Assembly: GCA_963748345.1 (NCBI GenBank)
Contig: CAVVIS010000006.1
Coordinates: 158,908-222,907, forward strand
Source of the DNA: Blastocatellia bacterium
GTDB lineage: Bacteria; Acidobacteriota; Blastocatellia; Pyrinomonadales; Pyrinomonadaceae
Reading direction: 5' to 3'
Length of the DNA stretch: 64,000 nucleotides
Shown here: one piece after another, positions 1 through 64,000 of the stretch
How positions within the stretch are numbered: the stretch's first letter is position 1
Layout: every line of letters starts with the position of its first letter
Made by a program: the position numbers and the translations under genes
Notes under the pieces: model-generated
The model's input: only the letters and a program-made list of their open reading frames with translations
Told to the model about the DNA's origin: nothing
Databases searched by the model: none

Positions 1-207
1 CAGCGGCGCCGATTCGCCCTCCTGAATCAAAATCTTGCGCAGCACTCCGTTGCCGAGTGCCTGCATTTCCATCGTGGCTTTGTCGGTATCGATTTCGGCG
101 AGCGGTTCGCCCATCGACACCTTGTCGCCCTCTTTCTTCAGCCAGCGAGAAAGTTGGCCCTCTTCCATCGTCGGCGAGAGCTTGGGCATGATTACCTGAG
201 TTGCCAT
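1..207 (-). CDS. 2-oxoacid (pyruvate) dehydrogenase E2 dihydrolipoamide acyltransferase, N-terminal lipoyl domain only; the rest lies outside the window
   Basis: Minus-strand translation from the ATG at 207 gives [69 protein letters not shown]. This is a lipoyl domain with the DKA lipoylation motif. It lies directly downstream of the E1 alpha/beta genes. Confidence 0.85.
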
Positions 208-220
208 TCAAACCTCTTAG

Positions 221-346
221 AGTAAATAGTGAATCGTAAATCGTAAGGCGCCAGTGACGCTCAGTTTTTCGATATTGCGAAGTTTACCCAGTGAATTCTT
301 GTGACTACCGCTTTATCTATTTACGATTTACGATTCACTATTTACT
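221..346. repeat. Perfect 26-bp inverted repeat with 74-nt spacer between E2 and pdhB
   Basis: AGTAAATAGTGAATCGTAAATCGTAA (221..246) and its exact reverse complement TTACGATTTACGATTCACTATTTACT (321..346). Confidence 0.9.
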
Positions 347-351
347 AGTCA

Positions 352-1338
352 CTAGTCCAGATACGAAACTTCACGAACCGCCGCCACGATCTGATCCACA
401 GTTGGAATTGCCAGTTCCTCAAGATTCTTTGCGTAGGGCATCGGCACATCCGCGCCGGAAACCCGCTTGACCGGAGCGTCGAGATAGTCAAAGGCCCGCT
501 CATTAATCTCCTGGCTGATCTCACGCCGCGACCCCGCAGAACGGATGCGACTCTTCCGCAACCACCACGCGGTTAGTTTTCTTTACTGACTCAACAATCG
601 TTTTGATGTCGAGCGGTCGAATCGTTCTGGGGATCGATAACTTCGCAGGAGACGCCCTGCTTCTCCAAAATGTCCGCCGCCTTCAGCGCGACCGGCACCA
701 TCAACGAACGAGCAACGATCGTGCATCCGTTCCTTCGCCGCTTAATGTCCGCAACGCCGAGCGGAATGGTGAAGTCCGGATCGTCCGGCACTTCGCCTTT
801 GTTGCCGTACATCCGCTCCTGCTCAATAAAAATCACCGGATCGTCGTCACGAATAGACGACTTCAAAAGACCTTTCGCATCGGCCGGCGTGGACGGCATC
901 ACCACTTTCAGGCCGGGGAAGTAGGCAAACCACGATTCGAGCGCCTGCGAATGCTGCGAAGAAACCTGAAACGCGGAGCCGCCGGGACCGCGAAAGACGA
1001 TCGGGATATTAAACTGGCCGCCCGACATGTAGAGCATCTTGGCGGCCGAGTTAATCATTTGATCGGTGGCAAGAATCGAAAAGTTGAAAGTCATGAACTC
1101 GACGATTGGCCGAAGTCCAACCATCGCGGCGCCGACGCCGAGACCCGCAAAGCCCAAGCTCGGTGATGGGAGTATCGATGACGCGCTTTGGACCAAGCTC
1201 CTCGAGCAAGCCCTTCGTAACCTTGTACGCGCCCTGATACTCGCCGACTTCTTCGCCCATCAGGAACACGTTCTCATCGCGAAGCATCTCCTCACGTAGA
1301 GCTTGATTGAGCGCTTCGCGCATGGTTACTACGGCCAT
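352..1338 (-). CDS. pdhB: Pyruvate dehydrogenase E1 component beta subunit; reading frame interrupted twice
   Basis: ORF pieces 1051..1338, 591..1196 and 352..561 join into one full-length E1 beta ([18 protein letters not shown]...IDTPITE / [25 protein letters not shown]...FRGPGG / ...[16 protein letters not shown]). The junction near 1153-1155 is repaired by removing one base from a 3-nt C/G run. Confidence 0.85.
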
Positions 1339-1364
1339 CTACTGTTTCCTCTTCTAACTCGCCT

Positions 1365-1452
1365 GAATATTTGAGATCTCAAATCTGCGATCTTAAATTT
1401 GAAATTTGAAATCTTTGATCTCAAAGCTCAGATTTCAAATCTCAGACTTCAA
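1365..1452. repeat. AT-rich palindromic word repeat between pdhB and pdhA
   Basis: ATTTGAGATCTCAAATCTGCGATC... GATCTCAAAGCTCAGATTTCAAATCTCAG. A related unit, GATTTGAGATCTCAAATGTGAGATCG, lies at 24199..24231. Confidence 0.7.
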
Positions 1453-2585
1453 TCGGGTTGGCGTAAATATCCGTGTATAACTCTTTCGGATCCGGCAGCG
1501 GGCTTTCTTCTGCAAAGCGAACAGACGCCTCAACTTGTTCCTTCACTTCCGCTTCAATCTTTTGGAACTCAGCATCCGACAACACGCCTTCTTCTTTCAG
1601 ACTTGCAGAGAAGAGCTTGATCGGATCGCGTTCCTGGTGGCGTTCAATCTCGGCGCGCGTGCGGTAGTTGCCGGGGTCAGACATCGAGTGGCCCATGAAA
1701 CGATAGGTGCGAACTTCGAGCAGCGTCGGCAGGTAATCTCTTACGAGCACGTGCAACCGCTCTGAGCGTCGCTTCACGCACCGCCAGCACGTCCATGCCG
1801 TCGACAAACTCCGAAGCAATGTCGTACGCGCACGCTTTCTGCGAAATGTCGTGCGACGACATCGCACGTGCCAGCGAAGTACCCATGCCGTATTGATTGT
1901 TTTCGCAAATGTAAATGCAGGGAAGTTTCCAAAGCTGGGCCATGTTCAGAGACTCATGAAACGCTCCCTGGTTGACCGCGGCTTCGCCAAAGTAACAGAG
2001 CGTCACCTGATCCGTGCCTTTGTATTTCGAAGCGAAAGCAACCCCGGTAGCTAAAGGAATCTGCCCGCCGACGATCGCATGGCCGCCCAGGAAATTCACT
2101 TCCTTGTCGAACATGTGCATCGACCCGCCCTTGCCCTTCGAGCAACCTGTGGCTTTGCCGTACAGTTCGGCCATCACGGACTCGGGCGTCATCCCTTTGG
2201 CAATCGCGTGCGCGTGCTCGCGGTAGCTGGTTAGAACGTAATCGTCTTTGCGAATCGCGGAGATGGAGCCGATGGCCACGGCTTCCTGGCCGATGTAAAG
2301 ATGACAAAAGCCGCCGATTTTTCCGGCGCTGTAGATTTCCGCAGACTTCTCTTCGAAGCGACGGCAGAGGAGCATCTGCGTGTAGATGTCGATGAGCGTC
2401 TCGCGATCGATATCAGCGAGCCGACTCTTCTGCGCTTCCTTCACGGCTTCGCCATGCTCACGAAGGCTCTGCGTGTCGGTGGCCTCAGGATTTTCCTGCT
2501 CCATGACGCCGGTCCCACGCGCTTCCTCAACACCGCGGGCCGACTCCGGCGCACGTTTTTTCATCTCGTAGTTTGACTTTGCCAA
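1442..2585 (-). CDS. pdhA: Pyruvate dehydrogenase E1 component alpha subunit (TPP-dependent); reading frame interrupted once
   Basis: Pieces 1677..2585 and 1442..1867 carry GGFCHLYIGQEAVAIG, GKGGSMH, YICENNQYGMGT, then YRFMGHSMSDPGNYRT in the second frame. Confidence 0.85.
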
Positions 2586-2709
2586 TGCCGCCGCTTTCGA
2601 CTAATGAACCGCCATGACGGCGGCTCTAGTGAATGAAAATCGAATTTTGTCGTTGACTGATTGTCGAGTCGGATTATACGCGAGGTTTGCGATGAGGTGC
2701 AAAACGGAG

Positions 2710-2799
2710 CAGTGATCAGTAGCCAGTGGTCAGTGGCCAGCTCAGAGCAGACTGCTCACTGCCACGAACTGGCCACTGATCACTGACCACTGGTCACTG
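2710..2799. repeat. CAGTGATCAGTGGCCAG-word palindrome upstream of pdhA
   Basis: CAGTGATCAGTAGCCAGTGGTCAGTGGCCAG ... CTGGCCACTGATCACTGACCACTGGTCACTG. Confidence 0.8.
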
Positions 2800-2801
2800 T
2801 C

Positions 2802-5347
2802 TTATCTGAATGCGTCGAGTGTCGTGACGGGACTATTGGCGAGTGTGATAACGGTCTTGCGTGAGTGTTTGTTGCTTTGCATCTTGCGCGCGGCGGCGGT
2901 CAGCAGTTCTTCGGTTGTGTCGCCTTCGTCGGGGAAGCAAGCAACGCCCAGGCTCAAACCTAACGCGACGACCTTGCCGGCTCGTACGGCGAAGTGTTGC
3001 GACTCGACCGCGTTTCTGATTCTTTCGCCGATGGCGGCGGCCATGTTCGTCGAGGCCATCGGCATGATCGCCACGAATTCGTCGCCCGCATAACGCGTCA
3101 GAATGTCCATCTGCCGCAGCTCTTTTCTAATTACCGCGGCGACAGCTCGCCAGCACGCGATCGCCGATGGCGTGTCCATACTGATCGTTGATGGCCTTGA
3201 AGTCGTCAACATCCATGCTCAGCACGGCCAGGGATTCGTTGCTCATGCGCTGGCATTCGGCGATTCGTTGCTCGAGCATCATGTAGAACCCGCGAGCGTT
3301 GGGCAGGTCCGTGAGCGGATCGATGAGCGCACTTTCTTTCGTCTTCTCAAAAGTCAGGGCATTGTTGAGAGCGCTGGACGCATGCTGGCAAACAGATTCG
3401 AGCAGGCGCACGTGTTCCGTGGTGTAAGAAGTCCTGCTCTTGGAGTAAAGCGTAAGCGCGCCAAAAGCACCGTCTTCGCGCAAGCAACGGGGAGACGAGC
3501 ACGCCGCGATAGTTGCGCGCCACATCTTCCGGGACGCCGACGAGATCGAGTTCGGGCGAAGCGTTACACATCGATCGCGCGTTCGCGATGACCCAGCCGG
3601 TAATGCCGTCGCCGACGTTCATGCGCCGGTGGCTGAAGATTTCGGCGTCTTCGCCGGCAACGTGCGCCGCCATGGCTTTTCCGGACTTTTCATCAACTAC
3701 AAAAATGATGCAAGTGTCGAAAGGCACGATCGCGCGCAGCTTGTTGGAGACGAGGCTGACAGTGTCGTTTAGATTCAGCGACGACCCAATCGTCTGAGCG
3801 ATCTCGTGAAGGGCAAACACTTCGCGCTGGGCTTCCGTGATCGATCTGAAACCGGCGTCGTTGTCGCCGGGTGTGCCGATGATGCTCGACGCTAAGCCGG
3901 CGTCGGGTTTTGTGCTCGTTTGATAGTCGTGCGTGGCTACTTCCGACTCGACCTGCTCCTGAATGTCTTCCGCCGCGATCAGTCGATCGAATTCCTCCAC
4001 CTGGTCGATGAACTTGTCGATGACGCGCGGATCGAAAGCACTCCCGGCCATGCTTCTTAATAACGACAGCGAATCTTCACGCTTCATTCCTTTGCGATAC
4101 GGCCGATCGCAACGAGTGGCGTCATAGAAATCAACGACTGAAATGATTCTCGCCACGAGCGGAATGCCTTCGCCTTTGAGCCCCTTCGGGTAACCGCTGC
4201 CATCCCATTTCTCGTGGTGGTAACGAACGATGTCTTCGACCGGGTAAGGGAAGTTAACGCGCTTGAGGATGTCGCCACCAACCGTCGGATGGATCTTCAT
4301 CTTCGCGAATTCGGCTTCGGTTAGTTTGCCGGGTTTGTTGAGAATGTATTCGGGCACCGCGAGCTTGCCGATGTCATGCAGCAAAGCGCCGGCAAAAAGT
4401 GCCTGCACTTCTTTCTCGCCCAACTGAAAAAGCCTGCCCATCTCTGAAGCGTAAATTTGCGTGCGACGAACGTGGCCGTGAGTTGTCTGGTCCTTCGCGT
4501 CGATTGCAATCGCCAGCGACTCGATGGTGTTCATGTGAATGGTCGCCATCTCTTCCACGTGGCGGCGTTGGTCGGCTTCGGCGCGACGAACTTCAGTCAG
4601 ACGTTTCTCGTTGAAGCGGTAGAGCAGGTGAACGAGGCCGGTGATCAGCAGGCCCAGCAGAATAAACGGAACGCCCGCGCCATGCAGCGCCGAGTAAAAC
4701 AGAACCGCCGAGGCCGCGCCGGCGACCTGAGTCGTCAGCGTCCACACGATGCTTTCCTGTGAAGGAAGCAGGCGCGGTTTGCCGTCAACAAGGTTGAGAA
4801 AATAAACCGTGGTCAGCGTGCTCAGGAAGTATTGCAGAATCGCCAGCACGCAAAGCGGCACCAGCAGGACGTTGACCGGAAGACCCTGACCGCTGGCGCG
4901 GGCAACGTCGTTCACGAACACGCTCGCCAGAAAGCCGTAGCACGAGGCGGAAACGAACGTAGAGATGATCGCGATTGCAGTTGTCGTGATCGACTCCCTG
5001 CGGCTGGTCAAACCATAGGTCGAGACGAAGCCGACGATGGCGGCCAGCAGCGTGGCCGGTCCGGCAGTGTCGGCAGGTGGCACGGCGTAGAGAATCACCG
5101 CGAGGAAAATGAATGCGTCGGCCAGGGATTTTCGGCTCTGGCTCACGCCCACCGTCGTGGTGATGGAAACCGTGAACCGGCTGGCGGCGAGCGTGAGAAC
5201 CAGCAACACCAGCCAGGACAAGAGCCCGGCGCTGGTCAGGAGCGGCAACTGGACAGTCGAAATCAGGGCCGAGCACAGCAGCAATGAGCCGAGGGCTGAA
5301 ATGCTGATCAAGAGGACTGTGCTTTTCAAATTTCGTTTGGTGCTCAT
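2802..5347 (-). CDS. Multidomain c-di-GMP signalling protein: N-terminal polytopic membrane region, HD-GYP, GAF, GGDEF; two frame interruptions
   Basis: Pieces 3347..5347, 3127..3525 and 2802..3212. The HD-GYP domain shows HDIGKLAVPEYIL...HHEKWDGSGYPKG. A GAF-like segment follows (IGSSLNLNDTV...GDGITGWV). The GGDEF domain shows DPLTDLPNARGF...DVDDFKAINDQYGHAIGD...RYAGDEFVAI. Confidence 0.8.
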
Positions 5348-5551
5348 GTTTGAAATCCTTGCGCAGACCCACGGCGCGTGCGGAAACCAGCTTGGTTTGG
5401 GACGAGATTGAGAACTCTCGAATTAGCAGGAAAGTTTTGAATGAAGTGCGGCTGGGTATCAGCCGTCGTTGGCCGTGTGCCAACTATGTTGGGCACAGGT
5501 AAAGATAACCTTTTCAGCAGCTTGCGTCAAGAAGCTTGTCCAACAGATCCC

Positions 5552-5660
5552 AATTTCAAATCTCTGCGTGCTCTGCGTCTCTGCGGTGAGTTGGTTTGCA
5601 GGCCGATATTAACCGTCGAGGCGCAGGCACGCCGAGTCCACGCAGAGAAAACTTCAAATT
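5552..5660. repeat. Family D hairpin element, copy D1
   Basis: AATTTCAAATCTCTGCGTGCTCTGCGTCTCTGCGGTGAG ... AACCGTCGAGGCGCAGGCACGCCGAGTCCACGCAGAGAAAACTTCAAATT. Confidence 0.85.
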
Positions 5661-5663
5661 AGC

Positions 5664-7743
<2,080 letters not shown>

Positions 7744-7824
7744 TAATAGGTCTCAACTTTTTTGATTTTCTTCATTCTACAGTTTCGGTGGGTGATGAGC
7801 GAAACAGGTGAAGTGAGCAAAGAC

Positions 7825-7957
7825 AGCGGGGGCAAGCCCCTTCCTGACCTGAGAGGTTCACAGAGTTGTTGGTTGAACCAACACTGAAGGCCTTTCAGTC
7901 AAGAATCAGAACTCGACTTCAATCAGCTCGGGGTCAGGAAGGGGGCTTGCCCCCGCT
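7825..7957. repeat. Family A palindromic MITE-like element, copy A1 (inverted relative to A2/A6)
   Basis: The termini are AGCGGGGGCAAGCCCCTTCCTGACC ... GGTCAGGAAGGGGGCTTGCCCCCGCT. The core is related to the other copies in reverse orientation. Confidence 0.85.
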
Positions 7958-7965
7958 TCCGTCTC

Positions 7966-8014
7966 GCAAACTAAACCGGGGCGCCCGCGTGGGGTAGTAG
8001 CAGTTTGCGTTACT
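7966..8014. repeat. Intergenic relative of the mutS-internal element
   Basis: TCGCAAACTAAACCGGGGCGCCCGCGTGGGGTAGTAGCAGTTTGCGTTACTG shares the CGCAAACT...AGTTTGCGTTAC termini. Confidence 0.65.
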
Positions 8015-8028
8015 GAGTCAGCCATCGA

Positions 8029-10377
8029 TCAATCTTTGAACCAGTACGGAGTTTGCTTGGCCCAGGCACTATTCGGATAGCGCCGGTGCAGAAAATCGTA
8101 AGCGGCTTTCGACCACCGGCCGGTCTGTTTGTCGGTGCAACCGTAACGCGTCGTTTTCACCGCGAGGTGCAGCGCTTCCGGCACGCGTGGATCGCCCGGA
8201 TTCTTTGTCGCCCACGCCACCACCTCGCGAGCCAGATAATTCGGCGCTGCGCCAAACGTAGCGAGCGTTGCGTATTGCTTCTCAGCCGTAGCTCGTTGAA
8301 CTGCGGTCAGAAAAACTGGGATCCGATCTTCCCCAGACATTCCCGACGGCGACTTCTCTGACGAAGTCTCAGGAGTGGGAAACGCAGCCGTGCACCACCA
8401 GTTGTTGCGATAGGAATCCTGCTCGTCCAGAGGAATCTGTCGTCCCAGTCCGGTGTCGACTACGGGTTCGAGTCCCGGGAATTTCAGCCAGGCATAGATC
8501 GCCGCAAACTTCTTAGCCGCCGGATCGCGCGTGGTGGCGTAGGTGTCGAGAAGCGGAGTCAGTTCCGGAACCGCGGCTTTCAAGCGCGGGGTTAGCGCGG
8601 TTGCGGTGGCTGCGTCGCCGAGCAGCACGGCTCGAAGCCAAACCGCCTGAGTCACATCGCGACGCAGGTGATCGGGCAGTGCATCGCTGCCGGGAATTTG
8701 ACTGAGGACCGCCAGCGGCACCTTGCGATTAAGAATTTCGCCCGCGTCAGAATCGAATTGAGTTTTGCCCTGGAGCTGTTTCAGCTCATCTGATACTTCT
8801 GCGTCGTTGACCGGAATTTGCCGGCCGTCCTCATCCCAAGTCAATCCGGCGGGTATTCTTTGAGCATGAGCGAGGAAGTCGTCGAGATTCTGCGCGACGA
8901 ACATGCGTTGTCGTTCCAGCAGGTTCAGAGAAGATCGAGTGAAACGTGACCGATGTTTGTTGAGCAAGTCGTCGAGTTTTGTACGAGCTTCAGCAGGTCG
9001 CCCGAGGTCCAAACGAATGTTATGAAATGACGCGGAGGCGAACGCGGGCGACGCCGGCGAAATGTTTCCTGCAGCCTGCCGCAAAGCAGCGGCCTTTGGA
9101 TGTTGTGAGTCAACTTTCGAGAGCGCCGCGATGAGCCAGGGGACTGAGGAAGTTGCCTGCCAGCGAGCTAAGGCATGTTCGAGCGCTTCTGCCTTGTCGG
9201 ATTGGAAAGTGACGATCCAATCAGTCAAGTCGTCGTTGGAGACATCATCCGGTGATGAATGCGCACGATAGGCTGACGGCCTGCCAGCATTCGTCGATCG
9301 CGCTGTCTTCAATTGTTGATGATGAGCGTCTTCGTCGCCAATCGTTTGATCCAACAGGACCGTGTAATCCCACAGCTCCTGCTTCAAGTCTGGCAGCTGC
9401 GCCTTCTTCGCCAACGAGATTCCCAGTTCATGCAATCTCTCTTCGGGATGGAGGCGCAGGCGCACAAGACTCAGCAGTCGTTCAGCATCGGCGTGCGACG
9501 ATTTCAGTTCTGTGTTTCCGATGATTTGATTCAGACGCTTCTCCGATTCGACAAGCGCCTCTTTCTTTGTTTCCTCCGGTCCCAGACTGGCCTTGCGCAA
9601 GAGCGTGCGAGCCGCCAGGTAAGGAGCCGTGGCGCGCCACGGTGAATTCGCGTCTGCAGCGATCGATTCGAAAAGCGTCAGCGCCGCGTCAAAATTTCCA
9701 GCATAGAAATTCGCGGCTGCGATCTGATACTGGCGGTCAGCACGCAGCAGCGCGTTCGCATCGGCGGGCAATACGTCCGGGATATGTTGCCCTTCTGAGC
9801 AATTCGCAAATACCTGATCCTGCGCCTCAACCCAGTCCTTCACCCCTTGGTTCTCGGCGCCAACCTTCTTTATCTTCGCTTCGAGCGTCGTCGCGGCGTT
9901 TTCAAAAGCACCCTGCTGACAGTTCAAGTAGCTTTCGAACTGGTTCGGCTTTTCCCGCGATCGGTAAACATCGATCTTCGGCGGCGTGCTTGCCCACACG
10001 GGAACTCTCTGCCGCACGTCGAGCCACGTCTGCACGGAGTTTTCAGCTTCCGGCGTCCACCTCAAGTCCAATCGGTCGCGCCAAAGCTCCACGAGCGCCT
10101 GCTGTTCGGTTGAGTTGAAACTCGCGCCGCTTAGATAGCGGTAGGCGACGACGAGGTAAGAACGCGCATACGACGGCTGGGCCACGCCGATTTCGCCGCG
10201 CGCAAAATTTTCGAGCGGGTATTCAGGGTGAACTGTGAACACAAACACCGAGCTGAGCGAAAACGGACCACAAGCGAAAGACAACTGCGGCTGAATCAGC
10301 ATCGTTACTAACAAGCCGATCGCCAAAGTAGATCGAAGAAGATTACGGCCGAACTCCGGTTTCATTTTGGGTGTCAT
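8029..10377 (-). CDS. Hypothetical exported protein (about 780 aa)
   Basis: Long intact ORF. The start is placed at MTPKMKPEFGRNLLRSTLAIGLLVTMLIQPQLSFA (signal-peptide-like), because the annotated upstream extension runs into repeat A2. No family recognised. Confidence 0.55.
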   Translation of the reverse strand: MTPKMKPEFGRNLLRSTLAIGLLVTMLIQPQLSFACGPFSLSSVFVFTVHPEYPLENFARGEIGVAQPSYARSYLVVAYRYLSGASFNSTEQQALVELWRDRLDLRWTPEAENSVQTWLDVRQRVPVWASTPPKIDVYRSREKPNQFESYLNCQQGAFENAATTLEAKIKKVGAENQGVKDWVEAQDQVFANCSEGQHIPDVLPADANALLRADRQYQIAAANFYAGNFDAALTLFESIAADANSPWRATAPYLAARTLLRKASLGPEETKKEALVESEKRLNQIIGNTELKSSHADAERLLSLVRLRLHPEERLHELGISLAKKAQLPDLKQELWDYTVLLDQTIGDEDAHHQQLKTARSTNAGRPSAYRAHSSPDDVSNDDLTDWIVTFQSDKAEALEHALARWQATSSVPWLIAALSKVDSQHPKAAALRQAAGNISPASPAFASASFHNIRLDLGRPAEARTKLDDLLNKHRSRFTRSSLNLLERQRMFVAQNLDDFLAHAQRIPAGLTWDEDGRQIPVNDAEVSDELKQLQGKTQFDSDAGEILNRKVPLAVLSQIPGSDALPDHLRRDVTQAVWLRAVLLGDAATATALTPRLKAAVPELTPLLDTYATTRDPAAKKFAAIYAWLKFPGLEPVVDTGLGRQIPLDEQDSYRNNWWCTAAFPTPETSSEKSPSGMSGEDRIPVFLTAVQRATAEKQYATLATFGAAPNYLAREVVAWATKNPGDPRVPEALHLAVKTTRYGCTDKQTGRWSKAAYDFLHRRYPNSAWAKQTPYWFKD

Positions 10378-10440
10378 TTGGTTTTCCAACTTTGTCTGGC
10401 TTGGCTTTGCACAAAGAGTGTTTCCACTACGTATTAAGAT

Positions 10441-10575
10441 CGGGGGCAAGCCCGCCTTCCCGACCCCGAGCTGCTTTAAAGTCGAGGTGCGATCTCAGGG
10501 GCCATGGCTTTCAACGTGAAGGCCTCGAGTAAGTCTCGGAGTCTCGGGGTCAGGAAGGTGGGCTTGCCCCCGCTC
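10441..10575. repeat. Family A element, copy A2
   Basis: CGGGGGCAAGCCCGCCTTCCCGACC ... GGTCAGGAAGGTGGGCTTGCCCCCGCTCT. It overlaps the 3' end of the 10476..11438 ORF. Confidence 0.85.
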
Positions 10576-11438
10576 TTCCTGTCTTTCTTGTGCCGAGTCG
10601 CCCGGATCTCGATTGTTTGTTTGACGGACGCGGGCGTCCACGATTCGGGATTGAAAACATAAACGCGTTCGCGCGGCAGCATTTCCTCAATCGGCTCATC
10701 GGTGGAAATTCCGGCGCTGCGTTGACAAGGCTTGGCGGTGAACTCGGCACCGGCAGCAAGTTGCGACAGAAACTGCTTTCGCTCAAGGCCCATGCGAAAC
10801 AACATCGGCACCGCCTCATCGACCGGCAAATCGTCGAGCCAGTTGTCACCTTTGCACCATGAAGCGAGCGCTGTCATCGAGAGCAAAGTTGACGGCGGCA
10901 GTTTGCCCCGCAGTTCGGTGAGCAAAGCGCGATAGAAGGCGCGCTCGGTCGTCGTGGCGTCGAAGTCTACCTGGACCATCATCACGTTCGGGAGACGACC
11001 AAGCTCAGCGATCGCCTCAGCCGCTTCTTTCCTTTGTTGCTCAGACAATGTCGGCTGCTCGGCGCGCCTTCCGTGAGACGTTGACTCGATGCGAGCAACG
11101 GCGATGACGCCCAAGCCCGCAGGAAGGACCAACGGCTGCAAACGTGGACGACCGACGATCCCGTCTCCTCGCAAATAAATTGTCTTCGCCAGAAATGCGA
11201 CTCCCGTTTTTTGCGGATCGAGGAAGTCGAGTCTCTCCGGTCTTTCCCACGCCCAGAGAATGACCGGCGGCAGTCGTGCGAGACGATCCGCGGACGCGAG
11301 AGATCTCGCTGACGCATGGGAACGCTCGCCGTTCGTTTGAAAACGAAAAGCCGCGAACGTGAGAAGGGCGACACCGGTCAGCGCGACGAGCGCGACGCGG
11401 ATGTGTTTGCGGGAAATGTTCAGCGAAGTTTTCAGCAT
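10476..11438 (-). CDS. Hypothetical membrane-anchored protein; its last ~35 codons lie inside repeat A2
   Basis: ORF with an N-terminal TM/signal segment (IRVALVALTGVALLTFAAF). The C-terminal ...KSGGKPTFLTPRLRDLLEAF... is translated from the palindromic repeat at 10441..10575. Confidence 0.5.
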   Translation of the reverse strand: MLKTSLNISRKHIRVALVALTGVALLTFAAFRFQTNGERSHASARSLASADRLARLPPVILWAWERPERLDFLDPQKTGVAFLAKTIYLRGDGIVGRPRLQPLVLPAGLGVIAVARIESTSHGRRAEQPTLSEQQRKEAAEAIAELGRLPNVMMVQVDFDATTTERAFYRALLTELRGKLPPSTLLSMTALASWCKGDNWLDDLPVDEAVPMLFRMGLERKQFLSQLAAGAEFTAKPCQRSAGISTDEPIEEMLPRERVYVFNPESWTPASVKQTIEIRATRHKKDRKSGGKPTFLTPRLRDLLEAFTLKAMAPEIAPRL

Positions 11439-11552
11439 GAGTTGCAGGCGACGCAGAGTTTACCTCAGCTCAACCTGGAAGTGTTCAACAAACTTCAGTT
11501 TTTCGCGCGCGGTTTGCTATACTTCAAAACTGAATGGCCATTCATTTCTCGT

Positions 11553-11650
11553 CTACCTGGGAGCGCGGACATCCTGTCCGCAAACGCGCGGAGCGCGAGC
11601 CGTGGTACTTAACAAACCGATGCGGGCAAGATGCCCGCGCTCCCAGGTAG
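11553..11650. repeat. Family B palindromic element, copy B1
   Basis: CTACCTGGGAGCGCGGACATCCTGTCCGCA ... TGCGGGCAAGATGCCCGCGCTCCCAGGTAG. Confidence 0.8.
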
Positions 11651-11669
11651 ACAAGAGTTTGAGGACTGA

Positions 11670-13383
11670 TTGATGGAACGCGAAACTTTGGAAATGGACG
11701 TGGTCTTCGTCGGCGCCGGTCCGGCAAACCTGAGCGGCGCGTTGCACCTGGCTCGCCTGATGAAGGCGCATAATGAAGCGGCCGGCAAGGGCGAAGGCGA
11801 GGCACTCGGCGAGATCGAAATCGGCGTGATCGAAAAAGGCGCCTACGTCGGCGCGCACATTCTTTCCGGCGCCGTGATGGACCCGAAAGCGTTGCGCGAG
11901 TTGATTCCGGATTTCGTTGAGCAGGGCGCGCCGCTCGAGTCTCCCGTCAACGAAGATTATTTCCTCTACCTCACGAAAAACCGCGCCATTCGTTCGCCAA
12001 TCACGCCGCCGCCGCTCAAGAACCACGGCTACTACATCGTCTCGCTCAACCGGCTCACCGGCTGGCTGGGCGAAAAATGTGAAGAGGCGGGCGTCAATAT
12101 TTTTCCGGAGTTTCCCGGCGCCGATATGCTTTACGACGAAAACGACGCGGTGGTTGGCGTGCGCACCGGCGACAAGGGAATCGACAAGGAAGGGAAGCGC
12201 AAAGCCGAATTTCGAACCGGGGGTTGATCTGCGAGCGAAAGTCACGGTGCTGGGCGAAGGCCCGCGCGGATCACTGACGAAGCAGTTGGTCCAACGACTT
12301 GGTCTTGACGAAGGCCGCGAGCCGCAGGTTTACAGCATCGGCGTGAAAGAGCTTTGGGAGTTGCCCGACGATCGTTACCCGGCCGGACGCGTCACGCATA
12401 CGCTCGGTTTTCCTTCCGACGCGAAGACGTACGGCGGCGGTTGGATCTACGGCATGCAGAATCGGATTCTGAATCTTGGCTACGTCACCGGACTCGATTA
12501 CAAAGACCCGTTGCTGGATCCGCATGCAGAGTTCCAGCGGTTCAAGACACACCCGTTTCTCACGGAAATTGCTCGAGGGCGGCAAGATGATTCGCTACGG
12601 CGCGAAGACGATCGCGGCAGGTGGTTACTTCGCGATGCCGCAAATCTACGCGGACGGAGTTTTGCTGGTCGGCGACTGCGCTGGATTTCTCAACTCGCAA
12701 CGTCTGAAGGGAATTCACTCGGCGATCAAAAGCGGAATGCTCGCGGCGGAGACGATCTTCGCGGCGTTATTGGCAAAAGACTATTCAGCGAAACAACTGC
12801 AACGTTACGAGCAGCTCGTCAATGAGAGTTGGATCATTCCGGAACTGCGCAAAGTGAGAAACTTCCACGCGGGTTTCAAACATGGACGCTGGCTGGGAAT
12901 CATGAATACCGGGTTTCAGTTCATCACCGGCGGCAGGTCGTGGGGCTTGTTCGATCGCGCCAAGGCCGAAGCCGGCCACGAGGAGATGAAGAAGCTTTCG
13001 GAGTTACGGCTATCGGGGCGACAACATCGAGCAGCGCTACAACGGGCTTAAGTTTGACGGCAAAGTCGCCTTCAACAAGTTGACCGACGTTTACCACGCG
13101 GCGGTTGGTCACAGCGAGGATCAGCCCAGCCATCTTCACGTGCTCGACACGAACATCTGCGCCACGCGCTGCGCGGAGGAGTATGGAAATCCCTGCCAGC
13201 GTTTTTGCCCGGCGGCGGTTTATGAAATGGTTGACGATACTGCGAACAGCGGGCAAGCGAAAGCTGCAGGTGAACTTTTCAAACTGCGTTCACTGCAAGA
13301 CCTGCGACATCATGGATCCGTACCAGATTATTAACTGGGTGACGCCTGAGGGTGGCGGCGGGCCGGATTACAAAGGCATGTGA
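11670..13383 (+). CDS. Electron-transfer flavoprotein:ubiquinone oxidoreductase (ETF-QO); at least four frame interruptions
   Basis: Pieces 11670.., 11917.., 12476.., 13080.. and 13105.. join into one protein. It has the FAD fold [15 protein letters not shown], then GGGWIYGM, then the C-terminal 4Fe-4S region [25 protein letters not shown]...[30 protein letters not shown]. Confidence 0.85.
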
Positions 13384-13407
13384 GGTGTATGCGTCAGCGG
13401 AGCCCGG

Positions 13408-13478
13408 CAGAAGCCCGACCGTTAGGGAGGGAGGGCTCTGGATAAGGTCTAGAGCCCTCCCTAACGGTCGGGCTTCTG
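13408..13478. repeat. Long palindrome between convergent ETF-QO and rpoZ genes (possible bidirectional terminator)
   Basis: CAGAAGCCCGACCGTTAGGGAGGGAGGGCTCT ... AGAGCCCTCCCTAACGGTCGGGCTTCTG gives a stem of about 28 bp. There is no U-tract. Confidence 0.7.
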
Positions 13479-13499
13479 CATTGCGCTTCCAGCTGGAGC

Positions 13500-13727
13500 C
13501 TATTCTTCTTCTTCGGTAACGCTGAAATTGACGCGGCCGCGCATCACTTCTTCCAGGGCGATACGCGTGTTTTTATGTTTTAGCGCGTCGATATCGATGC
13601 GCGGGCGCGCGCCACGCTGAAGTTGCTTACTTCTCTTGGCCGCCAGAATGATCAGACGATACTTCGAATCGATCTCCTGGGCCGGTAGCTCTGCCGAAAT
13701 TTCTTCAGTCTCTTCTTGTAATGACAT
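13500..13727 (-). CDS. rpoZ: DNA-directed RNA polymerase subunit omega
   Basis: IDSKYRLIILAAKRSKQLQRGARP motif. The start is chosen at MSLQEE because AGGAAGAAGGA lies just upstream. The gene sits in the conserved yicC-gmk-rpoZ order. Confidence 0.8.
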   Translation of the reverse strand: MSLQEETEEISAELPAQEIDSKYRLIILAAKRSKQLQRGARPRIDIDALKHKNTRIALEEVMRGRVNFSVTEEEE

Positions 13728-13800
13728 TTTAAATCCTTCTTCCTTCGTATTAACTTTCAAATTAGAACTGTTCCTGTGGTTCCCGCTTAGCTCATAGCGG

Positions 13801-13908
13801 CCGTTTAGACGGCGGACTTGTCCGCCGCGGACGTTGGCACAAGTGCCAACTCTAAACTCCGCGCGCGCTGTCCTCTTGAGACGGCGGGCAATGCCCGCCT
13901 CTAAACGG
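13801..13908. repeat. Family C element, copy C1 (diverged left arm)
   Basis: CCGTTTAGACGGCGGACTTGTCCGCCG ... GACGGCGGGCAATGCCCGCCTCTAAACGG. Confidence 0.7.
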
Positions 13909-14599
13909 TCAGGACTCGAGTCGTTCGCTTCCAGTAAACGCTTCCACCACCCGTTTCACTCGCTCGCCCTGCCGACTCAACCGCGCTCGTTCGGCGTGCA
14001 CTATCGCCGTCATCTGATTGGCGGCGCGATCCAGGTCATCGTTGACGATCACATACTGAAAAGCGGAATAGTCTTTCATCTCGTCCGGCGCATTCCGCAA
14101 GCGCAAATGCAGATCATCCGCCGAATCCGTTCCGCGTGACTGCAACCGTTGTCTCAAAATCTCAAACGACGGCGGCAAAATAAAAATGCTCACCGAATCG
14201 GGCATCAGTGCGCGCACGCTGGCAGCGCCCTGCACGTCAACCTCAAGAATAATGTCGCGGCCTTCCGAAATTTCGCGGGAAACCTGGGCGCGGGTTGTGC
14301 CGTAGAGTTTGCCGTGCACCTCGGCCCATTCAAGAAACTCGCCGGCGCCTACCATCTCCTCGAAATTTTTCTGTCGTGGCGAAGAAATATTCGCGCCCAT
14401 CGACTTCGCCGGTGCGCGGCGCGCGCGTGGTGAAGGAAACAGAATAGCCAAGGTCCGACACCTGATTCAACACGCGCTGGACCAGCGTGCCTTTGCCGCC
14501 GCCTGACGGCGAGCTGACGACGAAGAGAATGCCGCAGCTTTCGCTCGTCTCGCCGGCGCGTGTGGTTTGGACTTGCGACTCGTCTAATTCACTCAACAT
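13909..14599 (-). CDS. gmk: Guanylate kinase; one frame interruption
   Basis: P-loop SSPSGGGKGTL and TTRAPRTGEVDGREYFF lie in piece 14330..14599. EFLEWAEVHGKLYGT...DIILEVDVQGA lies in piece 13909..14451. Confidence 0.85.
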
Positions 14600-15467
14600 T
14601 CTGTACCTGTTCGCGCAGTTTCTCTACTTCAGCCTTGATCGCGAGCGCAGCTTCCTTGATAGATAAATCAGTAGATTTCGACAAGGTCGTGTTGGCTTCG
14701 CGGTTGAGTTCCTGCAGCAGGAAATCCAGCATCTTGCCGATCTCGGCGTTTGAATTGAGCGCGTCGCGAAACTGCGCGAGGTGACTTCGCAGTCGGACCA
14801 TCTCTTCGCTCACGTCGCTGCGATCTGAAAGATAGGCAACTTCCTGGGCCAGTCGCGCCGGATCGATTTCAACGACCTGGCCATTGCGATCCAGCAATTC
14901 GCCGATTCGTTTTTGCAGACGCGCGCGATAGGCATCAACCAGTCCGGCCGCTGCATTTTCAATCGCGGGAACCAGCGTTTCGATCCTTTCGATCCGCTCA
15001 GCCATTTCCTGGCGCAGCGTCTCGCCTTCCTGCGCCCGCATGCGTTCGAGTTCTCCGAGCGCTTCAGCCGTGGCCTTTTCAATGCCGGCGACGACTTCGT
15101 CGCTCAGCCCATCGCGCGCCGGTTGCAGCGCGCCGGGCAAACGCGCGAGGACGTTGATGTCCAGCTCACCGCCGATGCTGAATTCCTTTTGCATTTCGCG
15201 CAGCGCATTTACGTAGCCGGCAATCAGCGGCCGGTTCAACTCGTAAGCCGTTTGCGCCGTCTTCTCGAAATTGATATTCACATCGACGCGGCCGCGCGCG
15301 AGCCGCGAACTGATTTGGCGCTTGATGACTGGCTCGAGCGACGACAACTCGCCGCCGAGGCGCAGATGAACGTCGAGAAAGCGATTGTTGACAGTCTTCA
15401 GATCGACTGAGACGACGAAGTGCTCGCCATCCGCCGATCCGCGTCCGTATCCGGTCATTGATTTCAT
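14589..15467 (-). CDS. yicC: YicC/YloC family stress-induced protein (endoribonuclease family)
   Basis: Intact 292-aa ORF beginning MKSMTGYGRG and ending ...LDFLLQELNREANTTLSKS...EVEKLREQVQNVE, which is typical of the family. Confidence 0.85.
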   Translation of the reverse strand: MKSMTGYGRGSADGEHFVVSVDLKTVNNRFLDVHLRLGGELSSLEPVIKRQISSRLARGRVDVNINFEKTAQTAYELNRPLIAGYVNALREMQKEFSIGGELDINVLARLPGALQPARDGLSDEVVAGIEKATAEALGELERMRAQEGETLRQEMAERIERIETLVPAIENAAAGLVDAYRARLQKRIGELLDRNGQVVEIDPARLAQEVAYLSDRSDVSEEMVRLRSHLAQFRDALNSNAEIGKMLDFLLQELNREANTTLSKSTDLSIKEAALAIKAEVEKLREQVQNVE

Positions 15468-15480
15468 AAGTTAAACCTGA

Positions 15481-15755
15481 AGAACGTTTGTGCTTGAACT
15501 TGGTGCTTTGAGCTTTGTGCTTGAAATCGGTCTTGGGGTCTTTGGACTTCGGTCTTTGGACTTTGTCTTGAGATTTGAAATTTCAGATTCCAGATCTCAG
15601 ATTCCAGATCTCAGAACCGAAGCAACGCCCAAAGACCAAAGACCAAGACCAAAGACCAAGACCAAAGTACAAAGTTCAAAGTTCAAAGTTCAAAGTTCAA
15701 AACACAAAGAACAAGAACTAAGTACAAAGATCAAAATACAAAGAACTAAGCTCAA
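15481..15755. repeat. Approximately 275-bp multilayer (nested) palindrome built from short tandem words
   Basis: The outer layer is GTGCTTGAA/TTCAAAGT-type words. The middle layer is GGTCTTTGG/CCAAAGACC tandem words. The centre is GATTTGAAATTTCAGATTCCAGATCTCAGATTCCAGATCTCAG. The element includes CAAAGTT x4. Confidence 0.8.
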
Positions 15756-17558
15756 ATTACTAAAGTAGTTTCCTCTTCATCCGCAAACTGCAACTCATAC
15801 AGTCGCCGGTATTGTCCGCCCTTGGCCAGCAGTTCCGCGTGGGTGCCCATTTCAATAATTCGGCCGCTTGCCATCACGACGATGGTGTTGGCGCGGCGAA
15901 TGGTTGAGAGGCGATGGGCGATGACGATCGTCGTGCGGTTGCGCACGAGGTTGCCGATCGCTTGTTGCACGAACCGCTCCGACTCCGCGTCGAGCGCCGA
16001 AGTCGCTTCGTCCAAAATCAACACTGGCGCGTCGACCAAAAGCGAACGCGCGATCGCCAGCCGCTGGCGCTGACCTCCCGACAGGAAAATCCCTCGTTCG
16101 CCGACGAGTCGTTTCATAGCCGTTCGGCAGCTCCATGATGAAATCGTGCGCGAACGCGACGCGCGCGGCCTCTTCGATTTCCGCCTGCGTCGCTTCCGGT
16201 TTTCCGTAGGCGATGTTATGCCGCACCGTGTCGTTAAAGAGAACTGTCTCCTGCGTGACGAGCGCGATCTGCCCACGCAGGCTCGATATCGTCGCGTCTC
16301 GCAAGTCAACGCCGTCCCAGAAAACTCCCCCAGAAACCGGATCGTGAAAACGCGGCAACAGTTTCGTCAGCGTCGACTTTCCGCCGCCTGATTCGCCCAC
16401 GAGGGCGACCATCGCTCCGGCAGGAATTTGCAAACTCACGTCGCGCAGCACCGAACGCTCTTCGTTCGCATAACCAAATGAAACGTTCTTCAACTCGATC
16501 GCCTGGGCCAGCGGTTGCAGGTCGCGCGCGTCTTTCTTTTCCGGCAGCTCTGCATGCTCATCCATTATTTCCCAAACGTGGTGAGCAGCCGCCAGCGCCT
16601 GCTCCATGCTGTTGTGCAGTCGCGAAAGTTTTCGCATCGGATCGTAACTGCTGAAAGAGAACGAACAAAAAGGTCAGAAACTGTGCGGCGTTCATCCGCC
16701 CGGAGAGAATTTCGCGCTGGCCAAAGAAGAGCAGGAAAACTACGAAGACGACGCCAATCATTTCGATGGTTGGCGGAGCAAACCCGGAGATTCGAGCGGT
16801 GCGTAGATTCGCGCCGCACGATCCGTTGGGCCACCGCCGTGAAGCGGGCCGATTCGCGCTTCTCTCCGCGATAGGCCTTAACGATAGTTTGATTTGAAAG
16901 AGCTTCCTGGGCGGTGTCGGTAAGTTCCTTGTTGCCTTCAAAACTCTCGCGCGAAAGGTTGCGCATGCTTCGTGCCAAAGCGCGCCGTGAGGATGGCGAC
17001 GATTGGTGTGATCGCGAGCGAGCCGAGCGTCATCCGCCAACTGTAATAGAAAGACGCGCCGATAAACGCAATCAGCGTAAAACTCTCACGCAGCATGTCG
17101 CGCAACGTGCTGGTGACCGCCGTTTCGATCGCGGCGGCGCTGGTGACCAGGCGCGAGACCAAATAGTTAGTGCGGTGTCGTTCAAAAAAACTGGCCGACT
17201 GATTGAGCAGATGACTGTAAAGATCCTGCCGCAGTTTCAGTACAGAAGCCTGGCCGATGCGGGCCATCAGGAAAGTGGAAAAATATTCGGCGACGCCTTT
17301 GGCGAGCGTGAAGCCGAGCAGCAGCAGCGAGATTGTTTTCCATGCTTCCAAACCGGAGTCAGGAATAATTCGTTGCAGGCCAAAAAGAGTCTGCGTGCGC
17401 TGGCCGCCAACCGGCGTTAGAGCTTGATCGAAAATTGGTACGACGAGCGACCGGATCGCGATTTCCAGCAGGCCGACGAGAATCATTGAAAATGTTGCCA
17501 GCGCGAAGATTTGCCAGTGAGGCTTTATGTATCTGAGGAGTCTTTTAAGATCGCGCAT
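15752..17558 (-). CDS. ABC transporter, fused permease/ATPase of the MsbA/lipid-export type; at least three frame interruptions
   Basis: The start is at [18 protein letters not shown]. The TM domain lies in 16938..17558. Walker A is GESGGGKST, the signature is LSGGQRQR and Walker B is [12 protein letters not shown], all in pieces 15852..16637 and 15752..16309. Confidence 0.8.
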
Positions 17559-17803
17559 CGGCAGTTCTGAAAATACTAGCGAATGATCAAACGAATCCAG
17601 TCGTGATTCTTTCGCGCAGGCTCCTGATCGGCTGGTGGAAGGGTAAGAAAACGGCCCTAAAACTAAAGGAGAACTATACGTATCGGCCCGCGACTGCGTC
17701 AAGGCGGAGGCACTTGGCTGTTGGTGGCGGTTAATTTGATTCGAGTAGAGTTACCCGTCGGTGATAGACTTGAGGCTGAACCACCTGAAGGATGTAGACA
17801 AAT

Positions 17804-18022
17804 ATGAGTACAGAAACAAGCGACATTCTTGACCGAGTAATGGAGCTTCCGGCTGAGGAAAAAGCTCGTCTGGTCGACCAGCTTCTTTCCAGTCTTGACC
17901 AACCCGACGAATCCATCGACTCACTTTGGCGGAAGGAAGTCGAAGAGCGCATCCAGGCTTACCAAGCCGGGAAGTTGCAATCCGTTTCACTGGCGGAAGT
18001 CCTGGCAAAATATCGCAAGTAG
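17804..18022 (+). CDS. Putative addiction-module antitoxin component (TIGR02574-like)
   Basis: 72 aa reading ...MELPAEEKARLVDQLLSSLD...WRKEVEERIQAYQAGK..SLAEV. Its stop abuts the ATG of the toxin gene. Confidence 0.7.
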   Translation: MSTETSDILDRVMELPAEEKARLVDQLLSSLDQPDESIDSLWRKEVEERIQAYQAGKLQSVSLAEVLAKYRK

Positions 18023-18328
18023 ATGGAAATCCGGTTTCTCGATGTTGCCCAGCAGGAACTCGATGAGACGGTCGAGCATTACAACGTCGAGTCAGCGGGT
18101 TTAGGTGATCAATTTCTGTTAGAAGTGCTCAGCAGCCTGGAACGAATCCGACAGTTCCCTCTGGCGTGGCATCCATTTACAGGTAACAGTCGCAGATGCC
18201 AAACGCGCCGCTTTCCTTACGGAATAGCTTATCAAATCCTCGAATCCGAAATATTGATCGTCGCCGTGGTTAACTTGCACCGCAAGCCTGGTTATTGGGT
18301 GGAGCGGATCAGCAAGCGATCCAAATAG
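18023..18328 (+). CDS. Type II toxin, RelE/ParE superfamily
   Basis: 101 aa reading MEIRFLDVAQQELDETVEHY...FPLAWHPFTGNSRRCQTRRFPYGIAYQI..EILIVAVVNLHRKPGYW. The size, pairing and motifs fit ParE/RelE. Confidence 0.7.
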   Translation: MEIRFLDVAQQELDETVEHYNVESAGLGDQFLLEVLSSLERIRQFPLAWHPFTGNSRRCQTRRFPYGIAYQILESEILIVAVVNLHRKPGYWVERISKRSK

Positions 18329-18453
18329 CCCCTTGAGTAAAGCTCAGGTACCGTGCTTTGCAGGTTCGGCGAGCTTTTCTTAGACCACTTGCGCGAAACT
18401 AAGCTATACTCTTTCACGATCTTCTCCATTCAACCTTCGGGACCAAAAATAAC

Positions 18454-19182
18454 TTGGGACAGCCACCGCAAGTAGCCAGCAAGTACGCCGGAAAACGGCT
18501 CTTAATCGTTGACGATGATGCCGACATGCGTCTGTTGCTGGCTGAGTATTTTCGCCGGCTCGGATTTCAGGTCGAGGAGCGCGAAGGCGGCGTGGAAGCT
18601 CTGGAACCCGCAACCACCGGCCGCTTTGACTGTTTCATCTTCGACGTTTCCATGCCCGGGATGAGTGGCTTTGACCTGCTCAAACGCGTGCGCGAGCGTG
18701 GCGTCCAGACGCCGGCGCTCTTCCTGACGGCGCACGATGCGCTCGATTACAAGGTCGCCGGATACGAAGCCGGCGCCGACGACTACCTGGCTAAACCGTT
18801 CAGCCCGCGTGAGCTGGAGTTTCGTATTGAGGCATTGCTACGACGCACCAGCTCGATTCAACCGGAGACTGACAACGAGCGAATGCAGGTGGGCGACCTG
18901 GTGATCGACAAGCGGCGTCACGAAGTGATCAGGCAGGGAGCGCGCATCGATCTCACGCCGCTTGAGTTTCAGATTCTGGAGTTGCTGGCGTCTGAACCCG
19001 GCCGCGCGTGGTCGCGCAACGATTTGCTGGACCGCGTCTGGAGCACGGAATATGAAGGTTACCAACGCAACATCGACCCGCACATCAACCGGCTGCGAAA
19101 GAAACTGGAAACAGATCCCAAGAACCCTCGTTACGTGCTGACGGTCCGCGGCGTCGGTTACAAATTGAACGAAGCGCCGTAA
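18454..19182 (+). CDS. OmpR/PhoB-family response regulator (receiver plus winged-helix)
   Basis: Receiver domain: RLLIVDDDADM...FDVSMPGMSGFDL...LTAHD...KPF. Winged helix: LTPLEFQILELLA...YIRRL-like ...VRGVGYKL. Confidence 0.85.
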   Translation: MGQPPQVASKYAGKRLLIVDDDADMRLLLAEYFRRLGFQVEEREGGVEALEPATTGRFDCFIFDVSMPGMSGFDLLKRVRERGVQTPALFLTAHDALDYKVAGYEAGADDYLAKPFSPRELEFRIEALLRRTSSIQPETDNERMQVGDLVIDKRRHEVIRQGARIDLTPLEFQILELLASEPGRAWSRNDLLDRVWSTEYEGYQRNIDPHINRLRKKLETDPKNPRYVLTVRGVGYKLNEAP

Positions 19183-19470
19183 AGAGCGGGGGCAAGCCCG
19201 CCTTCCTGACCTGCGAATTAGGTAGTGACCTAATTTCAATTCTCTGCGTTGACTCGGCGCGCTCTGCGTCTCTGCGGTGAGTAGGTTTGCAGGTGATATT
19301 AACCGCCGAGGCGCAGAGATCGCTGAGACTACGCAGAGAAGACTTCAAATTAGGGCACTATCGCGAATTAATCTACTTGAGTGTTTGATGTTACGTTGAA
19401 CGCCTTCCAGTCGGATTTATGAACTCAAGATCGATAAGCTCGTGGTTGGGAAGGTGGGCTTGCCCCCGCT
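19183..19470. repeat. Family A element, copy A3, enlarged by a nested family D element
   Basis: AGAGCGGGGGCAAGCCCGCCTTCCTGACC at 19183 pairs with GGTTGGGAAGGTGGGCTTGCCCCCGCT ending at 19470. Element D2 occupies 19232..19350 inside it. Confidence 0.8.
19232..19350. repeat. Family D element, copy D2 (inside A3)
   Basis: AATTTCAATTCTCTGCGTT..GCTCTGCGTCTCTGCGGTGAG ... AACCGCCGAGGCGCAGAGATCGCTGAGACTACGCAGAGAAGACTTCAAATT. Confidence 0.85.
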
Positions 19471-19904
19471 GCTTCGTTGACCTCGATGGACCAGTCGTTC
19501 AAGCAAATCTTGTCTCAGTCTTTGCCGCGCTTCTGCTAGTAAGCTCTTTCCCTCTATCAGCAAATGCTCAGCAAGAGTCCGGGCGACAGATTTCTTTCCC
19601 CGTCGCAATTCAATGGAACAAGCAGAAAGGCGTTTCGAGTTACCGTCTGCAGATTGCCAGCGACGAAAACTTTCGCGACATCTTCCTTGACCGGCGCCTC
19701 AACGGCGCGCGCTACGTCGCGCAGGATCTCCCGCCGGGTTACTACTACTGGCGCGTGACCCCTGCCGATTTCGGCCGGGCCAATTTCACTCGTCCGGTAC
19801 GGTTCTTTGTTTCCGGCGGCGTAATCCGAGCGGTGAAGGTTCCGGCTCGCGTGACTGGCTCACGTTTATTGTCGGCGAATATTGCCGGCGAATTCGCCAA
19901 CTAG
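19419..19904 (+). CDS. Hypothetical exported protein; start uncertain because the 5' end overlaps repeat A3
   Basis: ORF with the hydrophobic leader VSVFAALLLVSSFPLSANAQQ. No family recognised. Confidence 0.4.
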   Translation: MNSRSISSWLGRWACPRCFVDLDGPVVQANLVSVFAALLLVSSFPLSANAQQESGRQISFPVAIQWNKQKGVSSYRLQIASDENFRDIFLDRRLNGARYVAQDLPPGYYYWRVTPADFGRANFTRPVRFFVSGGVIRAVKVPARVTGSRLLSANIAGEFAN

Positions 19905-19921
19905 TTCGAAAGGTTTTGAGA

Positions 19922-20083
19922 ATGTGGGTTGCTAGCGCGGCGTTCTTCCTTGTTTGGTGTATTCTGAAGTTTTTTCTGCACAAAGGCGGTTACGTGCACA
20001 TTTTGCTCCTCACTGCGATCTCGATTGCCGTTATCCAGTTCATGGCAAACCGCAAGACCCGGTACCACGCGTCCGGGCGCTAG
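19922..20083 (+). CDS. Small (53 aa) two-helix membrane protein resembling the lmo0937-type family
   Basis: Manual translation, below the ORF-track cutoff: MWVASAAFFLVWCILKFFLHKGGYVHILLLTAISIAVIQFMANRKTRYHASGR. It has two hydrophobic helices around a GG..HILL core. Confidence 0.45.
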   Translation: MWVASAAFFLVWCILKFFLHKGGYVHILLLTAISIAVIQFMANRKTRYHASGR

Positions 20084-20197
20084 CTTGACCCTTTTCCCGC
20101 CTGTCGGCAACAATGAACGCCGACGCTGCATCAACTACAGCAGGCCCTTTTAGCGGCCAGATAGCAGCTTTAACCATCTTCGAAGGAGTTGTTTGTT

Positions 20198-21782
20198 ATG
20201 CGTTCTCGTCCTTTTTCAGTGCGATTCGCTCTCGTAGCGGTTTTGAGTGGTGTTTTAGGGATCAGCGCGACGACCGCAACAATCTACGCCCAGAACGATG
20301 TGCCGCGACGCACGATCGCCGTCACTTATCCGCTCGACGACACGATTACAGTCAAGTTTCGCGGCACCACCCTGCTGCCGCGCTTGAAAGGCGAAGCGAA
20401 AGTGAAGCGCGCCGGCCGCCGGGGAACGCGCGTCGAACTTGCGATCGACAACCTGCCGCGCGCGAACGAACTTGGCGGGATTTACACGACGTTCATCCTG
20501 TGGGCCGTCTCGCCGGATGGCCGCGTTGACAATCTCGGCGAAATCAAGCGAGGCGGCAGCGCCTTCATCGCTTCGAAGCTTGACGTCACCACTCCGCTGC
20601 AAACGTTTGCACTGATCATCACCGCCGAACCGCATTTCCTGATGAAGGTGCCGAGCCGCATGGTCGTGCTGGAGAACCTCGCGCCGCAACGCCCCGGCAA
20701 GAGTCAGATCGAAACCGTGAACGTGCAGTACATCGGCAACTCGAGCGACTACTTTAGAGATCCGCGCGTGCCCGAAATTGCTTCGACGGATTACAAGGAG
20801 CTTCCCGTCTCGCTGCTGGGCGCGCGTCAGGCAGTAAACCTGGCCCGCTTCGCCGGTGGCAAACAGGATGCGCCGCAGGAACTGCAACAGGCGGAAGACG
20901 ATCTGCTGGCCGCCGAAAAGGCTTTGCGTTTTGACCAACCAACCGCTGAGGTTGATGTGTTGGCGCGAAAGGCGACGTCTTCGGGTTCGCGTGCTGAAGA
21001 GATCGCCCTGGCCCGTCGCGCCGCGCGTTTGCGTCGCGAAGACATTCAGCGCCGTGACGAGGCCCTGCGTGCCGCAGAGAAGACAGCAGATTCTGCGCAA
21101 CAGGAAATTTCGCAGCTTCGCAGACAATTGGACCAGGAGCAGCGCGCGCGCGAATTGGCCGAGCGGGATGCGGAAACTGCGAACCAACAGTTGCGCGAGC
21201 AACGCAGCGAGGTCGCTCGTTTGCGCGATGAACTGCAGACAGTCCGTTCTGAAGGCGAAGCGGCGAAGATTGGTCTGGCCCGCATAGAAGGCGCGAAGCG
21301 CGCTGAAGAGGAACGCCAGGAGGCCGAGGCGCGCGATCAACGCCTACGCGCGGCTGAAACAACTTTGAAGCAGACGCTGGCGAAGTATGGAACGGTCAAG
21401 CAGACTTCCGAGCGGTTTCCAACTTCTGTTGCCGGAGTCAATCTGGAAAACTCCGCGCGGAGCAACTTTGGCTGCGGCGGCGGCGGCAAGACTCGAGCCG
21501 CTGGCGGCGTTGCTGGCCAGCAATCCTGATTACCAGGTTGTGATTGAGGCCTACACGGACAACAAAGGTGACGAGGTTGAGCTGCAGCAGTTGACGCAGG
21601 CCCGCGCGCGCAATTTGTCGGATCGTTTTCAGGCGGCGGGCGTCGAAGCTTCGCGTCTGCAGGCCAACGGCATGGGCGCCGCGAATCCGCTGGCCGCGAA
21701 CACGACTGTGAACGGTCGGGCCCGCAATCGCCGCACCGAGATCACGCTGACCGTGATTCCGGTGTCGACGAGCAGTCGGTGA
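20198..21782 (+). CDS. OmpA-family protein with long coiled-coil region; one frame interruption near 21390-21530
   Basis: GAAGGAG lies upstream of the ATG at 20198. The signal peptide is MRSRPFSVRFALVAVLSGVLG. The central part is Ala/Glu/Arg-rich coiled coil. The C-terminal OmpA-like domain reads YQVVIEAYTDNKGDEVELQQLTQARARNLSDRF...NGRARNRRTEITL. Confidence 0.7.
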
Positions 21783-21783
21783 A

Positions 21784-21863
21784 CAGTGGCCAGTGATCAG
21801 TGTCCAGTGGTCAGTATTGGTCCGGCTTTTTACTGACCACTGATCACCGGCCACTGATCACTG
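21784..21863. repeat. CAGTGATCAGTGGCCAG-word palindrome (same word family as 2710..2799)
   Basis: CAGTGGCCAGTGATCAGTGTCCAGTGGTCAGTA ... TACTGACCACTGATCACCGGCCACTGATCACTG, between the OmpA-like gene and the kinase gene. Confidence 0.8.
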
Positions 21864-21872
21864 CCCTGAGAA

Positions 21873-23984
21873 ATGTCCCCACTCGAAGTCCTACAACTCG
21901 TCGGTTACTCCATCGGCGCTTTCCTGCCGTTATGGATGGGAATTCAGCTCGTTTCCCGCCGCCGTAGTTTGAGTCCAATTGAGCGCGTGCTGTTTGCACT
22001 CGCGCTCAGCATGTGCGGTTGGCACAGCAGCAACCTCATCATCACGCTGCATGGCCTCTTCGGTTTTGGTTACAACCCCGCAGTCGTAACCTTCCTGCGA
22101 ATTGCCGACACCGTCGCCGTCATTTGCATCACTTTCTGCTACTCGTTCCTGCTCCATGTTCACATTCATCTTTGGGCCAACGCCGCGGACCGCGCGCTGA
22201 AACGCAGCGAACGAATTCGCATCTATCTTTCCTACGCGCCGACGCTTTTCCTGCCGCTCGCGATTTACAAGATTTGGACGCACCAATACGCGCCGATGCT
22301 GCAACGGACCAGGCTCTTCGTGATTCCGATGGCCGTGTGGATCACTTACGTGCTTGGCTTCATCGCAATCACCGAATTGCTGATTGCCGGAAAGACGGTG
22401 AACGTCAGCGAAAAGCGGATCATGCGCACGCTCGCCGCTTCGTTTATCGCGATTGGCGTTGTCATTCTCGCGGCGCTGGCGTTAGGCCTGGGCGAGGGAA
22501 CCACGCTCGGCTTGTATCTCAAGACGATTGCGAACCTGGGTTCACTGCTGCCGTCGGCGCTGCTCGCTTACTACATTTATCGTTACCGCTATCTCGAGCT
22601 GATCATCGAAGAGAGTTTGATCGTTGCTTCGTTTGCCGCGTTCGTCCTCACGATTTACATCTACGGCATTCGCACGATCGGCGACTGGGTAACCTCGCGG
22701 TACGGCGTGCGCGCCGGTGTCGTTGAGGCGCTGCTGATCCTCGGGCTCGCGCTTGCCGCGGCGCCGTTACGTCGATGGTTGGAGCAGCGGTTTCATCAGT
22801 TGTTTGAACGCGAGGCCGCGCTCTATCGCCAGATCGTTTCGCGTATCAGTTCCCACGCCGGTCAGTATCAGCAGTTGCCCGACTTGCTCGATTTCGTTGA
22901 GCAACAAACAACCCTCGCGCTGCACCTGCGAAAGGTTCGGGTGGTTATCGGTCCACGCGTTGCCGCCGATGATGAGTACAACAGTGATTACGACCGAGAT
23001 TACGACGGACGCCGCGGTGTTGAAAGCCTGGCGGTGGAAGGTTGGGTCGAACAAATTCTCGAGCTTCTGCGGCAAAACAGTTGGGCTCCCGTCGAAGACA
23101 ACGCCTTGCTTGAAAGTCACGGCTACACGATTGCCTACCCGCTCAGACGCGAAGAAAGAGTGTCGGGCGTGCTGCTGGTCGATGCGCCTTCGCGAAGTCT
23201 GACGGAAGACACGCGTTCGGTGCTGGAAGTGCTCGCCGGTCAAGTCGCGATCGCCATTGAAGACTGCCGTCTGGTTGAAGAGAACGTGCAACTTGAAAGG
23301 CGGCTCGCGGAACGTGAGCGGCTGGCTACGCTCGGGCAGATGGCTGCGACAGTTGCGCACGAGATTAAAAACCCGCTGTCGGCGATTAAGTCGATCGCGC
23401 AGGTGATGGGCGAGGACGAAAGCATCAACCACGAGTACGCGCGCGACTTGAGTCTGATCGTCGGCGAGACGGATCGACTGGGCCAGAGCGTGACGCAGTT
23501 GCTCAGTTTTGCGCGGACGAAAACGCCGTCTGAGTTGCCGTCGCGTGTCGAACCGCTGGTCCAATCGGTCGCGCGTTTGTTTCAAGTGAACGCCGAAAAG
23601 GAAGGCATCCGACTAAACGTTCGCGTAGAAAACGATCACGAACTGGATGGCGCGGCCGTCTCTGCTGTTCGCGTGGCGCTTTCGAATTTGCTCCTGAACG
23701 CGTTGCAGTCAACACCGTCGGGCGGTGAAGTGACAATCACAGAGCGGCTGGAGAACGGCGACGTCTTGATCGTCGTCGAGGATGGTGGTCCCGGAGTTCC
23801 TGCCGATTTGCGCAAACGCGTTTGGGAACCTTTCTTTACTACCAAGCAAAGAGGCACTGGCCTGGGTCTGGCGATCGTGCGCAAGCGCATGCAGGAAGCC
23901 GGCGGCACCGCGCGGTTGGTCTCGCCGGTCAACGGCGGCGGCGCGAGGTTTGAATTGCGCGTGCCGGTTGCCGCACCAGGCTAA
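21873..23984 (+). CDS. Sensor histidine kinase with polytopic N-terminal membrane domain
   Basis: About 9 hydrophobic helices fill the first 300 aa. The H-box is LGQMAATVAHEIKNPLSAIKS. The ATPase motifs are NLLLNALQS, VEDGGPGV and GTGLGLAIV. Confidence 0.85.
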   Translation: MSPLEVLQLVGYSIGAFLPLWMGIQLVSRRRSLSPIERVLFALALSMCGWHSSNLIITLHGLFGFGYNPAVVTFLRIADTVAVICITFCYSFLLHVHIHLWANAADRALKRSERIRIYLSYAPTLFLPLAIYKIWTHQYAPMLQRTRLFVIPMAVWITYVLGFIAITELLIAGKTVNVSEKRIMRTLAASFIAIGVVILAALALGLGEGTTLGLYLKTIANLGSLLPSALLAYYIYRYRYLELIIEESLIVASFAAFVLTIYIYGIRTIGDWVTSRYGVRAGVVEALLILGLALAAAPLRRWLEQRFHQLFEREAALYRQIVSRISSHAGQYQQLPDLLDFVEQQTTLALHLRKVRVVIGPRVAADDEYNSDYDRDYDGRRGVESLAVEGWVEQILELLRQNSWAPVEDNALLESHGYTIAYPLRREERVSGVLLVDAPSRSLTEDTRSVLEVLAGQVAIAIEDCRLVEENVQLERRLAERERLATLGQMAATVAHEIKNPLSAIKSIAQVMGEDESINHEYARDLSLIVGETDRLGQSVTQLLSFARTKTPSELPSRVEPLVQSVARLFQVNAEKEGIRLNVRVENDHELDGAAVSAVRVALSNLLLNALQSTPSGGEVTITERLENGDVLIVVEDGGPGVPADLRKRVWEPFFTTKQRGTGLGLAIVRKRMQEAGGTARLVSPVNGGGARFELRVPVAAPG

Positions 23985-23995
23985 GCCGCGGACTA

Positions 23996-24127
23996 ACGAG
24001 TCAGAACCACCTGCGTTAGCGGGTGGCGTGACGAACTTTAGCTGCCGATTAACGCGAGGTCAGAACCACCTAACCCTAGCGGGTGGACGCTGAACATTAG
24101 CCGCCCGCTAACGCAGGCGGTTCTGAC
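23996..24127. repeat. Family F cluster: three copies (two direct, one inverted) of a ~27-nt self-pairing unit
   Basis: GTCAGAACCACCTGCGTTAGCGGGTGG (24000), GTCAGAACCACCTAACCCTAGCGGGTGG (24059) and CCGCCCGCTAACGCAGGCGGTTCTGAC (24101). A fourth, related copy lies at 58946..58975. Confidence 0.8.
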
Positions 24128-24338
24128 ATATCCTCTTCATTGGAACTTCCATCCTCCGCCTGCGTGTTAGCATCCGATCGCTGGCCCAATCAATCAACGA
24201 TCTTGGATTTGAGATCTCAAATGTGAGATCGCTAACGCCCATCAGTCGCGCGAGGCAGAACGTGTCCGAGTGTGAACAGAAAGCCGCGCGCCCGCTCTCC
24301 TCTTTTCTGGGAAACCAACAACTTGTTAAGGAGAAATT

Positions 24339-24995
24339 ATGAATCTGCGTAAGAGTCTGGCAAGAATTTTGTTCACGGCCCTACTCCTTGGATTTGCCGC
24401 CGGCGGCCGGCAAGTCGCTGCACAAACTTCGTCCATACCTGCAACGGCGGCTGCTCAAAGCGAGAACGACGAAACCAATCTCGACACTCAACTCTACCTG
24501 CTCGTCGCCACCAATCAGGAGGTCGATGACACGAAACTGCCCGCCTCGCTCGATTCGGTAGTCAGGCAGTTGCGCGCCTCGTTGCCTTTCAAAAATTATC
24601 GACTGGCGGCGACGCTAATCAATCGCGTGAAGAACGACGGCCGGCTCAACTTGAAATGGATCGGCGGTCCGCTCGTGCCGTCGGGCGCTGTCTCGGCAAC
24701 CACGCCAAGCTTCAACGAGTTCAAAGTGAACAACGTGAAACTGGTGGCGCAACCGGCAGGCCGTCAGCTCGTGCGCATGGAGGGCTTCGGATTTGGCGTG
24801 CGGATTCCGATCATCACCCAATCAGCCGTTGCCTCAAACGCGCCGACAATGCCGATCATCAACTACGAAAGCACCGGTCTCAACACTGACATCAGCATGC
24901 TTGAAGGCGAGTCGGTGGTTGTCGGAACCCTAAACATCGGACCGTCCGGCGACGCCATCATCCTCGTGATGTCAGCGAAGAGAACGAATAAATGA
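24339..24995 (+). CDS. Hypothetical secreted protein encoded between the kinase and the sigma54 activator
   Basis: AAGGAG lies upstream of the start. The signal peptide is MNLRKSLARILFTALLLGFAAGGRQVAAQ. No family recognised; the C-terminal EGESVVVGTL segment is vaguely secretin-like. Confidence 0.6.
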   Translation: MNLRKSLARILFTALLLGFAAGGRQVAAQTSSIPATAAAQSENDETNLDTQLYLLVATNQEVDDTKLPASLDSVVRQLRASLPFKNYRLAATLINRVKNDGRLNLKWIGGPLVPSGAVSATTPSFNEFKVNNVKLVAQPAGRQLVRMEGFGFGVRIPIITQSAVASNAPTMPIINYESTGLNTDISMLEGESVVVGTLNIGPSGDAIILVMSAKRTNK

Positions 24996-25070
24996 CAGTG
25001 GGCGGTGTGCAGTGGGGCAGTGTGCGGCAGGAAGACAGTGGTCTGTGGTCAGTGATGGTCGGCCACGTTA

Positions 25071-25192
25071 GCTGGGAGCGCGGACATCCTGTCCGCAATG
25101 AGCGCGCAGCGCGAACCGATAGCCCACTTGAATTGATCTTGAGACCATTGCGCGCCTGACCGCGCGTTTGCGGACAGGATGTCCGCGCTCCC
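25071..25192. repeat. Family B element, copy B2, nested inside an outer CAGTGG/CCACTG-word palindrome spanning about 24996..25262
   Basis: GCTGGGAGCGCGGACATCCTGTCCGCA ... TGCGGACAGGATGTCCGCGCTCCCC. The outer shell reads GACAGTGGGCGGTGTGCAGTGGGGCAG... / ...CTGCCCACCGCCCACCGCCCACTGCACAC. Confidence 0.8.
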
Positions 25193-25267
25193 CGCAAATG
25201 ATCACTGGCCGCTTGTTCTTCCCTTGCTGCCCACCGCCCACCGCCCACTGCACACTCTCCTCCAGCG

Positions 25268-25283
25268 TGGCACGCCACACGCT
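25268..25283 (+). promoter_or_regulatory. Candidate sigma54 (-24/-12) promoter upstream of the sigma54-activator gene
   Basis: The sequence TGGCACGccacacGCt has canonical GG/GC spacing and lies about 40 nt upstream of the GTG start at 25323. The -12 region (ACGC) is weaker than the TTGC consensus. Confidence 0.3.
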
Positions 25284-25322
25284 AGGGGAATTCACCCGTA
25301 AGGTTCTAAACTGACCGGAAGG

Positions 25323-26852
25323 GTGAGAAAAGACAAGTTGCGATTATTGATTGTGGATGACGAAGAGGCGTCGCGCTACGGCATGCGGCGCGCTCTGACG
25401 ACTTTTGGCTACAGCGTGTCCGAAGCCGACTCAGCCGAGGCAGCGCGCATTTTGATCAAGCAGCAGGAACCCGACCTGATGCTGCTTGACGTCAACCTGC
25501 CAGGCATTAGCGGCCTCGATCTCCTCAAAGAACTGCAGGACGCGAAGACTTCAAACACCAAGACCGCGAAAGCCTCAGACACTGAGAGGTCGCCCGACGA
25601 GAACGGTGCGGCAGACGCCGACGGCAGCGGGCCGCTTGTGATCATCATCACGGCGCACGGCTCGGAACGCATGGCGGTCGAAGCAGTGAAGTCAGGCGCG
25701 TACGACTATCTTTCGAAACCCTTCGAACTCGAAGATCTGCGGCTGGTTGTTAAGAACGCCGCCGAGACGGTGGCACTCCGCCGCGAGAACGTTTCGCTGC
25801 GTCGCCGGATCGAAGCAGAGACGTCCGGACGCGGCGCGTTGATTGGCGAATCCGCGAGCATGCAACGCGTGCGCGCGATGATTGAGAAAGTGGCTGAGAC
25901 GGATGCGACGGTGCTCGTCCGCGGTGAATCCGGCACCGGCAAAGAACTCGTGGCGCGCGAAGTTCACGAGCGCAACAGCGTTCGCAGCAAGGGTCCGTTT
26001 GTCGCAGTTAACTGTGCCGCGCTTCCTTCTGAACTCATCGAATCTGAGCTTTTTGGCCACGAAAAAGGCGCTTTTACGGGGGCTGCAGCGCGGCGGCAGG
26101 GAAAATTCGAGCAGGCAAACGGCGGCACGCTTTTCCTCGATGAAATTGGCGACATGAGCTCCAACGTGCAGGCGAAGTTGCTGCGCGCCCTTGAGGAGCG
26201 ACGCATCGAGAGGCTGGGCGGCAACGAATCGATTCCGGTTGACGTGCGAATTGTCAGCGCCACGCATCGTCCGCTCGAACAGGAAATCGCGGCCGGAAAT
26301 TTTCGCGCCGACCTGTTTTATCGTCTGCGGGTGGTCACGATCGACATTCCGCCGCTGCGCGAACGACGCGAAGACATTCCCGGACTCGCTGAAACTTTCA
26401 CGCACGCGGCTGCCGAACGTTACAGTCTGCCGTTGCGGCAGGTGGGCCAAAGCGCGCTGCGCAAACTGGTGGAGTACGACTGGCCGGGGAATGTGCGCGA
26501 ACTGAAGAACACGATCGATCGCGCGGCGATCATGGCTGAAGGCGAGGAACTCCGTTCGCAGGACCTGCCCGATGAAATTCAACCGGGAATGCAAGCGGGA
26601 AAACCCGCCGCCGCGTCCGATGCTGAAGACGGCCTCGCGGTTCCGTTCACGGCTGACTTCCGCGAAGATCGTCGCGAGTTTGAACGCCGCTACATCTCAC
26701 GCTGCCTCGAACACACGCAGGGAAACGTGACGAAGGCCGCCGAGATTTTGGGCATGCATCGGCAGTCGCTCCAACACAAACTGCGCCAACTCGGCCTCGG
26801 CCGCCGCTACGTCACTGTCGGCTCTGACCTGCCAGATAATTCCGACGATTGA
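25323..26852 (+). CDS. Sigma54-dependent transcriptional activator (NtrC family response regulator) with an insertion in the receiver domain
   Basis: Receiver: LLIVDDEE, DLMLLDVNLPG. AAA+ domain: GESGTGKE, ELFGHEKGAFTGA (GAFTGA motif), FRADLFYRL. Fis-type HTH: GNVTKAAEILGMHRQSLQHKLRQLG. Confidence 0.9.
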   Translation: MRKDKLRLLIVDDEEASRYGMRRALTTFGYSVSEADSAEAARILIKQQEPDLMLLDVNLPGISGLDLLKELQDAKTSNTKTAKASDTERSPDENGAADADGSGPLVIIITAHGSERMAVEAVKSGAYDYLSKPFELEDLRLVVKNAAETVALRRENVSLRRRIEAETSGRGALIGESASMQRVRAMIEKVAETDATVLVRGESGTGKELVAREVHERNSVRSKGPFVAVNCAALPSELIESELFGHEKGAFTGAAARRQGKFEQANGGTLFLDEIGDMSSNVQAKLLRALEERRIERLGGNESIPVDVRIVSATHRPLEQEIAAGNFRADLFYRLRVVTIDIPPLRERREDIPGLAETFTHAAAERYSLPLRQVGQSALRKLVEYDWPGNVRELKNTIDRAAIMAEGEELRSQDLPDEIQPGMQAGKPAAASDAEDGLAVPFTADFREDRREFERRYISRCLEHTQGNVTKAAEILGMHRQSLQHKLRQLGLGRRYVTVGSDLPDNSDD

Positions 26853-26868
26853 AAGATACTCAGCGAAG

Positions 26869-27450
26869 ATGAAACAAAAAAACCAGAGAGACGCAAAGCC
26901 CAAGCTAACAACAAGTGACATCGACTTTTTCACCGCTGGCGATATTCTCCAAGATGATTTGCGCATTAGGGAGATTCTTAACTCGGGTATTTTCAGACCA
27001 TCTAACGCGATGCATCCCCTCACCAAAAGCGCGTTCACTGAGCTTATGGTTTGTCTCCGCGATTTGTTACATAAAACAGATACGTACGGAACGCGCATAT
27101 CTTTTACCGACGACATAGTCGTAACACCTCAGACAAAAGACATAACCGCGCTGGTAAATTTCATTAGGGACGCCCTGTGTCATCTTCATATCTACCATCA
27201 CTGGGTAGTCCCAGATCGGATCAAGGCTTCATTTATAGTCCTGTACGGTAAGCGCACTCATGCGCCATTTCTACCAGACCACGATATTGTGCTGGTGTCC
27301 GAATACGCCGATGACACGTGCTTTTTTTTTGGCCTCCAAAAGATATACCTTCGGCGGCATATTTTACGTGCGTTTGCAGAAGCAAAAATGCAGCTATTTC
27401 CGCTGCCTGAGTTTCCTAACGACATACTCAACTACGGCCCGCCTAAGTAG
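26869..27450 (+). CDS. Hypothetical protein in an AT-richer islet
   Basis: Intact 193-aa ORF starting 17 nt after the activator stop. Composition and codon choice are visibly different from the neighbours (many AAA, TTA, ATA codons). No family recognised. Confidence 0.5.
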   Translation: MKQKNQRDAKPKLTTSDIDFFTAGDILQDDLRIREILNSGIFRPSNAMHPLTKSAFTELMVCLRDLLHKTDTYGTRISFTDDIVVTPQTKDITALVNFIRDALCHLHIYHHWVVPDRIKASFIVLYGKRTHAPFLPDHDIVLVSEYADDTCFFFGLQKIYLRRHILRAFAEAKMQLFPLPEFPNDILNYGPPK

Positions 27451-27568
27451 TTGCGCTTCATTCCTCCCTGTATTGGACGGAATGATGGTAAAAACTCCAT
27501 TCTTAGTTCTGTTTTCACTCTGCTAAACTTTCTCCTGTCCGATCATACTTATTTAATAAGGTGGCTTC

Positions 27569-28270
27569 ATGAAAGCACGCATCGACGCAATCATTCAACG
27601 CGACCAGGCCGAATATCTCGAACAACTCAGCCCGCAGACCGATCAACTCCTGCGGGAGATGGAGGAGTATGGCGCCAAGCACGGAGTGCCGAGCGCAGAT
27701 CGCGAGGTCGCCTTGTTTGTTGAAATCACTGCTCGCTCGATCAGAGCAAAGCGCTGTCTCGAAATTGGCATGGCGATCGGCTACACGACGATTCACCTCG
27801 CGCGCGCGGTTTGCGACGGCGGCCTGGTTGTAACTATTGACCCGAGCGACGAGATGATCACAGCAGCGGAGGGCTATCTCACGCGCGCGGGTTTGCGTGA
27901 GCAAGTGCGCATTGAACGCGGCAAGGCGCTCGACGTGATACCGCAGTTGAAGGACACGTTTGATCTGATCTTCATTGACGCGCTGAAGGAAGAATATGCC
28001 GACTACCTGAGACTGTCTTTGCCGAGATTGCGCACCGGCGGCGTGGTGATTGTTGACAATCTTCTTTGGGGCGGACAGGTGGCGGGCGAGATTCGGTCGC
28101 CGGATCAGGAGATCTCGACGACTGCGCTTAGGGAGTTTAATAAGTATTTCGTAAATCACCCGAAGCTGCTGGCGGAAGTTCTGCCGGTGGGAGACGGACT
28201 CGGCTACGCGGTGAAGATTGGCGAGGGCGGTCAGCACCGGGGACATAGCGGACCACAGGCAAAAACTTAG
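27569..28270 (+). CDS. Class I SAM-dependent O-methyltransferase (caffeoyl-CoA OMT-like family)
   Basis: Reads CLEIGMAIGYTTIHLA...DLIFIDALKEEYADYL...LRTGGVVIVDNLLWGG, typical of the Methyltransf_3 family. Confidence 0.8.
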   Translation: MKARIDAIIQRDQAEYLEQLSPQTDQLLREMEEYGAKHGVPSADREVALFVEITARSIRAKRCLEIGMAIGYTTIHLARAVCDGGLVVTIDPSDEMITAAEGYLTRAGLREQVRIERGKALDVIPQLKDTFDLIFIDALKEEYADYLRLSLPRLRTGGVVIVDNLLWGGQVAGEIRSPDQEISTTALREFNKYFVNHPKLLAEVLPVGDGLGYAVKIGEGGQHRGHSGPQAKT

Positions 28271-28329
28271 CTCAACCTTCTCCGGCCTGCCGCCAGATGT
28301 GCGGAAGGTCTTCGACCTTCCTACAACCA

Positions 28330-28941
28330 ATGATCATTCCCGACAACAATCAATCCCGAATTCAGGCCGCAGAAATGATCGCCGGGGGCGGCGTGATCGC
28401 GTTTCGCACGGACACGTTTTATGGTTTGGGCGCGGACCCGCTTAACCCGGACGCGGTTGCCAAAATCAGAAAGTTGAAGGGCAGGGAAGATTCAAAGCCG
28501 ATTCTGATCCTGGTTTCCGACGACAGCGAACTGGATCGCTTCATCGAACCGTCCCCACTTTTCAAGAAGGTCGCTGCCAGCCATTGGCCAGGGCCGTTGA
28601 CTTTGATTGGCGTATCGCGACAAGACGTCCCGGCTGAACTGACTGCGGGCACGAACAGTCTGGGGTTGCGCCTGCCCGACGATGAAGACGTGCGCGCGCT
28701 GGTTCGCGCGTGTGCCGGCGCGTTGACCGCAACCAGCGCGAATCTCTCGGGAAGCCCGCCGGCGCGGACGGCCGCCGAGGTGGCAAGTTATTTTCCGGAC
28801 GGAATTGATTTGATAATTGACGGCGGCGAGGTTACCGCAACGGCGCCATCGACAGTTTTGGATGTAAGTGGAGTTGAAGCACGCTTGATTCGCGAAGGCG
28901 CGATCTCGCTGGAAGAACTCAAGGAATTTGGAGTGCGCTGA
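28330..28941 (+). CDS. tsaC: L-threonylcarbamoyladenylate synthase (YrdC/TsaC type)
   Basis: Reads GGVIAFRTDTFYGLGADPLN, KGREDSKPILILV, HWPGPLTLI, LGLRLPDD and TATSANLSGSPP. The start is set at MIIPDN. Confidence 0.85.
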   Translation: MIIPDNNQSRIQAAEMIAGGGVIAFRTDTFYGLGADPLNPDAVAKIRKLKGREDSKPILILVSDDSELDRFIEPSPLFKKVAASHWPGPLTLIGVSRQDVPAELTAGTNSLGLRLPDDEDVRALVRACAGALTATSANLSGSPPARTAAEVASYFPDGIDLIIDGGEVTATAPSTVLDVSGVEARLIREGAISLEELKEFGVR

Positions 28942-29089
28942 CTGGTCAGCGCTTTGGTCGGCTGCGGCCTGTCGCAGCCCGCTTGGGAAAACAGTCAAGC
29001 CACCGCTCGGAATAACGCGGCGTCAAGCCGCCGCGAAACAAAGCGGCGACAGGTCGCCGCACTCCAAATTTAAGCCGCACTCCAAATTT
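28930..29089. repeat. Family H element, copy H1 (with short terminal duplication)
   Basis: GGAGTGCGCTGAC...GCGGCGTCAAGCCGCCGCGAAACAAAGCGGCGACAGGTCGCCGCACTCC, then CCGCACTCCAAATTTA repeated. The tsaC stop codon lies inside the left end. Confidence 0.8.
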
Positions 29090-30677
29090 ACTTCGACACC
29101 GTTACGTTCTTCACGAAGCCCCAGTCGCCGCTGGCATCGACTTTGATGTTGCCCACCGTCTTCTGCGCAATCACGATGTTCGCCTGGTACCAAAGCGGCA
29201 GCACCGGCACGTCGCGCGTAACGATGTCCTGAATCTTCGCGTACAGTTCCTTCGCCTTCTCGCGGTCGAAAGTGTTGATCGCTTCGTCGATCAGTCTGTC
29301 GAGTTCCGGATTACTGTAGCGACTACGATTGCGTGAGGCGCGCGTCTCGGTCGGTATTTCCGAAGTCGCGAACAGGTCCTTGAAGAAAATCGGATCCTGA
29401 TTGCCGCCAACCCACTGGCCGTAAAAAATCTGGAAGTTGCCGCGGCGCAGCTCGTCAAACAAAGTATTCAGTTCCGCAGTTTCAATGGAGACAGGAATGC
29501 CGACGTTCTTCAGATAGTTTTGAATCACACCTGCGTAATTCTTGGCGGCACTGCTGCTGCCGGAGACTTTAAAAACCACCGGCTTAGAAAACCGCAGCTG
29601 TGGTCCATCGCCGTCTGGATCCTTCGAACCAGCTTCGTCCAACAACTTCTTCGCCAACCCCGGATCGAATGAATACGTTTGTCCGGCGTGGTAGGCCCAC
29701 GACTCTTCCGGCAAAATCGAGTGCGCGATTTTTCCCTGGTCCAGCAGGAGATCGCGAATCATGCCCTCGCGATCGACCGCGTGAGCGATCGCTTGTCTCA
29801 CCTTCGTGTCGTTGAGCGGCGGCTGGCTGCAATTGAATGTCAGCAGGTTCAGATTCGAACCGGTGAACTGCAACACCTGTAGTCTCGGATGATTGCCGAG
29901 CTGTTTGATCGCGTCAGGCGACAGGCTGGTGGGCAACGGCGCGATATCAACGCGGCCCGACTGAAGTTCAGCTTGCAGCGCGTTCGTGTCGGCAATCACG
30001 CGGACGCGCACCGCGGGCACGTGCGGCGCGCCTTCCCAGTAATCAGGATTCGCCTGCAGGTCCACGACCTGCTGCGAGCTGTCGTAACTCACAAACTTGA
30101 AGGGCCCGCTGCCGAGCGGATGATCCTTCTGCGTGGCGTAACTGTCTTTCGGAATGATCGCGACGGGCACCAGATTGCTCAGCAAGCCGGTCCACGGCTT
30201 GACCGTCGTGACGATGAGCGTGCGCGCGTCAGGAGCTTCAACGCTCTTGATGTAACTCTGGCGATCGGCGCCGGTGCCTTCATAAAAACTTGCGGACTTC
30301 GCAAACGTGCTGGAGAAAACAAGGTCGAGCGTGTACTTGGCGTCGGCCGACGTAAACGGTCGACCGTCGTGAAACTTCACGCCATCGCGCAAGATGAAGG
30401 TGAAGCTCAGATTGTCTTCGGAACGTTTGACCTCGGAAGCGAGTTCGCCAACGTAGTCAAAATTCGCGTCTTTCCGGACGAGGGAATTGAACATCAAGGT
30501 GCGGACGCGCTCGCTGGCGGCGTCAACCGACGGCGATCCGATTGGATCAATGGTGCGGATATTGTCACCCAGAGCGATTACAAAAGGACCACCGCTGCGG
30601 TCGCGCCGGCAGGAAATCGGGAACAGCCCCGCCACCAAAACCGCCAGGAACAGGCAAGCAATTTTGCCAGCGCTCAT
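29088..30677 (-). CDS. ABC transporter substrate-binding lipoprotein, peptide/nickel (family 5) type
   Basis: Lipobox LFPISC. Full-length SBP_bac_5-like sequence (DPIGSPSVDAASERV...FHDGRPFTSADAKYTL...). Confidence 0.85.
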   Translation of the reverse strand: MSAGKIACLFLAVLVAGLFPISCRRDRSGGPFVIALGDNIRTIDPIGSPSVDAASERVRTLMFNSLVRKDANFDYVGELASEVKRSEDNLSFTFILRDGVKFHDGRPFTSADAKYTLDLVFSSTFAKSASFYEGTGADRQSYIKSVEAPDARTLIVTTVKPWTGLLSNLVPVAIIPKDSYATQKDHPLGSGPFKFVSYDSSQQVVDLQANPDYWEGAPHVPAVRVRVIADTNALQAELQSGRVDIAPLPTSLSPDAIKQLGNHPRLQVLQFTGSNLNLLTFNCSQPPLNDTKVRQAIAHAVDREGMIRDLLLDQGKIAHSILPEESWAYHAGQTYSFDPGLAKKLLDEAGSKDPDGDGPQLRFSKPVVFKVSGSSSAAKNYAGVIQNYLKNVGIPVSIETAELNTLFDELRRGNFQIFYGQWVGGNQDPIFFKDLFATSEIPTETRASRNRSRYSNPELDRLIDEAINTFDREKAKELYAKIQDIVTRDVPVLPLWYQANIVIAQKTVGNIKVDASGDWGFVKNVTVSK

Positions 30678-31821
30678 GCGATTGATCCTCCGTACTTGTA
30701 ATTCAGTTTAGCGTTGAGCGCGGCCGTTTCTTCAGAGAGCGTTTGGATCTGCGCCGGATCGAAAGGAAGCGGCGGCTTGATGATGGCGCCCATTTGCGAG
30801 ATTCGTTTGAGCGACTCGCGCACGCGATCTTTGGGAAGCTTGCCCTCGCGCGCCGCCGCGAGCATTGCCTGGTAACCGCGGCGAATGATGTCCCGGGTGG
30901 GCGCAGATCAGCATCATGTCGTTGCCGGCGATGAAGGCCCGCACGACTGCGGCTTCGATCTCACAGTGCTTGGCGATGGCTCCCATTTCAAGATCGTCTG
31001 TTACAACCAAGTGCTGATAGCCGAGTTCGCCGCGCAACAGATTGGTGACAATGTTGCGGCTTAGCGATGCGGGTTCCAGCAGACCGCCGGTGACGCCCTT
31101 GATGATGTCAATGTTGGGAAAGCCGCCGTGACTGACCATCACGCAGCGCACGCGATCGTCTTTGCGTTGGAAGAGTTCGATGTAAGGCGCGAGGTCCTGC
31201 GCCATCAGGTCGTCATGCGTAAGACTGACCATCGGCATCTGCTCGTGTGAGTCAACTTCGCCCGCGCCGATGCCGGGAAAGTGTTTGAGACAGCCGACGA
31301 TCCCCGTCTCCTGCAGACCGCGCAGGTAGACAGTGGTGTAGCCAAGCACTTCGCCGGGCGAACGGCCAAACGAACGCGAGTAAAGTCCGTTGGAAAGCAG
31401 ATCCCGTTCGTCAGTCATGATTGACATGACCGGCGCGAAGTTCATGTTAAAGCCGAGCAGCCTGAGCGCTTCGCCGGTAATGCGCCCGAGCGAGCGCGCG
31501 CCCGCCAGATCGCCGTGCTCGCGAATGGTTCGCGCCGAAGGCATGGGCGTAAATATTTTGCGCAGGCGATCGACGAGTCCGCCTTCCTGATCGATGCCGA
31601 CCAAAGGATTGTTCGGCAGCAGTTCACGCACGCCGTCGAGCAAGTCGCGCAGTTGCTGCGGACTCGCGACGTTGCGACCGAAGATGATCACGCCGCCTGG
31701 CTGAACTTCCGTCAATCAGCGCCCGCGTTTCCGCGTCGAGTTCAGTTCCGGGAAGGCCGATGTAAAAGAATTTTCCGACTTGCTGTTCGAGTGGAAGCGA
31801 CAGAAGTGATTCCAATGACAT
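30674..31821 (-). CDS. nagZ: Glycoside hydrolase family 3 beta-N-acetylhexosaminidase; two frame interruptions
   Basis: Pieces 31624..31821, 30732..31715 and 30674..30865. Motifs: GGVIIFGRN, VGIDQEGGLVDRL, KHFPGIGAGEVDSH and VVTDDLEMGAI. Confidence 0.8.
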
Positions 31822-31929
31822 GTTGAAACGAAGGAGGACTTTGCGTCAGTCTTGCAAACGCCCGCTGATGTATTTTTTTTGCCAGAATGAAACGTCGATT
31901 CAATATAAGGCAAAACAAACGTTCGGCAA

Positions 31930-32070
31930 AGAGCGGGGGCAAGCCCACCTTCCCGACCTACGAGACTCTTTCCTGGCTTTAGTCTTCGATCCCTGAAAGC
32001 CTCTCGATCGAGATTAGAGACTCAAGCAAAAGCAAGCTCATGGTCAGGAAGGCGGGCTTGCCCCCGCTCT
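31930..32070. repeat. Family A element, copy A4
   Basis: AGAGCGGGGGCAAGCCCACCTTCCCGACC ... GGTCAGGAAGGCGGGCTTGCCCCCGCTCT, about 45 nt upstream of the cNMP/Fe-S gene. Confidence 0.85.
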
Positions 32071-32113
32071 TTTGCTTATTTATCTTTGGACCCTTATCTA
32101 GTATAAAACGATC

Positions 32114-34591
32114 ATGCCACGCGAAATCACGGACCGAGACGCAGTCCTGTCCGGCTTGAAATCTCTGGAACTCACTTCCGAACTCTTCATCGAAGTAAAT
32201 GGCAAACTGAAGAACCAGAACGATCTGGACGTGATTGTTCAGGGCAAACCAAACGCCAGCACCGGCAAACGCGTTGGGCCGTACGTGCGCCTGCTCGCCT
32301 ATGACAGCGGCGAGAAAATCATGCAACAGGGCGAGTGGGGCGGAAACACTTTTTATCTTTCCGTTGAAGGCGCGCTTGACGTTTACATCGCCGAGGCGAG
32401 CGGCGAGCAACGCAAGATCTTCAGCCTGCCGGCGGGCTCGTGTTTCGGCGAGATGGCGGTGCTGGCCGGCGTGGAACGCAACGCCACCATCGCGGTGCCG
32501 CAGGGTGGTTCCGCGATTGTTCTCGAGGTAACGCGACCGGCGCTCCGCTTGTTGAGAAAGCTTCCCAAGTTTGGCCAGGTGCTTGACGAAACGTATCGCG
32601 CGCATGGGCTGGGCCGGGTGTTGGAGGATTTGGTTGAAGAAGGCCGCACCGCAAACGAAGCGATCGTCAAGAAGCTGCGCGAGATTGGCAAGTTCATGGT
32701 CTACGGAAAGCATCACGTGCTTTGCCAGGAGATGGATCCAATCGAAAACATCATCCTGATCAAGAGCGGCTGGGTAAGACGCGTGCGCGGCGTGCCGCTC
32801 GATCCGGCTTCGACGGGCGTGGCCGTCGGCACGGGCCAAACAATCGGCGTCGATTTTCTAGGGGCGGGGAACTGCCTCGGTCTTGATGGAACAACCGAGA
32901 ACGAAACCTGGAAATATAGCGCGTCGGTGATGGCGCGCACGGAAGTGTTGGAGATTCCGATCGGTCCGTTGGCAGCCGATCCGAAACTGCGCGATCAAAT
33001 CGTTGCAGCGTTCGAAGCGTTTTCTACTGTTGACGACCATCCGCCGGCAATCGAAATGGTGAAGGACCTGCGCGCAGTTGCGTCGGCTGAATCCGAAATC
33101 GCGACCGGCATCGTCGACGGCGCAAACCTGCTCGTGATGGACATGGACCTGTGCGTCAGATGCGGCAACTGCTCGCTCGCATGTCACAAGGTGCACGGAC
33201 AATCACGACTGCTGCGTCGCGGCATCAGCATCACGCGTCCAGTCGCGATTGGCAGCGAACGGACGCAGCACTTGCTCTCGCCGCAAGTGTGTATGCACTG
33301 CAAAGATCCGGAATGCCTGACGGGTTGTCCCACCGGTTCGATCTTCCGCGATCCGCGCGGCTACGTGGACATCGATCCGGCCACCTGCATCGGCTGTTTC
33401 GATTGCGCCACGCAATGTCCTTACGACGCGATCTCGATGGTCCCGCGGGATGGGCCAGTCGTGAATTTCGACCTGATGGGCACGCTCCGGAAGACGTTTA
33501 GCCTGACGACACCGCCGCCGCCTGCGCTCGCCCTCACGCCCGCGGACGACGTGGTCGCGATCAAGTGCAACCTGTGTGAGCACACCCCGCTGAACCCGCA
33601 AGGCGCGCAGAAACAAGCATACTCGTGCGAAGAAAACTGCCCGACCGGCGCCCTGCTGCGTGTGAACCCTCTGACTTACTTTGCCGAGGTTGAAGAACTC
33701 CAGGGACTGATCTTCCGCGATCAGCAGCAAGCTTTTGGACGCAACATTCACAAAAGCGATCCACTCGCGAAAGTCATGCACGTGACGGGCGCGGCGTTGA
33801 CCGTGCTGGCGGCGGTGGCTGCAATTTGGGGACTCGCAGCGCACGGTTTCGACGGTCATCTCATGGGTACGTGGTTGACGATGCGCTGGTTGACCGGACT
33901 CGTCGGTCTCTTCGGCATCGTCGTGGTCATGACTTATCCGCTGCGGAAACAAGTTTACCGCCGGCGCGCGGGTGCGCTGCGCTACTGGATGCTGGTGCAC
34001 GTTTACCTCGGCGCCGTCGCGGGGGTGATTCTGCTGTTGCATGCCGGCACTCGCACGGGTGGACTTTTAACTACGCTCCTCTATTTGGCGTTTGATCTCG
34101 TGATTGTCACCGGGCTGTTTGGCATTGCGTCTTACATTTTGGCGCCGCGGATTCTTACGAGCATCGAAGGCGAGCCTTTGCTGCTTGAAGATTTGATGGC
34201 GCGCCGCGTAGAGCTGCAACAGGAGATGGAAGAGATCGTGAAGCAGAGCGAGGGTTGGTTGAAGGAAGAAATTGAAGAGAAAGTAGTAAAGAAGTTTCGC
34301 AAGCTTACTTTTCTGCTGCGACAGTTTCAGCGGCGCGAGTCGCTGAGTTCATTGCTTGCGGTAGCGCGCCGCGCGTTTAAAGAGCGATTGACGCGACTGG
34401 CCACGCCGGAAGAGCGAATCCTTTTGCAGCGCGCGGTGGAAACGGCTGTGACCCTGCGACGCCTCGACGCGTTAATTTATCTGCACAAGATTCTTAAGCT
34501 GTGGATTGCGCCGCATGTGATCTCGACGTCGATCATGCTGGCGTTGATGGTCGTTCACGTGATTCAGGTTACTTATTTCGCCGTGAAGTAA
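32114..34591 (+). CDS. Fusion protein: cyclic-nucleotide-binding domain(s), four ferredoxin-type [4Fe-4S] motifs and a C-terminal membrane domain with two i/i+14 His pairs
   Basis: The cNMP motif is FGEMAVLAGVERNATIAV. The cluster motifs are CVRCGNCSLAC, CMHCKDPECLTGCP, CIGCFDCATQCP and CNLCEH..CEENCP. The TM helices carry HVYLGAVAGVILLLH and HVISTSIMLALMVVH. Confidence 0.8.
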   Translation: MPREITDRDAVLSGLKSLELTSELFIEVNGKLKNQNDLDVIVQGKPNASTGKRVGPYVRLLAYDSGEKIMQQGEWGGNTFYLSVEGALDVYIAEASGEQRKIFSLPAGSCFGEMAVLAGVERNATIAVPQGGSAIVLEVTRPALRLLRKLPKFGQVLDETYRAHGLGRVLEDLVEEGRTANEAIVKKLREIGKFMVYGKHHVLCQEMDPIENIILIKSGWVRRVRGVPLDPASTGVAVGTGQTIGVDFLGAGNCLGLDGTTENETWKYSASVMARTEVLEIPIGPLAADPKLRDQIVAAFEAFSTVDDHPPAIEMVKDLRAVASAESEIATGIVDGANLLVMDMDLCVRCGNCSLACHKVHGQSRLLRRGISITRPVAIGSERTQHLLSPQVCMHCKDPECLTGCPTGSIFRDPRGYVDIDPATCIGCFDCATQCPYDAISMVPRDGPVVNFDLMGTLRKTFSLTTPPPPALALTPADDVVAIKCNLCEHTPLNPQGAQKQAYSCEENCPTGALLRVNPLTYFAEVEELQGLIFRDQQQAFGRNIHKSDPLAKVMHVTGAALTVLAAVAAIWGLAAHGFDGHLMGTWLTMRWLTGLVGLFGIVVVMTYPLRKQVYRRRAGALRYWMLVHVYLGAVAGVILLLHAGTRTGGLLTTLLYLAFDLVIVTGLFGIASYILAPRILTSIEGEPLLLEDLMARRVELQQEMEEIVKQSEGWLKEEIEEKVVKKFRKLTFLLRQFQRRESLSSLLAVARRAFKERLTRLATPEERILLQRAVETAVTLRRLDALIYLHKILKLWIAPHVISTSIMLALMVVHVIQVTYFAVK

Positions 34592-34606
34592 ATGTTTCAG
34601 CGATTT

Positions 34607-34705
34607 ACTCTGCGCAACCTCTGCGTCCGCTGCGACTCTGCGGTGAGGACAGTCGGTTATACATTCACCGCCGAGACGCAGAGCGCGCTGAGGTAACGCA
34701 GAGAG
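34607..34705. repeat. Family D element, copy D3, between the cNMP/Fe-S gene and the FHA-cytochrome gene
   Basis: TACTCTGCGCAACCTCTGCGTCCGCTGCGACTCTGCGGTGAGG ... CACCGCCGAGACGCAGAGCGCGCTGAGGTAACGCAGAGAG. Confidence 0.8.
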
Positions 34706-34737
34706 CGAACGGCAGACGTCTGAGCGAACCATTTCCA

Positions 34738-36186
34738 ATGCCCCAGGAAAACAAATACGTCATCATCCGCGAGGATCTGGTTCAGGATCCGGTGACTATC
34801 ATCATCGACGGCCTGCTCCTCGGTCGCCTGCAGGAATGCGAACTCCTGCTGAATCACCCGTCGGTCTCGCGCGCGCAGGCCGGGATCAAGTTAGTCAAAG
34901 ACGACTATTTTCTCTTCAGCCTGCGCCCGTCCAATCCGGTTAAGCTCAACGGCAAAGCTGTCGAAGACAATGAGGCCCTCGCGCCCGGCGACGTTGTCGA
35001 AGCCGGACCGTTTCTGTTGGATATCGATCTGACTGACGAAGCGCTCGTCATCAAGGTTTCACTTCAGATCGGCACGGTTGTAGACACAACCAACTTGAGC
35101 AGTCCGGCTCTGGGCACGGCGAAGCTCGAGCCGGTTGCAGTTCCGGGTGAGAAGAAGGCGCATGTTAAAACCCGCGCCGCGCCGATCCAGGGCGATAAAG
35201 CGCTCGACATTTTTTGGGACAAACGCATTCGCGAGGCTGGCAAGATGGTGCGGCCGTCGCCCTTGTTTCCGAAGGGCCAACGACGCGCGGGCAAGGCAGC
35301 GTTCAACTGGATTCCAACCACGGATCTCCGTTCTCACTGGCCTATTTCGTTCTTTATCTGGGGCACTTTGGTTGTTGGTTTGCTTTCCGTCGCCGCCGCC
35401 TACTGGTACGCCAGCGCCTATTCTCCGGCTCCCGTTTCCGACGCGCATGCGAGGGCGACGCTCGGCGTGTTCCCGGCAATTGCAACGAAGGCCAACGCCA
35501 ATTCCTGCACCTCCTGTCATTCGTTTTCAGGCAGCATGGAAACAAATTGCGCACAGTGTCACAACGCCGCCGCTTTCGTTGCGACGGTGATCGCGCCGCA
35601 CGAGGCTGCCGGCGTCGGTTGTGTTGCTTGTCACGCGGAACATCGCGGAGCGGAATTCAGGCCGGGCGAAACGGCGCTCGCGACGTGTACGGGGTGCCAC
35701 AACGACGCAAACAAAAATCTCTACAACGGTCGCAAAGTCAGCACGCCGCACGGCGGCACGTTTGGCTATCCGGTGGCGAACACGAAGTGGACGTGGGAAG
35801 GATTGAACGACGACGAGTGGTCGCTCAAGCAGATAGCGGTGACGCGACTGCCGACCGACACGGCCGAGACGTGGCCCAGTAAGCAATTTCATGCGCTCCA
35901 CGTGCAGCGAGTGCGCGCCGTGCCTGGCTTAAACGCGAACGCGGAAGGCGAGCTGTCGTGCTCGAGTTGTCATAAGACTTTCAATCCAATCGATCGAGAG
36001 ACGCCGCGGACAACCTGCGGCAGTTGTCACAACGGCCGACAGGAGTTGGGATCGAATCGAGTTTTGATTGCGAAGGACCAAGCAAACTGCACGTCGTGTC
36101 ACGTCCAGCATGTCAAAGACAAACGCCACTGGAATCCGTCGCTGCTCGCCGCCGCAAGCGGCCCTTCCGTGGAGAGCGGGCAGTAG
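34738..36186 (+). CDS. FHA-domain / single-TM / heptaheme c-type cytochrome fusion
   Basis: The start is at MPQENKYVII; the upstream part of the track ORF is repeat D3. The FHA domain reads GRLQECELLLNHPSVSRAQAGI...SNPVKLNG...GDVVEAG. The TM helix is ISFFIWGTLVVGLLSVAAAYWY. There are seven CxxCH sites (CTSCH, CAQCH, CVACH, CTGCH, CSSCH, CGSCH, CTSCH). Confidence 0.8.
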   Translation: MPQENKYVIIREDLVQDPVTIIIDGLLLGRLQECELLLNHPSVSRAQAGIKLVKDDYFLFSLRPSNPVKLNGKAVEDNEALAPGDVVEAGPFLLDIDLTDEALVIKVSLQIGTVVDTTNLSSPALGTAKLEPVAVPGEKKAHVKTRAAPIQGDKALDIFWDKRIREAGKMVRPSPLFPKGQRRAGKAAFNWIPTTDLRSHWPISFFIWGTLVVGLLSVAAAYWYASAYSPAPVSDAHARATLGVFPAIATKANANSCTSCHSFSGSMETNCAQCHNAAAFVATVIAPHEAAGVGCVACHAEHRGAEFRPGETALATCTGCHNDANKNLYNGRKVSTPHGGTFGYPVANTKWTWEGLNDDEWSLKQIAVTRLPTDTAETWPSKQFHALHVQRVRAVPGLNANAEGELSCSSCHKTFNPIDRETPRTTCGSCHNGRQELGSNRVLIAKDQANCTSCHVQHVKDKRHWNPSLLAAASGPSVESGQ

Positions 36187-36198
36187 TCCGACAGCGGA

Positions 36199-36330
36199 AG
36201 AGCGGGGGCAAGCCCCCTTCCTAACCTGAGAGATTCCTACCTTGACCGAAACCTCATCCTGGAAAGCCCCTAAAGCAAATTGACGAATGGCCTTGATAGG
36301 CTCTGGTCAGGAAGGGGGCTTGCCCCCGCT
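36199..36330. repeat. Family A element, copy A5
   Basis: AGAGCGGGGGCAAGCCCCCTTCCTAACC ... GGTCAGGAAGGGGGCTTGCCCCCGCT, just downstream of the FHA-cytochrome gene. Confidence 0.85.
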
Positions 36331-36464
36331 GATCCGTGATCAATTTCAGATTTCGGCTTGGCTCGTCGCGGCATGAGCTAGTAAAGTGTTTCCTCTTAAG
36401 TGTTTCCTGTCGGTACGAGAATTAACGCCCGGGCCCGCGCCCCTCACCATTCTGGAGTACAAAA

Positions 36465-39293
36465 TTGAAATTAAGAACAATACTTGTCTGCGTCCTGGCG
36501 CTGCAAATGGCTGTCGCTGGTTTGGCTTCATTCGTCGCCAGTGCGCAAGAGGAACCAGCCGTTAACGAGAGCTACGCTAAGGCTTCGGCCCACGCCCGCG
36601 CTTACGTGATTTCGCGGGACGCGCTCGGTAAGATCGTTTGCCGCGACGCGACGGCCAGCGAGCTGAGCCAACTCAATCAGCGCGACGGCGAAAGCCAGGT
36701 GATTTACGAAGGCGCGCCCAACCTCAATCTTGCTCGCGGAAAAAACAACGTCGTCCCCAACGCTCTGCTGCAAACTCTCCAGCCTTCCGCCGGCTTGCGG
36801 ATCGTTTTGCACGCCACCGCGAATCTGAACCAATCACAAAACACGGCCGCCAGGAATGCGTTCATCGTCGCTGCCAACCGCTGGGAGTCAATCGTCTCGA
36901 CGCCGATCACCGTTGTGCTCGACGTGGATTTCGGTACCACGTTTTTCGGTCAGCCGTATTCCGGTCCCAATGTTCTGGGCGCCACCGCGACCGCGGATGA
37001 CACGCGCCTTTATGCGGACGTGCGTGCGCGGCTGCTCGCGAACTCGCCCACTTCGATGGAGGCGCAGTACTACAACGCTTTGCCCGCTGCCGCCGCCGGC
37101 ATGCCCACAGAACGTAACAACCTGCCGAGCAAGTCGCTGACTGTCCGGCTAAATATGCCAAACTCGCGCGCGCTTGGTCTCGTACCGGACATTACAAATC
37201 CCGATGCGCTTGGTCTCGGCGAGACCGACGCGGGCATCGGGTTCAATTCCGCTTTTCCTTTTGATTTCGATCCGACCAACGGCGTCGATTCAAACAAGAT
37301 CGACTTTGATTCCGTGGCTACGCATGAGATTGGCCACGCGCTCGGTTTCAGCTCCGAGTCGGGCGGAGCGGTTTACGCGCCGGTCTCGGCGTGGGACATG
37401 TTCCGCTTTCGCTCGGGCGCCGCGAGTCTCGGCACTTTTGGCGTCGCACCGCGCATCATGACCGCGGGCGGCACGCAGGTTTATTTCAACGGACAAAACA
37501 ACGGCTTCGGAACGGAGCTGCGCCTCTCAACCGGTGGACCATTTGGCGACTCCGGCGACGGCGAACAGTCGAGCCATTGGAAGGACGACAACCAGACAGG
37601 GCAGTACATCGGCATCATGGATCCGAACATCAGCGACGGCGTGCACAACTCGATCACCACGAACGACGCCAGCGCGCTCGATTCGTTTGGTTATTCGATC
37701 GGCAATCCTGTGCCGGCGCCGCCACCGCCAGGACCCGCGCCGCCGTCGACGCCGCCCAACGACAACTTCAACAATGCGATCGTCGTTGCTGACGTGGCCG
37801 GAGCGACCACCGGCAACAGCACCGGCGCGACGAAAGAGGGAGGAGAGCCCGCCATGCTGCCCGGCAACAGCGGTGGACTCGGCGGTAGATCGATTTGGTA
37901 TCGCTGGACTTCACCGGTAAACGGCACGGCAACTTTTGAAACCCAGGGCAGCGGCTACGACACGTTACTGGCCGTCTCGACAGGCTCCAGCGTCAACAGT
38001 CTCACGCGCATAAACCAAAATGACGATCTCGCGCCCGGAGAGACTACGGCCAGTCGCGTTACGTTTTCGGTCAACGCCGGCGTGACTTATCAACTTGCGG
38101 TGGACGGTTACAACAACGGCGACGGTACCGAGTTTGGCATCATTCAACTGAACTGGTCCGCTACCGGCACGGCGCCGCCAACACCGAGTCCGAGTCCCAC
38201 GCCGACTCCGCCAATACCGGCGACGGTTACCGGTCGAGTGCTTGAGAACGGACCTGGCGGCTCGGCGCCGATGGCGGGAGTGCTGGTTGGTCTTTTCCAA
38301 AATGGCGTGGCCCTGCAGCAGATGACGACTGGAGCAGATGGCCGTTGGTCCTTTAACGCGGCGTTCATCGGACAGGCTTACGACGTCCCCTTTGTCCGCT
38401 CAGGCTATTCGTTCACGCCGCCCAGTTTGATCTTTCCGGTTAACCAGGCGTTGCAGGACATGGGCGACGTCGTTGCCGTCAAGGGCAATTCGATTGACGC
38501 GTCCGATTTCTTTGTGAGCAAACATTACGACGATTTTCTTGGTCGCGTCGCTGATCCATCCGGGCTCGCGTTTTGGGTGAACAACATCGAGAGTTGCGGC
38601 TTCAGCATGCCGTGCCGCGAGGTCAAGCGCATCGACACCAGCGCCGCCTTCTTTCTCTCGATCGAGTTTCAGGAAACTGGTTACCTGGTCTATCGCGCGT
38701 ACAAGGCCGCTTACGGCGATGCTTTCGATCCGACGATTGCCACGCCGGGGTCGCCGCAGGGTTATCCGGTGCCGATCATCCGGCGCGCGGAGTTCATCGC
38801 AGACACGCCGCTGATTAGCCAGAACGTGCAGGTCGGCGTTGGAAATTGGCAGGCGACACTTGAAGCCAACAAGGTGGCGTTCATGCTCGCGTTCGTGGAC
38901 CGCGCGCGCTTTACGACGGACTATCCGGCATCGATGACGGCTGATCAGTTTGTTACGAAACTGGATCAGCGGGCGGGCGGTGTGCTTTCCGCGTCTGAAA
39001 AGGCCGCGCTCCTGGCGGTGCTGGGCGCGACGCCGGCAGATAATGCGAAGCGTGCGCAAGTGTTGCGCGCGGTGGCGGAGGATTCCGAGTTGAACGCGCA
39101 CGAGCTCAATCGGGCGTTTGTGCTGATGCAGTATTTTGGTTACCTGCGGCGCGATGCGAACACGGGGCAGGACACGAACTTCGGCGGTTACAAGTTTTGG
39201 CTGGACAAACTAAACGAGTTCAACGGCGACTTCCGCGCCGCTGAAATGGTGAAGTCGTTCCTGGTTTCGGGCGAATACCGCGGGCGGTTTTGA
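36465..39293 (+). CDS. Secreted zinc-metalloprotease-like protein with Pro-rich linkers and C-terminal DUF4214-like domain
   Basis: TTG start with GGAG upstream. Signal peptide MKLRTILVCVLALQMAVAGLASFVASA. HExxH site VATHEIGHALGF. The C-terminal DFFVSKHYDDFLGRVADPSGLAFWV is typical of DUF4214. Confidence 0.7.
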   Translation: MKLRTILVCVLALQMAVAGLASFVASAQEEPAVNESYAKASAHARAYVISRDALGKIVCRDATASELSQLNQRDGESQVIYEGAPNLNLARGKNNVVPNALLQTLQPSAGLRIVLHATANLNQSQNTAARNAFIVAANRWESIVSTPITVVLDVDFGTTFFGQPYSGPNVLGATATADDTRLYADVRARLLANSPTSMEAQYYNALPAAAAGMPTERNNLPSKSLTVRLNMPNSRALGLVPDITNPDALGLGETDAGIGFNSAFPFDFDPTNGVDSNKIDFDSVATHEIGHALGFSSESGGAVYAPVSAWDMFRFRSGAASLGTFGVAPRIMTAGGTQVYFNGQNNGFGTELRLSTGGPFGDSGDGEQSSHWKDDNQTGQYIGIMDPNISDGVHNSITTNDASALDSFGYSIGNPVPAPPPPGPAPPSTPPNDNFNNAIVVADVAGATTGNSTGATKEGGEPAMLPGNSGGLGGRSIWYRWTSPVNGTATFETQGSGYDTLLAVSTGSSVNSLTRINQNDDLAPGETTASRVTFSVNAGVTYQLAVDGYNNGDGTEFGIIQLNWSATGTAPPTPSPSPTPTPPIPATVTGRVLENGPGGSAPMAGVLVGLFQNGVALQQMTTGADGRWSFNAAFIGQAYDVPFVRSGYSFTPPSLIFPVNQALQDMGDVVAVKGNSIDASDFFVSKHYDDFLGRVADPSGLAFWVNNIESCGFSMPCREVKRIDTSAAFFLSIEFQETGYLVYRAYKAAYGDAFDPTIATPGSPQGYPVPIIRRAEFIADTPLISQNVQVGVGNWQATLEANKVAFMLAFVDRARFTTDYPASMTADQFVTKLDQRAGGVLSASEKAALLAVLGATPADNAKRAQVLRAVAEDSELNAHELNRAFVLMQYFGYLRRDANTGQDTNFGGYKFWLDKLNEFNGDFRAAEMVKSFLVSGEYRGRF

Positions 39294-39294
39294 G

Positions 39295-39612
39295 GGCAGG
39301 CGACGGGGGTCAGGGGCCAGGGTTCAGAATACAGAAGACAGAATACAGGAGACAGAAGTCAGGAGCGCCAAAGGCGCGAGATGTAATAGCCTGGGCAACG
39401 CCCCAGGAGAGAAAACAGTGAATATTGATTGAGCGCTGAAGGCGCGAAATACTCCATTCCCTGGGGTGAATTTCGCGCCTTCAGCGCTCAATGAATTTTC
39501 TTGGTTGGTTACCTGGGGCGTTGCCCCAGGCTATTACATCTCGCGCCTTTGGCGCTCCTGACTTCTGTCTCCTGTATTCTGTCTCCTGCCTCTGCCTCCT
39601 GACCTCCGCCCC
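39295..39612. repeat. Approximately 320-bp multilayer palindrome
   Basis: The layers read GGGGTCAGGGGCCAGG.., CAGAATACAGAAGACAGAATACAGGAGACAGAAGTCAGGAG, AGCGCCAAAGGCGCGAGATGTAATAGCCTGGGCAACGCCCCAGG and TTGAGCGCTGAAGGCGCGAAAT. Each is mirrored on the right side in reverse order. Confidence 0.85.
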
Positions 39613-39618
39613 CCACTT

Positions 39619-40191
39619 TCACCCCGCCGGCTTATGGCAGGGAAGGCAATCGTTTGATCCGGGCACCTTTCCTTTGAGCGCCGGCCGCGCCGCGATTGCT
39701 TTGTCGTGACAGACGTTGCAGTTCATGTGGTAGGCCACTTCGTTTGTCAGTTTCGTTGGCGTCGTCTTACCGGTATATGTGATCGCCGGCATCTCCGCGC
39801 TGTCGTCGCCCGCCTGTAGATGACAAGTCCGGCAAGCTTTCACCGGCTTCGCGTCCGCGGCCTCGAGCACTTTCGCGGTCAACACAACATCTCGTTCAGA
39901 AGTTTTCAACGGAGCGACAAGTGCGGACGCCGGCTGATCGGTGTGATGACATTCGGCGCAGCCCAGGACCGTCTTCCCGTCAGCGCTGTAAGGTTTCGTG
40001 GCGTGGTTCTCGTGGTTGAAAGGCACTTCGCCGTATTTGTCTGACTGACTGTCTTTGCCGAGGACAACCTCTTTCGGCTGCGTCTTGCTCTCTTTGGGAA
40101 TGTCCTGCGTCGCCGTAAAGGCGGAACGGCCGCCGACGACAACTACCGCCAGACATCCCAACACCGCAATCAAAAACCAGAGTTTTCTCAT
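39619..40191 (-). CDS. Tetraheme cytochrome c3-family protein
   Basis: The start is at MRKLWFLIAVLGCLAVVVVG. The VPFNHENH motif is followed by four CxxCH sites (CAECH, CRTCH, CNVCH, CLPCH). Confidence 0.8.
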   Translation of the reverse strand: MRKLWFLIAVLGCLAVVVVGGRSAFTATQDIPKESKTQPKEVVLGKDSQSDKYGEVPFNHENHATKPYSADGKTVLGCAECHHTDQPASALVAPLKTSERDVVLTAKVLEAADAKPVKACRTCHLQAGDDSAEMPAITYTGKTTPTKLTNEVAYHMNCNVCHDKAIAARPALKGKVPGSNDCLPCHKPAG

Positions 40192-40354
40192 CGAATAATA
40201 ACCTCTCGCAGCAGCTAAATCTCGACAGAAATTTTCGGGAAGACTTGCCATGGAACCAGCAGGGGAGGGCACCTGCAATATTAGTTAGCGAGCGGGGACG
40301 TGTCAAACAATTTGCTGGAACAATCCGCACCGGGTCCACGGGCCCGCGCGAGTT

Positions 40355-40450
40355 CGTTTAGAGGCGGGCACCGCCCGCCGGTTCAAGTCAGACGACCAAG
40401 TATTCTCTTCCACTCCTCCGGCGCCGGCGGGCGGTGCCCGCCTCTAAACG
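40355..40450. repeat. Family C element, copy C2
   Basis: CGTTTAGAGGCGGGCACCGCCCGCCGG ... CCGGCGGGCGGTGCCCGCCTCTAAACG, between the tetraheme and nonaheme cytochrome genes. Confidence 0.85.
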
Positions 40451-40470
40451 AAACCGGTCAAGTTGCATTC

Positions 40471-41358
40471 TCACCGCAACGGCATTTTGAAACTCGCGGC
40501 GGTGTGACAGCGGCGGCAGTCGTCAAATGCCAAGTCGCCGCCAAAGGAGCGCCGGCCGTTGTGACAACTGAGGCAGGTCTTGCCGCGCGTTGTCGGAAAG
40601 TGTTCGATGGCCGCCGGCGAGCTGACTTGCCGAGACTGCGGCGCGCCGGCGGTCAGCGTGTGGCAATCGTTGCAGCCGAGTCTTTGCGCCGCGCCATGTT
40701 TGGCGTGACTGAACGCGAAGCGAAAAGCGCGCGCGTTGGTACTTGGGCGAGCGTAAGGTTTCTGATCGTGGCAAACTCCGCACGATGCGAGGTCACGACC
40801 TGACTGACTTTTGCTGCTCGGCGTGTGGCAGGTGTAACACTGGTTGTGGGCCGCGATGCTGGTGGGAATCGCGAGCGCCGCCGCGCCTCGACCGCTGCGG
40901 CCGTGGCAGGATGAACAGCCATTGGGCGGTCGCGCCGCGCCGCTCATGTGCTGCGCGTGATCGAATTTGACGTTGAAACTTTCATTGAAGCGCGCGGGAA
41001 AAGATTTCAGCGGTGGGTTGGAGCTGTTGACGTCCGCATGGCAGATGACGCACATCGGCACGTTCGGCGTTATAAACTGCGCGAGATGGCAGCCGGTGCA
41101 AGCCTTGTGTCCCGGAAATCGCGGCGTCGCTGAATTGTCGCTGCGCTGGTGACAGGCCGTGCAGGCAAGCGAGGCATGACGCTGGCTGTTGTGTTTGAAA
41201 GTTGCGTAGTCGAGGTCGGGACCCTGAAGCAACGGCGGCGCGGCGAACAACGCCAACTCTCTGTGCAGCCTTTGTGTGCTCTGTGTCTCTGTAGTGGAAG
41301 CTTTTGAAGTAAGACTCACCACAGAGGCACAGAGGACACAGAGACAGCACAGAGACAT
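40471..41358 (-). CDS. Nonaheme c-type cytochrome built from three c7-type triheme units
   Basis: Nine CxxCH sites fall in three repeats, each preceded by an F.H..H-type motif (FKHNSQRH, FDHAQH, FSHAKH). The only plausible signal peptide ([16 protein letters not shown]) is encoded by repeat D-prime. Confidence 0.8.
   Translation of the reverse strand: MSLCCLCVLCASVVSLTSKASTTETQSTQRLHRELALFAAPPLLQGPDLDYATFKHNSQRHASLACTACHQRSDNSATPRFPGHKACTGCHLAQFITPNVPMCVICHADVNSSNPPLKSFPARFNESFNVKFDHAQHMSGAARPPNGCSSCHGRSGRGAAALAIPTSIAAHNQCYTCHTPSSKSQSGRDLASCGVCHDQKPYARPSTNARAFRFAFSHAKHGAAQRLGCNDCHTLTAGAPQSRQVSSPAAIEHFPTTRGKTCLSCHNGRRSFGGDLAFDDCRRCHTAASFKMPLR
41257..41356. repeat. Family D-prime hairpin element (TG/CA variant of family D)
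   Basis: CTCTCTGTGCAGCCTTTGTGTGCTCTGTGTCTCTGTAGTGG ... CACCACAGAGGCACAGAGGACACAGAGACAGCACAGAGAC. It overlaps the 5' end of the nonaheme cytochrome ORF. Confidence 0.85.
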
Positions 41359-41426
41359 GGGCCAGGCCGTAGAAAGTCGGCCGACCCCAAGCCTAAAACG
41401 CCTCAAGATTTTTGACGCTGCCAGCT

Positions 41427-42617
41427 TCACTTTACGTCCTTGCGCTTCAGTGCCTCTCGACCGGCGATCAAATAGTGACTTGCCGGCGGGTCGCGCCGGC
41501 CCACGTCCGAGGTGTGACAATAGCTGCACGTGAAGTCGCGATTCTTGTCGATCGCTTCCAACTCTCCGCTGACGTCCAAACGCAGTCCATCCTTGTTATG
41601 ACATTCGGTGCACGCCGTGATCGGCACGTCCGGTTTCAGCCCCCGCACCGTCGAGGACTTTGTAATGTTGATATGACAGGTGGTGCACTCGGCGACGTGT
41701 TGTGCGCGGGCGTGGCGAAACTTGAGCGAAATCCTGAGCTCCGGCAAGCCGACGGGAACCGTGGGTGTCGACCTCGGATTCACGGACGTCACCCCGCTAA
41801 CGTTCGTGGTAAGCGCCTGCGACTTGTGACAGCCGCCGCAATTTTCGCCGGTGGGCTGCTCGGATTTCCAGTGGCAGTTAAAGCAGGAAGCATGACTCGT
41901 CGGCACTGCTCTGAAAGCTGCCGCGTCCGGAACAAACGAATCGACCCACCCTGCAATCGGTGCAACTGGCGCAGCGGTTCGCGGACCATGGCAGATTTCG
42001 CAGTTGTTGTACTGCTTCGTTTTGTCATCGGCCACATTGGCGTGCGCGAACGAAGCGCGCTGGAATAGCGAACGCGTTTCCTCTCGCAAGGGAAGTAGCA
42101 GCCGCGCGATCACGTCCTGATGTTTGTCGTGGGGAAACTCGATAAGAAATTCACGCCGACCGGCCGGATTGCGAAACGCGAAACGCGCATCGTCGCGCGG
42201 CGAAACTTTCGCGTGGCAAACAGAGCAAATCGGCGGCTTCGCTCCTTTGAAAAACTGCGGCCGGTGGCAACTGACACAGGCATCATGGCCGGGGTAGTCA
42301 GCAACGTCAGGAAAGTCTCGAACTTTTTTCCAGTTGTCAGTCGGCAGTTTGTGGCAGGTGTTGCAGGCGCCCTGATGTTTTTGGGTGGCGTGGGAAAATC
42401 GCGAATAGTCGATCCTTGCCACTGCTGAACTCGGCCGCGGCGACGGTCGCCGCACGCGTCGCTTTTGTGCCTGTGCCGTGTTGTGAAGATCAAAGATAGC
42501 TAAGCACAGGAAACATGCAGAAAGGGCCACCAATACAAATCGGTGACCGCGATTTGCTGCAAAACCCCCGCTCGCTTGCCGTAGCTTCGTCATCGAGTCG
42601 AGTCTTCTGCCCCGCAT
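41427..42617 (-). CDS. Nonaheme c-type cytochrome built from three c7-type triheme units
   Basis: Nine CxxCH sites (CNTCH, CVSCH, CSVCH, CEICH, CFNCH, CGGCH, CTTCH, CTECH, CSYCH). The unit leaders are FSHATQKH, FPHDKH and FRHARAQH. The signal anchor is FVLVALSACFLCLAIF. The true start may be the second Met at 42593, because 42619 begins repeat A6. Confidence 0.8.
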   Translation of the reverse strand: MRGRRLDSMTKLRQASGGFAANRGHRFVLVALSACFLCLAIFDLHNTAQAQKRRVRRPSPRPSSAVARIDYSRFSHATQKHQGACNTCHKLPTDNWKKVRDFPDVADYPGHDACVSCHRPQFFKGAKPPICSVCHAKVSPRDDARFAFRNPAGRREFLIEFPHDKHQDVIARLLLPLREETRSLFQRASFAHANVADDKTKQYNNCEICHGPRTAAPVAPIAGWVDSFVPDAAAFRAVPTSHASCFNCHWKSEQPTGENCGGCHKSQALTTNVSGVTSVNPRSTPTVPVGLPELRISLKFRHARAQHVAECTTCHINITKSSTVRGLKPDVPITACTECHNKDGLRLDVSGELEAIDKNRDFTCSYCHTSDVGRRDPPASHYLIAGREALKRKDVK

Positions 42618-42618
42618 C

Positions 42619-42754
42619 AGAGCGGGGGCAAGCCCACCTTCCTAACCCTGAGCTGATCAAAGTCGAGTTGTGATCTCACGGAGAAAGCCTTTCAATCTAC
42701 ATGCAAACAAGCAAGGCCGGGAGTCTCAAGGTCAGGAAGGCTTGCCCCCGCTCT
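42619..42754. repeat. Family A element, copy A6
   Basis: AGAGCGGGGGCAAGCCCACCTTCCTAACC ... GGTCAGGAAGGCTTGCCCCCGCTCT. The right arm has a small deletion. The core is close to A2. Confidence 0.85.
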
Positions 42755-42773
42755 TCGTCAAACGGCCGCGCAG

Positions 42774-43604
42774 TTAGCGGTCGTTGCCTCGCATCACATC
42801 GCAGCTCGGCAACGGTGTTTCCACTGCCACACACTTCACGTTCTTGTCCTGTTGATTCGAGATCAGGAAAGGCTTCTCGGTCGCGAGATCGCCGGGTTTT
42901 ACTGCCACGTTGCAGTTCCAGATCGCCGTCACTGCTTCAAATTCTGTCGCTACGAGGTTGGACAACATGTAGGCTCCCGGCTCCAGGTCGGTGAAATACG
43001 CCGTGCCGTAACGGTCCGTCATTACCGACACCACCTTCGCGCCCGATGTCGTTTCCGCCTCTCGGACCAGCATGTCAATTTCGGCACTCTGCTTCTTGTA
43101 AAAACCGTCGCGCGCTTCGGCAGGCAAATAATTCGTTAGCCACTTGCGCGCCAGGTCTCGACTCTTCAGCTCTTTCTCGCCCGCGGCCAGCGCGGCTAAA
43201 AACTCGGGCGGCGCGTCTGGTCCTTCGAGGTCCTTCTCTTCGATCTCGCGACAATAGACTGACTCGCAATCGTTCTGGCGCAGCCAATTCGCAAGCTGCG
43301 GGCTCGCGCCGATGCCGGCGTAGTAGCAGTCGCGTGTGATCAGGGGCTGACGCTGAACCTTTTCGACCAGCGCCTTATTCTGTTCGAGCGATCCTTTGAT
43401 GAGAAAGAACCTTTTGCGAGCGAGTTTCCGGGTGGCGCTTCCGGACTTGAACTGCGCGCGCAGCCGAACGACTCCACGCGGGCCCGAGGTTGAATTGGAA
43501 GTTTGCGCAGCCGAGAAGAAAGCTGAACCGGCGACGATCGACAGCAGCAGGGCAATCACGCGGCTCCGGCGTTTTAGGAAGTTAGTCAAGGTTTGAGTAA
43601 TCAA
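42774..43604 (-). CDS. Hypothetical secreted protein
   Basis: Signal peptide RVIALLLSIVAGSAFFSAAQ. The C-terminal TDRYGTAYFTDLEPGAYML resembles a carboxypeptidase-regulatory-like beta sandwich. Same strand as the cytochrome genes and immediately upstream of them. Confidence 0.55.
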   Translation of the reverse strand: MITQTLTNFLKRRSRVIALLLSIVAGSAFFSAAQTSNSTSGPRGVVRLRAQFKSGSATRKLARKRFFLIKGSLEQNKALVEKVQRQPLITRDCYYAGIGASPQLANWLRQNDCESVYCREIEEKDLEGPDAPPEFLAALAAGEKELKSRDLARKWLTNYLPAEARDGFYKKQSAEIDMLVREAETTSGAKVVSVMTDRYGTAYFTDLEPGAYMLSNLVATEFEAVTAIWNCNVAVKPGDLATEKPFLISNQQDKNVKCVAVETPLPSCDVMRGNDR

Positions 43605-43613
43605 AGTATCGGT

Positions 43614-45778
43614 CTACAAATTCGGGCTGCGCGGAAACTTCAGGAAGGGCAGCCGCACACCGCGCACAAAAACCTGGTCTGAACGAATCGCCGGGGCGGG
43701 CGAGAAACCGTTGCCGCCGCCCGCGCCGATGAGATCGTCCTGGTCCACGCCGTCGCCGCTGATGCCAATCGCGCCAACCAGCACGCCGTTTTTGTAAATC
43801 GGGACGCTGCCGGGAAAAATCTGAATGCCGTTGGGAAGATTGGGAATTGTGCTGCAGGGCACGTTTGCGCCGCCGATCGCCGCCAGCAGGTTTGTCTTGA
43901 TGAGATCCAATTGCAGGCCAACGTTGAAAGGACTCCAATCGACGAGTGACGTGCTGAAGGGACCGGCAGCAGTGTTGTTAATTCCGTCCGGGAAAAATGG
44001 TCGATGCAGAAAGCCGCCCGCGCGATCGGTGAAAGCCACTGAACCGTCCAGCCGGATGCCGTCAGCCGCAGCACGACTAACGTAACTGCCGAACCCGGCA
44101 GTGTTGAGAAGCGTCGCGGCGTTGGAGTTTGAGAGAAAAGCTGCGGTCCTTGCCTTTTGCACTGAAACATCGAACCCAAAAACCGGCGCGTCGAGTTGTC
44201 GAAAAACGCCAAGCACTTTTCCGTCCGCATCGACGACCGCGATCGTTACGCGCGCGTTGCTGCCGAGTGGCTGGCGAATCGCCGCCCGTGTGATGTTTGC
44301 TTGTTGGGCCGCATGCGCAATGATGGTTTGCACGTCGGCGGCGGTTAAAGCGTTTGGTCCAGCCGGAGCCGCGCCCGCGACAAATGGAAAGAATCGCGTG
44401 TCAACTTCGCCTCCAATTCCGCCGACATTCGCGGGAACAAACGCCGAGGTCTGCGCGCTGCGAATTGGAAACGCGACCGGCACCACGCCGGGCAAACTGC
44501 CAAACGGAATCGTTGCGGGAGCGGGCGGACTGGAAACGTTTGCATAGGGCAAGCGAATGCCGTCGACCAGAATGTTGTCGCGCGCGTATCAAGGCCGTCG
44601 GCTCGAAGCCGCGCACGGCAGAGGCCGCAATCAGCTCTTCAAAAGGCTGATCCGAATCTCGTGGATCGCGATCGACGGTGTAGTTGCCGTCGCCTTCGAT
44701 GCCGACGCCGCCGACCGCCATGCCGTCTTTGTAAATCGGCAGGCCACCGGGATCGGCTGACAGGCCGAGGGGCAGCGCGGGCTGCTTGATGTCAGAGCAG
44801 GGAAGAGACGAAAACTGCACGCCGTACAAAGGGCCGCCGGAACGAAACTCGATGCCCGGCGGAAAGTGTTCCTGGATGATGAAGCCGGCCGTGCGCGTCG
44901 TGAATGCGTTGCCTGTGGTGCTGAAAAGTGAACCGGTTCCGGCTTTGGAAATCGCGGCGAAAGTCGCCGGCGCCACAGTTGCCTTCGAGTCCCTGACCGA
45001 GCGTGCCGACGCTGCGGATCGTTGTCGTCGCCGGTGCGCCAGTCATGACAAAAACGCCGAGCACGTTCGCTTCGCGGTCAGTTACCGAGACCGTCACGGC
45101 GCGATTAAGCCCCACCGCCGCCGAAACCGCCTGGCTGATGATCGTCTGTACGTCGCCCGTCGTCAGATTGCCCGCCGTTGCGCCGGGAGCGTTTGGAATA
45201 GCCGAGCCCGGCGTGGGCACCGCGCCCGCGTCGTCCGCGAGTCCGCCGCCGACATGGCCCATCGCCACCCGCACGCGGTTGCTGGCAGCGCCGCGATAAC
45301 TCAAGCCGACCAACACGTCGCCGAGGTCGGTCAGGTCGTTGCTCAGTCGGACGACGACGGCCGTGGCCCAGGGTTGTTCGGGAACGCTGCCGATGTACTC
45401 GACCGGCAACTGATAAACGTGGTGCGCGCCGTCTTCCGCGGTAACCGTGATTGAGCTGACGCTGTCGCCCGCCTGAAGCGTGAGGTTCATTGCGAACAGC
45501 ATGACGCGAGTCTTATTGTCTGCGCCAAATGCGACCGGGACAGTTGGCGCGAAGGGCTCGCGATGTCGCGTGACCGATTCAAACGAAAGTGCCCGCGTGG
45601 AATCGTGGTGGCTGATGAGAATTGGCGCCGCGGATTGGGCCATGGTCCCCGGAAACTGGACGGGCATCGCGCCGACGAAAAGTGTGCCCACGCATAACGC
45701 AAGCAGCATTCGGAAGCGGTGATGTGAACCTTCAACCATCGCGCAGTTTCGCGGAATGAGATTTCGATAGCCGCGCAC
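43614..45778 (-). CDS. Secreted protein with two GlcG/HbpS-like (DUF336) putative heme-binding domains; two frame interruptions; start uncertain
   Basis: Pieces 44792..45778, 44401..44976 and 43614..44552. The signature appears twice: GGLPIYKDGMAVGGVGIEGDG and GSVPIYKNGVLVGAIGISGDGVDQDD. Each copy is preceded by LT..DVQTII..A. Confidence 0.65.
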
Positions 45779-45800
45779 AATGTATCACAAAGGCTCGCTA

Positions 45801-45900
45801 AAGTTTCGAGTTTCAAGTTTCAGGTTTCAAGTTTCCAGTGGTCTCTCGTGCGGCTTATTGTTGTTTTGTCTTTGAACTTGAAGCTTGAAACTCGAAACTT
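45801..45900. repeat. GTTTCAAG-word palindrome in the divergent region between the DUF336-like gene and the outer-membrane barrel gene
   Basis: AAGTTTCGAGTTTCAAGTTTCAGGTTTCAAGTTTCC ... CTTTGAACTTGAAGCTTGAAACTCGAAACTT. Confidence 0.8.
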
Positions 45901-45960
45901 CTTCTTGGCCTCCGTGTCACTCGTATGCTACAAGGCAAACGAGCGTTCCCGGATTCTTTC

Positions 45961-48078
45961 ATGATAAAGACTCTACTTCTGCTTGGCGCTGTCGTGCTGG
46001 CCCATGGACTCGGCTCTGCGGTTTTGGGCCAGGGTTCGGGAAGCATCAAAGGCACCGTGCGCGTAGCTTCAGGAGCGCCAGTCGCCAATGTGGCAGTCAT
46101 CGCCACTAATCAAGTCACAGGAAAATGGAAACGCGCGCGCACGGACGCCGACGGCGTGTATGCGATCAAGTTGACCGCGGGTGCGTACCGGCTGCGAGTC
46201 GCGGCCCCGCACGTCGCCAAGTTTGACAAAGACAAGAACTACGGCGAGTTCACGATCGCCCGAGGCGAAGCGCTCGAGAACGTGATTGTCGAAGCCGGCA
46301 AGGAAACGCTCGTTGACGTTCCGCTCGATCAGGTCGAACTCAAAGAGATACCAAAACAAGCGGGCGACAAACCAACCGGACACGCCGGCAGCGATACGGT
46401 TCCTTCCCAGCCACAAACAGACCCCACGCGACGTGAGACGCGCGATCGCTGGCGCATCGGCTTTCCTGAGTATGAACGCTACGGCGATCGTGGTTCGCGC
46501 GGCCGCGACATTCCTTTCACGCGCGGCCGCTGGTGGGACCCCTACAACCAGAGCGTTTTAAAAGGCGACTACCCCATCAAGGGCAACAAGTTGTTCATGA
46601 TTCTTTCGGCGGTTAGCACCACCACCGTCGAACAGCGCCGCGCGCCGACGCCGTCCGGCGTCAGCAATGACGAACCCGGCAGCGCTGAATTTTTCGGACA
46701 ACCCGAACAGCTCGCCGCCAACCAGACGCTTCAGCTCAGCTTTGAACTTTTCCACGGCGATTCCACTTTCAAACCCCGCGATTGGGCCATCAAGCTTTCG
46801 CCGACGTTCAGCATTCCCAACTACCTGAACGCCCGCGAGCTTGGCGTTGTAAACATCGACGTCCGACGCGGCGCCAACCGCACCGACACGCACGTTTCGT
46901 TTGAGGAAGCGTTTGGCGAAGTGAAGCTGTGGGACGTGAACGCAAACTACGATTTCGTTTCCCTGCGCGCCGGGATTCAGCCTTTCGTCTCTGACTTCCG
47001 CGGTTTCATTTTTTCCGACAACAATCTCGGTTTACGCTTTTTCGGCGCCGCGGACAACAATCGGGTGCAGTTTAATGCCGCTTACTTTTCGATGCTGGAG
47101 AAGGATACGAATAGCGGGCTCAATCGTTTTGACACGCGCCATCAAAACGTTTACGTCGCCAACGTCTTCCGGCAGGATTTCATTCGCAAGGGTTTTACAA
47201 TTCAGGGCAGCCTGCATTACAACGATGACCGCCGCGGGATTGAATATGACCGAAACGGGTTCCTGGTCCGTCCGGCTTTGATTGGCGACGTGCGCGAGCA
47301 TGCGATCAAGGTGGGCTACCTCGGAATCGCCGGCGACGGTCATCTGGGAAAACTCAATCTGAGCCACGCGTACTACTTTGCGTTTGGCCGCGACGATCAC
47401 AATCCGATCGCCGGGCGCAGCGTGAAAGTGAGATCAAACATGGCGGCGGTTGAGGCGTCAGTCGATCACGACTACCTGCGTTTCAAGGGTTCATTCTTCT
47501 GGGCGCAGGGCGACGCCAATCCGACGGACGACCGGGCAACAGGCTTCGACGCGATCTTTGACGATCCGAATTTCGTTGGCGGGCAGTTTTCTTTTTGGAA
47601 TCGCAACGGCATACGGCTGACGCAGACCGGCGTCGGGTTGGTCCAGCCGAACAGCCTTCTGCCGAGTCTGCGCAGCAGCAAGATTCAGGGGCAGGCGAAC
47701 TTCGTCAATCCCGGCATCTTTATTTACAACGCCGGAGTCGATGTCGAGCTGACGCAGCGCATCAAGACGGTTTTCAATATTAACTATCTGCGATTCCATC
47801 GCACGGAGCCGTTGGAGTATGTGCTGTTCCAAAATCGAATTCGCCATGACATCGGTTGGGACTACAGCGTCGGCGTCGCGTATCGACCGTTTCTGATCAA
47901 CAACGTGACGATGACCTTCGGCGCGGCGACGCTGCAGACGGGTCGCGGCTTTCGCGACATCTACACGGACCGCTCGCGCAACTGCCCGCCGAACGTCGGC
48001 GACTTTTGCGAACCGGATGTGATCAATCCACGCAAGCCGCTGTATTCGCTGTTTGCGCAGCTAAAGCTGGTATTTTGA
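45961..48078 (+). CDS. Outer-membrane beta-barrel protein with N-terminal carboxypeptidase-regulatory-like domain
   Basis: Signal peptide MIKTLLLLGAVVLAHGLGSAVLG. The N-terminal domain reads IKGTVRVASGAPVANVAVIA...TDADGVYAIKL. The rest shows long alternating beta-strand-like sequence ending in LFAQLKLVF (terminal aromatic residue). Confidence 0.7.
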   Translation: MIKTLLLLGAVVLAHGLGSAVLGQGSGSIKGTVRVASGAPVANVAVIATNQVTGKWKRARTDADGVYAIKLTAGAYRLRVAAPHVAKFDKDKNYGEFTIARGEALENVIVEAGKETLVDVPLDQVELKEIPKQAGDKPTGHAGSDTVPSQPQTDPTRRETRDRWRIGFPEYERYGDRGSRGRDIPFTRGRWWDPYNQSVLKGDYPIKGNKLFMILSAVSTTTVEQRRAPTPSGVSNDEPGSAEFFGQPEQLAANQTLQLSFELFHGDSTFKPRDWAIKLSPTFSIPNYLNARELGVVNIDVRRGANRTDTHVSFEEAFGEVKLWDVNANYDFVSLRAGIQPFVSDFRGFIFSDNNLGLRFFGAADNNRVQFNAAYFSMLEKDTNSGLNRFDTRHQNVYVANVFRQDFIRKGFTIQGSLHYNDDRRGIEYDRNGFLVRPALIGDVREHAIKVGYLGIAGDGHLGKLNLSHAYYFAFGRDDHNPIAGRSVKVRSNMAAVEASVDHDYLRFKGSFFWAQGDANPTDDRATGFDAIFDDPNFVGGQFSFWNRNGIRLTQTGVGLVQPNSLLPSLRSSKIQGQANFVNPGIFIYNAGVDVELTQRIKTVFNINYLRFHRTEPLEYVLFQNRIRHDIGWDYSVGVAYRPFLINNVTMTFGAATLQTGRGFRDIYTDRSRNCPPNVGDFCEPDVINPRKPLYSLFAQLKLVF

Positions 48079-48132
48079 GTTTCTTCAAGGAGGGACCGCT
48101 TTGTTCACCGCTTGGTTACTAACTTATCTGAT

Positions 48133-48173
48133 CCACCACAGAGGCACAGAGGACACAAAGGTGGCACAGAGAC
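48133..48173. repeat. D-prime-type arm, left inverted repeat flanking the GxxExxY gene
   Basis: CCACCACAGAGGCACAGAGGACACAAAGGTGGCACAGAGAC. Confidence 0.8.
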
Positions 48174-48194
48174 AAACAATGCGGAGGGCAAGAG

Positions 48195-48584
48195 GTGAAT
48201 TCCCAAATAAATCAGTTGTCTCACGAGGTTATCGGCGCGGCGATCGAAGTTCATAGACGACTCGGGCCGGGACTACTGGAATCAGCATACAGAAAGTGTT
48301 TGTGTCGAGAACTATTTGTGAGAGGGATAGGCTTCGAGGATGAGCATCCATTGCCGCTAGAGTACAAAGGAATTCGCCTTGAGTGTGGCTACAGAGTGGA
48401 TATCCTCGTCCGTGGTCTGTTAGTGGTGGAAGTGAAGTCCGTTGAAGCTCTGGCTCCGATTCATGATGCGCAACTACTGACCTATCTTCGAGTCGGCGGG
48501 TGGCGACTGGGATTGTTGATTAATTTCAATGTCGAGGTTCTCAAGAATGGTATCCACAGAAAAATCCTTGGCTATGAAGGCTAG
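48195..48584 (+). CDS. GxxExxY protein (PD-(D/E)XK nuclease-like fold family)
   Basis: 129 aa reading ...[34 protein letters not shown]...[32 protein letters not shown]. This carries the GxxExxY motif (GLLESAY). Confidence 0.8.
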
Positions 48585-48623
48585 CCTCTGTGCGACCTCT
48601 GTGTTCTCTGTGTCTCTGTGGTG
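48585..48623. repeat. D-prime-type arm, right inverted repeat flanking the GxxExxY gene
   Basis: CCTCTGTGCGACCTCTGTGTTCTCTGTGTCTCTGTGGTG. It is the near reverse complement of 48133..48173 and starts 1 nt after the GxxExxY stop. Confidence 0.8.
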
Positions 48624-48644
48624 ATTTTTCGGCTCGTTGAAGTC

Positions 48645-51600
48645 ATGACTAGAATCGGTCTTACTCTAATGGTTGTGCTGCTGCTGTTCGGCCTCGCGCT
48701 GGGTTTGACGGCTTCTTCTAAGACGGAAGAAAAAACGGCCAGTAGTATCTCCTTGTCAGCACCAAGGTTGCCCGTTGCAACTGCAAGTCAGACAGCATCA
48801 ACCCCACGCCTCGAAGGTTGTGTCACCTGTCACGGACTGATTGAGCCGATGCACAAATACGGCCCCACGGAAACGCTCGACAAACTAAACGACGGCAAGG
48901 ACGCGGTCGGACTGACGTGCACTGACTGCCACGGCGGCAACCCGGTGCCGCGCAAGACGAGCGACGATCCGAAATCAATCCAACAAGTCAAAGACGAAGC
49001 CCACGTGCGCGCGAAGTTTCCGGCGGAGTGGCGCCGCGACGGCAAGTACACCGCCGCGAATCCCGAGCGCACCGCCACGCTCCTCGCGCGCGAGAGTTGG
49101 GAGTTTGTCCGCTTCATCAATCCCGGTGATTTGCGCGTCGCTGCGCAGACGTGCGGTGTCGGCGGCTGCCACGAACTCGAATCGAAAAATGTCGCGAGCA
49201 GCATGATGACGCACGGCGCGATGCTCTGGGGCGCGGCGTTCTACAACAACGGCGGCTTCCCGCTGAAGGACGCGCGTTTCGGCGAAAGCTACAGCGAGGA
49301 CGGCGCGCCGCAGACTCTCATTCAAAATCCCAAACCGACGAACGAAGACCAACGCATGAAGGGTCTGCTCGAGTTTCTCGATCCGATCCCGCGTTGGGAA
49401 ATTTCGCAGCCCGGCAACGTGCTGCGCGTTTTCGAACGCGGCGGGAAGCGGCGTTTGGAAGTCGGCTTGCCGGACAAAGAAGAAGAGCCGGGCAAGCCGG
49501 ACAAGGGACTCAGTCCGCGCGGTTTTGGTTCCGCCAACCGCACCGATCCGATTTTCCTCGGTTTGCAGAAAACGCGCCTGCACGACCCAACCCTGAATTT
49601 TTTGGGCACGAACGATCATCCGGGCGACTATCGCTCGTCAGGCTGCAGCGCGTGCCACGTAATTTATGCAAACGATCGCGAGCCGGCGCACTCTGCTTTC
49701 TACGGTGCGTCCGGAAACCTCGGTCGCTCGGAAACGGCCGACACGAACATTCCGAAAAATGAGTCGGGCCATCCGATCAAGCATCAGTTCACCAGCCAGA
49801 TTCCGACCTCGCAGTGCATGACCTGTCACATGCATCCCGGCACGAACATGGTGGCGACCTACATGGGGATGACCTGGTGGGACAACGAGAGCGACGGCGA
49901 CAAGTTGTATCCGAAGCAGCAACACGAGCCCTCGCAAACGGAGGAACAGCAGAAGCTGAATCGCAATCCTGAAGGCGCCAGCCTGCGCGGTCTCTGGTCC
50001 GAGCTCGAGTTCCTCGCGGGCACGGGCACGCCTGAGTTCAATTCGCAGTTGAAGAACACGCAGTTCGGCGACTTTCACGGTCACGGCTGGCTGTTTCGCA
50101 AAGTTTTCAAGCGCGACCGCAAAGGAAACCTGCTCGACGCGCAGAACAATCTGGTGCCGGCAACCGATCCTGACAAATTCAAGAAGGCTGTTCACCTGAA
50201 CGACATTCATCTCGACCGCGGGATGCATTGCGTCGATTGTCATTTTCGTCAGGACGCGCACGGCGACGGCAATCTCTACAACGAACCACGCGCGGCGATT
50301 GAGATCACCTGCGAGGATTGTCACGGCTCGATTCGCAAGCGCGCGAACTTATTCACCTCCGGCCCAGCCGCCGCTGTTGCAACCGGCACGGCGGCCGAGC
50401 GACGGAAGTCACAAAATCTGCCCGCAGCCGGACAGGACCTGAACCGCATTCGCGTGCGTGACGAAACGGGCGCGAAGGTTCCGCTCTTCCGCAGGCTAAC
50501 GCGCGACCAGAAGAAGAAAGACGAAAGCGGCAACGACATTGAGCTGAAGTCGGGCGACGTGATTCAAAACTCGATGGTCGTGCCCGGACGCTGGTGGCGC
50601 GTGCCGCAAACTATGGGCACGATCACCCCGGGCAGTCGCGATTACAACGAGAAGTCGCGCTACTCAAAAACGATCCGCAAAGACAACGTTACCTGGGGCG
50701 ACGTCCCCGCAGGCGAACAGGAACTGGCCCACCGCGACGAGGAGATGACTTGCGTCGCTTGCCACTCGTCTTGGGTGACGAGCTGTTTTGGTTGTCACCT
50801 GTCGATGCAGGCGAATCGCAAGATGCCAAACCGGCACAACGAAGGCGGCGACTCGCGCAACTTCACGCAGTACAACTTTCAGGTTTTGCGCGACGATATT
50901 TTCATGCTCGGGCGCGACGGGACGGTGACCGGAAATCGCGTGGCTCCGGTGCGTTCTTCGTCAGCCGTGCTCGTCAGCTCGCAAAATCAAAACCGCGAAT
51001 GGATCTATTCGCAGCAACAGACGACTTCGGCAGAAGGGTTCGCGGGCCAGGCATTCAACACGCACGTGCCGCACACCGTGCGCTCGACCGAAACGAAGGG
51101 CTGCACCGATTGTCACGTGTCGGCGAAGAACGACAACAACGCCTGGTTGGCCCAACTGCTTTTGCAGGGAACGAACTTTGTGAACTTTATGGGCCGTTAC
51201 GTTTATGTGGCGGCGGATGATGCGTTGGAAGCTGTAGTCGCGACCGAGGCCACCGAGCCGCAAGCAGTCTTCGGCAGTTCACTTCACAAGATCGCTTACC
51301 CGGACAACTACGGAAAATTTGTGAAAGACGGCAGCGAGTTGAAGACAGCGTACGAACACGTCGGCAATCCGCGCGTGCTGCAGGTGCAGTTGCGCGGCGA
51401 ATATGCCTACGTGGCGGCTGGTGAAGGCGGCCTGCGCGTTTACGACGTTGCGCAGATCGATCAGAAGGGATTTTCCGAACGAATTGTCACCGCGCCCGTG
51501 TCGCACTTTGGCCAGAAGTTTTGGGTCAAGACGAAATACGCCACCGCGGTTGCCGCGCCGACGACGCTCGCTGTCGATCCGGCCCGCTGGCGAATGAAGA

Positions 51601-52608
51601 CAGGCGGCACGATGATCGATCCGGAGAGCGCGGCCAAACTCACCGGCGAGGCGCGCAAGCAGTTACTAAATGAAGAGCAGCCCATCCATCCGCTTTACGC
51701 TCATCTTTATGTCGTCGACAAGCATGAAGGACTGATTTTGGTGAACGCCGCGACGCTGTTGGACGGCGATCCGCTTGAATAACTATCTGAAGCGCGCGCT
51801 CGACTCGGCAAAGTTTCCGGGCGGCGCCTTCAATCCGGCGGGCGCGCTGAATGATGCGAACAATGTCGCTATCGCTGGCCACTACGCCTACATTACGACA
51901 GCGCGAGGGCTGGTCGTCGTTGACATCGATGACCCGCTCAGTCCTCGAATCGCCCAGCAGCTTGAGCTGCCCAATCCGCGCGCGATCGCGATTCAGTTTC
52001 GCTACGGCTTCGTCGTGGACGATGATGGACTGAAGGTGTTGGACTTGAGCACGCCGGGCGCGCCGAAGTTGGTGCCGGGCGCTGTCGTCCCGCTCGCCGA
52101 TGCGCACGATGTCTATGTGGCGCGAACTTACGCCTACGTCGCCAACGGCAAAGAGGGAATCGCAATCATTGATGTGGAGCAGCCGGAAAAACCGCGGCTG
52201 GACCAGACGTTCAATGCCGGTGGACGGCTGAACGATGCGCACCAGGTGAAAGTGGCGATGACGAATGCGAGCCTGTTTGGCTATGTGGCTGACGGCCGGA
52301 ACGGCTTGCGAATTCTGCAACTGACGTCGCCGGAGACGATGCCGGAATACGCCGGCTTCAGTCCGCGACCGGCGCCGGTGTTGATCGCCAGTTTCAAAAC
52401 GAAAGGCGAAGCGCTTGCGATTTCGAAGCCACTGGATCGCGATCGCGCGGTCGATGAAAGCGGGAATCAGGTTTCGGTGTTTGGCCGGCGCGGCGCTCGC
52501 CCGTTCAACTTTGAAGAAATGATGCGCCTGCTGCGGACGAATGACGGCAAGGGCGATTGGTTCACGGTGAGTGATGCGCCGTCGACACAACCGTCAGGCG
52601 GAAGATAG
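48645..52608 (+). CDS. Giant multiheme c-type cytochrome fused to LVIVD-repeat beta-propeller; one frame interruption at about 51775-51781
   Basis: There are nine CxxCH sites (CVTCH, CTDCH, CSACH, CMTCH, CVDCH, CEDCH, CVACH, CFGCH, CTDCH) plus one CGVGGCH. LVIVD-type repeats follow: [58 protein letters not shown]. The two ORFs (48618..51782 and 51775..52608) join if one T of a TT run is removed. Confidence 0.75.
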
Positions 52609-52610
52609 TC

Positions 52611-52789
52611 AGCCGCGGATTTTCGCGGATGAACGCGGATCAGAACCCAACACCGTCAACCGTTTAGAGGCGGGCATCGCCCGCCGGTTCGCCGAAAACC
52701 GGTATTGCGTGTAATCGGCGGGCGGTGCCCGCCTCTAAACGGGCGTAGTCATTTTTCTGATCCGCGTTCGTGCGCGTGAATCCGCGGCT
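52611..52789. repeat. Composite: family C copy C3 (52661..52743) nested in a CCGCGGAT-word outer palindrome
   Basis: The outer arms are AGCCGCGGATTTTCGCGGATGAACGCGGATCAGAA / TTCTGATCCGCGTTCGTGCGCGTGAATCCGCGGCT. The inner element is CGTTTAGAGGCGGGCATCGCCCGCCGG ... GGCGGGCGGTGCCCGCCTCTAAACGGG. Confidence 0.85.
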
Positions 52790-53668
52790 AATTCGTCTTG
52801 CTCTGCATCGCGTTCACATACTGCGAGACGCAGAAGAGATTCTCCGCAAACTGGTAAGTGAGGTTGGCTGATTCGACGTAGCTGTCGAGGTGCGCAAAGT
52901 TTGTACTCAGGATTTCACGCCGCAGTTCACTAGCCGCCTGCCGTTCCTCCGCTGACAAATTCTCGTCCAGCGAAAGTTGCGTGAGGGCCAACAGCGTCCA
53001 GGGAAACCACAGAAACGTCGATCCTTCACCCATGAACTCGGTGTTCTCCAACGCCGTGTCCGCATCTGGGATGCTGCTGTTGTCTTTCTCAATCGACCGC
53101 TGGGCTATATCTTTGTGACTGAGAAATTCTTTTCTGGCGGCGCGATAGTTTTGGTCGTCCTTGACGTAGGCGAATTCCGGAACTGTTTCCGCTAACGACA
53201 ACGCAAACAAAACGTGCGCAGTCAGTCCGTCAAACCGTCCCTTTTGCCCGGTGCGATTTGGATTCGGCACCCAGCCTTGTCCTTCCTTGTAGCTGCGCAG
53301 CAGCCAGTTGATGCCGCTGCGAATGTTTTCGTCCGACTGCATTCCGAGTTTTTCAAAAACTGCCGGCGACTTGCGCGCTTCGAGCAGACTCCAGAGGGCG
53401 GTTACAGTCGAGTAAGTTCGGGTGAAGTCCGGTCCGTCTTCGCGGATTGGGCGCCAGCCGCCGGTTGAATCCTGCCTTCGTTTTCCTGTAGGGTCCGTAG
53501 AAACGTGGATTGCTGATCAATCGGCAGTTTGGAATAACCGACAATGTCGGTGAACAACACGTGCGCCAGCTTCATCGACGGGTTTGGTTGCTCGAATTGT
53601 TCTGACACTCTGAAGACTCCCTCTACTCGTTGATTGACTGGGATCGCGACCGAAAACGAACGAGCCAC
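52788..53668 (-). CDS. Disrupted hypothetical gene (alpha/alpha-repeat, prenyltransferase/terpene-cyclase-like C-terminal part; short nucleotidyl-cyclase-like N-terminal fragment)
   Basis: The 52788.. frame is open up to about 53530 and reads ...QDSTGGWRPIREDGPDFTRTYSTVTALWSLL...GWVPNPNR.. A different frame (53402..53668) starts MKLAHVLFTDIVGYSKL. The relationship between the two pieces is unclear. Confidence 0.3.
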
Positions 53669-53740
53669 AGATTAACGCGGATAGGACGGATTTAAGTTCA
53701 ACCTAAGTTCAGATCCGCCTTTATCCGTGGTCGTCTGTGG
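53665..53740. repeat. Palindromic element of the CGCGGATA/TATCCG word type
   Basis: CCACAGATTAACGCGGATAGGACGGAT ... ATCCGCCTTTATCCGTGGTCGTCTGTGG, between the disrupted ORF and the mutS 3' end. Confidence 0.7.
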
Positions 53741-53750
53741 CGAATATTTC

Positions 53751-56675
53751 TTACATCATGCGGTCGCGGAGTTTGCGCAAGATCTCTTTTGCTTCTTCGG
53801 GAGACAGGCTTTCGGGATCGATGTTGCGGATTTCTTCAACCACTTTCTGATTCGCCAAATCGAAGAGCGAAGCTTGCGCGACGGCCTTGCGGCGTCCTGC
53901 GCGTCGGGCTGCAACTTCCAACGCGTCACTGGCCGAATCCTGTGCGACAAACCGCTGTTCGTCGGACCGTAGTTTGTTGGACATCGCACTGACAGAACTC
54001 TGAACGTCGGACTCGCCCGCACCTTGCGCGGCGGCGCGTGCTTCCGCCGTTCTGACTGCAGCCTGCGCGGCAATCGCGTCCTCTTCAGCAAACACATCCA
54101 GCTCGTAACGCTCGAGTCGCGCCAGCACCTCACGCGCGTTGGCCAGCACCGCCGGCGGCAGTCCCGCCAGGCGCGCGACCTGGATGCCGTAAGACTTTGA
54201 AGCGCGTCCGCGTTCGAGGCGATGAAGGAAAACCACTTCACCCTCACGCTCAGCCGCGGTGATTTGATAGTTCTGCGCGCCGGGGAGTCGCTCGGCGAGT
54301 TCGGTCAGCTCGTGATAGTGAGTCGCGAAAAGCGTCTTCGCGGCGTGCTCCGGCGAGTCATGAAGATATTCCGCCACGGCCCAGGCGATTGAAAGGCCGT
54401 CGAAGGTTGCGGTGCCGCGCCCAATCTCATCAAGCAACACGAGCGAGTGCGGCGTGGAGCTGTGCAGGATCGCGGCGGTCTCAGTCATCTCAACCATGAA
54501 CGTCGACCGGCCGCGCGTCAGATCGTCAGACGCACCCACGCGCGTCCAAACGCGATCGAGCAGCGGCAGACGCGCCCGCTCGGCCGGCACGAAGCTGCCC
54601 ATCTGGGCCAGGATGCAAATGATCGCCGTCTGGCGCAGGACCGTGCTCTTGCCGCCCATGTTTGGACCGGTGATGATCAGCAGCCGGTCAGTTGAGTTGT
54701 TCAAATAGACGCTGTTGGGGACGAAAGGATCGCCGTTGAAAACTTCGATCACCGGATGCCGGCCCTGGACGATTTCAATCTCGTCGCCATCGTGCATCAC
54801 CGGTCGAACATAACGACGACGGGCGGCGGTTTCCGCGAGCGCAGCGATCGCATCAAGCGCTGCCAGGGCGCGGGCCGTCGCCTGAATGCGTTTTGTTTCC
54901 GCCGCCACCTGGCGACATATGTCAGCGAAGAGTGCATGTTCGATTTCGATGATGCGTTCTTCCGCGCCGAGGACTTTCTTTTCCCAATCGCGCAGCTCCG
55001 GCGTGGTGAAACGTTCGGCGTTGGTGAGTGTCTGCCGGCGCTCGTATTCCGCCGGCACGCGCACGGCGTTTCCTTTGGAGACCTCGATGAAGTAGCCGAA
55101 GACGTTGTTGAATTTTATGCGGAGGTTGTTGATGCCGCTGCGGGTGCGTTCAGTCGCTTCGAGCGTGGCGATGATCTGTTTGGCGTTGCGGCTGATCGAG
55201 CGCAGTTCGTCGAGCTCGGTTGAATAGCCGGCGCGGATCGTGTCGCCTTCGCTGATCTTTGCGGGCGGATCGTCGCTGATCGCTTTGACGAGCAGCGCGC
55301 AAACTTCCGGCACCTCGTCAGCAGTTTCAGAAAGAACCTGCAGGAGCGACGCGGGGCAAGGGGCGAGATTTTCGCGAACTGCCGGCACCTGGTAAAGCGA
55401 ACGCAGGATCGCATTCAAGTCTCGCGGCGTCGCCGAGCCGAAACTGATGCGGCCCACCAGGCGTTCGAGGTCAGAAACTTCTTTGAGCAGCGACCGCAGC
55501 TTGTCTCTCGCGATCTGTGAACCGACTAAATCCTGAACCGCCGCCAGCCGGGCTGCAACTTCACCACGCTTGACGCACGGCCGCAGCAACCACGAGCGCA
55601 GCAAGCGCGCGCCCATGCCTGTCACCGTTTCGTCGATGACGCTGAGGAGCGTTCGACCACTGGCGCCCCCCAGGGATTCGACCAGTTCCAGATTGCGAAC
55701 GGTGACCTGGTCGAGCACTAAGTGATCGTGCGGCGCGAAATAGGTCAAACCCGTAACATGCTGAGCCGCAGCACGTTGAGTTTCCTGCGCATAACGCAGG
55801 CAGGCGCCCGCTGCGCGAATCGCCTCTTCCTTGCGGTCGATGCCGTAGCCTTCGAGCGAGAGCGCGCCGAAGTGATTCAGCAGTAACTCGGCGCAGTCTT
55901 TCTTTTGCCACAGCCAGTCTTCGAGCGGAGTTAACGTGGCGTTGATGAAGTTGGTTGACGAGTCGCCGGGCGGGTTGTAACGCAAACTGTTAGTTTGCGC
56001 TCGCTCGTGATCAGCTTGCGTGGCGCTGTCGGTGGACGATCGCAAACTAACAGTTTGCGTTACTTCACCAAGCGGCAGTGGCGCGGTTTGCGGTTTGTCA
56101 GAGAGTCCGGCCTTGATCAACGGCGACAGCGAAGCGGGAAACAGCAACTCGCGCGGCGCGTACGACTCGAGATCGGCGCGAATTTTTTCCCAGGCGCCTG
56201 CTCCGCTTTCCTGCGTGGTGCGAAACTCTCCAGTGGAAATATCCAGAAACGCCGCGCCGACAGATTCACCCGAGCTGCAAACCGCGGCGAGGAAAACAGC
56301 TTCGCGGGCATCGAGCAGTTGCGGATCGATGGGCGTACCGGGGGTGACAATTCGAACCACCTCGCGCCGCACGAGCTTGTTTGTCTTGGACGCGGCTTCC
56401 GTCTGTTCGCAGATGGCGACGCGGTAACCTTTCCGCACGAGTCGCGCGATGTAATTTGCGGCGGAGTGATGCGGCACGCCGCACATGGGCACCGGATCGC
56501 CGCGCTCCTTGTGCCGGGCGGTGAGCGTGATTTGCAGTTCACGCGATCCGATTACCGCGTCGTCAAAAAAGAGCTCGTAAAAGTCGCCGAGTCGAAAAAA
56601 CAGCAGTGTTCCAGGGTGTTGCTGCTTCAGTTCCTGATACTGGCGCAGCATAGGGGTTTGCGGGACGGTCGTCAT
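53751..56675 (-). CDS. mutS: DNA mismatch repair protein MutS
   Basis: Reads MTTVPQTPMLRQYQELKQQHPGTLLFFRLGDFYELFFDDA, Walker A GPNMGGKST, LVLLDEIGRGT and FATHYHELT. It carries an unusual in-frame insertion (see findings). Confidence 0.95.
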   Translation of the reverse strand: MTTVPQTPMLRQYQELKQQHPGTLLFFRLGDFYELFFDDAVIGSRELQITLTARHKERGDPVPMCGVPHHSAANYIARLVRKGYRVAICEQTEAASKTNKLVRREVVRIVTPGTPIDPQLLDAREAVFLAAVCSSGESVGAAFLDISTGEFRTTQESGAGAWEKIRADLESYAPRELLFPASLSPLIKAGLSDKPQTAPLPLGEVTQTVSLRSSTDSATQADHERAQTNSLRYNPPGDSSTNFINATLTPLEDWLWQKKDCAELLLNHFGALSLEGYGIDRKEEAIRAAGACLRYAQETQRAAAQHVTGLTYFAPHDHLVLDQVTVRNLELVESLGGASGRTLLSVIDETVTGMGARLLRSWLLRPCVKRGEVAARLAAVQDLVGSQIARDKLRSLLKEVSDLERLVGRISFGSATPRDLNAILRSLYQVPAVRENLAPCPASLLQVLSETADEVPEVCALLVKAISDDPPAKISEGDTIRAGYSTELDELRSISRNAKQIIATLEATERTRSGINNLRIKFNNVFGYFIEVSKGNAVRVPAEYERRQTLTNAERFTTPELRDWEKKVLGAEERIIEIEHALFADICRQVAAETKRIQATARALAALDAIAALAETAARRRYVRPVMHDGDEIEIVQGRHPVIEVFNGDPFVPNSVYLNNSTDRLLIITGPNMGGKSTVLRQTAIICILAQMGSFVPAERARLPLLDRVWTRVGASDDLTRGRSTFMVEMTETAAILHSSTPHSLVLLDEIGRGTATFDGLSIAWAVAEYLHDSPEHAAKTLFATHYHELTELAERLPGAQNYQITAAEREGEVVFLHRLERGRASKSYGIQVARLAGLPPAVLANAREVLARLERYELDVFAEEDAIAAQAAVRTAEARAAAQGAGESDVQSSVSAMSNKLRSDEQRFVAQDSASDALEVAARRAGRRKAVAQASLFDLANQKVVEEIRNIDPESLSPEEAKEILRKLRDRMM
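55977..56063. repeat. 87-bp palindromic element lying in-frame inside mutS
   Basis: GTAACGCAAACTGTTAGTTTGCG (55977..55999) and its exact reverse complement CGCAAACTAACAGTTTGCGTTAC (56041..56063). 87 nt equals 29 codons. Confidence 0.85.
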
Positions 56676-56770
56676 ATTGAGGTGTGAATGGTAAAGGCGC
56701 GGTCGCAAATAGTAAATCGGGGAAGGAAAGATTCAAAAGCGGGGCGCTGCGTAGTCTCTTGCATTGCGTC

Positions 56771-56872
56771 GCTGGGAGCGCCGGCATCGTGCCTGCAATG
56801 AGCGGCCGCTTTGGGCCGCGAACAGGTTCGCGCTTCGCGCTCATTTGCAGGCAGGATGCCTGCGCTCCCGGG
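56771..56872. repeat. Family B element, copy B3 (diverged)
   Basis: GCTGGGAGCGCCGGCATCGTGCCTGCAATGAGCG ... CGCTCATTTGCAGGCAGGATGCCTGCGCTCCCGGG. Confidence 0.75.
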
Positions 56873-56927
56873 TCAACAGGTCCCTCGCTTTGGTCGCGCA
56901 CCAATCTATGCTAAGTTCCTGCCCAAA

Positions 56928-57530
56928 GTGACTGACCATTCCCTGACAACCGAGAACACCAGCGCCCTACTCTTGAAGCGTTCTCTCGAAGAGCATCAGG
57001 CGGCGATTCAAACATTGCTCGACGCGAGTCTCGAAGACATCGAGGCAACCGGTCGCTTGATCTGTGAAACGCTCGCCGCCGGCAACAAGATTCTGCTGTG
57101 CGGAAACGGAGGCAGCGCCGCCGACGCTCAGCACATCGCCGCTGAACTCGTCGGACGATACGAACAGCCGCGGCGCGCTTTTCCGGCGATCTCGCTCACG
57201 ACAGACACTTCGGCGCTGACCGCGCTCAGCAACGACTACGGTTTTGAAGAAGTGTTTGCGCGGCAGGTTGAAGCTTTGGCCGTCGCGGGCGACCTCTTGA
57301 TCGCCATCAGCACCAGCGGCAAGTCCCCGAACATAGTGAACGCTGCAGAAAAGGCCCGGGCTGTTGGTTGCAAGTCGATTGCGCTGACGGGTTGTTCCGG
57401 CGAACCTTTGGCGTCCAGTTGTGATCTGGCTCTCGTGGTCGCATCTGAGCGAACCGCGCGCGTTCAGGAAGCACATATAACCATTGGTCATCTCTGGTGC
57501 GAAATGGTCGACGCCAGTCTCGGTACCTAA
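56928..57530 (+). CDS. gmhA: D-sedoheptulose-7-phosphate isomerase (SIS domain)
   Basis: Reads ILLCGNGGSAADAQHIAAELVGRY...NDYGFEEVFARQVEAL...DLLIAISTSGKSPNIV. A GTG start is chosen because the longer ORF begins inside repeat B3. Confidence 0.85.
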   Translation: MTDHSLTTENTSALLLKRSLEEHQAAIQTLLDASLEDIEATGRLICETLAAGNKILLCGNGGSAADAQHIAAELVGRYEQPRRAFPAISLTTDTSALTALSNDYGFEEVFARQVEALAVAGDLLIAISTSGKSPNIVNAAEKARAVGCKSIALTGCSGEPLASSCDLALVVASERTARVQEAHITIGHLWCEMVDASLGT

Positions 57531-57972
57531 AATGGCTCAAAAGGAACAAAAGGAACCAGCGTGGAAATGGAGTTACGGGTGGACGGCATCATGTACGGCC
57601 CAATTCCGGTCGGCTACCTTATGCTTTACGCAGCCGGTATCGCTACCTCGTCTACTACGTCTGGACGAGATGGTAATTCGGCTCGGCGGCAGTTTCGCCG
57701 CGGCGATTCTCGGAAAATGGGCAAATTGCTTGACATAAATGATCGATGCCTTTAGGCTCTGGGGCGCATCAATCAGTCAAATGTGACTTCGGAGGTTTCC
57801 CCAGAAGTCACTCCACTTCACAAGTTGAATTTGGAAAGCAGGAGTTGGGTTACGCTGCCTGCGCGCGGTTTTAGTTTTTGGAAATTGAGTTAGGTTTGCG
57901 GCCCTGCTACGAATCAGAGCCTCAGCATCAACTTCGAATCAAGATCCTGCTGCAATAAATCTCTGAGACAAC

Positions 57973-58659
57973 TTGATGTTTCCCCAAAAAGCCAAAAGCA
58001 TCGCGGAAATCGGTTCAAAAACCTACCCTTTAGGCGAGAACATCGAACAGTCCGTCGCTGGCCCGACGCTGGCGCTGGTCGCCTTGAGCCATACGCCCGT
58101 TGAGCGACGTCTCTATGCCGCAATGCTGGGGACTGCGAATGGGTCGGCGCATCACTCCGTCAATCAGATCGAACCAGGAGACATCGAACAGAGCCCGCAG
58201 GTTTTTACTGTTCGCACGTTGATGGAGTTAACCGGCATCGTGAGTTTGAGCACGATCCGGCGCGGCCTCGAAGGGCTGGTGGCGAAGTGCAGCATCGAGC
58301 GCGAAGCGAAGGCGAACGGCAACGGTGCGCGCGATCACGGTTTCGCCTATCGAGTTTTCACGCCGGACGAGGTGATTGCGCGACGCGAAGAGCGCGGAAT
58401 GAAATCCTACGCGAAGGGAATCGAGAGCAACGCCAGCAATCGTTCCTTCGAACGCGTGATTCAGAGAGTGGCTGAGAACAAGAACCTGAGCCGTCGCGAG
58501 GCGCAGGTTGCTTTGTGCTGCGTTGAAGGTTTGACGAACGCGGAGATTGGCGCGCGTCTGCAGGTGAGTGAACAGACGGTGAAATTTCACCTCCGTCACA
58601 TCTTCATTAAGTTTGGGGTGAAGCGCCGCGCGGAATTGATCTCGCGGTTGCTGCTTTGA
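57973..58659 (+). CDS. LuxR-family transcriptional regulator (C-terminal HTH) with uncharacterised N-terminal winged-helix-like region
   Basis: The C-terminus reads LSRREAQVALCCVEGLTNAEIGARLQVSEQTVKFHLRHIFIKFGV, a LuxR/GerE HTH. Confidence 0.75.
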   Translation: MMFPQKAKSIAEIGSKTYPLGENIEQSVAGPTLALVALSHTPVERRLYAAMLGTANGSAHHSVNQIEPGDIEQSPQVFTVRTLMELTGIVSLSTIRRGLEGLVAKCSIEREAKANGNGARDHGFAYRVFTPDEVIARREERGMKSYAKGIESNASNRSFERVIQRVAENKNLSRREAQVALCCVEGLTNAEIGARLQVSEQTVKFHLRHIFIKFGVKRRAELISRLLL

Positions 58660-58663
58660 CTTT

Positions 58664-58829
58664 GGAGTGCGCTGACCATACATCCACCCCAGCCGGGCTG
58701 CCCGGCCGGGGACCCCGGTGTCAGCGCTTTAGTCGGTCGCGACCGGTCGCGACCTGGTTCGTTGAATTAGGAGAGGGAGCGCGGCGTCAAGCCGCCGCAG
58801 ACCAAAGCGGTGCCAAGTCACCGCACTCC
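58664..58829. repeat. Family H element, copy H2
   Basis: GGAGTGCGCTGACC...GCGGCGTCAAGCCGCCGCAGACCAAAGCGGTGCCAAGTCACCGCACTCC, starting 5 nt after the LuxR-family stop. Confidence 0.8.
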
Positions 58830-59013
58830 TTATTTGAAAACCTGACGCTGCCTCGCATGAGAGGTTTCCCTTCGGGGTACTGTGTGTTTGCCGTTGCGCG
58901 CCAAACCGGCACGAAATGAAAAACATACCAGGGCACCAGTGTGCTTGTCAGAACCGGGAGCGTTAGCGACCGGCTAATTGGTTCCACGGCAGGATCGCAG
59001 ATTAAGCAAAGTA

Positions 59014-59292
59014 ATGAGCGCAACCAAGGACAAGAAAAAGAAGAAAAAGAAGAAAACGGCGCTTGTAGTTTGCCGGGATCGCAAAGAGTTTTGGACTACG
59101 CAGGCGCAGTTTTGGCAGTGGGTCAGGGAAGGCGTTGTCACCAAGACCCACGACAGTCCGCTGACCGGCAGCTTCAAGCGCGAACACGAAGAGCTGCTGG
59201 TTTTATTGAGCAATACCGTCTTAAACCTGGCCCATCCGAATCACATGCGAGAGGCGCTGCTGTCTCGCCGAGTAGGGCTGGCAAGAAAGTGA
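59014..59292 (+). CDS. Small hypothetical protein with N-terminal poly-lysine tract
   Basis: Reads MSATKDKKKKKKKKTALVVCRDRKEFWTTQAQFWQWVREGVVTKTHDSPLTG...; protein-like sequence. The overlapping frame (the 5' extension of the Wza-like ORF) is non-protein-like. It ends 8 nt before the Wza-like start. Confidence 0.4.
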   Translation: MSATKDKKKKKKKKTALVVCRDRKEFWTTQAQFWQWVREGVVTKTHDSPLTGSFKREHEELLVLLSNTVLNLAHPNHMREALLSRRVGLARK

Positions 59293-59300
59293 GTCAAGTT

Positions 59301-60344
59301 ATGTGGAAGAGAATTTTTGGCAGCGGCCCTGCGATAAGCATCGCCGCAAGAATCGCGATCTTCGGAACCTGCCTGGCAGTTTCAATTTCCGCGCAACAAC
59401 CCGCGGAAAACAATCCCCCGAAGGAAACGGCTGCGACTGACGCGACTAACAAAACCAGGCCGCAGGTCGCGCCGACAGTGGATGGCGATCGCTACCGCAT
59501 CGGTCCGGGTGACGTGCTCGACATTCGAATTTTCAACCGTGCGAATCTCTCGCGCGAAGCCGTGCGCGTGGAAGGCAACGGCATGATTCGCATGCCTTTG
59601 ATCGACAGCGAGATTCAAGCGGCTTGCAAAACCGAAGGCGAGTTGGCCCAGGAGATTGCCGAGAAGTACAAAAAGTTCTACCGCAATCCGCAGGTCGACG
59701 TTTTTGTTAAGGAGTATCACTCAAAGCCGGTCGCGATTATCGGCGCGGTGAACGAACAAAGCCGGTTTGAGTTGCAACGCCGCGTTCGTTTGCTTGAGCT
59801 TTTGAGTTTTGCCAAAGGGTTGTCGCCAAAGGCCGGCCAGACAATCAACATCGTTCACTCGCCGCCGGCGCTGATGTGCCAGAAGGGTGAACCTGCGACT
59901 GACGACGCCGCGACCGCTTTCTCCAGTTATAAATTGAGCGACACGCTGCAGGGTGACCCGCGAGCCAACCCCTACGTCCAACCGGGCGACATCATCACCA
60001 TTCCGGAAGCGAACCAGATTTACGTGGTCGGGAATGTATATACGCCGCTGACGATTCCGCTTCGGGAGCCCATCACGCTTTCGCGCGCGGTGGCGATGGC
60101 GGGCGGGGTTAGGCAGGACAGCAAGAAAGACAAGGTGAGAATTGTCAGGCAGCAAGCCGGCAGCACCAGCACAGAGATCGTGGTCGATCTAAACGCGATC
60201 GAAAAGAAACAGACTGAAGATATCGCGCTGCTGCCGAACGACATCATTGACGTGCCGGTTTCGGGAAGCAAGGCGTTCCTGCGCACGCTGCTCGGCACCG
60301 TCGCGCCTTCAGTCGCGCAACTTCCCGTCCGAATAGTTCCTTAG
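59301..60344 (+). CDS. Polysaccharide export protein (Wza-like; Poly_export plus SLBB domains)
   Basis: The start is at MWKRIFGSGPAISIAARIAIFGTCLAVSISA (signal). Motifs: YRIGPGDVLDIRIF, VFVKEY and YVQPGDIITIPE. Confidence 0.8.
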   Translation: MWKRIFGSGPAISIAARIAIFGTCLAVSISAQQPAENNPPKETAATDATNKTRPQVAPTVDGDRYRIGPGDVLDIRIFNRANLSREAVRVEGNGMIRMPLIDSEIQAACKTEGELAQEIAEKYKKFYRNPQVDVFVKEYHSKPVAIIGAVNEQSRFELQRRVRLLELLSFAKGLSPKAGQTINIVHSPPALMCQKGEPATDDAATAFSSYKLSDTLQGDPRANPYVQPGDIITIPEANQIYVVGNVYTPLTIPLREPITLSRAVAMAGGVRQDSKKDKVRIVRQQAGSTSTEIVVDLNAIEKKQTEDIALLPNDIIDVPVSGSKAFLRTLLGTVAPSVAQLPVRIVP

Positions 60345-60380
60345 AAAATTGGATTTCGAATTTCGGATTTCGAATTTTTC
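60344..60380. repeat. Left inverted repeat (GATTTCGAATTTCG words) flanking the four-helix-bundle gene
   Basis: GAAAATTGGATTTCGAATTTCGGATTTCGAATTTTTC. Confidence 0.75.
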
Positions 60381-60436
60381 TGGCCACTGCGAATTGGAAA
60401 ATTTGCTGCCCGAGACCGAGTTAGATTCCGACCGTC

Positions 60437-60799
60437 ATGGATAAGTTTGAGTTAGAGAAGAGAACGAAGCGGTTTGCCTTGAAAATAATCGCGTTTGCCG
60501 CCACGCTCCCGCATACCAAAACCGGTTCGATCGTTGAATATCAGTTGGTCAAGGCAGGGACGTCTGTAGGTGCGAACTATCGAGAAGCGAATCGCGCTGA
60601 GTCTCGGGCTGACTTCATTCACAAAATCGCGATTGTCGAAAAAGAGGCTTCCGAGAGCTGCTTTAGGCTTGAAATCTGTGATGAGGCTGACTTGGGGAAC
60701 ATTGAGCAAAGAACATGGCTCTTGCAGGAGTCTCGAGAACTGCTTGCCATTTTTACCAGCGTCGGGAAGAGCACCAAGTCCAACCGTGCAGGTGCATAA
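60437..60799 (+). CDS. Four-helix-bundle protein (23S rRNA intervening-sequence protein family)
   Basis: Reads FELEKRTKRFALKIIAFAATLP...QLVKAGTSVGANYREANRAESRADFIHKIAIVEKEASES, typical of the TIGR02436-type family. Confidence 0.8.
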   Translation: MDKFELEKRTKRFALKIIAFAATLPHTKTGSIVEYQLVKAGTSVGANYREANRAESRADFIHKIAIVEKEASESCFRLEICDEADLGNIEQRTWLLQESRELLAIFTSVGKSTKSNRAGA

Positions 60800-60802
60800 G
60801 AC

Positions 60803-60837
60803 AAAATCCGAAATTCGAAATTCGAATTCCGAAATTC
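60803..60837. repeat. Right inverted repeat flanking the four-helix-bundle gene
   Basis: AAAATCCGAAATTCGAAATTCGAATTCCGAAATTC, an imperfect reverse complement of 60344..60380. Confidence 0.75.
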
Positions 60838-60854
60838 TAACTGTAGGTTAAAAG

Positions 60855-63320
60855 ATGAAACCATCTAGTGAACTAATCAAAACGGAGCCTAGTCTTCCGC
60901 TCGATCGACCTGACTCTGGAAACGGCTCGCACGGCTACAACTACGGCGTCGATCCGAACGCGGAAGCCGAAGTTCATCTGCTTGACTACTGGCGCGCCAT
61001 TCGCAAACGTCTGTGGCTGGTCATTAGTATCGTGGTGCTGGTAACGATGCTGTCCCTCGTCTACGTTGCCCGCAAACCCGACATCTATCAGACCGGCGCT
61101 CGCGTTCAGGTGGACCTGGAAAACAACGCCGCGCTGGTGGGCAAGACGCCTTACGTCTTTGGTCCCACGAATGATCCGGTTTACTTCAACACGCAATTGC
61201 AAATCCTGGTGAGCCCGGGACTAATGCGCCGCGTCGTGAAGACTCTCGACCTCGAGCACAACCCTGACTTCTTCAAAGGAAACTCGACGCAGAAGCGATC
61301 GTCCTGGCAGACGATCAAGGGCATGGCTGGGTTCGGCGGCAAAGATAAACCTGACGCGAACGCGAAACCAAAAGATGAATTGCAGTTGCGCAACACGGTC
61401 GCGGCGGCAACGTCGCATGAAGATCTGGCCGAGGCTAAACGGCTCGCTCCTTTCGTGGGTGCGATCCTCGGTGGTCTCAAGGTTGACCCGGTGAAGGAAA
61501 CACGCGGACTCTACAAAGAGACGCGTCTGATCGACATCAGTTTCACCCACACGGATCCGGAAGTCGCTTCCAAAGTCGTCAATGCAATTGCCGAGACGTA
61601 CGTCTACAACAACCTGGAAAAGAAGAGTGAGACGAATACGACGACGGGCGACTTTTTGCAGAAGCGCATTGCCGAACTGCAACAGCAGATTCGCACGGAC
61701 GAAGAACGACTCGTCAACTATGCAAAAAACCACCAGATAATTTCCCTCGATGAGGGCCAGAATACGGTGGTTGAGCGCCTGAATGCGCTCAACAAACAAC
61801 TCACCGAAGTCCAGGCCGCTCGCATCGACGCGGAAGAAGCGCTCAAGTCAGCCAATCGCCCCGGCGCGGCCCCGGCGCTGGCGGAGGCTGACGCCAGGCT
61901 GGCCAACGAATCCGAAGCAAAAGCTGCCGATTTGCGCCAAAAACGCGCGCAATTGATGGTCGACGCCACCGAGGAAGCGCCGGAAGTGAAAGAGGTCGAT
62001 CAGCAAATTGCCGAGCTGGATCGCCAGGTCAAAGAGATTCGCAATCGCAAGAGCGCGACGTTGCTAACCAACCTCGAGACGGTCTACAGGCAAACACTCG
62101 GTCGGGAGCAGGCGTTGCGCGCGGCCTTTGAAAAACAGCGGGGGGAAACGCTCACGCAAAACGAAGCAGCGATCAACTACCGGATCATTCAGCAGGAAAT
62201 CGTGACTAACAAAACCCTGCTCGATAATTTGCTGCAACGTTCAAAAGAGAACGACGTGATCATGGCCAGCAAGCCAAACAATATTTCGATCATCGATTAC
62301 GCGATTACTCCCGATGGTCCAATTGGGCCAAACCGCGCCCGTACCGTCATCATTGGCCTGTTTCTTTCGTTGGGCCTGGGCGTAGGTCTGGCGTTGCTTT
62401 TGGAATATCTCGACGACACGGTCCATTCAACTGATGAAGTCGAGCGGCTGCTGCACCTGCCGGCGCTCGCCGTCATTCCTTCGGCCCTGGGTAATGGCCG
62501 CCAACGGCGCCGCCTCCTGGCTGGACCGGGTGGTCTGCAAAAGCGGAACGGCAATCCTTCGGAGAATCCGGAGTTGCTGATGAACGTCGACGGTCGCTCG
62601 CCGCTCGCCGAATCATATCGCCACCTGCGAACCTCGGTGCTTCTCTCTACGGCCGGCCGCGCGCCGCGATCGCTTTTGATAACTTCCAGTTTGCCGGGCG
62701 AAGGCAAGACGACGACTGCCGTGAACACTGCCGTCAGTCTCGCCCAGACCGGCGCCAGCGTGGTCATAATTGACGCCGACATGCGACGCCCGCGGCTGCG
62801 TTCGATTTTCGGGTTGTCGGAACGCGGCGGCTTGAGTTCGATTCTGTCGAACGATCTCTCTGAAGAAGAAATCCTCGCGTTGGTTTCAAAGGAAGAGGTC
62901 ACTGGGCTCTACATGTTGACGGCGGGCCCGATACCTCCTAACCCGGCTGAACTGCTGGGCTCCGATCAAATGCGCCGGCTGTTGACGGTGCTGCAGTCGA
63001 AGTTTAATCACGTAGTGGTCGACTCACCGCCAGTCAGTTCGTTTACCGACGGCGTCCTGATTTCTACAATGGTTGACGGCGTCTTGCTGGTGGTGCACGG
63101 CGGTAAGAGTTCTCGTCACGTGGTGAAGCGCTCGCGGCAGTTGTTGCACGATGTGGGCGCGAAGATTTTTGGCGTGGTGCTCAATAACGTCAACTTGCAG
63201 TCGCACGATTATTACTACTACCAACGTTATTACGGCTCGCGCTACTACAAGAACGATGGCGAGGAAGAGGAGCCTGAGACCGCGGTTGCCGCCGCTGGGA
63301 ACGGGCTGAATCTTCATTAG
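60855..63320 (+). CDS. Polysaccharide co-polymerase / tyrosine autokinase (Wzc/GumC-like)
   Basis: N-terminal Wzz-like region with a TM helix (LWLVISIVVLVTMLSLVYV), then a long coiled coil. The kinase has Walker A SSLPGEGKTTTAVN and VVVDSPPV. The C-terminal Tyr cluster is HDYYYYQRYYGSRYYKND. Confidence 0.85.
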   Translation: MKPSSELIKTEPSLPLDRPDSGNGSHGYNYGVDPNAEAEVHLLDYWRAIRKRLWLVISIVVLVTMLSLVYVARKPDIYQTGARVQVDLENNAALVGKTPYVFGPTNDPVYFNTQLQILVSPGLMRRVVKTLDLEHNPDFFKGNSTQKRSSWQTIKGMAGFGGKDKPDANAKPKDELQLRNTVAAATSHEDLAEAKRLAPFVGAILGGLKVDPVKETRGLYKETRLIDISFTHTDPEVASKVVNAIAETYVYNNLEKKSETNTTTGDFLQKRIAELQQQIRTDEERLVNYAKNHQIISLDEGQNTVVERLNALNKQLTEVQAARIDAEEALKSANRPGAAPALAEADARLANESEAKAADLRQKRAQLMVDATEEAPEVKEVDQQIAELDRQVKEIRNRKSATLLTNLETVYRQTLGREQALRAAFEKQRGETLTQNEAAINYRIIQQEIVTNKTLLDNLLQRSKENDVIMASKPNNISIIDYAITPDGPIGPNRARTVIIGLFLSLGLGVGLALLLEYLDDTVHSTDEVERLLHLPALAVIPSALGNGRQRRRLLAGPGGLQKRNGNPSENPELLMNVDGRSPLAESYRHLRTSVLLSTAGRAPRSLLITSSLPGEGKTTTAVNTAVSLAQTGASVVIIDADMRRPRLRSIFGLSERGGLSSILSNDLSEEEILALVSKEEVTGLYMLTAGPIPPNPAELLGSDQMRRLLTVLQSKFNHVVVDSPPVSSFTDGVLISTMVDGVLLVVHGGKSSRHVVKRSRQLLHDVGAKIFGVVLNNVNLQSHDYYYYQRYYGSRYYKNDGEEEEPETAVAAAGNGLNLH

Positions 63321-63337
63321 TGGATTAGGATTCTGGT

Positions 63338-63562
63338 ATGAAGTTAATTGACCTTCCTGAAGTTCAGAAATTACCGGTTCTAGAAAAGTTGCGTTTGGTC
63401 GACGAGCTTTGGCTCTCAATGACGCCGGAGTTGGATCTGCTTGAAGTCTCTCAAGAGGAAAAAGAGATGTTAGACAAGCGTTGGGCAACGTTCTTGAGCG
63501 ATCCCGACTCGGCGCTCACGCTAGAGGAGTTTCAGGAGAGAATGAAAACGCCTGAAGCATGA
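63338..63562 (+). CDS. Putative addiction-module antitoxin component
   Basis: 74 aa reading LPVLEKLRLVDELWLSM...EEKEMLDKRWATFLSDPDSALTLEEF. It overlaps the toxin start by 4 nt. Confidence 0.65.
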   Translation: MKLIDLPEVQKLPVLEKLRLVDELWLSMTPELDLLEVSQEEKEMLDKRWATFLSDPDSALTLEEFQERMKTPEA

Positions 63563-63873
63563 GCGACCTCCGCCTCCTACCCGAGGTCTTAGATGACACG
63601 GCTAAAGCTGCCCGGTGGTACGACGAGGAAGGGCACGAAGGTTTGGGAGATCGCTTTGTAAGCGTCTTCTATTCTTACCTGGAATGTATCCAGCAATACG
63701 GCGAGGCGTATCGGCCTGTCTACGACGACTTCCGCAGGATATTGCTTTATCCATTTCCGTACGCGATCTATTACCGCTACTACGACAACTGGGTGGTGGT
63801 CTCACTGCTAATCCATGCGGCGCGAAGCCCTCAACTGGTGAGGCGGCTGCTGCGAGATAGAAAAGCTAACTAG
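63559..63873 (+). CDS. Type II toxin, ParE/RelE superfamily
   Basis: 104 aa reading ...AARWYDEEGHEGLGDRFVSVFYSYLECIQQYGEAYRPVYDDFRRILLYPFPYAIYYRY..NWVVVSLLIHAARSP. Confidence 0.65.
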   Translation: MSDLRLLPEVLDDTAKAARWYDEEGHEGLGDRFVSVFYSYLECIQQYGEAYRPVYDDFRRILLYPFPYAIYYRYYDNWVVVSLLIHAARSPQLVRRLLRDRKAN

Positions 63874-63874
63874 G

Positions 63875-64000
63875 ATGCAATCAGCGATCGGCAAACCGCA
63901 GCCGGCTGCGAATATTTTGCCAACGTTATTCATTGATCCGCCAACCGGTTGGACGTCAATCGGGCTTCGTGAGTTATGGAATTACCGCGAGTTGCTCTAC
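63875..64000 (+). CDS. ABC-2 type polysaccharide/O-antigen exporter permease (Wzm/KpsM-like), N-terminal fragment running off the window
   Basis: Manual translation gives MQSAIGKPQPAANILPTLFIDPPTGWTSIGLRELWNYRELLY. The LRELW.YRELL motif is typical of ABC-2 permease N-termini. Confidence 0.5.
   Translation, partial: MQSAIGKPQPAANILPTLFIDPPTGWTSIGLRELWNYRELLY

Follow-up and report, generated by a model that had tools for sequence, protein, structure and literature searches.

The closest described system to the locus reported here is the ptdABCDEFG operon, itself uncharacterised, which was described from marine Alphaproteobacteria, Gammaproteobacteria, Nitrospirales and Planctomycetes as a putative porin-cytochrome complex (bioRxiv 10.1101/2023.11.21.568154). 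It combines a ferric-reductase-like membrane protein (PtdF), a periplasmic decaheme (PtdG) and a tetraheme (PtdD) with a porin (PtdB) encoded beside a terminal multiheme cytochrome (PtdA, a pentaheme NrfA-family protein with a beta-sandwich). Periplasmic multihemes, a barrel and a large terminal cytochrome are likewise encoded together in MtrCAB of Shewanella and Pcc (OmaB/OmbB/OmcB) of Geobacter, which are fed by quinol via CymA, ImcH or CbcL. Conserved porin and multiheme cytochrome clusters have also been described in peat Acidobacteriota and Verrucomicrobiota, two phyla in which our gene set occurs, as EET1-EET4; EET1 shares a beta-propeller with our locus but has its own MtrB-like porin, separate NHL (DUF5128) propeller protein and cytochrome, EET2 has MtrC, DmsE and a porin, and neither an HbpS-like protein nor an LVIVD fusion nor a barrel of the AlgE kind is described for any of the four (bioRxiv 10.64898/2026.05.27.727921). 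The otherwise unreported fusion of an FHA domain to a multiheme cytochrome is common to our locus and to Ferrigenium straubiae, whose FHA-nonaheme/5-TM/[4Fe-4S] cluster is the same inner-membrane trio, without a reported barrel, decaheme-propeller or HbpS-like module, and was proposed by its authors to carry electrons inward from Fe(II) oxidases (bioRxiv 10.64898/2026.01.22.701106).

The present locus properly extends over 32114-52608 of the window (the whole stretch of 64,000 nucleotides that was analysed), the inner-membrane module at 32114-36186 included (Table 1). The evidence supports one functional unit that joins multiheme cytochromes to an outer-membrane barrel, and on balance we lean towards a quinone-independent, signal-gated export in which cytoplasmic electrons cross both membranes and reach a decaheme-bearing terminal module at the outer membrane, a porin-cytochrome-like logic realised with different parts. 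The host is a soil acidobacterium, and the gene set is strongly conserved and uncharacterised. Both gene orders given by the first-pass annotation held, the minus-strand ORFs running from 45778 down to 39619 and the barrel on the plus strand being followed by the GxxExxY ORF and the large multiheme cytochrome with LVIVD repeats; no promoter-like match exceeding background was found in the intergenic region between the two units. Its count of 38 CxxCH sites was reproduced exactly across the five cytochrome ORFs (7+4+9+9+9), to which one CX4CH is added. Outside the locus there is a single CxxCH in 29,372 residues (all window ORFs of at least 100 aa), and the enrichment is far beyond chance.

Table 1. 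Features of the locus, in window positions.
Feature	Position	Strand	Family assignment or detail
Putative electron-entry inner-membrane protein, 825 aa	32114..34591	+	Pfam cNMP_binding and Fer4 families
FHA-anchored heptaheme cytochrome	34738..36186	+	FHA PF00498, E 3.1e-8; c3/c7 heme families
Secreted 942-aa protein, HEIGHALG zinc-protease motif and DUF4214	36465..39293	+	
Tetraheme c3-like cytochrome, hydrophobic N-terminal anchor or signal	39619..40278	-	
Nonaheme cytochrome B, periplasmic, c7/c3-type triheme modules	40471..41529	-	Cytochrome_C7 E 1.3e-18; TIGR04257 E 4.7e-11
Nonaheme cytochrome A, periplasmic	41427..42617	-	
Secreted hypothetical protein, 276 aa	42774..43604	-	no family
Secreted HbpS/GlcG-like protein, frameshifted	43614..45778	-	Pfam PF03928
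Divergent intergenic region between minus- and plus-strand units	45779..45924	.	
Outer-membrane barrel protein	45925..48078	+	signal peptide, CarboxypepD_reg, ~18 strands
GxxExxY/PDDEXK_3 ORF	48195..48584	+	TIGR04256, E 1.7e-41
Terminal cytochrome, ~1329 aa once rejoined	48618..52608	+	ORFs 48618-51782 and 51775-52608

Compared by description with Ptd, the window and its relatives hold counterparts of PtdC (in the relatives only), PtdD, PtdE, PtdF and PtdG, plus a barrel. The window differs in fusing the cNMP/FeS and membrane proteins, in lacking the flavoprotein, in having two nonahemes and a c3-type tetraheme in place of the c554-like tetraheme, in adding a tandem HbpS-like secreted protein, and in its terminal cytochrome, a ~1330-aa decaheme with an LVIVD propeller where PtdA is a pentaheme. 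The parallel to Mtr and Pcc drawn in the first-pass annotation stands for the shared porin-cytochrome logic and the single unit, but it does not extend to the barrel, which is AlgE-like with ~18 strands, or to the feed, which is apparently not quinol but cytoplasmic FeS/NAD(P)H via a b-heme-type domain; the terminal cytochrome is also set apart by its beta-propeller and very slow evolution.

The 825-aa protein carries two cNMP-binding domains and a 2x[4Fe-4S] ferredoxin domain, a part that has no signal peptide and is entirely cytoplasmic, followed by a C-terminal multi-pass membrane domain in which two helices each bear an H-x13-H pair. Elsewhere its homologs occur as two separate proteins, a cNMP/FeS protein and a membrane protein of ~290 aa, and all four transmembrane His stay invariant whether the parts are fused or split; we infer that the membrane domain holds two b hemes. 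The ~290-aa protein gave a weak cytochrome b561 match (in L147), and the Pfam Ferric_reduct model did not match the membrane domain. Homologs of the cNMP/FeS protein elsewhere acquire an N-terminal Pyr_redox_2 FAD/NAD(P)H domain, which is fused in L147, and a Pyr_redox_2 gene adjoins in Terriglobia, while the window itself encodes no FAD/NAD(P)H donor. Cytoplasmic FeS/NAD(P)H, rather than quinol, appears to feed the system, via a membrane domain of the di-heme-b type. This arrangement resembles NOX/ferric reductases and Fre-MsrQ, in which electrons pass from NAD(P)H through flavin and two paired-His membrane hemes on two helices to an outside acceptor, bypassing the quinone pool; it differs in the FeS domain lying between flavin and hemes and in the acceptor, here a c-type cytochrome chain. 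The second protein of the module consists of a cytoplasmic FHA domain, one transmembrane helix and a periplasmic domain with 7 CxxCH; translation probably begins at the Met at 34738, although the mechanical ORF opens at 34501, and either 7 or 10 hemes are found in the homologs from related loci. The 942-aa HEIGHALG protein that follows is absent or placed elsewhere in relatives and is probably a passenger, not a core part.

Among the minus-strand products, the HbpS-like protein has an N-terminal domain followed by two HbpS/GlcG (DUF336)-like domains and belongs to the core together with the barrel and the large cytochrome, whereas the 276-aa protein is lineage-specific, being present only in Pyrinomonadaceae and Chloracidobacterium-labelled loci. 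Nonaheme B is 54-75% conserved within Pyrinomonadaceae. The tetraheme aligns collinearly, with all four heme motifs, to a c3 domain that in some Blastocatellia is fused at the periplasmic N-terminus of the barrel in place of CarboxypepD_reg (E 2e-4 to 5e-4). Searches with Mtr-family profiles bore out the earlier view that no ortholog of MtrA/B/C or OmaB/OmbB/OmcB is present, no part of the locus reaching the threshold of any Mtr/DmsE model tested (DmsE/MtrA model 30 bits, cut-off 192). To deny any resemblance to Mtr parts would be slightly too strong at the domain level, because a region of nonaheme A exceeds the Pfam threshold for MtrC/MtrF domain II/IV (PF22113, 43.2 bits, cut-off 30).

The barrel protein begins with a CarboxypepD_reg beta-sandwich after the signal peptide, continues through a conserved yet unstructured linker (DRWRIG...WWDPYNQSVLKGDYPI) and ends in ...AQLKLVF, in agreement with the KLVF terminus read previously. 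Its AF2 model is a confident barrel of ~18 strands with an aromatic C-terminus (pLDDT above 90 over residues 220-680), and between strands 13 and 14 lies a highly conserved acidic insert of 70 residues (528-597; SGDxDPxDxxAxGFDxIxDNP). The sequence had no Pfam (Alginate_exp included) or PDB match, and among NCBIfam models only a spurious, sub-threshold NikL hit (18.7 bits, cut-off 100). The best structural match of the model is the alginate exporter AlgE, also with 18 strands (E 9e-15; TM 0.62-0.70 on target, ~10% identity), and the nearest folds are substrate-specific channels (AlgE, chitoporin, OccD/K); MtrB is not among the top 50 structural matches. The barrel nevertheless differs from AlgE in its conserved motifs, in having CarboxypepD_reg or a tetraheme domain at its N-terminus, and in being encoded among cytochromes rather than with polysaccharide synthesis. 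Judged from the model, an 18-strand barrel with a large internal insert would probably leave too little room to enclose a multiheme protein in the manner of MtrB, and an insulated wire in the style of MtrA in MtrB is unlikely.

In the terminal cytochrome a signal peptide is followed by a decaheme domain of ~790 aa and an LVIVD beta-propeller of ~470 aa (PF08309 repeats in 51775-52608, E 2.5e-20). Besides nine CxxCH it has a CX4CH at residue 179, and we count it as a decaheme because this site is invariant and reads CxxCH in some homologs. All ten heme sites and 11 non-motif His are invariant, and the latter would be enough, as far as sequence can tell, for all hemes to be bis-His. The protein has no lipobox, a CTERM-like anchor is found in only a subset of homologs, and no curated model reaches threshold. 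Across phyla, barrel and decaheme keep 43-56% identity, about 200 columns being invariant, and the conservation of barrel and large cytochrome within the family equals that of MutS; Geobacter multiheme cytochromes, unlike these, are reported to evolve fast (PMC12977616).

Of the 160 related loci, 80 are from genomes of six phylum-level groups, and a distant barrel alignment served to retrieve the other 80 from metagenomes. Besides metagenomes they cover Acidobacteriota, Verrucomicrobiota, Planctomycetota and Binatus, and remote relatives of the barrel carry the labels Nevskia and Marinicella. Barrel and cytochromes proved to be firmly linked: the large cytochrome lies immediately downstream of the barrel in every one of these loci with enough sequence, and the HbpS-like gene adjoins the barrel in most (in 56 loci among the first 86, and in 72 among the 80 distant ones). 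In the distant loci L087-L166 the parts form a collinear operon, which starts with a Pyr_redox_2, double cNMP and 2x4Fe-4S protein, the ~290-aa membrane protein and an FHA-decaheme, and continues with the HbpS-like protein, the barrel, the decaheme-propeller and a c554-like tetraheme; all parts lie on a single strand in L068 and L075. PP2C and double-FHA genes are also carried by relatives. The GxxExxY ORF, previously taken for an insertion, is indeed facultative and outside the system, being found in only six related loci, with a small no-family ORF and then a PIN-domain gene at the same spot in L002.

Several points count against the export reading, the probably insufficient width of the barrel among them. 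Carriers belong mostly to aerobic heterotroph lineages that are not known for metal respiration. No feature found places the decaheme, which is devoid of a lipobox, outside the cell. Two core genes are frameshifted, and the FAD/NAD(P)H donor is missing from the window. Finally, the roughly 200 invariant columns and MutS-level conservation look more like those of an enzyme than of a surface conduit. This last point also favours the alternative that survives best, a real if minor possibility: that the decaheme-propeller acts in the periplasm as an oxidoreductase on some small soluble oxidant (for instance a species of nitrogen, sulfur, selenium or reactive oxygen), hence as a detoxification or respiratory reductase, which would lie under a dedicated AlgE-like substrate channel and receive its electrons from the same NAD(P)H/FeS/b-heme/cytochrome chain. 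Profile hits, weak but collinear, to the heme motifs of octaheme nitrite reductase and of NrfA (E 0.003), a partial match to ExtM (E 2e-19, 69 bits), the channel-like folds nearest to the barrel, the NrfA-family terminal cytochrome of the related Ptd operon and a catalase gene beside the cluster in L083 are consistent with such an enzyme. However, the decaheme-propeller contains no catalytic motif such as CxxCK, its heme domain has no family assignment, and its invariant His would suffice to make every heme six-coordinate; a soluble enzyme, moreover, needs neither a periplasm-spanning relay nor a barrel-tethered tetraheme.

It is less probable, and in our view unlikely, that the locus is being lost from the present genome. 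The HbpS-like gene of the window shifts frame near 44983 and again near 44581, which spreads it over three frames, and the large cytochrome has one frame change near 51776, so that the single protein of about 1300 aa described in the first-pass annotation exists in intact homologs (~1320 aa) but is divided into two ORFs in the window. Were the three frameshifts real, neither the HbpS-like protein nor the decaheme would be made, and it speaks for loss that they hit two core genes and that none lies at a long homopolymer. The segments beyond the frameshifts nevertheless remain 84-90% identical to intact homologs (the HbpS-like one in L001 being 697 aa) and have no in-frame stops, an ABC-transporter gene unrelated to the locus (15752-17702) is likewise divided among frames, and L002 has comparable splits in its large cytochrome and MutS, which together indicate indel errors. 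Because the unrelated transporter is split too, old decay of the locus looks a poorer account of the breaks than very recent lesions or indels in sequence or assembly, and sequence error is their likely cause.

An inward pathway, in which the outer-membrane module would oxidise Fe(II), Mn(II) or reduced humics, either outside the cell or once admitted by the barrel, and pass electrons to the inner membrane, is quite improbable. The tetraheme-barrel fusions do recall the fused cytochrome-porin Cyc2, but di-heme membrane domains like those of NOX and MsrQ normally export electrons. The acidic conserved insert of the barrel could suit cations, and inward flow has been proposed for the FHA-multiheme trio of the Fe(II) oxidiser Ferrigenium (bioRxiv 10.64898/2026.01.22.701106). 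Against this, the cytoplasmic end is of FeS/FAD-NAD(P)H type and lacks both a quinone site and an evident source of energy, and uphill reduction of NAD(P)+ from Fe(II) would not be plausible. A canonical Mtr/Pcc conduit, with a periplasmic multiheme cytochrome inside the barrel touching a surface cytochrome, shares the three-tier logic and the PF22113 match but is disfavoured as very improbable by a barrel of ~18 strands against 26 in MtrB and by the structural, NikL, DmsE/MtrA and lipobox results given above.

In the export reading that we prefer, cytoplasmic reducing power would enter the cNMP-binding 2x[4Fe-4S] protein, in most other lineages from NAD(P)H via the fused or adjacent FAD/NAD(P)H oxidoreductase domain, and would cross the inner membrane through the four-invariant-His domain and its two putative b hemes, bypassing the quinone pool, to the anchored heptaheme cytochrome with its FHA domain at the cytoplasmic end. 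A relay through the periplasmic nonaheme, nonaheme and tetraheme cytochromes would then end at the 18-stranded AlgE-like barrel, the decaheme-LVIVD propeller and the secreted tandem HbpS-like protein, a terminal module that would reduce an acceptor either extracellular or admitted by the barrel. The ~29 hemes between the inner-membrane anchor and the terminal protein would fit a periplasm-spanning relay better than a soluble enzyme, and a porin-cytochrome role was proposed independently for the related ptd operon (bioRxiv 10.1101/2023.11.21.568154). We infer the direction of flow, a physical complex at the outer membrane and regulation, for which the cNMP-binding and FHA domains suggest gating of the flux by second messengers and by Ser/Thr phosphorylation. 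Once the inner-membrane module upstream is included, an electron path from the cytoplasm to the outer membrane is plausible.

ORF calling and translation confirmed the gene order that the first-pass annotation had laid out for both strands of the multiheme cytochrome locus, and where it had estimated at least 38 CxxCH sites with the FHA-cytochrome included, the total is exactly 38 (7+4+9+9+9). The tenth heme site of the large cytochrome is a CX4CH motif. Outside the locus, the ORFs of 100 aa or more from all six frames total 29,372 residues and contain a single CxxCH. Among the matches listed, the closest proteins (81-92% identity) come from Pyrinomonadaceae MAGs (Acidobacteriota, Blastocatellia). 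Nearby genes, at 21873-26852 and 58941-63320, include those for a GAF histidine kinase accompanied by a sigma-54 activator and for Poly_export/SLBB and Wzz/GNVR tyrosine-kinase-type proteins of exopolysaccharide export. The 184-aa ORF at 52788-53342 was rejected as a remnant of the SIR2_2 gene found there in the related locus L001, to which it showed no similarity.

Features of the multiheme cytochrome locus (window coordinates)
Feature	Coordinates	Strand	Basis or position
cNMP-binding, 4Fe-4S and membrane-domain fusion protein	32114-34591	plus	Pfam, His alignment
FHA-anchored heptaheme cytochrome	34738-36186	plus	FHA, TM and 7 CxxCH
Secreted 942-aa protein, HEIGHALG zinc-protease motif and DUF4214	36465-39293		between FHA-cytochrome and tetraheme
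Tetraheme c3-like cytochrome	40278-39619	minus	ORF calling, translation
Nonaheme cytochrome B	41529-40471	minus	ORF calling, translation
Nonaheme cytochrome A	42617-41427	minus	ORF calling, translation
Secreted hypothetical protein	43604-42774	minus	ORF calling, translation
HbpS/GlcG-like secreted protein	45778-43614	minus	ORF calling, translation, domain search
717-aa protein, CarboxypepD_reg domain, C-terminus ...KLVF (barrel)	45925-48078	plus	ORF calling, domain search
GxxExxY/PDDEXK_3 ORF	48195-48584	plus	family-model matches
Large cytochrome	48618-51782, continuing into LVIVD repeats 51775-52608	plus	ORF calling, domain search

Two genes of the locus are interrupted. The HbpS-like gene is spread over three frames, with changes near 44983 and 44581, and the large cytochrome gene over two, with a change near 51776; the ~1300-aa cytochrome/LVIVD fusion originally described is thus split in the window, but it stands as a single protein of ~1320 aa in intact homologs, where the HbpS-like protein is likewise one chain of ~700 aa. 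Segments downstream of the breaks keep 84-90% identity to these homologs. An ABC transporter gene unrelated to the locus (ABC_membrane and ABC_tran; 15752-17702, minus strand) is split over at least three frames. Frameshifts are thus also present outside the cytochrome locus, and indel errors in the window sequence are probable. Comparable splits affect the large cytochrome and MutS in the related locus L002. Judging from the sequence, we read the breaks as indel errors or very recent lesions rather than as the sign of a defunct system. Homopolymer slippage was rejected as their cause, no break site lying within a long homopolymer.

The barrel and the large cytochrome form a widespread and tightly linked pair. 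The barrel has more than 7300 significant relatives among the matches listed in a 90%-clustered collection, and the large cytochrome likewise has more than 7300 among the matches listed; the barrel family comprises 2079 representative clusters at 50% identity (E <= 0.001), 487 of them with E <= 1e-30. A genome scan with the barrel alignment yielded 80 loci, whose ORFs were mapped by blastp. The co-occurrence of barrel and cytochromes that the first-pass annotation had proposed to check was borne out, with the large cytochrome immediately 3' of the barrel wherever the sequence of a locus extended far enough. This pairing is kept in Terriglobia, Bryobacteraceae, Acidiferrales, Verrucomicrobiia, Binatus and Planctomycetota (barrel 45-55% and cytochrome 52-56% identical), and in most loci the HbpS-like gene adjoins the barrel in divergent orientation. 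Within Pyrinomonadaceae, conservation of the two proteins equals that of the neighbouring MutS (in locus L012, 74% identity for MutS, 75% for the barrel and 78% for the large cytochrome), and the periplasmic nonahemes and the secreted hypothetical protein diverge faster. All core proteins are annotated as hypothetical or generically. Three loci (L005, L007 and L008) have a relative of the protein encoded at 36465-39293 in the interval from the HbpS-like gene to the barrel, and such relatives are absent elsewhere.

Scanning metagenomes with an alignment of distant barrels (31-39% identity to the window barrel) produced a further 80 loci, all of which share one collinear operon. The first gene of the representative L147 encodes a cytoplasmic protein of ~850 aa that combines a Pyr_redox_2 (FAD/NAD(P)H) domain with a pair of cNMP-binding domains and a pair of 4Fe-4S clusters; the product of the second, ~290 aa long, is a membrane protein that matches cytochrome b561 weakly (Ni_hydr_CYTB). 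These are followed, in order, by an FHA, TM and decaheme cytochrome, an HbpS-like protein, the barrel, a decaheme-propeller protein 43-47% identical to the window's large cytochrome, and a c554-like tetraheme. Genes for a PP2C phosphatase and a double-FHA protein lie after the operon (L147, 14965-16902), with homologs in 14-17 of the 80 loci; they agree with the FHA domain on the inner-membrane cytochrome, and this gene content hints at Ser/Thr-phosphorylation control. Members of this branch are labelled Nevskia sp. or Marinicella sp., and their proteins are always called "hypothetical protein".

The inner-membrane module of the distant operon is also present in the window, upstream of the region first delimited. 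Its first protein joins a cNMP-binding domain (cNMP_binding, E 9.9e-18) and 4Fe-4S domains (several Fer4 dicluster families in Pfam) to a membrane domain in which each of two helices carries an H-x13-H pair, the four histidines being invariant in fused and split forms; such paired helices are the signature expected for two stacked b hemes. Counterparts of the FHA-anchored multiheme in relatives have 10 hemes, against 7 in the window. In Terriglobia relatives a neighbouring gene encodes a Pyr_redox_2 flavoprotein. A Pyr_redox_2/Pyr_redox_dim flavoprotein gene adjoins the HbpS-like gene in two loci (L083, 4109-5515, and L085, 3618-5030; Terriglobia, Acidiferrales), and a catalase gene lies just downstream of the large cytochrome in L083 (14592-15620).

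An AlphaFold2 model of the barrel built with a 35-sequence alignment has ~18 strands, with pLDDT above 90 for residues 220-680, and an N-terminal beta-sandwich; it also places a conserved unstructured linker carrying a DRWR...DPYNQN.LKGDYPI motif and, separating strands 13 and 14, a confidently modelled insert of 70 residues that forms no strand. Foldseek against the PDB returned AlgE first (E 9e-15), then other 16- to 18-strand channels, with MtrB absent from the top 50 matches. The likeness to AlgE is structural only, Alginate_exp (PF13372) giving no Pfam match at E <= 5, and no family was found for the barrel domain in Pfam, NCBIfam, PDB sequence or profile searches. For MtrB/PioB we looked for a sequence match to the family model together with a ~26-strand barrel sheathing a decaheme; TIGR03509 gave no relevant NCBIfam match at E <= 0.01, and the ~18-strand fold argues against an Mtr-style sheathed wire. 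The parallel with Mtr and Pcc conduits drawn at first pass holds for the logic of the system but not for its parts. Some Blastocatellia have a tetraheme c3 domain in place of the N-terminal sandwich, and it aligns heme for heme with the free tetraheme of the window; this gene fusion argues for docking of a tetraheme at the barrel's periplasmic face. Small selfish genes appear to insert preferentially in the short gap between barrel and large cytochrome (48079-48617 in the window; 12398-12964 in L002), within a gene pair that is otherwise tight. The GxxExxY/PD-(D/E)XK ORF there (141 bits against a cut-off of 35 for TIGR04256; PDDEXK_3 137 bits) occurs in only six Pyrinomonadaceae loci, and L002 has in the same gap a PIN-domain gene preceded by a small family-less ORF; we thus regard the insertion as incidental.

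Rejoined, the large cytochrome is ~1329 aa long and begins with a signal peptide, followed by a heme domain of ~790 aa and an LVIVD propeller of ~470 aa, with ~200 columns invariant across phyla, including all ten heme sites and eleven further histidines. The heme domain has no Pfam family, only generic c3/c7/c554 motifs, and an AlphaFold2 run on its 792 aa (50-sequence alignment) gave no confident fold (mean pLDDT 39.9). PDB profile searches returned nothing beyond short matches at the level of heme motifs, to NrfA and octaheme nitrite reductase (E 0.003), and the NrfA family gave no match above threshold. None of the curated models searched for Geobacter Pcc/Ext conduits, a set without OmbB, was reached, with partial matches to ExtM (69 bits against a cut-off of 800) and GSU2203 (22 against 325). 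The sole match to MtrA/DmsE (TIGR03508, cut-off 192 bits) was a 30-bit partial one in the FHA-heptaheme. MtrC/OmcA proteins would combine a lipoprotein signal with two PF22113 pentaheme domains alternating with beta-barrel domains; the large cytochrome scored below the PF22113 threshold, and nonaheme A was rejected because it matches PF22113 once (43.2 bits against 30) but has nine hemes and neither lipobox nor flanking beta domains. Family models and barrel fold thus agree with the earlier impression that no MtrA/B/C-type ortholog is present. In about 20 homologs of the large cytochrome the C-terminus is made up of a low-complexity linker, then GG, 15-20 residues of hydrophobic sequence and an RRLRR-type tail (CTERM-like carriers: L019, L021, L024, L029, L035-L039, L044, L056, L063 and L068). 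No NCBIfam CTERM model reached threshold for these tails and the window protein lacks the extension, so they were not counted toward surface exposure. The HbpS/GlcG domain (DUF336, PF03928) scored 52 bits in the window fragment and 69 bits, over three stretches, in the intact L001 homolog; its relatives in the PDB are EfgA, an extracellular heme-binding protein and the C-terminal domain of PduO. Across 39000-53800, scans for promoters and terminators stayed at background level. One 10-of-12 sigma-70-like match from these scans (TTGACA-17-TAATAT; 40306-40277, minus strand) lies a short way 5' of the tetraheme c3 gene and might serve as its promoter.

Of the systems described so far, the ptdABCDEFG operon comes closest; it has been reported once, from bacteria of marine oxygen-deficient zones, with function unknown (bioRxiv 10.1101/2023.11.21.568154). 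Its described parts are similar: a flavoprotein, a cNMP/4Fe-4S protein, a ferric-reductase-like membrane protein, a decaheme, a tetraheme and a porin. The cNMP/4Fe-4S feature recurs in the window at 32114-34591, a PtdG-like periplasmic multiheme beside the membrane protein corresponds to the FHA-heptaheme (34738-36186), and a barrel, a possible counterpart of PtdB, stands beside the terminal cytochrome. The candidate counterpart of PtdF is the membrane domain, which here is fused to the FeS domain and carries two invariant H-x13-H helices; the Pfam Ferric_reduct model does not match it, and Ni_hydr_CYTB gives a weak match in L147. The Ptd flavoprotein has no counterpart encoded in the 64-kb window, whereas one is fused in L147 and adjacent in Terriglobia. 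PtdA is a pentaheme NrfA-family terminal cytochrome, whereas ours is a decaheme with an LVIVD propeller, and the Ptd listing is without the HbpS-like protein found here. The trio of FHA-multiheme, TM and 4Fe-4S proteins alone has been noted as novel in Ferrigenium (bioRxiv 10.64898/2026.01.22.701106). The EET1-EET4 clusters from peat (bioRxiv 10.64898/2026.05.27.727921) were rejected as the same system, their parts lists being different. Our literature search found no report linking LVIVD, HbpS-like proteins and multihemes. What is new, in our view, is the terminal module, together with an inner-membrane module that has been rearranged and fused; the kind of system to which they belong is barely known.

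The FeS entry, b-heme-type histidine pairs, anchored multiheme, ~22 further periplasmic hemes, barrel/tetraheme fusion and barrel-linked decaheme are best fitted by an export chain. Electrons would enter at a cytoplasmic FeS point, flavin/NAD(P)H-linked in relatives, cross the inner membrane through the domain with b-heme-type histidine pairs, and be carried outward by the inner-membrane-anchored multiheme and then the ~22 periplasmic hemes to the tetraheme-fusable outer-membrane barrel and the decaheme encoded beside it. We lean, with modest confidence, toward quinone-independent electron export with the outer membrane as its end point and gating via the cNMP-binding and FHA domains. The decaheme might instead be an enzyme in the periplasm that a substrate channel supplies; because the barrel/large-cytochrome pair evolves very slowly, this reading stays alive, and we think it unlikely though worth entertaining. 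Inward electron flow is highly improbable, since an FeS/NAD(P)H end without energy input is difficult to reconcile with it.

A bolder extension of the export reading, which we think unlikely, is that the locus represents the soil-lineage form of a widespread NOX-like machine class: a wire driven by NAD(P)H, independent of quinones and gated by cNMP and phospho-Thr, which would lead cytoplasmic electrons through both membranes to a dedicated decaheme-propeller/barrel/HbpS-like terminal complex, accounting for regulated extracellular reduction in aerobic heterotrophs. If so, the heterotrophs concerned would be Pyrinomonadaceae, Terriglobia, Verrucomicrobiota, Nevskia and Marinicella, and the candidate reactions Fe(III)/Mn(IV)/humic reduction or extracellular superoxide formation, for which we know of no enzyme in those groups; to our knowledge, such a machine class is essentially unstudied in bacteria. 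The newly defined terminal module is tied to the inner-membrane module of the Ptd operon and of Ferrigenium, and the three can be tested as one family. Among the carriers are bacteria that rank with the most abundant in soil. If electrons are exported, many aerobic soil and water bacteria would gain a regulated route, independent of the quinone pool, to extracellular or envelope-level acceptors, which would matter for the cycling of iron, manganese and humics and for the production of reactive oxygen outside the cell.
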